Assembly: GCA_964462125.1 (NCBI GenBank) | Contig: CAYWXT010000065.1 | Span: 1 to 23,711 of the forward strand | Source of the DNA: an uncultured Pirellulaceae bacterium | Lineage (GTDB): Bacteria > Planctomycetota > Planctomycetia > Pirellulales > Pirellulaceae | DNA: 23,711 nucleotides | Direction of reading: 5' to 3' | In this document: positions 1 through 23,711 of the stretch, one piece after another | Position numbering within the stretch: the stretch's first letter is position 1 | How the letters are laid out: each line of letters starts with the position of its first letter | Translations under genes and position numbers: made by a program | Notes under the pieces: generated by a model | Told to the model about the DNA's origin: nothing | What the model saw: only the letters and a program-made list of their open reading frames with translations | The model's database searches: none

Positions 1-32
1 TTCGTCGCCGATCCCGATCGGGTAACGCCGCC

Positions 33-518
33 ATGAATCAACCTTCCCCACGACATCAAGGTCCCAACCAAGCCGTTCACGAGCTGTACCGACGCTGGCG
101 CGCCGAGGATCGCGAGTTGGAAATTTACCTCGACCGGCTGCGCGACTGGATTCAAACCCACGGATCCCCCGCGAACCGGCAGCCTCAGGAATGGATGCGA
201 CGCCTGAACGAGTTTCGCCAACGACTGGAGACCCACTTTCGACGCGAGGATCAAATCACCGTCGAGCTGACGCGGACGTTCAAAAACCCCCCCGTCGAAC
301 TCGATGCCGCGTACCGGCAGGCCAGTCACGACCATCGCCAACTGCTCGGCCGACTCGATCGGTTCATTGAACGGATCGGCTCCGGGCCGCGCGACAGCGA
401 GCAGTGGCGGCGGGCGGTCGAAGAATTGGAGCTGTTTGTCGATGTGCTGGAACAACACGAGGACCAGGAGGGTGAGAGCATCGAATTGTTGATGCCTTAC
501 GAACCGCCTCGCCACTGA
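33..518 (+). CDS. hypothetical protein, possibly hemerythrin-like (HHE-type) cation-binding domain
   Basis: ORF with a true ATG at 33. Spaced His/Glu residues (HELYRRW, ETHFRRED, HDHRQLL, LEQHEDQE) are reminiscent of hemerythrin HHE motifs. The protein is helical and charged. Its 3' end overlaps the convergent downstream gene by 22 nt. Confidence 0.55.
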   Translation: MNQPSPRHQGPNQAVHELYRRWRAEDRELEIYLDRLRDWIQTHGSPANRQPQEWMRRLNEFRQRLETHFRREDQITVELTRTFKNPPVELDAAYRQASHDHRQLLGRLDRFIERIGSGPRDSEQWRRAVEELELFVDVLEQHEDQEGESIELLMPYEPPRH

Positions 519-2137
519 GTTCTGTCTGAAATTCCTGAGCTGTCGGCCGACTCACGATATCCACGGTTCAATTGCCGCACGGTCCGCCAGAGGTGATAGC
601 CCATCCGTCTCAGCCCCCGTGCCGCGTCGGTGCGGGTGATCGCGGTTGCCGCATCGTGGCGTCCCCCGGCTGCCCACGCGATGTTCTCACTGCGAAACGA
701 CTTCGTGTCGGACTTCAGTTTCTGGTAGTCCGCGTGAACCGATTCGTAGGTCGCCTCATCGACCTGATCGGGGGCCTCGGCAATCTCCGCCGCGGTCGCC
801 GCCAACTGTTCCCGCCCCTCCCGCAGTTCATCGACCTCGCGGATCGATCCGATCCGATCGGCATCCCGCAGCCGGACCTGCAGGCGTCTCAGGTGGTCAA
901 GGATGTGCAGGGAGGCTTGCTCCCGCCGGAATAGCGATTCGTCATCGGGGTCCACGTGGATCCGGCTGAGATATTGCTCGGTCGCCTGGATCGCATCGGC
1001 GAGTTCCTGATCGCGATCGGTCAAATCATCCCCCGAGCCGCCAAGTTCCTTGGCAAGCCAGCGAAACGTGACGGTAACCAAATCACAAACGGTCGCCTGG
1101 ACCGCGGTCACGGCGAGCTCGGGCGTCTCGGTCAATTGCCCCTCCAGCCGCCGCGTTAAGGGATTTCCCCGCTCGGGGACGAGCCGATTAATCAACCCCG
1201 CAAATTGCTCGGTCAGCGGCAACACCGCGATCACGCCCAACAGCTTGCACAAGGAATAAAACGCCACCAGCGCAATCTCCGGCTGCGACGAACGAAGCTC
1301 GGGGCCGAGCAGATCCAACAGCAACAAATAGGGGGTCAGAATCAGAAACGAACCGGCGCCAATGAAGAGGTTGTAAACGAGGTGTGCCAACCCAGTACGG
1401 CGAGCTTGCACCGTTGCTCCGATCGTCGCCACCACCGCCGTGACCGTGGTCCCGACATTCATCCCAATGGCCATCGCTGCCGCTTGGGCCAGCGACAGGT
1501 TCCCCAGGCTGACCGCCGTCAAGGCCATCACCAACGCTGCGCTGGACGACTGGGTAACCACGGTCAGCGCAAAGCCGATCAACACCAATGCCACCCGGCC
1601 GGGCAGCGTGTCGGGAGGGAACGAGTCGGGGGTCAACACGTCGGAAAACGCCCCCATCCCCACCTGCATGTTGCCGATCCCGACGAAGAGCAAGCCAAAA
1701 CCGGCGATCGCACTCCCCAGAGCCGCTCGCCGGTTGTGGCCAAAAAGCCGCAACAGTACCCCCAACAACACCAGCGGCAGCGCCAATTGGCCAAGCTGCA
1801 GTTTGAACCCCACGAACACCACCAACCAACCGGTGATGCTGGTGCCAACGTTCGCCCCAAAGACAATACCGAGGGCCTGGGGAAAGGTCAGCAGGCCGGC
1901 CCCGACGAAGCCGATTGCCGCCACCGTCGTGGCGCTGGAGGATTGCAGCGTCGCCGTTGAAATCGCGCCGGTGATCACGCCGCTGAGAGGACTTCGCGTC
2001 GATCTTGCCAACAGATCCCGCAGCCGGTCGTTGGCCAGCGCCGTCAGCCCTTCGGTCATCAGGGTCATGCCCAGCAGGAACAGCCCGAGGCCCCCAAGTC
2101 CCAGCGTCGCTCCTTCAAGAAGGCTCCCCTCGCCCAT
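497..2137 (-). CDS. Na+/phosphate cotransporter (NptA family) with C-terminal PhoU-like domain
   Basis: Many glycine/alanine-rich TM segments, with a duplicated QSSSATT/TQSSSAAL motif typical of Na/Pi-cotransporter II repeats. The C-terminal half is charged and helical, consistent with a PhoU-like tail. The ORF track starts at a TTG at 2206, but that codon lies inside the A-tract of an upstream terminator. The internal ATG at 2137 (MGEGSLLEG...) is therefore the more plausible start. Confidence 0.8.
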   Translation of the reverse strand: MGEGSLLEGATLGLGGLGLFLLGMTLMTEGLTALANDRLRDLLARSTRSPLSGVITGAISTATLQSSSATTVAAIGFVGAGLLTFPQALGIVFGANVGTSITGWLVVFVGFKLQLGQLALPLVLLGVLLRLFGHNRRAALGSAIAGFGLLFVGIGNMQVGMGAFSDVLTPDSFPPDTLPGRVALVLIGFALTVVTQSSSAALVMALTAVSLGNLSLAQAAAMAIGMNVGTTVTAVVATIGATVQARRTGLAHLVYNLFIGAGSFLILTPYLLLLDLLGPELRSSQPEIALVAFYSLCKLLGVIAVLPLTEQFAGLINRLVPERGNPLTRRLEGQLTETPELAVTAVQATVCDLVTVTFRWLAKELGGSGDDLTDRDQELADAIQATEQYLSRIHVDPDDESLFRREQASLHILDHLRRLQVRLRDADRIGSIREVDELREGREQLAATAAEIAEAPDQVDEATYESVHADYQKLKSDTKSFRSENIAWAAGGRHDAATAITRTDAARGLRRMGYHLWRTVRQLNRGYRESADSSGISDRTQWRGGS

Positions 2138-2204
2138 TCGCAAACGCCTTTCCCGCGGTGGTGGTGAAATGCCATGCGTCGCGATGGCGAGAAGCTGCAG
2201 GCGC

Positions 2205-2238
2205 AAAAAAAAGCCGAGGCGTGAATCACGGCCTCGGC
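2205..2238 (-). terminator. rho-independent terminator for the upstream DUF1559 gene
   Basis: Read on the minus strand, the sequence GCCGAGGC CGTGATTCAC GCCTCGGC is followed by TTTTTTTT (plus-strand A8 at 2205..2212). This is an 8-bp GC stem followed by a U-tract, 70 nt downstream of the stop codon at 2309. Confidence 0.7.
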
Positions 2239-2308
2239 TTCCTTCAAGCGACAGCCGACAATGGCCATCGTACGTGTCTTGGCAGCGCCTGCCTACAAAG
2301 ACGCTCGC

Positions 2309-3418
2309 CTACAACGCCTCGCCGTCCAGAACGAACTCGGGGAACGGCACATCGCTGCTCTTGCCACGAGGGGTCAGCAACGCCTGGTATTCCCGATAAT
2401 CGAGGCTGTCGCTGATGAACCGCACGGTCCCGTCGGCAAAGGCCATGTTCACCCCGCCGGTATGCGCCGAGGAGGGGCGGGCCAGATCTGCAGGACTTGG
2501 TGCTGTCGACGACGGATCCATTTGCAAACTGTACAGATCCCGGTCGGCGACCGTTCCATTGATCTTATGCACCGGCGCGACCGCCGAACCATCTTCCTGA
2601 TGCCACACCATTCCATGCACGTATCGCGATGAAATCGGGTAGGTCACCGGTGGTCCCGACGTCAGGGCAGGAAGGCTGATGAAACCAGCCCGGTGCCAAG
2701 GCATCGCCCCCAGGTTTTCACTGAACAAGGCCGTGTACCCCTGACCGTCCTTGATGTCGTCGATGCTGATTTTTTCTCCGACACTCACCTGGCTGCCACC
2801 CCTCACGGCGCCAATTAGCCGATTGACAAAGACTCCGTTTGCCTTCTGCATCGATCGGGGAAAGCTCAAGCTGTCGTTGGGCTCCGCTCCATTGTTCGTG
2901 ATGTAACTGTTCCGACCGCTGTTGCCGCGAATCGTCGGGCTGCTCGGGCACTGCATGATCTCCAAGTTCGGGGCTGCCGGTGTGGCGTATCCATCCCCTG
3001 CGGCCCCCGAGGTAATCTCGATCAGCTCACTTTCGGTCTCCGCAATGATTGGATAGCGATCCTCCGACCACCGCTCGAAGATCGGTTGGGCGTCCAGGTA
3101 AGGGAGCAGGGCGACGGCCCAGGTCCCAACCTTCTCATGCCCCGAGACGGAGTTCCCGTCGGGATCGGCTGGATCCGAGGCGCCATCAGCAAACCTCCCG
3201 AAACTCTGAATCCAACCGGGAAACTCCCCCTTCAGGTTCTCGTGTTGAATCGCTGCGAGCGACAGGTTTCGCAAATTGTTGCTGCACTGAGCCCGCCGTG
3301 CCGCTTCTCGAGCGGCGTTGACCGCGGGAAGGAGCAGTCCAGCGAGGATGCCGATGATCGTAATCACGACCAGCAGCTCGACGAGGGTGAACGCAGATGG
3401 TTTTCGTTTCCGTAGCAT
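2309..3418 (-). CDS. DUF1559 protein with prepilin-type N-terminal cleavage/methylation domain (planctomycete H-X9-DG family)
   Basis: N-terminus MLRKRKPSAFTLVELLVVITIIGILAGLLLPAV is a classic type IV pilin/pseudopilin-like leader. The C-terminus HTGGVNMAFADGTVRFIS is an exact H-X9-DG motif. An AAGGAG Shine-Dalgarno sits 5 nt upstream of the ATG at 3418 (plus-strand CTCCTT at 3425..3430). The ORF track extends six codons further upstream to an ATG at 3436. Confidence 0.9.
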   Translation of the reverse strand: MLRKRKPSAFTLVELLVVITIIGILAGLLLPAVNAAREAARRAQCSNNLRNLSLAAIQHENLKGEFPGWIQSFGRFADGASDPADPDGNSVSGHEKVGTWAVALLPYLDAQPIFERWSEDRYPIIAETESELIEITSGAAGDGYATPAAPNLEIMQCPSSPTIRGNSGRNSYITNNGAEPNDSLSFPRSMQKANGVFVNRLIGAVRGGSQVSVGEKISIDDIKDGQGYTALFSENLGAMPWHRAGFISLPALTSGPPVTYPISSRYVHGMVWHQEDGSAVAPVHKINGTVADRDLYSLQMDPSSTAPSPADLARPSSAHTGGVNMAFADGTVRFISDSLDYREYQALLTPRGKSSDVPFPEFVLDGEAL

Positions 3419-3424
3419 GGAACG

Positions 3425-3430
3425 CTCCTT
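3425..3430 (-). promoter_or_regulatory. Shine-Dalgarno AAGGAG for the DUF1559 gene
   Basis: A perfect AAGGAG lies 5 nt upstream of the ATG at 3418 on the minus strand. Confidence 0.55.
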
Positions 3431-3650
3431 GAGCATAGATGAGTCACGTGAGCGCTTCAGCGGGTGAACGGCGCTCGATCGCAGGCATGGGCAGTTTGGG
3501 CTCTTATTATCGCAAGTTGGCGGCCAGGTTGCAAATCACCCCCAAGGCGAAAATCGCTGGAATGCCGCCGCGAGCCGACTAGGCTTGGTCGGACACGATC
3601 CCCCGGGTCTGTCCGTTCCACTGGCGGCGGCCGAGCGGGACCGCTAGGCT

Positions 3651-4856
3651 TTGACCGGCGCCAGCGAGGACGAAAAAAACTCCGAAAAAAGTTGCCCCTG
3701 TACGGTCACTTCCACACCCTTGATCTATCTCGACTTCAACCGGACCACCCCGCTCGCCCCCTCGACCCGGGAGGCAATGGATCCGTTCTGGTCGATGCAC
3801 TTCATGCTGCCGTGCCAAGAGCACCCCCACGCGAGGGCGGTCAGCGAGGCGATCGAACGGGCTCGCGAAGGGGTCGCGGCGATGGCGGGGTGCGAACCGT
3901 TCGAGCTGGTCTTCACCGGTGGCGGGACCGAAGCGAACAACCTGGCAATCCTCGGGACTGCCGCCGAATCGGCCGAGCGGGGCGCCGACCGGAACGGGCA
4001 CCTGCTCGTCTCGGCACTCGAACATGAGTCGGTCCTCAGCGCCGCCCAGAGCCTCACCCGCCGCGGCTGGGACGTGGAAACGGTGCCCCCGGGCGACGAC
4101 GGAATCGTCGACCCGGAGCAGCTGGCCGATCGCATTCACGCCGAGACCCGGCTGGTCTGCCTGCAACTGGCCAACCCCGTGCTGGGAACCCTGCAACCGG
4201 TCCGCGAGGTCGCCGACCGCTGCCACGCCGCCGGAGTACGACTCCACTGCGACGCAACCCAAGCCTTCGGCAAGATCCCGGTCGATCTGACGCAACTCCA
4301 GGTCGACACCGCGGCGATCAGCGGGCACAAGATTTATGGTCCGAAGGGGAGCGGCGCGATGTACGTCCGCCGTGGCCTGCCGCTGGAACCGATCGGTTTC
4401 GGGGAGTCGCGCGAGATGGGCTTGCGCCCCGGCTCCGAAAACGTACCGGCCTGGATCGGTATCGGCGCCGCCTCGGCAATGGTGGGCCGCTGCGCCGAGG
4501 ACGCCGCCGCGAGACTGGCGGCACTCCGCGATCGCTTCGTCGACCAACTGCGCGCCGCCCTCTCGCCAGGGCCAACGGTGTTGTGTGAGGAGAGCCTCAA
4601 GCTGCCCAACACCGTCGCCCTGGAGATGCCGATCGAGTCGAGTCGCATCCGGCGGGCGGCACGCCAACTCGTCTTCGCCACCGCCCAGTCGGCCGCCCCG
4701 CCCGACGAGGTCACCCGCGCCCTGCGGGCGGTCCGCCGAAGCGACGCGCAAATCGGCCGGACCCTCTGCGTCTCGTTGGGTTGGACAACCAGCCAGGAGG
4801 AGATCGACCGGGCCGCCGATCGGCTGGCCGAAGCGGTCGATACCGCCGGTCAGTGA
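3651..4856 (+). CDS. class V aminotransferase, cysteine desulfurase-like (IscS/NifS family), apparently lacking the catalytic cysteine loop
   Basis: Strong IscS-like blocks are present: LIYLDFNRTTP, TGGGTEANN, HCDATQAFGKIPVDL, SGHKIYGPKGSGAMYVRR (the PLP lysine motif) and GFGESREMGLRPGSENV. The region that should carry the SSGSAC active-site loop instead reads VFATAQSAAPPDEV, with no cysteine. The start is uncertain, with TTG candidates at 3651 and 3720. Confidence 0.8.
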   Translation: MTGASEDEKNSEKSCPCTVTSTPLIYLDFNRTTPLAPSTREAMDPFWSMHFMLPCQEHPHARAVSEAIERAREGVAAMAGCEPFELVFTGGGTEANNLAILGTAAESAERGADRNGHLLVSALEHESVLSAAQSLTRRGWDVETVPPGDDGIVDPEQLADRIHAETRLVCLQLANPVLGTLQPVREVADRCHAAGVRLHCDATQAFGKIPVDLTQLQVDTAAISGHKIYGPKGSGAMYVRRGLPLEPIGFGESREMGLRPGSENVPAWIGIGAASAMVGRCAEDAAARLAALRDRFVDQLRAALSPGPTVLCEESLKLPNTVALEMPIESSRIRRAARQLVFATAQSAAPPDEVTRALRAVRRSDAQIGRTLCVSLGWTTSQEEIDRAADRLAEAVDTAGQ

Positions 4857-5362
4857 ACACCGCCAGCCGTAGCTGAAGTCGCAACGACTTCGGGTCTCCC
4901 CAGGCGGGCGGGTTGTCTTCTCAGGCTCGACCCGGGCGATTTCTTTACAACCAACTGCACCCCTCCGGTGGTAAGCCGGCCCGGCAGCAACCCGCTGCAT
5001 CTCCTCCCAACCCTTCGCTGGCCTGCCGACCAGCCCCGAGTGCGATCGGCCCTCCAAACGACCGTCGGGTCTCCCTGCCCCGAAAACCGCCGGATTCGAG
5101 CCCCAGACGACCGATTTTCAAAAAAAAATGCCGCGACCCAAGGTGGACACTTGGGATTTCGCCAATAACCGGCTGCCTAAAAAGTGGGCATCTCGCCGGC
5201 GACTCGGCGGCAGGCAGCCCTGCGCAGAAACCATGCACGTCAGTTCGTTTTCCCTAAGTTGTTTTGCTAGCACGGCTTGGTGAGATCGGTTTGACGGGGT
5301 CCGAGGATGGCGGCACAGCTCGGACGCCCCCGTCACCACGCGAAGGAAAGGCTATCTGGACC

Positions 5363-5983
5363 ATGCCGCAACCAGGATCGCTCCATTCGTCCCGTCATTT
5401 GAATTCAAGTCAAACCGGGGCGGGATCGGACAGAATCAACTCCCCGCTGCCGCAACGGCCGACGCTCCGATTGAAACTGCCCTCGGTTGATCCAGACTTA
5501 CCGTTGGAGGAGCGGGTGGCGGCGGCACGGGATTTGGCGATGGAGGTGTTCGCCCAGACGGGCAGCTGGGTCGTCTTCTTTCGTGAGATGCTCGGGGCCA
5601 CCGGCGTCTGCACCAAACTGTTTCCAACCCCGGAGGAGCGCCGGTACTTCGAATCGACTGAGGTGTACGCGGAGCTGCAGGAGATCATTGCGGTCCTGCG
5701 GGGCCAGGACCCCGACAAGGCGGATGCGGCGGAGCCGGAGAAGGTGGTCACGATTCGCCTCCCGATCAGCCTTCACCAAACGCTCGCCTCAGAGGCGGAA
5801 ACACTCAACCTAAGCGTCAACAAGCTCTGCATCAGCAAGTTGCTGCAAAGGATCGACCGGCGATTCATCCCCGACCAGCGGGGCAAGGTTCCAGGGCGGA
5901 AGCCGGGCCCCCAATTGTCTTGGCTGAACGACGAGACGGACGTGGAGCCGGATATGGAGTCAGACATGGAGGCCGGCGGCTAA
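5363..5983 (+). CDS. hypothetical protein with C-terminal ribbon-helix-helix-like segment
   Basis: The ORF track starts at 5264, but the ATG at 5363 is preceded by GGAAAGG about 12 nt upstream. VVTIRLPISLHQTLASEAETLNLSVNKLCISKLLQ has the beta-strand plus two-helix pattern of Arc/CopG-type RHH motifs. The C-terminus is acidic. Confidence 0.5.
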   Translation: MPQPGSLHSSRHLNSSQTGAGSDRINSPLPQRPTLRLKLPSVDPDLPLEERVAAARDLAMEVFAQTGSWVVFFREMLGATGVCTKLFPTPEERRYFESTEVYAELQEIIAVLRGQDPDKADAAEPEKVVTIRLPISLHQTLASEAETLNLSVNKLCISKLLQRIDRRFIPDQRGKVPGRKPGPQLSWLNDETDVEPDMESDMEAGG

Positions 5984-6060
5984 GGATCGTGCGGGAAAAA
6001 AGTGTCCGGTATCTTTTAGGGACTCGCACTCCGGGTGCTTTGCACAAAAGGTATCGAGAC
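5984..6060. repeat. intergenic palindromic repeat element, copy A (partly degenerate)
   Basis: Begins immediately after the TAA of the upstream gene. GGATCGTGCGGGAAAAAAGTGTCCGGTA...GGGACTCGC...GGGTGCTTTGCACAAAAGGTA is shared with the copy at 10943..11030. The right arm of the inverted repeat is degraded here. Confidence 0.8.
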
Positions 6061-6188
6061 CGAGCCTAGCTCAACTCGACCGTTCCCCGCTAAGCTGAGG
6101 TGGCGGTCGCCAATCCGCCGTGGCCCGTCGCCCACCTCGCGACCCCCATTCTCCGTTTCTCGACGATCCCCCGCCTCTCCGGTCCCGC

Positions 6189-7460
6189 ATGCTCACTGCC
6201 CCCTCCTTTCCGAGCTCCCGTTCCGCGATCGCAGGCTTCGGTGTCACGGAGCTGGCCGCACAATTCGGTACGCCGCTGTACGTTTACGACGCCGCGGTGA
6301 TCGACCGCCGCATTGCGGATCTGGCCGCCTTCGACACGATCCGGTACGCGCAGAAGGCCTGCAGCAATCTGGCGATCCTCGATCGGATGCGTCGACAGGG
6401 GGTGGCGGTCGATGCGGTCAGCGCCGGGGAGATTCGTCGCGCGATCGCCGCCGGTTATGCCCCCGAAGTTCCCAAGGACGAGCTCATCTACACGGCGGAC
6501 CTGTTCGATCGCGAGTCCTTGGATTTGATCCTCGAGCATGACATCGCCGTGAATTGCGGTTCGCCGGACATGATCAGCCAGCTCGGGGAGCGTCGCCCCG
6601 GTACGGACGTCACCCTGCGGATCAACCCTGGCTTCGGGCATGGGCACAGCCAAAAGACGAACACGGGGGGGGAACAGAGCAAGCATGGGATCTGGCACAC
6701 CCAGATCGAGGAGTGTCTGCGCCGCGCCGACCAGTATGGTGTCACCGTCACTGGGCTTCACATGCACATCGGCTCGGGGACCGACTTGCAACATCTCCGC
6801 CAGGTCTGCGAGGCGATGCGGCGGTCGGCGTTGGAGGTGGGGCGAACCGTGCGGACGATCAGTGCCGGCGGCGGACTGCCGGTGCCCTATAGTAGCGATG
6901 AATCGTACGTTGACCTTGAGGAATACTTCCGGCTCTGGGACACCACCCGCAACGAACTGAGCGAACATTTCGGCCATCGGGTTTCACTGGAGATTGAGCC
7001 GGGACGCTTCTTGACCGCCGAGTGCGGTTACTTGATCGCGGAGGTTCGGAGCGTCAAGACGATGGGGGAGAACCTGTTTTATCTGGTCGACGCCGGTTTC
7101 AATGATCTGGCCCGCCCCGTCATGTATGGCGCCCATCACCCGATCTCGATCTGTGGGCGCTGTGGCGAGGCCGCGGACCGCGACCTGGAACAGGCGATCG
7201 TCGGCGGGCCGCTGTGCGAATCCGGCGATATCTTCACCCAGCGTGAAGGGGGCTTCGTCGACTCGCGGTTGCTGCCGACAGCGAGCGTTGGTGATTTCGT
7301 CATCATGGAAAACGCCGGAGCCTACGGCTTTGTGATGGCGAGCAACTACAACAGCAAGACCCGAGCCGCTGAAGTGCTTCTCGAAGGGGGCGCGGCCAAA
7401 CTCATCCGCCGCCGCGAAACCTTCGAAGACCTGGTACGCGGCGAAATCATCCCCGACTGA
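6189..7460 (+). CDS. lysA: diaminopimelate decarboxylase (Orn/DAP/Arg decarboxylase fold-III PLP family)
   Basis: FGTPLYVYD, the PLP-lysine region YAQKACSN, HMHIGSG, EPGRFLTAE and GGPLCESGDIF are canonical LysA-type motifs. The likely start is the ATG at 6189 (MLTAPSFP...). The ORF track begins at 6120. Confidence 0.85.
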   Translation: MLTAPSFPSSRSAIAGFGVTELAAQFGTPLYVYDAAVIDRRIADLAAFDTIRYAQKACSNLAILDRMRRQGVAVDAVSAGEIRRAIAAGYAPEVPKDELIYTADLFDRESLDLILEHDIAVNCGSPDMISQLGERRPGTDVTLRINPGFGHGHSQKTNTGGEQSKHGIWHTQIEECLRRADQYGVTVTGLHMHIGSGTDLQHLRQVCEAMRRSALEVGRTVRTISAGGGLPVPYSSDESYVDLEEYFRLWDTTRNELSEHFGHRVSLEIEPGRFLTAECGYLIAEVRSVKTMGENLFYLVDAGFNDLARPVMYGAHHPISICGRCGEAADRDLEQAIVGGPLCESGDIFTQREGGFVDSRLLPTASVGDFVIMENAGAYGFVMASNYNSKTRAAEVLLEGGAAKLIRRRETFEDLVRGEIIPD

Positions 7461-7594
7461 ACGCCTCTTCGGAAATCCCCTCGGCTCTGTCCGAAAACCC
7501 TGGATCACGCCATCTAGCCCGAGCTGTAGGCGCTATCCCCTCGGGCCCTGGACTGGGTGGCCAAGGGTGCGCCGAGCCCGCCGGGGTCGGTTTG

Positions 7595-8761
7595 TCACAC
7601 CGTGCCCGTCAGTTCGCTGAGCTGCACCGGCCCCCGGTCCCGGCTGTCGATGGAGATCGGCACATTGTCCCCGACCAAGAAGCACTCGCTCGCCCCGAGT
7701 GTCATCGGATAGACGCTCCGATCGTGCCCCCGGCCGAGTCGGAATTCGATCGACCGTTCGACCCGCAGCCGCTCCAGTTGCCAACCGCTTCCCGACCGCG
7801 GCCGGAGGGCCACCGGCGCGAGCTCGCTGACCGGCGGCGAACCAAATGGAGCGGACCGGCCACCGGAGAGCGACCTCGAGGGAATCTCGATGACGGTTGC
7901 TTGGTCCGCGACGCGAACAAGATGCGCCACGACGCCGTCGGGGCGCCAGCAAACGACTTCGAGCTGTCCCGTGCTGCGACAGCGGGCTTCAGCACGCACT
8001 GTGATCCGGTCGACCGGCTCCAGCTCGCGGGTGACCGACACGTTTTCGGGAACATCGTCGAGCACCGGGGAGGGCCGGTCACGATCGTAGACATTGCGAT
8101 GGCGGTAGACCAACCACTCCCCCGCACCGACCCGCTCGGTGTCTGCCACGCCAGGGTGGAACCAACGCGTTCCGGAACGCCGCCAGCGGCCCGATCCGGG
8201 AAAAGGTGTCCAACGTGAAATCGTGCGATGAGAATCGAAGTCGACCGGGATTTGGGGAATCGGCAACTCCGGCCGGTCTTCCAATCGGCCCCCCTGAACC
8301 GTCAACCGGTTCCCGTTCTGCCCGTTCCTCTCGATGTCAACGACCATTCCCGGCAGGGCGAACAGGCGTTTGACCCGCGGCCGCGAGTTGCCGCCGAGGG
8401 CGACGAGGTCGCCGAGGCGAATACCATCCCGGGAGCCGCTGTTGACTTTGACAACATCGCCCGGGAAAACGGGACCGTCCGGGGTCGGCAGCGATTCGCC
8501 GCAGTGCCAGCAACGAAACGAGTCCTGGCCCAGGACAACCGCCGCCAACTGGACACGGATCGTGATCCCGCAGTTGGGGCAGGTGGTGGTGCGGTGGTCG
8601 GCGATCAGGGTCGGGACCATCGAGGTTCCGGTGACCCGGAAATGTTGGGGATCGCTGCGTTCACCCTCCACTTCCCAGCGGCATCCGCCCAGAGTGCCCA
8701 ACGCGCAGGAGAGCCCGGCCAGGCGGAGCCATTGGCGTCGGTCATGGCGGGGGGGGATCAT
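7595..8761 (-). CDS. signal peptidase I (S26 family) homologue with inserted Cys4 ribbon and lipoprotein-type leader
   Basis: S26 boxes are present: VTGTSMVPTL (catalytic Ser), GDLVAL...VKRLFALPGMVV (catalytic Lys) and FLVGDNVPISIDSRDRGPV (the GDN..S.DSR box). The N-terminus LAGLSCALGTLGGC carries a lipobox-like LGGC. Confidence 0.75.
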   Translation of the reverse strand: MIPPRHDRRQWLRLAGLSCALGTLGGCRWEVEGERSDPQHFRVTGTSMVPTLIADHRTTTCPNCGITIRVQLAAVVLGQDSFRCWHCGESLPTPDGPVFPGDVVKVNSGSRDGIRLGDLVALGGNSRPRVKRLFALPGMVVDIERNGQNGNRLTVQGGRLEDRPELPIPQIPVDFDSHRTISRWTPFPGSGRWRRSGTRWFHPGVADTERVGAGEWLVYRHRNVYDRDRPSPVLDDVPENVSVTRELEPVDRITVRAEARCRSTGQLEVVCWRPDGVVAHLVRVADQATVIEIPSRSLSGGRSAPFGSPPVSELAPVALRPRSGSGWQLERLRVERSIEFRLGRGHDRSVYPMTLGASECFLVGDNVPISIDSRDRGPVQLSELTGTV

Positions 8762-8929
8762 CGGTCGCTTCCGGATCTCTCTAACGTGCCGCGGCCATGA
8801 TGGTTATACTTGCCGATCGCGCCGCATCGCCGGTGAATCGTCATCCATCCTATCGAGTTTCCTTGATTTCGCCCCCGCCGAATGTCCGAAACGACCGTGA
8901 CCGAACATGCCCGTGCGAGCCATGAACCG

Positions 8930-8986
8930 CCCGTCACCGCCGACGACCAGCCCGTGACCGCCGACGACCAGCCCGTGACCGCGGAT
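8930..8986. repeat. 21-bp tandem direct repeat (about 2.7 units) in the fabH leader or N-terminal extension
   Basis: CCCGTCACCGCCGACGACCAG, then CCCGTGACCGCCGACGACCAG, then CCCGTGACCGCGGAT. If translated from the ATG at 8882 this encodes PVTADDQ PVTADDQ PVTAD. Confidence 0.85.
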
Positions 8987-9007
8987 ACGCTTTCGACGCG
9001 AGGACGG

Positions 9008-10021
9008 ATGGGCAGGGTGGCCGGCGTTCGCGTGATCTCGACCGGTTCCTACGCGCCGGAGCACGTGGTCACCAATCACGACCTGGCCGCTCTGGGCTGT
9101 GACAGCGATTGGATCGTACGTCGCACTGGGATCCAGCAACGTCGGCGGGCATCGGATGACGAGGCGACCAGTGACCTTTGTTATGAAGCAGCGATGGCCT
9201 GTCTGCGGGAGGCCAACCTGAGCGCCGATGCAATCGATTTGATCTTGGTCGCCACCATCACCCCCGATCACCCCACCCCCTCGACCGCCTGCCATCTGCA
9301 GCGGCGGCTCGGAGCGCTCGCTCCGGCGATGGACGTCAACGCTGCGTGCGCCGGGTTCATGTACGCCATGGTGACCGCGGCCCAGTTCATCGCGGCGGGC
9401 AACAGCCGCTATGCTCTGGTCGTCGGTGCCGACTTGATGAGCCGCACAGTCAACCCCGACGACAAGAAGACGTATCCGTTGTTTGGAGACGGCGCCGGGG
9501 CGGTGCTGATGACCGCCGATGACACCGATCCAGACCCCGGCAGCAGCCCTGCGTCGGGTCCCGGCCTGCTGGCGTACCAGATTGGCAGCGAAGGGTGCGG
9601 GGGTGAAATGCTCTGCATCCCCGCCGGTGGCACCCGCCAACCGCTGACCCCCGAAGTCTACGAGGCTGGCCACCAATACCTGACGATGGACGGCCGCAAT
9701 GTATTCAAGTGGGCGGTGCGGGTGTTTGCGGAAAGCGCCAAACAGGTCCTTTCCACCGCCGGTGCCACCCCGGAACAACTCGACCTGGTGATCTTGCATC
9801 AAGCCAACCAACGGATCATCGATTCCGCCGTCGCCGACCTCGCCCTGCCCGCGGAGAAAGTCTTTGTCAACCTCGACCGCTACGGCAACACCTCTGCCGC
9901 CAGCATCCCCCTGGCGTTGGACGAAGCGGTCCGCCAGGGACGCGTCCGGCGGGGCGACCTGGTGCTGCTCTGCGGCTTCGGCGCCGGTCTTGCCTGGGGT
10001 ACCGCCCTGATTCGCTGGTGA
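9008..10021 (+). CDS. fabH: 3-oxoacyl-[acyl-carrier-protein] synthase III
   Basis: Near-collinear with canonical FabH: RVISTGSYAPE, DWIVRRTGI, NAACAGF (active-site Cys), LFGDGAGAVLM, ILHQAN (His) and DRYGNTSAASIPLALDEA (Asn). The ATG at 9008 is preceded by an AGGA. An in-frame ATG at 8882 would add a 42-aa extension containing the tandem repeat. Confidence 0.9.
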   Translation: MGRVAGVRVISTGSYAPEHVVTNHDLAALGCDSDWIVRRTGIQQRRRASDDEATSDLCYEAAMACLREANLSADAIDLILVATITPDHPTPSTACHLQRRLGALAPAMDVNAACAGFMYAMVTAAQFIAAGNSRYALVVGADLMSRTVNPDDKKTYPLFGDGAGAVLMTADDTDPDPGSSPASGPGLLAYQIGSEGCGGEMLCIPAGGTRQPLTPEVYEAGHQYLTMDGRNVFKWAVRVFAESAKQVLSTAGATPEQLDLVILHQANQRIIDSAVADLALPAEKVFVNLDRYGNTSAASIPLALDEAVRQGRVRRGDLVLLCGFGAGLAWGTALIRW

Positions 10022-10040
10022 GTTGGGTCCGCTGGTGCCC

Positions 10041-10856
10041 TCACGCCCCGCGCGGCGCGAACGAAAATCCTGTGCGGTTGGCAAAGAACGCCAGCGGGTT
10101 GTCATAGACGATCTTCTTGATGCGTGACTCAGCGTGGCCTCGTCGCCGGAGCTCAAAGATCAGGTCGGGGACGGCGGTCGGCTTGCTCGGCCCCCAATCG
10201 CCGGCGGAGTTGGCCAATAACCGCTGGCCGCCAAAGCGCTCAATCATGTCGGCCGCACGCTCCGGGGTGCACTTGGTGACTGGGTAAAGCGTCATCCCGG
10301 CCCAGAACCCACGATCCAGCACTTCTCTGATCGTGTGCTCTTCGACATGATCGACCAATACCCGCCCCGGATCGACGCGAGAGTCGGCGGTCAACATGTC
10401 CAGGATCATCCGCGTCCCCTGGTACTTGTCTTCCAAGTGCGGTGTGTGGATCAGGATTGGCTGCTGGTGCTGCACCGCCAGGTCGACATGTTCGAGAAAG
10501 ATTGTGGCTTCGTTCTTGGTGTTCTTGTTGAGCCCGATTTCGCCGATCCCCAGCACGTTTGGGCGATCGAGGAACTCGGGGATCATCGCGATCACCTCTC
10601 GGGAAAGCGAAACGTTTTCAGCTTCTTTGGCATTGATGCAGAGCCAGCTGAAGTGCTGGATTCCGTAGGCCGCGGCGCGTTTTGGTTCGACCTCGGTGAG
10701 CTGTCGAAAGTAGTCCCGAAATCCGTCCGCGCTACCGCGATCGAACCCGGCCCAAAATGCCGGCTCACTGATCGCCACACATCCCATCCGGGCCAGCGTC
10801 GCGTAGTCGTCGGTGATCCGGGAGACCATGTGGATGTGGGGGTCGATGTAGTCCAT
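10041..10856 (-). CDS. TatD-family metal-dependent hydrolase
   Basis: MDYIDPHIHM (the HxH metal motif), PILIHTPH and LLANSAGDWGP are TatD/amidohydrolase-like blocks. The ORF track extends to 11009 only because it reads through the intergenic repeat (the MCKAP... artefact). The true start is most likely the ATG at 10854..10856. Confidence 0.75.
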   Translation of the reverse strand: MDYIDPHIHMVSRITDDYATLARMGCVAISEPAFWAGFDRGSADGFRDYFRQLTEVEPKRAAAYGIQHFSWLCINAKEAENVSLSREVIAMIPEFLDRPNVLGIGEIGLNKNTKNEATIFLEHVDLAVQHQQPILIHTPHLEDKYQGTRMILDMLTADSRVDPGRVLVDHVEEHTIREVLDRGFWAGMTLYPVTKCTPERAADMIERFGGQRLLANSAGDWGPSKPTAVPDLIFELRRRGHAESRIKKIVYDNPLAFFANRTGFSFAPRGA

Positions 10857-10942
10857 GGCAAGCGAAGTTGGGCGTGGGTGCGGGGGAGGAGGCGGCTTGG
10901 CGGAGCAATCGCTGGGCTGGGGAAGGGATGACGAATCGCTTA

Positions 10943-11030
10943 GGATCGTGCGGGAAAAAAGTGTCCGGTACCTTTTGCGAGGGACTCGCCCTCGGGGTGC
11001 TTTGCACAAAAGGTACCGGACACTTTTTTC
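10943..11030. repeat. intergenic palindromic repeat element, copy B (perfect cruciform, bidirectional terminator-like)
   Basis: Left arm AAAAAAGTGTCCGGTACCTTTT at 10955..10976 and right arm AAAAGGTACCGGACACTTTTTT at 11008..11029. That is a 16-bp perfect inverted repeat flanked by an A-run and a T-run. An inner CGAGGG/CCCTCG hairpin lies in the 31-nt spacer. The element sits between the 3' end of the minus-strand ORF 11041..11313 and the 5' end of the TatD-like gene. Confidence 0.85.
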
Positions 11031-11040
11031 CGCTCATTGC

Positions 11041-11313
11041 TTAGAGGCTCATCTGCTGGCGCCAGCCGGGTTCGTAGTCGCGGGAGAAAAGTAGCTGCAG
11101 TGTCGCGGCACGATCGGGGGCGGTCTCGAGCAGTCGTCGCAAGGCCTCCTCGAGCAATTCGCGCCGCCGCTTGGCATCCTCCTCCAGCGGGGCGACCTCG
11201 GTGGCGGCGCGATCGATTCGATCGAGGCTAGCCGCGACCTCGAGCAGCTTCGCTCGAACTTCCAGGAAAGATTCCTCCAACACGGCAGTGGCAGTTCGCG
11301 GTTGAGTCGGCAT
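11041..11313 (-). CDS. small hypothetical helical protein
   Basis: 90-aa ORF with a true ATG and a Glu/Leu/Arg-rich helical composition. No recognisable motif and no clear SD. The overlapping 110-aa alternative frame is Ser/Pro/Arg-rich and looks spurious. Confidence 0.35.
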   Translation of the reverse strand: MPTQPRTATAVLEESFLEVRAKLLEVAASLDRIDRAATEVAPLEEDAKRRRELLEEALRRLLETAPDRAATLQLLFSRDYEPGWRQQMSL

Positions 11314-11616
11314 ACGGATTCAAGCGGGAATGGTGGGGAGGCGGTCAGCGGACTTGAACAGCCATCGTACGGGTTTTCCAACCGAGCGTGGGGACGGCAT
11401 TATAGCGCAATTCGGCTGGCCCGATCGAGCGTCGGTGGTTTTCCGGTTCTGTTGACGCGGCCGGTAGCAGTCGTAGAGGTTCTAACCCCACGGTGGCGGG
11501 CGGCTCGACCTTTTCCGACGCGTGCAATCGTTTGTGAAAGCTAGAGTTCGTCGGGCTCGCGCGGGATGGGCTGTTGAAGCGCGGTCCGTTCAATTGGGGA
11601 CAATCGGAGATTTCCG

Positions 11617-13179
11617 ATGCATGGGCTCGAACTGACCTTCAGCACGCTCGCCAAATCCCGTAACCAAGCGGCCATTGATGTGCTGCACACAGCGCTGCTG
11701 CAGGAGGACCGCTCGACGCGTCGACGGGCCCTTGAAGCGCTGCTCTACCGGAGTGAACCTCATTGCCGTCATCTGGTGCTCGCATATTGGAACCGGCTGC
11801 AATCCGAGGACATTGAACTGATCCGCCAGCAGAAGAACTGGCTGGAACCGGCGATTCGGCAAGGCTTGCGTCAATCCGATCCTGAGGTCGGCACGGCCAT
11901 CACGGCCGCCCGACAACTCGAGCTGCTCTCCGCGATCCCAGGGATCATCGCGGTCGCCGAGTCGATTGAAAGCGAAGCGGCATGCTGGGTCGCGACCGAC
12001 GCGGTCGAGGCGATGACGATCCCTTTGGGACGCGACGCCCGCTTGGATCGCGATCGGCCCACCCTTCGGAGCCCGACCCTGTCACGGTTGGCAGAGTCGG
12101 TCCGACAATTCGCGGAGCACAGGAATGAGGCCCTGCTGGATGCGTTTCTCAGCGTCACGACCTGGGGCGACAGTGAACTCCGCCACCTCCTGGATCCCGA
12201 TTCGCCCGCTGCCGGAACCCTGCTCGCACGGATGGCAAGCAGCGACAAACGGCCGGTGATCGAATTGTTGACCGGTTTCATCCGCCGCCGAATCCTGCCG
12301 GAGGGGATCGCGAAAATCCTTGCCGAACGCCAAGATCCACCGTTCCGCGACGCCTTATTGCAAGCGATCGGAGCGGAACCCTGCCCAAGCGTCCTCCGCA
12401 ACCTCAAACGGATCGGGTTGCCGGAGTGCTGTCGTGGGGGTGAGTCGTTGTTGGAGGAACTGCAGCCGGACGGGCGTGCCGCACTCGTTCATGTGGCGGC
12501 AGTGACCGACGCGGATCCGATTCGAGCGATGCATCTGACCTGCGGCGTGATTGAGCGGGGAAGCGCCGGGTGCGAGCAGGCCGCGGCATCGGCGCTCTCC
12601 CACTGCGAGGTCCCCGACGGCGAACTTTGGGTGCGGGCAGCAGCGCTCGTCGCCGATGGGGACCCCGAACGAATCTGGCGCCACGAGAACGCTCGCTTGC
12701 TCGAGCGTTTCATCCGCTTGCTGGATCATTCCAATCCGAGCATCGTCCGCAGCGTTCGCCGCTTGTTGCAACCACTCTATTTGGACCAAGTATTCTCTCG
12801 GTTCGACGCACTCCGTCCGAGAAGCCGTCGCCGGCTGGGTCGGGTGGTCCAAATGGTTGACCCGGCGGCGGTGGAGCGGTTGCGGGAAAAACTGCGCCAC
12901 CCGGTCCTGGAACAGCGACTCAAGGCGATCTCCGCCGCCGACGCGCTTGCTGTCGTTGATCTCCTGGTCGATGCCTTTCGCCCGATTGTCCGTGCGGACC
13001 ATCACGAAGCCCGCCGTCGGGCCGCCCAGGTTCTCGCCGACGCCGAAGGGGAGGAAACACTGCAAATCCTCCGCGAGATGACCGCGTTTCCTGACAGCAC
13101 CGTTCGTGACACAGCGATCGATGGGCTCGCCCGTCGTGAGGCACGAATCCAAGCAACGTCGCCCCAGGTCTCCCCATGA
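11617..13179 (+). CDS. HEAT/PBS-lyase-like repeat protein
   Basis: Repeated units of about 30 aa with the xxVRxxAxxAL pattern (RRRALEAL, VRRLLQPL, RRRAAQVLAD, VRDTAIDGLAR). GGAG lies 7 nt upstream of the ATG at 11617. Confidence 0.65.
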   Translation: MHGLELTFSTLAKSRNQAAIDVLHTALLQEDRSTRRRALEALLYRSEPHCRHLVLAYWNRLQSEDIELIRQQKNWLEPAIRQGLRQSDPEVGTAITAARQLELLSAIPGIIAVAESIESEAACWVATDAVEAMTIPLGRDARLDRDRPTLRSPTLSRLAESVRQFAEHRNEALLDAFLSVTTWGDSELRHLLDPDSPAAGTLLARMASSDKRPVIELLTGFIRRRILPEGIAKILAERQDPPFRDALLQAIGAEPCPSVLRNLKRIGLPECCRGGESLLEELQPDGRAALVHVAAVTDADPIRAMHLTCGVIERGSAGCEQAAASALSHCEVPDGELWVRAAALVADGDPERIWRHENARLLERFIRLLDHSNPSIVRSVRRLLQPLYLDQVFSRFDALRPRSRRRLGRVVQMVDPAAVERLREKLRHPVLEQRLKAISAADALAVVDLLVDAFRPIVRADHHEARRRAAQVLADAEGEETLQILREMTAFPDSTVRDTAIDGLARREARIQATSPQVSP

Positions 13180-13598
13180 TCCTTACCTTCACCCCAGCAC
13201 TGATAGCAAATTCGCGGGTGGGAGATATCAGCCGCCAACTCCGCGCCGAGGGGGGCGGAGCCCATGATTGGTCGGTGCAAATCGCGTTCATCCTGATTCC
13301 CGTGGCCGCAATCGGGCTGGCGTGGGTCTTCTATCGCTTCTACAGCCGGCCCCCGGCAACGGTCAACACACCGTTCGGAATGCTCGCGGAAATCAGCCGC
13401 GCCCACGAGATCTCTCCCGCCGGACGTCGCCTGCTGGAGCGGATCGCCGAACGTGCCGAGTTGGATCAACCCGCCCGCCTGACAATCGGGACAGAACCAT
13501 TCGATCAGGCGGTCGCGGCAGCCGAGCAACGTCGCCGACTCGACCCCCGCGAGCGAGAAAGACTCAAGCAGATCCGCAAACGCCTGTTCGCCGAATGA
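13176..13598 (+). CDS. small membrane protein, translationally coupled to the upstream HEAT-repeat gene
   Basis: ATGA overlap with the stop of the upstream gene. One clear TM helix (VQIAFILIPVAAIGLAWVFYRFY), followed by a charged helical tail. Confidence 0.5.
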   Translation: MILTFTPALIANSRVGDISRQLRAEGGGAHDWSVQIAFILIPVAAIGLAWVFYRFYSRPPATVNTPFGMLAEISRAHEISPAGRRLLERIAERAELDQPARLTIGTEPFDQAVAAAEQRRRLDPRERERLKQIRKRLFAE

Positions 13599-13613
13599 CC
13601 CCTCCCCGGCCGA

Positions 13614-16600
13614 TCAGGAGGGCTCCTCGGGACGGTGCGACGAAAGTGCATCCTGCACGGCGCGGTAACGCTCGAGCATCGCATCGAGTTGCCCCGCGAG
13701 CCGCTCCAGGTCGCGACCGTTGTCGATCGATTCGCTAAGAATCGGCTGCAGCCATTCCTGCATCAGATGGAACTGGCCTCGAATCATATCGGCCAGCACG
13801 CGGGGTACCTTGTGCTGCACAACAATCGGCTTGTCCGCCGGTGGTTCCGCCTGCCGCTCGCTGATCCGTTCCAGTTGATCCCCGGCGGCCTGCATCGTTT
13901 CGGCTAGCCGTTCTCCGGAAGCCAGCAAGGTTTGCCGGACCGCGTCGAAGCGAGCATCCATTCGTTCCTCGGCAGCCTCCTTTCCGACGGCGATTGCCCG
14001 GGAGATCACTTGCCGAATCGATTCCAACCCGTCCCGCATCGATGCCAACTGCCGCATCAACTGCGCTGCCTGGTCTTCGCTGTCCATCCCTGACATCCGC
14101 ACGCTTTCCACATAAGCGTATTTGATCGCGTCCCAACGCTGCTGCTCCTCGGGCGTCAGGATCCCCAACAGTTCCTTGAACTTCAAGACGTTCGCTTCGT
14201 TATCGGTCGTCAGCGTCTGCGCATCCTGTTCATAGCTGCCGACGATCAGCGACTGCAGTTCCGCGTCGTTCATCACCCCGGCGACTTTTTCAGCGATGCG
14301 ATTCATGTTCCGGTAACTTCCCTGCAGCTTGAACGGCGGTTCGGTACGATATTCGTCGGCCTGGGCAGCGCTGCGAATGTACGCCCGGTTGACGCGCAGC
14401 ACGACGTCGCGGACGCGAAGCAGCTTTCGAATCACCTCGAACATCTCGCGGACCTGATCGACCGACAAATTGCTCCGCAGCTCGATCCCGTCCAGAGTGT
14501 CGCGTTCGGCGGCCAGGATGATCGCTCGGGCATCCTCCGGCGGGGCGGTCGACAGCGGCGCCAGTACCGGGTTGCTGGTCAGACAGTTCTCCAGATAGCT
14601 CATTTCGAACGCATCGGCCGCGTTCCCAATGATCTCGCCCAGGTTATAAACGTCGGCCCGGTTGGAGAGCATGTCGGGGATCTGGAACCGATGACCGCTC
14701 TCGGTATACGGATTGCCCGCCATCACGACCGACACCCGGCGTCCCCTCAAGTCATACGTGCGGGTCTTGCCGTCGCGGACCCCTTCGATCTTGCGGGTCG
14801 CGTCACAGAGCGAAATGAACTTCTGCAAAAACTCGGAATGCGTGTGCTGGATGTCGTCTAAATAAATCATCACGTTGTCCCCCATCTCGAGCGCCAAGTT
14901 CAGCCGCTGGACCTCCTCCCGCGCCGCGGCGTTGGGAGCCTCGGCCGGATCGAGGGAGGTGACGCCGTGACCGATTGCCGGACCATTGATTTTCATGAAC
15001 ACGACACCGAGCCGATTGGCGACGTACTCCATCAACGTCGTCTTGCCATAGCCCGGGGGGGAAATCAGCAGCAGCAGCCCCATCCGGTCGGTCCGCTTGT
15101 TCTCCCCCGCCGCCCCCATCTGCTTGGCGAGGTTGTCCCCGATCATCGGCAGGTAAACGTCATCGAGCAATCGATTGCGGACGAAGCTCGTCAACACCCG
15201 GGGCTTGAACTCCTCGAGCCGCATCTGTTCACGTGACCGATCCACGATCCGGCTCTTCGCTTCATGCAGTCGCCGGAACCGCGGGACGACGTTTCGACGA
15301 TAATGCCGGACGCGGCCGAGCAACTCGTGGTAGTGAATCGGCATCGACCCGGATCGAATGCGGGAATGGTGGCCGGCCAGCGAGTTGACCGTCGTCGCCA
15401 CCTCCGCCTCCACGGTGCGAACGTTTTTAACTCCTTCGGCAAGCACCAACCATGCGAGCTCGTCGCGATAGCCGATGGCCGGGTCGACCGGATCGTCCGC
15501 GGTCTCCGATTCGAGGAAGGCTTCGGCCCAGTTCCGCGCCAAGACAAACGCGCGTCGCGGGTCGGCTTCGTGATGCTTCAACGGTGTCGACAGCAAGCGA
15601 TCACGATCGACTTCAGGGATCGCCCCGACGAAAGCGTTCCATAATTTGGCCGCACGGCCGCTTGCGATGAACGTTCGGGGACGGCTGATCAATTGCGCGA
15701 AAAGGTAATCCGCGATCCGCTCCGACGTCACCTCCCTGCCGAACAATGGTCCCCACTGCTCCTGGTCGGCGCCCGCCAGTTCGGCCAACCGCTCGTGAAA
15801 TTCCCGCGCCGGCCGGGCGTCCGGATACGCCTTGGCGAGCTTGGCAAAGCCGGTGATCCAATCGGTCATCGTCTTCCGTTCCTTCGCCGCAAGCAGCTTC
15901 ACGAACCACAACTGGGACGCCGCCCGCAGGTCCGGCGGATATCGAAGCAGGCCGATCGACGCGTCGATCTCGAGCAGGCGCCGCAGGATTGCCGCCGCGT
16001 CATGGTCGTGGACTCCCTTGGCGTAGCCTTCGTCAAACCGTCCTCCAGCCCGCTGCTGAACCCAGCCCGCATCAACCGCTTTGGCATCGACCGCTTCACC
16101 ACGTTCACGCAACGCTTCGAACAGGTCCACGGCCAAGTACTCACCGCGGTACACCTCCCCGTTTTCGCTAACGAGTTCCTGGTTCCACAGTTCGCGTGCT
16201 TCGGCCAACGCTGGATCATCGAGCGGCTGGAAGTATTGCGTCCCGGTGAGGTGCAAACAGAGTTCGTCGCCCCGCAGCACCGTCGTCAGATCGAGCGGCT
16301 GTGTGTTGACGGCAAACCGCTGAGTCCCCAAGCGAATCAGCTCGCCGCCGTCCTCGTACAAGTCCTGACGATCTCGCAGCTGCAGCGTTGCATCCTCGCG
16401 AATCGTCTTCAGCCGGCCCTGCAAATCCTCGACCCGAACAGCATCATCGAGCTCCCCGAGTTGCCCAATGATGCCCCGAATCTTTTCGACCATCAGGTCG
16501 CCGGCAAAGTAGGCGGCGATCTCGTCAGTCGATTCCATGGAACGCACGCGGGTGTCGATCCCCTTGAGAATCCGATCCGCGGCCGCGGCCAACGATTCGG

Positions 16601-18863
16601 CACGCCGGTTGCGCCGTTCGACAAGCTGCACCTTCCGCGATTCAAACGCCGCGTAGACATCGTCCCGCCGCTGAGCCAATTGAATGATGAAGTCATCAAA
16701 CTCGGCGAATCGGCCTTCCAGTTCCTCCAGTTGGACCATCACCTTGGTGAGGTACTCGTCGCACTTTTCCGGTGAGTCACAGACATCGAGATAACCGGAC
16801 GTGGTTTGCTCAAGCAGCCTGAGTTGCGAGGCGAATTCGGCCCTGCCTTCGACACTGACCAATTCGGTGATGCGACCCTTGAGTCCGCTCCGGACACGAT
16901 TGAGCGACGCAAAGACGTCACCGATGGCGTCGATGATCTCGGTTCGCTCGGTGGCATCGTCGATCCGCAAGTTGCTCACTGTCTCGGTCAGCAGCTCCAG
17001 TTGGGCGCCGGCCTCATCGATCTGGTCCTCCAGTTGCCGGGCCTCGGAAACGGTCTTCACCTCCCCGATCCGGCCGTCTGCTTGGGCAACCCGATCGCGG
17101 TAGGGGTCGAGCGCCCCGGGGGAAAGCAGGAAATCGACACAGCGATGACTGAGCCGCTGAGCCCGCTCCGCCGTCGTCTCCTCCAGCCGCTCGACCACTT
17201 CCGTGTCGACATACTTAAGTTCCCGGAGCCCCAGGGCGTGCCCGCGCTGCTCGCGCAGCTTTGCCAATGCCGACACAAAGTCGTCGATCGATTCAAACCG
17301 GCCGCGGTCAATCTGTTTGATCAGCTCATCGACGGCTGTTCGAACCGCCTCGGTCTTGGCTTCCGTGTCGCGCCGAATGCGGACGACCTTTTCGAATTCC
17401 TCGGTCGCCGACTCCGCGGTCTCGCGGATCTTTTGCAGCGGCTCACTGAGCCGTTCCGTTTCCGGCTTGTCGATCCAGAAGTAGCTGTCGAGAATATCCG
17501 CCGCCCGCTTGGCCAGATCGACGTACAAGCCGTCGTAGCTGTCGTCCTTCTCGACTAACTGCAGCAACTCACTGGATTCCGCCATGCACCGCACAATTTC
17601 CTTGTTGCCGATCTTGAACAGCAGCGAATCGGTTTGGTTTTCCGGGACATGGTCCAGGCTTACATAGGGTGTTTGCCAGATCTGGATCGCGTGGTGCTTC
17701 TGCGGCTCCTCCTGGGCGCGGAAGCAAACCATTTCGCCGCCGGAAAACAGCGTCTGTCCGTGGCAGATCAGCGGCGTATCGACACTTTGCCGGATCAGGT
17801 TGTAGCGGAGTTGGACGTAGGTGCCGGTGTCCGGGTTGTAAAACAGGTATAGGTAGTCTTCCCCGTTTGGCGCCGCGACGGTGCGTTGAAACCGCATGTC
17901 GCTCAAGCCGTGGTCGAAACGTTTGAAGTCGCCGGTTTGCAGGTAGTACCCACCGGGAAAGATCAAGCCTTGGTCCCCCGGCAGCATTACGCAGGCATGT
18001 TCGATTTCGTCCAGCCGCATCGCCTGGCCGAGCTTGCCGTTGTAAACCAAATAGCGGGTCGCCGACTCCTGATAGGGCCGGATCTTCAGCAGCACCAAAT
18101 TGCCGACGACGGCGTAGTGGATCTCGGCGTCATCGAGTGTCTGATCGGGATTATCAACGGGTTCGCTGTATATCCCTTCGCCGCTCTCGGTATTGTTTTC
18201 GATTTTGATCGAGAGATCACCGCCGACGGTTTCGACAAACACGCGGTCCTCGATCGAGACGTGCGGGTGGGATCCGTAGTGATGTTGATCTCGGGTCGTC
18301 CGTTTCCAGTGGAATTCGTGTTGCTCCGGATCGCGGACCTCATGTTCACTGCGGTTGTCGAGATATTCCAGATGATCAGCGGCGATCCGCCATTTGAACG
18401 ACTTGATATCACGGGGGGTGTTGCCGACGCTAAACACCATGTGCAGCATCGGCCCATCACGGAAGAAGCGGGCGAAGGTGGTGTGCTTGTAAAAGCGATA
18501 CAGTTCGTGGAAATCACTTTGGAAACGCTCGTCGCGAATCAGCTCGAGCGGTTCGCTGTGAAATTGCTGTGACTCAAAGCGGTATAGCGCGAACACGTCT
18601 TCGAGCTGAATGTCCGTCTTGAGTCCAAACTGGACGTTGTAGCCAAAGAGAAATCGCTCACCGACGGAAACGAGGTCACGGGGAATGCAGTTGTGCTCAG
18701 TCGTGACCCGTTCGGTCGCCAGCAACCGGGTTTCGACATTGCCGAAGACCTCGGAACGCTCGTCGTTGAGACGCTTGAGCCGTTTGCGCAGGTCGCCGGC
18801 GGCATCCCGCAAACGATGGCGAAGGACCTCATAGGTCCCGGCGGTGAGCTGCGGATCAGCCAT
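13614..18863 (-). CDS. giant (1749 aa) multidomain protein with C-terminal AAA+ P-loop ATPase module
   Basis: Walker A GYGKTT, encoded at 15036..15053 (minus-strand read GGCTATGGCAAGACGACG). Walker B hhhhDD is IYLDD, about 57 residues downstream. The region between them looks AAA+-like (VVFMKINGPAIG ... RVSVVMAGNPY). The N-terminal roughly 450 aa is aromatic-rich and probably beta-rich. The roughly 700 aa between it and the ATPase, and the final roughly 300 aa, are Glu/Arg/Leu-rich coiled coil. Confidence 0.85.
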   Translation of the reverse strand: MADPQLTAGTYEVLRHRLRDAAGDLRKRLKRLNDERSEVFGNVETRLLATERVTTEHNCIPRDLVSVGERFLFGYNVQFGLKTDIQLEDVFALYRFESQQFHSEPLELIRDERFQSDFHELYRFYKHTTFARFFRDGPMLHMVFSVGNTPRDIKSFKWRIAADHLEYLDNRSEHEVRDPEQHEFHWKRTTRDQHHYGSHPHVSIEDRVFVETVGGDLSIKIENNTESGEGIYSEPVDNPDQTLDDAEIHYAVVGNLVLLKIRPYQESATRYLVYNGKLGQAMRLDEIEHACVMLPGDQGLIFPGGYYLQTGDFKRFDHGLSDMRFQRTVAAPNGEDYLYLFYNPDTGTYVQLRYNLIRQSVDTPLICHGQTLFSGGEMVCFRAQEEPQKHHAIQIWQTPYVSLDHVPENQTDSLLFKIGNKEIVRCMAESSELLQLVEKDDSYDGLYVDLAKRAADILDSYFWIDKPETERLSEPLQKIRETAESATEEFEKVVRIRRDTEAKTEAVRTAVDELIKQIDRGRFESIDDFVSALAKLREQRGHALGLRELKYVDTEVVERLEETTAERAQRLSHRCVDFLLSPGALDPYRDRVAQADGRIGEVKTVSEARQLEDQIDEAGAQLELLTETVSNLRIDDATERTEIIDAIGDVFASLNRVRSGLKGRITELVSVEGRAEFASQLRLLEQTTSGYLDVCDSPEKCDEYLTKVMVQLEELEGRFAEFDDFIIQLAQRRDDVYAAFESRKVQLVERRNRRAESLAAAADRILKGIDTRVRSMESTDEIAAYFAGDLMVEKIRGIIGQLGELDDAVRVEDLQGRLKTIREDATLQLRDRQDLYEDGGELIRLGTQRFAVNTQPLDLTTVLRGDELCLHLTGTQYFQPLDDPALAEARELWNQELVSENGEVYRGEYLAVDLFEALRERGEAVDAKAVDAGWVQQRAGGRFDEGYAKGVHDHDAAAILRRLLEIDASIGLLRYPPDLRAASQLWFVKLLAAKERKTMTDWITGFAKLAKAYPDARPAREFHERLAELAGADQEQWGPLFGREVTSERIADYLFAQLISRPRTFIASGRAAKLWNAFVGAIPEVDRDRLLSTPLKHHEADPRRAFVLARNWAEAFLESETADDPVDPAIGYRDELAWLVLAEGVKNVRTVEAEVATTVNSLAGHHSRIRSGSMPIHYHELLGRVRHYRRNVVPRFRRLHEAKSRIVDRSREQMRLEEFKPRVLTSFVRNRLLDDVYLPMIGDNLAKQMGAAGENKRTDRMGLLLLISPPGYGKTTLMEYVANRLGVVFMKINGPAIGHGVTSLDPAEAPNAAAREEVQRLNLALEMGDNVMIYLDDIQHTHSEFLQKFISLCDATRKIEGVRDGKTRTYDLRGRRVSVVMAGNPYTESGHRFQIPDMLSNRADVYNLGEIIGNAADAFEMSYLENCLTSNPVLAPLSTAPPEDARAIILAAERDTLDGIELRSNLSVDQVREMFEVIRKLLRVRDVVLRVNRAYIRSAAQADEYRTEPPFKLQGSYRNMNRIAEKVAGVMNDAELQSLIVGSYEQDAQTLTTDNEANVLKFKELLGILTPEEQQRWDAIKYAYVESVRMSGMDSEDQAAQLMRQLASMRDGLESIRQVISRAIAVGKEAAEERMDARFDAVRQTLLASGERLAETMQAAGDQLERISERQAEPPADKPIVVQHKVPRVLADMIRGQFHLMQEWLQPILSESIDNGRDLERLAGQLDAMLERYRAVQDALSSHRPEEPS

Positions 18864-18932
18864 GGCGAATGCGACTGGGGGATTGGGACGACGGTGTGGA
18901 TGGAATGCAGCGTGCCTGGGCGGAACAATCCA

Positions 18933-20972
18933 TCACGCTTGCTTGCCGTTGCCCGCGGCGGCTGTCGCGTTCAGCAGACGCCCGGCCTTTTCATCCACGA
19001 TGTTGGCGGTCCCGGCCATGTTCAACAAGCTCGCCAACTGGCTGCGGACGTCATCGGTGTTCGCCATTCCCATCATCTTGGCGATCAGCGCCGCGATCGA
19101 CAGGTCCTTGACGCCATCGGTGTCGAGGTTGAACTGGTGGATCAATTCCGCGAGTTGCTCGCGGAAGTATTCCGCGTTGCCGTCGAAGAAGGTGTCTTTG
19201 ATGTCGGTGGCGACCTTGCTGTTGTAGACGAACCGGTCGATCGCCTTGCCCCCTTTGACCGCCGAGGTGATCTGATCGAAGAACTCGCCGTCGCCGCCGA
19301 CGATATCGATGCGGGCACTTCGGAGTGCATCGCCGACCACGCCCGCCTGGCTTTCGGCGATCCCGCGTTGCGCATCGATCGCCGCGATTTCGACGTCCTT
19401 GTCTTTCTCGAGCCGGATCTTGAACTCCTCGTGGTCCTTGCCGACGCCGTCGAGTTGCTTCATCGCCTCGGCCTTTTCCGTGATGCCGACCGCCTCGCTG
19501 TGGTACTTCTCGCGCGTGACATTCGCTTCGGCCATTCCTTCTTTTTCGAGCGCGTCGGCCTTGGCCTCCTGGACCTGGGCCTCGGCCAGTCCCGTCGCGG
19601 CGGTCTGAGCGGTTTCGGCTTCGGCCAGCATCTTCGTCGCGGCGGTTTCTTTCTCGGCCGCGTCCCGGTTGGCCTCGGCCTCGATGCGAATCTTTTCGGC
19701 GAGCAGTTCGCTGGCCTCCTTTTCGGCCTGGGCCAGTTTCGTCTGGCGGATTCGCTCCTCCTCTGCCTTCGCCTCGGCGGCGACCACCTGAACCCTCTTT
19801 TGGCGATCCGCGCCGGCAAATTCTTCGGTGTCCTTGATCCGCTCCTGTTCCTCAACGACCGACCGTTCGACGGCGACTCGTTCGCGGATCACCTCCTGGA
19901 TGTTTCGCTTTTCGACCTCGATCGCCTTGTCCTTTTCGACGTCGGCGACGCCGACGACACGGAGCCGTTCGGTCGCTTCCAGGTCGCGGTCCCGGACCAC
20001 CCGTTCCTGCTCGACCCCGTCGGTCTTTTCCTTGTTCCGCTGGGCGACCAGGATCTGTCGGTCCATGTTTTCTTCGGCCACCCCGATCTCTTCCTGGGTG
20101 ACGATGCGGGCCCGTTCCCGTTCGAGCCGCTGTTCTTCCTCGACCTTGGCGGAGGCGGCGCGTTCGCGGGCGGAGATTTCGGCGATCTCGCGCTGTTGCT
20201 TCTCCACCGCCTGGACCCGCTGCCGCTCCAACTCCAGGATCGTTTCTTCTGCCTCGACATCCTGCTTTTTGAGAACCTTTTCCTTGTCGCGGGTGAATTG
20301 GTTCTCTTTGACCTTTTCGGTTGCGGTCAACTCGGTGATCTTCTTGATCCCTTCCGCGTCCAGGATGTTGGACGGGCTGAGCATCTCCAGCGGTGTCTGT
20401 TCGAGGTAATCGATCGCCGCGTCGTCAAGCCGGTATCCGTTGAGGTCGGTTCCGATGACCTTCAGGATCTCGTCCTTGAATTTATCGCGCTGGTCATAAA
20501 GGTCGACAAAGTCAAAGTGTTTGCCGACGGTCTTGAGGGCCTCGCTGAACTTGGCGTCGAACAGTTCCCGGAGCGTATCGATTTGGCTGCAGCGTTTGGC
20601 CCCGATCGACTGAGCGACCTCCTTGACCTCTTCCATCGATTTGTCGACGCGGACGAAGAAGGCGACCTTGATGTCGGCGCGAATGTTATCGCGACAGATC
20701 AAGCCCTCGGCGCCCTGGCGATGGATCTCGAAGCTCTTGAGCGTCAGATCCATGAATTCGTACTGATGGACCATCGGCACGACCCACATGCCGTCGCCGG
20801 AAGCGACGCGGAGTCCGCCGCTGCCGGAGCGGACGATCGCCTCGTCGGGTCCCACTTTGATATAGAACCGCTTGTAGGCGATGACAACGCCAAGCAGTGC
20901 GATCAGAAACAGGGCGATGACGAGCAGGCCGAAGTCCGCGAGGAGCGAATCGGTGATCATCTGGGCGATCAT
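18933..20972 (-). CDS. flotillin-like SPFH/band-7 protein (YqiK-type)
   Basis: An N-terminal TM helix (LLVIALFLIALLGVVIAY) is followed by an SPFH core (KVGPDEAIVRSGSGG...LTLKSFEI...DIKVAFFVRV). A long EA-rich coiled-coil flotillin domain comes next (EAKAEEERIRQTKLAQAEKEASELLAEK...). The start ATG overlaps the stop of the upstream NfeD-like gene in an ATGA. Confidence 0.9.
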   Translation of the reverse strand: MIAQMITDSLLADFGLLVIALFLIALLGVVIAYKRFYIKVGPDEAIVRSGSGGLRVASGDGMWVVPMVHQYEFMDLTLKSFEIHRQGAEGLICRDNIRADIKVAFFVRVDKSMEEVKEVAQSIGAKRCSQIDTLRELFDAKFSEALKTVGKHFDFVDLYDQRDKFKDEILKVIGTDLNGYRLDDAAIDYLEQTPLEMLSPSNILDAEGIKKITELTATEKVKENQFTRDKEKVLKKQDVEAEETILELERQRVQAVEKQQREIAEISARERAASAKVEEEQRLERERARIVTQEEIGVAEENMDRQILVAQRNKEKTDGVEQERVVRDRDLEATERLRVVGVADVEKDKAIEVEKRNIQEVIRERVAVERSVVEEQERIKDTEEFAGADRQKRVQVVAAEAKAEEERIRQTKLAQAEKEASELLAEKIRIEAEANRDAAEKETAATKMLAEAETAQTAATGLAEAQVQEAKADALEKEGMAEANVTREKYHSEAVGITEKAEAMKQLDGVGKDHEEFKIRLEKDKDVEIAAIDAQRGIAESQAGVVGDALRSARIDIVGGDGEFFDQITSAVKGGKAIDRFVYNSKVATDIKDTFFDGNAEYFREQLAELIHQFNLDTDGVKDLSIAALIAKMMGMANTDDVRSQLASLLNMAGTANIVDEKAGRLLNATAAAGNGKQA

Positions 20973-21673
20973 GGGTCTACCTTTGGGGCCGCAACAACCT
21001 TATAGACACGGCTGTCCGCGTCGTAAGCAACGATTTCGACGCGCGTGCCTTTGGGAAGGCATTCGCCGTCGGTCCGAATATTCAGGAGCAGCGGGGCCGC
21101 GTCGGTCGCGAAATTCGCCTGGCCGTACGACCGGTCGACCTCGCCGCTGGAAACGGTACAGGTGCGCCCAATCAGATCACCGGGTCCATACGTCTCGGCA
21201 GGTATAAAAATCCGATTGAGGGGCGCTGTCAAAAATTTTGTAATCCCGATTGCAATGACCCCGTTTCTGATCGCCAACAGCGAACTCGTCATCAACGTCG
21301 GCTCGTAGCGGCGGGTGTCGAAGCCGTACCAGAGGCCATAGGACAAAGCCCAGTAGATGACGATGAAGACCGCCAGCCAGAGGATCAACGGCAACCGTTC
21401 CAGATTCATCCACCGCAGCGTCGCCGCTCCAATGCCCCCCAGCAGTCCGCCATGGTTCGTCGTCTCGGGACTGAGATCCGTCTCCAGATCAAACAAGTCC
21501 CCGATTCCGGTACCGAAGTCGATCAACCCCAGCACCGCGATGAGCACATAGGCCACCAGCAAGCCGACCAAAACCGACGCCGGCCACACCGGACCGACGA
21601 AAATCTGCTCGATGAACTCGGTAAATCGCTGGCTCACGCGAACAAATCCGAACAAATGAGGAGGGCGGTTCAA
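20969..21673 (-). CDS. NfeD/YqiJ-like membrane protein (SPFH partner) with C-terminal OB-fold
   Basis: Three hydrophobic TM segments are followed by a beta-rich C-terminus (LIGRTCTVSSGEVDRSYGQANF...LPKGTRVEIVAYDADSRVYKVV) resembling NfeD OB domains. It sits immediately upstream of, and is translationally coupled to, the flotillin gene, as in yqiJ-yqiK-type operons. Confidence 0.7.
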   Translation of the reverse strand: MNRPPHLFGFVRVSQRFTEFIEQIFVGPVWPASVLVGLLVAYVLIAVLGLIDFGTGIGDLFDLETDLSPETTNHGGLLGGIGAATLRWMNLERLPLILWLAVFIVIYWALSYGLWYGFDTRRYEPTLMTSSLLAIRNGVIAIGITKFLTAPLNRIFIPAETYGPGDLIGRTCTVSSGEVDRSYGQANFATDAAPLLLNIRTDGECLPKGTRVEIVAYDADSRVYKVVAAPKVDP

Positions 21674-21917
21674 TCAACCGCAGTTCACTAGCTTATCGCC
21701 AGGGCCCGGAAAAATCCGCAACAGGGCGCCCGATTGGCGAAAAAAATTGCCACGGCGCCAGTAGCCGATCGGGCGTCGGTGCGACGGGGCGGGAGAGCTT
21801 GGCTGCTGGAAAGTATGGCTGGATCGCTTTTAGCGGCTGGGAGCGTCGAACGAGCGGCGTGGCGATCTTCGTCGACTTTGACGTTCGATCGGCTGGGGGA
21901 ACCGGTGCGGGTTGCCG

Positions 21918-23573
21918 ATGTCGGAGGGTAGCACCCGGGATGTAGGTGCCGGCCGTCGTGAGTCGACCCTCCGCGTCGATGTCACGAATCGTTTCGGCCA
22001 AGGTAGTGGCACGGATCGCCTCCACACGACACCACTCCAAGAAGCGAAGCCGAGCGTGTCCAAGACGATCCCGAGCTATTTGCGTATTCATCGCGGCCCC
22101 CGCCGCGAAGCTTCCCAGAACCCAACGGCGGCGTCCGACGGGTTGCAGCAGTTCTGGCAGGCCTACACCGAGGCGACCGGCTGGCGGGTCGATACTCGCC
22201 GAGTTCGCCGCGGTGTCGATCTGACGCTTCTGCCAGCGGTCGTGACCGATGGGATGAGCGGCGCCGACGATCTCGATGCGGTGCCGCCGGTCAGCCGGTC
22301 GAGCGCCGCCCAACTGGCTCGCGCCGCAACCGTGCTGGCGAAGCAACTGCATCGTTCGCAAGAGGCCATTCGGCGGCAGGAAGCAGAATTGGCGACACGG
22401 GCCGCGGTGATCGCCAGCGACGAGGATCGCGCCGACCTGGCGAGCCGCCTGGAGGCGATCCTGCGTGATGCGGCAACGGCCTGCCGATGCGATGCGGCGG
22501 CGCTGTACCTGCTCGATGACGACACCCGCTATTTGACGACCCGAGCGGTCTCTGGGCTGCCGGCCGACCGCTTGGGCGCCGCGCCCCGAGAACTGCGTGG
22601 CAGCCGCGCTGATCTGGAAGCGCTGGTCCAGGAAGTCGTCCTGATCGACGAGGCGACCGCCGGGGGAATCGATAGCTGGCAGTTCCCGGAGCCTTTCCCC
22701 GCTGGGGTCTGTGCCTCGGTCAATGAAGGGGATTTGCCGATCGGGACGTTGTGGTTGTTTTCGAACACACCGCAGTCGTTTGCTGAGCCAGAGCGAGCCG
22801 CAGCGCGAATGGCTTCATCGCACGTGGCAACAGAAATCGCCCGGGCAGCGGCCACGACGAACCGGCTCGACGTCAACACGGCCCGGGTGGCGATCGGGGA
22901 CGCGGCCCAGTGGCAGTACCGCACGTTGCCCGTTTCCTCCGAATTGGCTCCAGGCTGGACCGCTGACGGGATGATCGAATCGAACCAGGAGTGGGCGATC
23001 GGCTGGCATACCTGGGACGTGCTGCCCGACGGCAGCCTGGTGTTCGCGCTCGCTGAAGCGGTGGACCGTTCGATGGCCGGCGGCATGGCGGCCGCCATCG
23101 CCCGCGCGGCCCTGACGGCACACTGCGGCTATCGACACACGCCGAAACAGTTGATCCAAAGGGTCGGCGATACCCTTTGGCAATCGAACTCCGGTGACCA
23201 ACTGCTCTCGCTGTTGTACGCCCGCGTCGATCCTGAAACGGGAGACGGGCAAATCGCGACGGCGGGCAAGACTCAAACAATGATCGCCAGCCGTTACGGC
23301 TACCGGCCCCTGGCCGACGGACGTAGCGAGCCACTGGGGACGCATATCGATACCCGCCCCGCTGTCGAATCGTTTCGCCTTCTGCCCGGCGAAGCGCTGC
23401 TGGCCTATGGCGACGGCCTGGTGGCCGACGGCGCGAACCAACAACTACTCGGCGAAGCCCTCCGCGGAGCCATCCGACTCGGAAGCCAAAGCCCCCTCGC
23501 CGCAATCCGCCGTGTACTCGCCGACCGCCCGCTGAGGCACGAGCGAGGGGCAGGAGCGCTGGTGCGGGAGTAG
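21918..23573 (+). CDS. GAF-domain PP2C-type (SpoIIE/RsbU-like) serine phosphatase
   Basis: The central region ALYLLDDDTRYLTTRAVSGL...VVLIDEATAGG is GAF-like. The C-terminal region IGWHTWDVLPDGSLVFALAEAVDRSMAGGMAAAIA ... LLAYGDGLVADG matches the SpoIIE/PPM metal-binding GD.Y.D and TDG blocks. The start is uncertain, with a TTG at 21912 and an ATG at 21918. The first roughly 100 codons are Arg-rich and may not be coding. Confidence 0.65.
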   Translation: MSEGSTRDVGAGRRESTLRVDVTNRFGQGSGTDRLHTTPLQEAKPSVSKTIPSYLRIHRGPRREASQNPTAASDGLQQFWQAYTEATGWRVDTRRVRRGVDLTLLPAVVTDGMSGADDLDAVPPVSRSSAAQLARAATVLAKQLHRSQEAIRRQEAELATRAAVIASDEDRADLASRLEAILRDAATACRCDAAALYLLDDDTRYLTTRAVSGLPADRLGAAPRELRGSRADLEALVQEVVLIDEATAGGIDSWQFPEPFPAGVCASVNEGDLPIGTLWLFSNTPQSFAEPERAAARMASSHVATEIARAAATTNRLDVNTARVAIGDAAQWQYRTLPVSSELAPGWTADGMIESNQEWAIGWHTWDVLPDGSLVFALAEAVDRSMAGGMAAAIARAALTAHCGYRHTPKQLIQRVGDTLWQSNSGDQLLSLLYARVDPETGDGQIATAGKTQTMIASRYGYRPLADGRSEPLGTHIDTRPAVESFRLLPGEALLAYGDGLVADGANQQLLGEALRGAIRLGSQSPLAAIRRVLADRPLRHERGAGALVRE

Positions 23574-23711
23574 TTGTCGGGTTTCGGGTTTCAGGTTTCG
23601 GGTTTCAGGTTTCAGGTTTCGGGTTTCAGGTTTCGGGTTTCAGGTTTCGGGTTTCAGGTTTCGGGTTTCGGGTTTCGGGTTTCGGGTTTCGGGTTTCGGG
23701 TTTCGGGTTTC
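23574..23711. repeat. heptanucleotide tandem repeat (GTTTCRG)n, at least 19 units, truncated by the window edge
   Basis: Starts right after the TAG stop at 23571..23573. It alternates GTTTCGG and GTTTCAG for about 5 double units, then runs as pure GTTTCGG for at least 7 units to the end of the window. The unit length of 7 is incompatible with coding. Confidence 0.95.

Follow-up and report, generated by a model that had tools for sequence, protein, structure and literature searches.

Among the closest known relatives of the locus described here are the SPFH2/NfeD2 operons, of which yqiJ-yqiK of E. coli and yuaF-floT of B. subtilis are examples (Hinderhofer et al. 2009, PMC2636767). As in these operons, a gene of the YqiJ/YuaF type of NfeD protein lies directly upstream of a flotillin gene in the present locus, but the flotillin gene is in turn followed by the gene for a giant ATPase, which the E. 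coli operon lacks. A second class of relatives consists of SPFH scaffolds that are coupled, genetically or physically, to AAA+ machines at the membrane, such as HflK/C-FtsH and similar pairs. Here the likeness is one of functional analogy. The giant has neither a transmembrane anchor nor a protease domain, and its AAA+ core differs in type from that of FtsH, which is classical.

The cluster to which the locus belongs has itself been described in silico, with ANH61663.1 of Dokdonia donghaensis as the example (Ravi et al. 2024, mSystems, PMC11237479), and the same paper mentions abbreviated operons that are reduced to the flotillin and the YqiJ/YuaF protein, with the AAA+ ATPase present in some of them. 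The window, by which is meant the whole 23,711-nucleotide stretch of Pirellulaceae DNA that was analysed, carries the three core genes with the order and domain architecture of that operon. Of those ORFs in the window that were scanned, none codes for PspA, a CesT/Tir protein or an HTH regulator, and the locus corresponds to the abbreviated form. The first-pass annotation had put the locus forward as a possibly undescribed system; because the cluster, including its three-gene form, was published in 2024, the system is not new. The linkage statistics and structural models given below are not in that paper, which contains no experiments. Literature searches for an experimental study of the flotillin-giant ATPase operon found none, searches for DUF3686, PF12458 or flotillin together with “DNA repair ATPase” gave no match, and searches on SPFH/NfeD/AAA+ returned only HflK/C-FtsH and general SPFH papers. 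The reading that is preferred here, with a probability of roughly 0.6, is that the locus is the Pirellulaceae copy of a widespread trio in which the giant acts as an ATP-driven remodeller of a flotillin scaffold during envelope stress.

Gene layout and the two membrane proteins

All three genes lie on the minus strand. The gene for the YqiJ/YuaF-type NfeD-like membrane protein occupies 20969..21637 if it is read from a GTG at 21637 (222 aa), which is a shorter alternative to the longest open reading frame at 20969..21673, with its TTG start. The gene for the flotillin, of the YqiK/FloT (SPFH2) type, is located at 18933..20972 (679 aa), and the sequence shows an ATGA overlap between the NfeD-like stop and the flotillin start at 20972-20969. 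A junction of 69 nt (18864..18932) separates the flotillin from the gene for the giant cytoplasmic ATPase at 13614..18863 (1749 aa). The three-gene unit, its overlap and its gap are thereby confirmed as originally annotated, and so is the claim that the junction is free of terminators, since no terminator-like hairpin with a T-run was found in 18864-18932. No sigma-70-like promoter consensus was found in 13000-22200, and no tRNA or Rfam elements were found in the window. The trio is probably co-transcribed as one operon, because its genes are co-oriented and either overlapping or closely spaced.

The identification of the flotillin required comparison at the level of profiles. The window protein alone has no match in Pfam even at E<=10, and a PDB sequence search with it returned nothing useful, so the assignment had to be made by using hhalign to compare an alignment of its orthologs (A4) with E. 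coli YqiK. This gives a probability of 100% and an E-value of 2.6e-43 over 400 columns at 31% identity, with the match ending near aa 436; the flotillin label of the first-pass annotation, which Pfam leaves unsupported for the single protein, is upheld by this comparison. Other models give weaker or partial matches: NCBIfam FloT matches the window protein with an E-value of 4.9e-4, Pfam Band_7 is matched by 3 of 28 orthologs (best E 3.3e-13), and the profile of the 28 orthologs finds in the PDB only a coiled-coil match to QmcA (E 5e-4).

From its N-terminus the flotillin contains a hydrophobic (transmembrane) stretch within residues 1-40, placed by eye at roughly aa 14-32, an SPFH domain, a long helical region rich in Glu, Ala and Lys, and a conserved C-terminal region of about 200 aa. 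By the YqiK comparison and the hydrophobic stretch, an SPFH (band-7) domain lies behind the predicted N-terminal membrane anchor, and the basic residues KRFYIK that follow the transmembrane helix fit an N-out/C-in topology. Homology with E. coli YqiK covers the N-terminal ~430 residues. The C-terminal ~200 residues, which are strongly conserved among giant-linked flotillins and include H514-E-E-F and IDIVGG, are not shared with YqiK, a protein of 553 aa, and a BLASTP comparison of these 200 residues with YqiK detects no similarity (E>0.5). No C-terminal flotillin model matches the window flotillin, which lacks a match to any Pfam family.

The NfeD-like protein presents a similar case. Hydropathy places hydrophobic segments at aa ~23-61 and at aa 88-118 of its 234-aa form, and a soluble domain follows at the C-terminus. 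Taken alone, the window protein scores 22.0 bits against Pfam YqiJ_N, just under the cut-off of 23, matches Pfam NfeD with an E-value of 0.018, and has no significant BLASTP similarity to YqiJ (E 0.4). When the alignment of its orthologs (A5) is compared with E. coli YqiJ by hhalign, the probability is 96.9% (E 1.8e-10, 187 columns) and the alignment extends through the C-terminus, so that the NfeD label, which falls below the cut-off for the single protein, stands as a profile-level homology to YqiJ. YqiJ_N is matched by 9 of 24 orthologs, with a Bacteroidota ortholog reaching 34 bits, and by these matches the N-terminal transmembrane region is assigned to the YqiJ type. In the PDB the profile finds a single match, YuaF of B. 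subtilis (2k14, E 0.1), and the C-terminal domain is a candidate NfeD OB fold.

Architecture of the giant ATPase

By its domain matches the giant is a member of an uncharacterised Pfam family with the architecture DUF3686-DUF7902-AAA+, and, as had been noted at first reading, it matches no characterised family: only the two domains of unknown function and a generic AAA+ module are recognised. The DUF3686 domain (17478..18794, aa 24-462) is matched over its full profile, positions 1-448 of 448, with an E-value of 9.9e-193 and 641 bits (PF12458). DUF7902 (16866..17114, aa 584-666; PF25472, E 1.6e-27) lies within the helical stalk. The AAA+ alpha/beta core (14589..15080, aa ~1262-1425) has weak Pfam matches to AAA, AAA_5 and RuvB_N, of which AAA (PF00004) scores 29.7 bits against a cut-off of 21.2, and the C-terminal helical tail (13617..14096, aa ~1590-1749) is modelled by AF2 as long helices. 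The family, which PGAP names “DNA repair ATPase”, is large and well conserved, with more than 5000 homologs at 90% clustering, 730 clusters of the N-terminal domain at 50% identity, and about 50% identity across phyla. Most of the full-length homologs listed have 1600-1900 aa and the same architecture as the window giant.

From the N-terminus onward, the AF2 model shows a beta-rich domain, a long stalk of helices, a middle domain that is likewise helical, the AAA+ core and the helical tail, and hydropathy finds no transmembrane segment in the giant. A helix at aa 4-40 leads into the beta-rich domain (aa 46-397, about 28 strands). This domain is read from the model as a beta-propeller of divergent form, and helices come after it. 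Residues 414-560 form long helices, and the model omits residues 561-839. The first-pass annotation had credited the protein with some 700 aa of coiled coil, which is an overestimate: residues ~905-1140 form a run of helices, mostly at a pLDDT of about 90 and with small beta subdomains on either side (aa ~842-880 and ~1148-1177), that reads in the model as a compact helical domain rather than as coiled coil. Confidence is low after aa ~1600, with a pLDDT of 39-72 over the last ~150 residues. No PDB match was found to the ~1250 residues outside the AAA+ module.

The Walker A and Walker B motifs and the C-proximal AAA+ module that had been recognised by eye are present, with an unusual pair of aspartates in Walker B. 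Walker A, SPPGYGKT (aa 1268-1275; 15039-15062), conforms to GxxGxGK[ST], and the residues PPGYGKTT (aa 1269-1276) are invariant in 36 diverse homologs. The Walker B-like motif, MIYLDD (aa 1332-1337; 14853-14870), departs from hhhhDE, and since D1336 and D1337 are both invariant among the 36 homologs, Asp stands in place of the usual Glu across the whole giant family. Two further residues that are invariant in these homologs are candidates by position, N1384 at the end of strand beta4 for sensor 1 and R1402 ahead of beta5 for the arginine finger, and in the AF2 secondary structure each of them is located where such a residue would be expected. An aromatic pore-loop motif is absent from the segment after strand beta2 (NGPAIGH). 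The combination of the Walker B aspartates with the lack of an aromatic pore loop does not indicate substrate threading, and on the basis of these motifs the AAA+ module might work as a slow switch.

In the AF2 model the sensor-1 strand is preceded by a beta-hairpin (aa ~1358-1371). A hairpin in this position is typical of the pre-sensor-1 hairpin superclade of AAA+ proteins. Foldseek matches the core to RuvB (E 1.3e-6), NorQ/CbbQ of the MoxR group (TM-score 0.55-0.58, normalised to the target), MCM, ClpA and Lon; structurally, the MoxR-type (NorQ, CbbQ) and RuvB modules match best, but the similarity does not go beyond the generic fold. We take two sequence features to resemble RuvB as well, namely a segment after beta2 that contains GP and, behind Walker B, a D-x-I-x-H context. 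The AlphaFold and Foldseek check that had been proposed for the giant has in this way yielded a predicted N-terminal propeller and an AAA+ core that resembles modules of the RuvB/MoxR type.

Linkage of the trio across phyla

Members of the giant family are found in at least 584 species genomes, which represent about ten phyla, and also on megaplasmids. Linkage was counted in 65 loci, again drawn from about ten phyla. They comprise 60 genome loci for which the upstream sequence extends over at least 3.6 kb and five further ones (Pseudomonas, Vibrio, Proteus, Streptomyces and Deinococcus). A flotillin gene lies directly upstream of the giant on the same strand in 57 of the 60 genome loci and in 62 of the 65 overall, and a YqiJ-like gene is also found upstream in 53/60 and 58/65, respectively; all five further loci have the same gene order. 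In most lineages the spacing between the flotillin and the giant is between -11 and ~150 nt. Only three loci (L027, L028 and L050) have a giant without an adjacent flotillin. The flanking genes vary between lineages, which marks the trio as the conserved unit. It had been stated at the outset that homologs of the giant with no conserved linkage to flotillin/NfeD genes would count against the proposed association, and the survey finds the opposite.

The conserved gene order is evidence of functional association only. A mirror-tree comparison shows that the pairwise identities of the giant and the flotillin are correlated (r 0.84, equalled in 0/999 permutations), but this is not taken to reflect physical interaction, because shared phylogeny explains the correlation equally well. 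The association is also asymmetric, in that the flotillin/YqiJ pair exists without the giant, as in E. coli yqiJK, whereas the giant is hardly ever found without the pair, which is consistent with the giant being an accessory that depends on the scaffold.

Operon partners and possible functions

In 16-17 Bacteroidota loci, as well as on plasmid pQBR103, the operon that contains the trio also encodes PspA (PF04012, E 8.7e-41) and a CesT/Tir protein (CesT_Tir_1, E 5.3e-56), and the Bacteroidota loci reproduce the full PspA-linked version of the cluster, including the divergent HTH regulator. The first-pass annotation had suggested a machine for membrane remodelling, repair, stress or defence, and it is the membrane stress and remodelling part of this suggestion that is strengthened by the presence of PspA and CesT/Tir in a shared operon. 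The PP2C (GAF-SpoIIE) gene that had been proposed as a divergent upstream regulator is absent from the neighbourhood of the module in all 81 related loci searched (L001-L081), including those of the closest relatives. There is thus no sign that it regulates the operon, and it is rejected in this role and not counted as part of the system.

On the preferred reading, the flotillin would be anchored through its N-terminal transmembrane helix, with its SPFH and coiled-coil parts in the cytoplasm, by analogy with the solved structures of HflK/C, QmcA-YbbJ and flotillin-1/2. By the same analogy with solved SPFH assemblies, it would oligomerise into a membrane-attached cage or ring, to which the YqiJ-like partner would bind. 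The soluble giant, which has one AAA+ module, would use this module to assemble, probably into a hexamer, and might reach the flotillin assembly by way of its long helical stalk and beta-propeller. Binding and hydrolysis of ATP would then remodel the flotillin scaffold, or proteins or polymers held there (PspA, where it is present), at the cytoplasmic face of the membrane, and would thereby contribute to the response to envelope or membrane stress. A more specific proposal, which is put forward tentatively and is more likely to be wrong than right, is that the giant is a dedicated motor or switch on the flotillin cage, a ring of about a megadalton with six helical arms that end in propellers, which powers assembly, disassembly, or the remodelling and repair of the membrane in a way that does not involve threading. 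The family-wide Walker B aspartates and the missing aromatic pore loop fit this idea. If it is true, the giant would represent a new class of SPFH-coupled mechanoenzyme and a biochemical partner for bacterial flotillins, and it would link SPFH scaffolds to ESCRT-III-like repair by PspA.

The operons that contain PspA and the CesT/Tir partner can also be read in another way, with the giant as a Vps4-like recycling ATPase for polymers of PspA, a member of the ESCRT-III superfamily, and with the flotillin and YqiJ-like proteins as only a membrane platform; in planctomycetes the PspA-family protein would be encoded elsewhere. We consider this unlikely, since PspA is not adjacent in about 43 of the 60 genome loci and in four of the five further loci, nor was it detected in the window ORFs that were scanned, whereas the flotillin is nearly always present. 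In addition, Pfam finds no MIT or Vps4_C domain in the giant, and the AAA+ core, with its pre-sensor-1 hairpin, is nearer to the RuvB, MoxR and MCM types than to the classical clade of Vps4.

SPFH cages are repeatedly paired with AAA+ machines, HflK/C-FtsH being one example. This established pairing and the conservation of the trio both speak for a role in membrane-protein quality control like that of FtsH-HflK/C, m-AAA-prohibitin or p97-erlin, in which the cage would corral client membrane proteins for extraction or unfolding by the giant, which has no protease domain of its own. Such a role seems distinctly improbable for a giant that lacks the aromatic pore-loop motif and carries DD in Walker B, and the operon contains no conserved gene for a protease or an adaptor.

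Conflict systems commonly include large NTPases that contain coiled coils and propellers. This resemblance, together with the copies on megaplasmids, is what favours the reading of the trio as an anti-phage or other defence system built on a membrane scaffold, but that reading is very hard to sustain: the only PADLOC match of the giant is to IetA, over 29 residues of the P-loop (E 9.4e-4), and the flotillin and the YqiJ-like protein have none, the phage collection contains no copy, the module includes no conserved gene for a nuclease or a toxin-like effector, sequence conservation across phyla is strong, and the trio is flanked by housekeeping genes in the window. The defence part of the original suggestion is accordingly dropped. 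The reading of the giant as a DNA repair ATPase related to RuvB, which follows the PGAP and Pfam names and can draw on weak RuvB_N and RuvB matches over the P-loop region (24 bits) and on the place of RuvB among the top Foldseek matches for the core, is rejected as having almost no chance of being correct, given that the giant reaches 23.7 bits with the RuvB equivalog NF000868 (cut-off 282) and 21.2 bits with TIGR00635 (cut-off 299), that the similarity is limited to about 50-70 residues around Walker A, that MoxR, MCM and Clp modules match the generic core equally well in Foldseek, that a DNA-binding domain was not detected in the giant, that its conserved partners are membrane proteins, and that no paper was found that mentions DUF3686 or PF12458. 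The PGAP name, which rests on a weak RuvB-like similarity in the P-loop, is most likely a misnomer and is probably misleading.

The function of bacterial flotillins is still debated, and the nearly constant company that the giant keeps with the flotillin/NfeD pair provides a concrete handle on it. The module is carried by several tractable hosts, among them Proteus mirabilis, Vibrio campbellii, P. fluorescens with pQBR103, and Flavobacterium.

Gene order and linkage of the trio

The three minus-strand ORFs lie where the first-pass annotation had placed them: a YqiJ-like gene (20969..21673 as the longest ORF, with a TTG start; the working start is the GTG at 21637, which gives a shorter 222-aa product), a flotillin gene (18933..20972, 679 aa) and the gene for a giant AAA+ ATPase (13614..18863, 1749 aa). 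The first two share an ATGA overlap, and the 69-nt gap between the flotillin and giant genes contains no terminator-like site of the hairpin-plus-T-run kind.

The N-terminal domain of the giant is represented by 730 clusters at 50% identity, most of the full-length ones listed being 1600-1900 aa long, and the whole protein has matches in more than 5000 clusters formed at 90% identity. When one genome was scanned per GTDB species, a relative turned up in at least 584 species; the 80 best loci belong to Planctomycetota, Verrucomicrobiota, Kiritimatiellota, Bacteroidota, Desulfobacterota and Clostridia; Acidobacteriota and Sumerlaeota occur among further matches, and a plasmid collection extends the range to Pseudomonadota, Actinomycetota and Deinococcota.

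The recurrent linkage of the giant to a flotillin/NfeD pair, which the first-pass annotation had proposed to survey, is borne out across phyla when ORFs are called in all loci and compared with the window's three proteins by phmmer or iterated HMMs. Among the 60 loci with at least 3.6 kb of sequence upstream of the giant gene, a flotillin gene lies directly upstream on the same strand in 57, and a YqiJ-like gene also precedes the flotillin gene in 53. The order is kept in all five further loci considered (plasmid pQBR103 of P. fluorescens SBW25, Vibrio campbellii, Proteus mirabilis, Streptomyces and Deinococcus), which brings the totals to 62/65 and 58/65. Three loci (L027, L028 and L050) have 8 kb of upstream sequence and neither gene adjacent to the giant. 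Flotillin identity is about 50% across phyla; three Verrucomicrobiota loci (L060, L062 and L071) carry a variant module in which the flotillin is divergent (about 39% identity), no YqiJ-like gene is detectable upstream by HMM and other ORFs fill that position. The YqiJ-like gene was not detected in locus L006.

The spacing between the flotillin and giant genes is -11 to about 150 nt in most lineages and 0.4-2.4 kb, with small variable ORFs inserted, in many Bacteroidota and Verrucomicrobiota. Among the inserted ORFs (L024 6618-7704, L075 5838-7100, L034 7229-7912 and other loci of these two phyla) are one for a DMP19-like protein (PF14300, E 7e-28), one for a DUF3997 protein and others without a Pfam match. 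Because the flanking genes differ even within Pirellulaceae, it is the trio that forms the conserved unit. Dependence within it runs one way: the scaffold pair can occur by itself, as in E. coli yqiJK, which has no giant downstream, while the giant is almost never found without the pair. Giant and flotillin are correlated in their pairwise identities (r 0.84, 0/999 permutations), for which shared phylogeny is a sufficient explanation.

PspA association and earlier descriptions

In 16-18 Bacteroidota loci the operon opens with genes for CesT_Tir_1 (PF22550, E 5.3e-56) and PspA/IM30 (PF04012, E 8.7e-41) proteins, with a divergent HTH regulator upstream. The megaplasmid pQBR103 (NC_009444.1 84437-97641) has a run of ten genes on one strand, annotated in order as YjfI, PspA/IM30, rhomboid, DUF2491, DUF350, DUF1190, glutathionylspermidine-synthase-like, YqiJ-like, SPFH protein and “DNA repair ATPase”; yjfI-pspA and polyamine-type genes are thus joined there to the trio. 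The window ORFs scanned include no gene for PspA or CesT/Tir.

An operon with the CesT/Tir-PspA dyad among its parts has been described by Ravi et al. 2024 (mSystems, PMC11237479), who also report that abbreviated operons, which lack the dyad and are reduced to flotillin and YqiJ/YuaF protein, in some cases with the AAA+ ATPase, are more widely distributed and might act with PspA encoded elsewhere, and who list Dokdonia donghaensis ANH61663.1 as an example in their Table S3. The occurrence of PspA beside band-7/FloT and NfeD genes was also noted by Popp et al. 2022 (PMC9239133). The first-pass interpretation stands in part: the novelty implied for the system falls away, since the cluster has already been published in silico (PMC11237479), while the membrane-stress reading of the operon holds, PspA being associated with it in some lineages. 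A literature search found no mention of DUF3686 or PF12458 and no experimental study of the giant, so that the window locus adds a member from an uncultured Pirellulaceae bacterium to a kind of system that is known from comparative genomics and is uncharacterised. The trio is a solid and biologically attractive finding, yet one already in print as a computational result.

Domain composition and predicted structure

The window flotillin has no Pfam match even at E<=10 and is matched only weakly by NCBIfam FloT (E 4.9e-4), but when 28 orthologs are aligned, hhalign pairs the alignment with E. coli YqiK at a probability of 100% (E 2.6e-43, 400 columns, 31% identity). Pfam Band_7 is reached by 3 of the 28 (best E 3.3e-13); censuses of SPFH proteins by domain will miss this subfamily, because the window protein and most of its orthologs lack a Band_7 match even at E<=10. 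The YqiJ-like protein scores 22.0 bits against YqiJ_N, just below the cut-off of 23, and 9 of 24 orthologs match that model; their alignment matches E. coli YqiJ end to end (probability 96.9%, E 1.8e-10), and in the PDB their profile matches nothing but the soluble domain of YuaF (2k14, E 0.1). Judged by these profile comparisons, the pair is an SPFH2/NfeD2 (yqiJK / yuaF-floT) module of the type described by Hinderhofer et al. 2009 (PMC2636767).

By hydropathy, the flotillin has a single hydrophobic stretch, at its N-terminus, the YqiJ-like protein has two and the giant has none. The flotillin's TM helix is followed by basic residues, which suggests that most of the protein lies in the cytoplasm and would thus share a compartment with the giant. 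Giant-linked flotillins have in common a strongly conserved C-terminal region of ~200 residues (aa ~480-679, window 18936-19535; for example H514-E-E-F and I557-x-G-G) that has no detectable similarity to E. coli YqiK and is a candidate site for docking of the giant or the YqiJ-like partner.

The giant matches the Pfam DUF3686 model over its full length (aa 24-462, E 9.9e-193) and DUF7902 at aa 584-666 (E 1.6e-27), with weak matches to generic AAA, AAA_5 and RuvB_N around aa 1253-1388. In NCBIfam the only matches, to the P-loops of RuvB and Cdc48, lie far below threshold (e.g. 23.7 bits against a cut-off of 282), and a PDB sequence search reaches p97, Rix7 and RuvB over just ~35-90 residues around Walker A. 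The protein was modelled in two pieces with AlphaFold2. The model of aa 1-560, run with 35 sequences (pLDDT 88.3, pTM 0.82), consists of a helix (aa 4-40), a beta-rich domain of ~28 strands (aa 46-397) and long helices that run as far as aa 560. In the model of aa 840-1749 (pLDDT 80.3, pTM 0.63), a small beta subdomain (~842-880) is followed by a run of helices (~905-1140, mostly pLDDT ~90) that we read as a compact helical domain. A second small beta unit (~1148-1177) and a long helix lead to the AAA+ alpha/beta core (~1262-1425), in which a beta-hairpin (~1358-1371) precedes the sensor-1 strand; a lid and a low-confidence helical tail complete the model. The earlier estimate of roughly 700 aa of coiled coil was accordingly too high, since part of that span appears in the model as helical domains and small beta subdomains.

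Foldseek matches are to RuvB, NorQ/CbbQ (MoxR type), MCM, ClpA/ClpC and Lon, the TM-score for NorQ/CbbQ being 0.55-0.58 at best (normalised to target); these are AAA+ modules of the pre-sensor-1 hairpin type, without a specific closest family. No PDB match was found outside the AAA+ module. Invariant among 36 diverse homologs are the Walker A residues, D1336-D1337-I-Q-H, M1381/G1383-N-P-Y-T, P1396-D-M-L and N1401-R1402. Two features are unusual: the Walker B motif (MIYLDD, aa 1332-1337, window 14853-14870) ends in DD and not DE, so that an Asp (D1337) replaces the usual catalytic Glu in 36/36 homologs, and no aromatic pore-loop motif follows strand beta2, where the segment reads NGPAIGH.

Possible mechanism and flanking genes

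The identity of the parts and their arrangement as an operon can be stated with high confidence. From solved SPFH assemblies (HflK/C-FtsH, QmcA-YbbJ, flotillin-1/2), the flotillin would assemble at the cytoplasmic face into a cage or ring anchored in the membrane, to which the YqiJ-like partner would bind. The architecture of the soluble giant suggests that it may oligomerise via its AAA+ module, reach the scaffold via its stalk and propeller (the beta-rich N-terminal domain) or via its tail, and spend ATP on remodelling the scaffold or its cargo within an envelope-stress response. This specific mechanism is tentative, with the odds somewhat against it; for identity, operon and mechanism taken together we put the probability at roughly 0.6. 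An alternative that turns on the PspA association, in which the giant is a Vps4-like recycler of PspA polymers, is unlikely, because most loci have no adjacent PspA and the AAA+ module is not of the Vps4 type. Less likely again is a protease-less quality-control machine for membrane proteins. An anti-phage defence system is highly improbable; PADLOC found nothing in the operon beyond a P-loop match, and the phage collection held no copy of the giant. DNA repair is the least credible role, even though homologs bear public names such as “DNA repair ATPase” and “ATPase involved in DNA repair” beside “MoxR-like ATPase” and “AAA family ATPase”.

The GAF-SpoIIE (PP2C phosphatase) gene that diverges from the operon (21912-23573, plus strand) had been proposed as its regulator, but a tblastn search of 81 related loci (L001-L081), the closest Pirellulaceae included, did not find it; its adjacency looks incidental, and it is not counted as part of the system. 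The remaining genes (hemerythrin, Na/Pi cotransporter, DUF1559, aminotransferase, Orn/DAP decarboxylase, signal peptidase, FabH, TatD and a HEAT-repeat protein) look like housekeeping genes. The HEAT-repeat gene (520 aa) and an overlapping 140-aa ORF without a family match (11617-13598, plus strand) converge on the 3' end of the giant gene, whose stop codon is 15 nt away; their place beside the module is conserved in the closest two relatives (L002 and L003) only. The best protein matches to the window come from Pirellulaceae (phylum Planctomycetota), and its GC content is 58-69% in 1-kb windows. Three long antisense ORFs, opposite flotillin (18693-21005, plus strand, 770 aa), the aminotransferase (3579-5057, minus strand) and FabH (8804-10156, minus strand), the latter two without a match in family searches, are taken to be high-GC artefacts. 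A strong AT skew at 19001-21000 falls on a charged, Ala-rich helical region of the flotillin.
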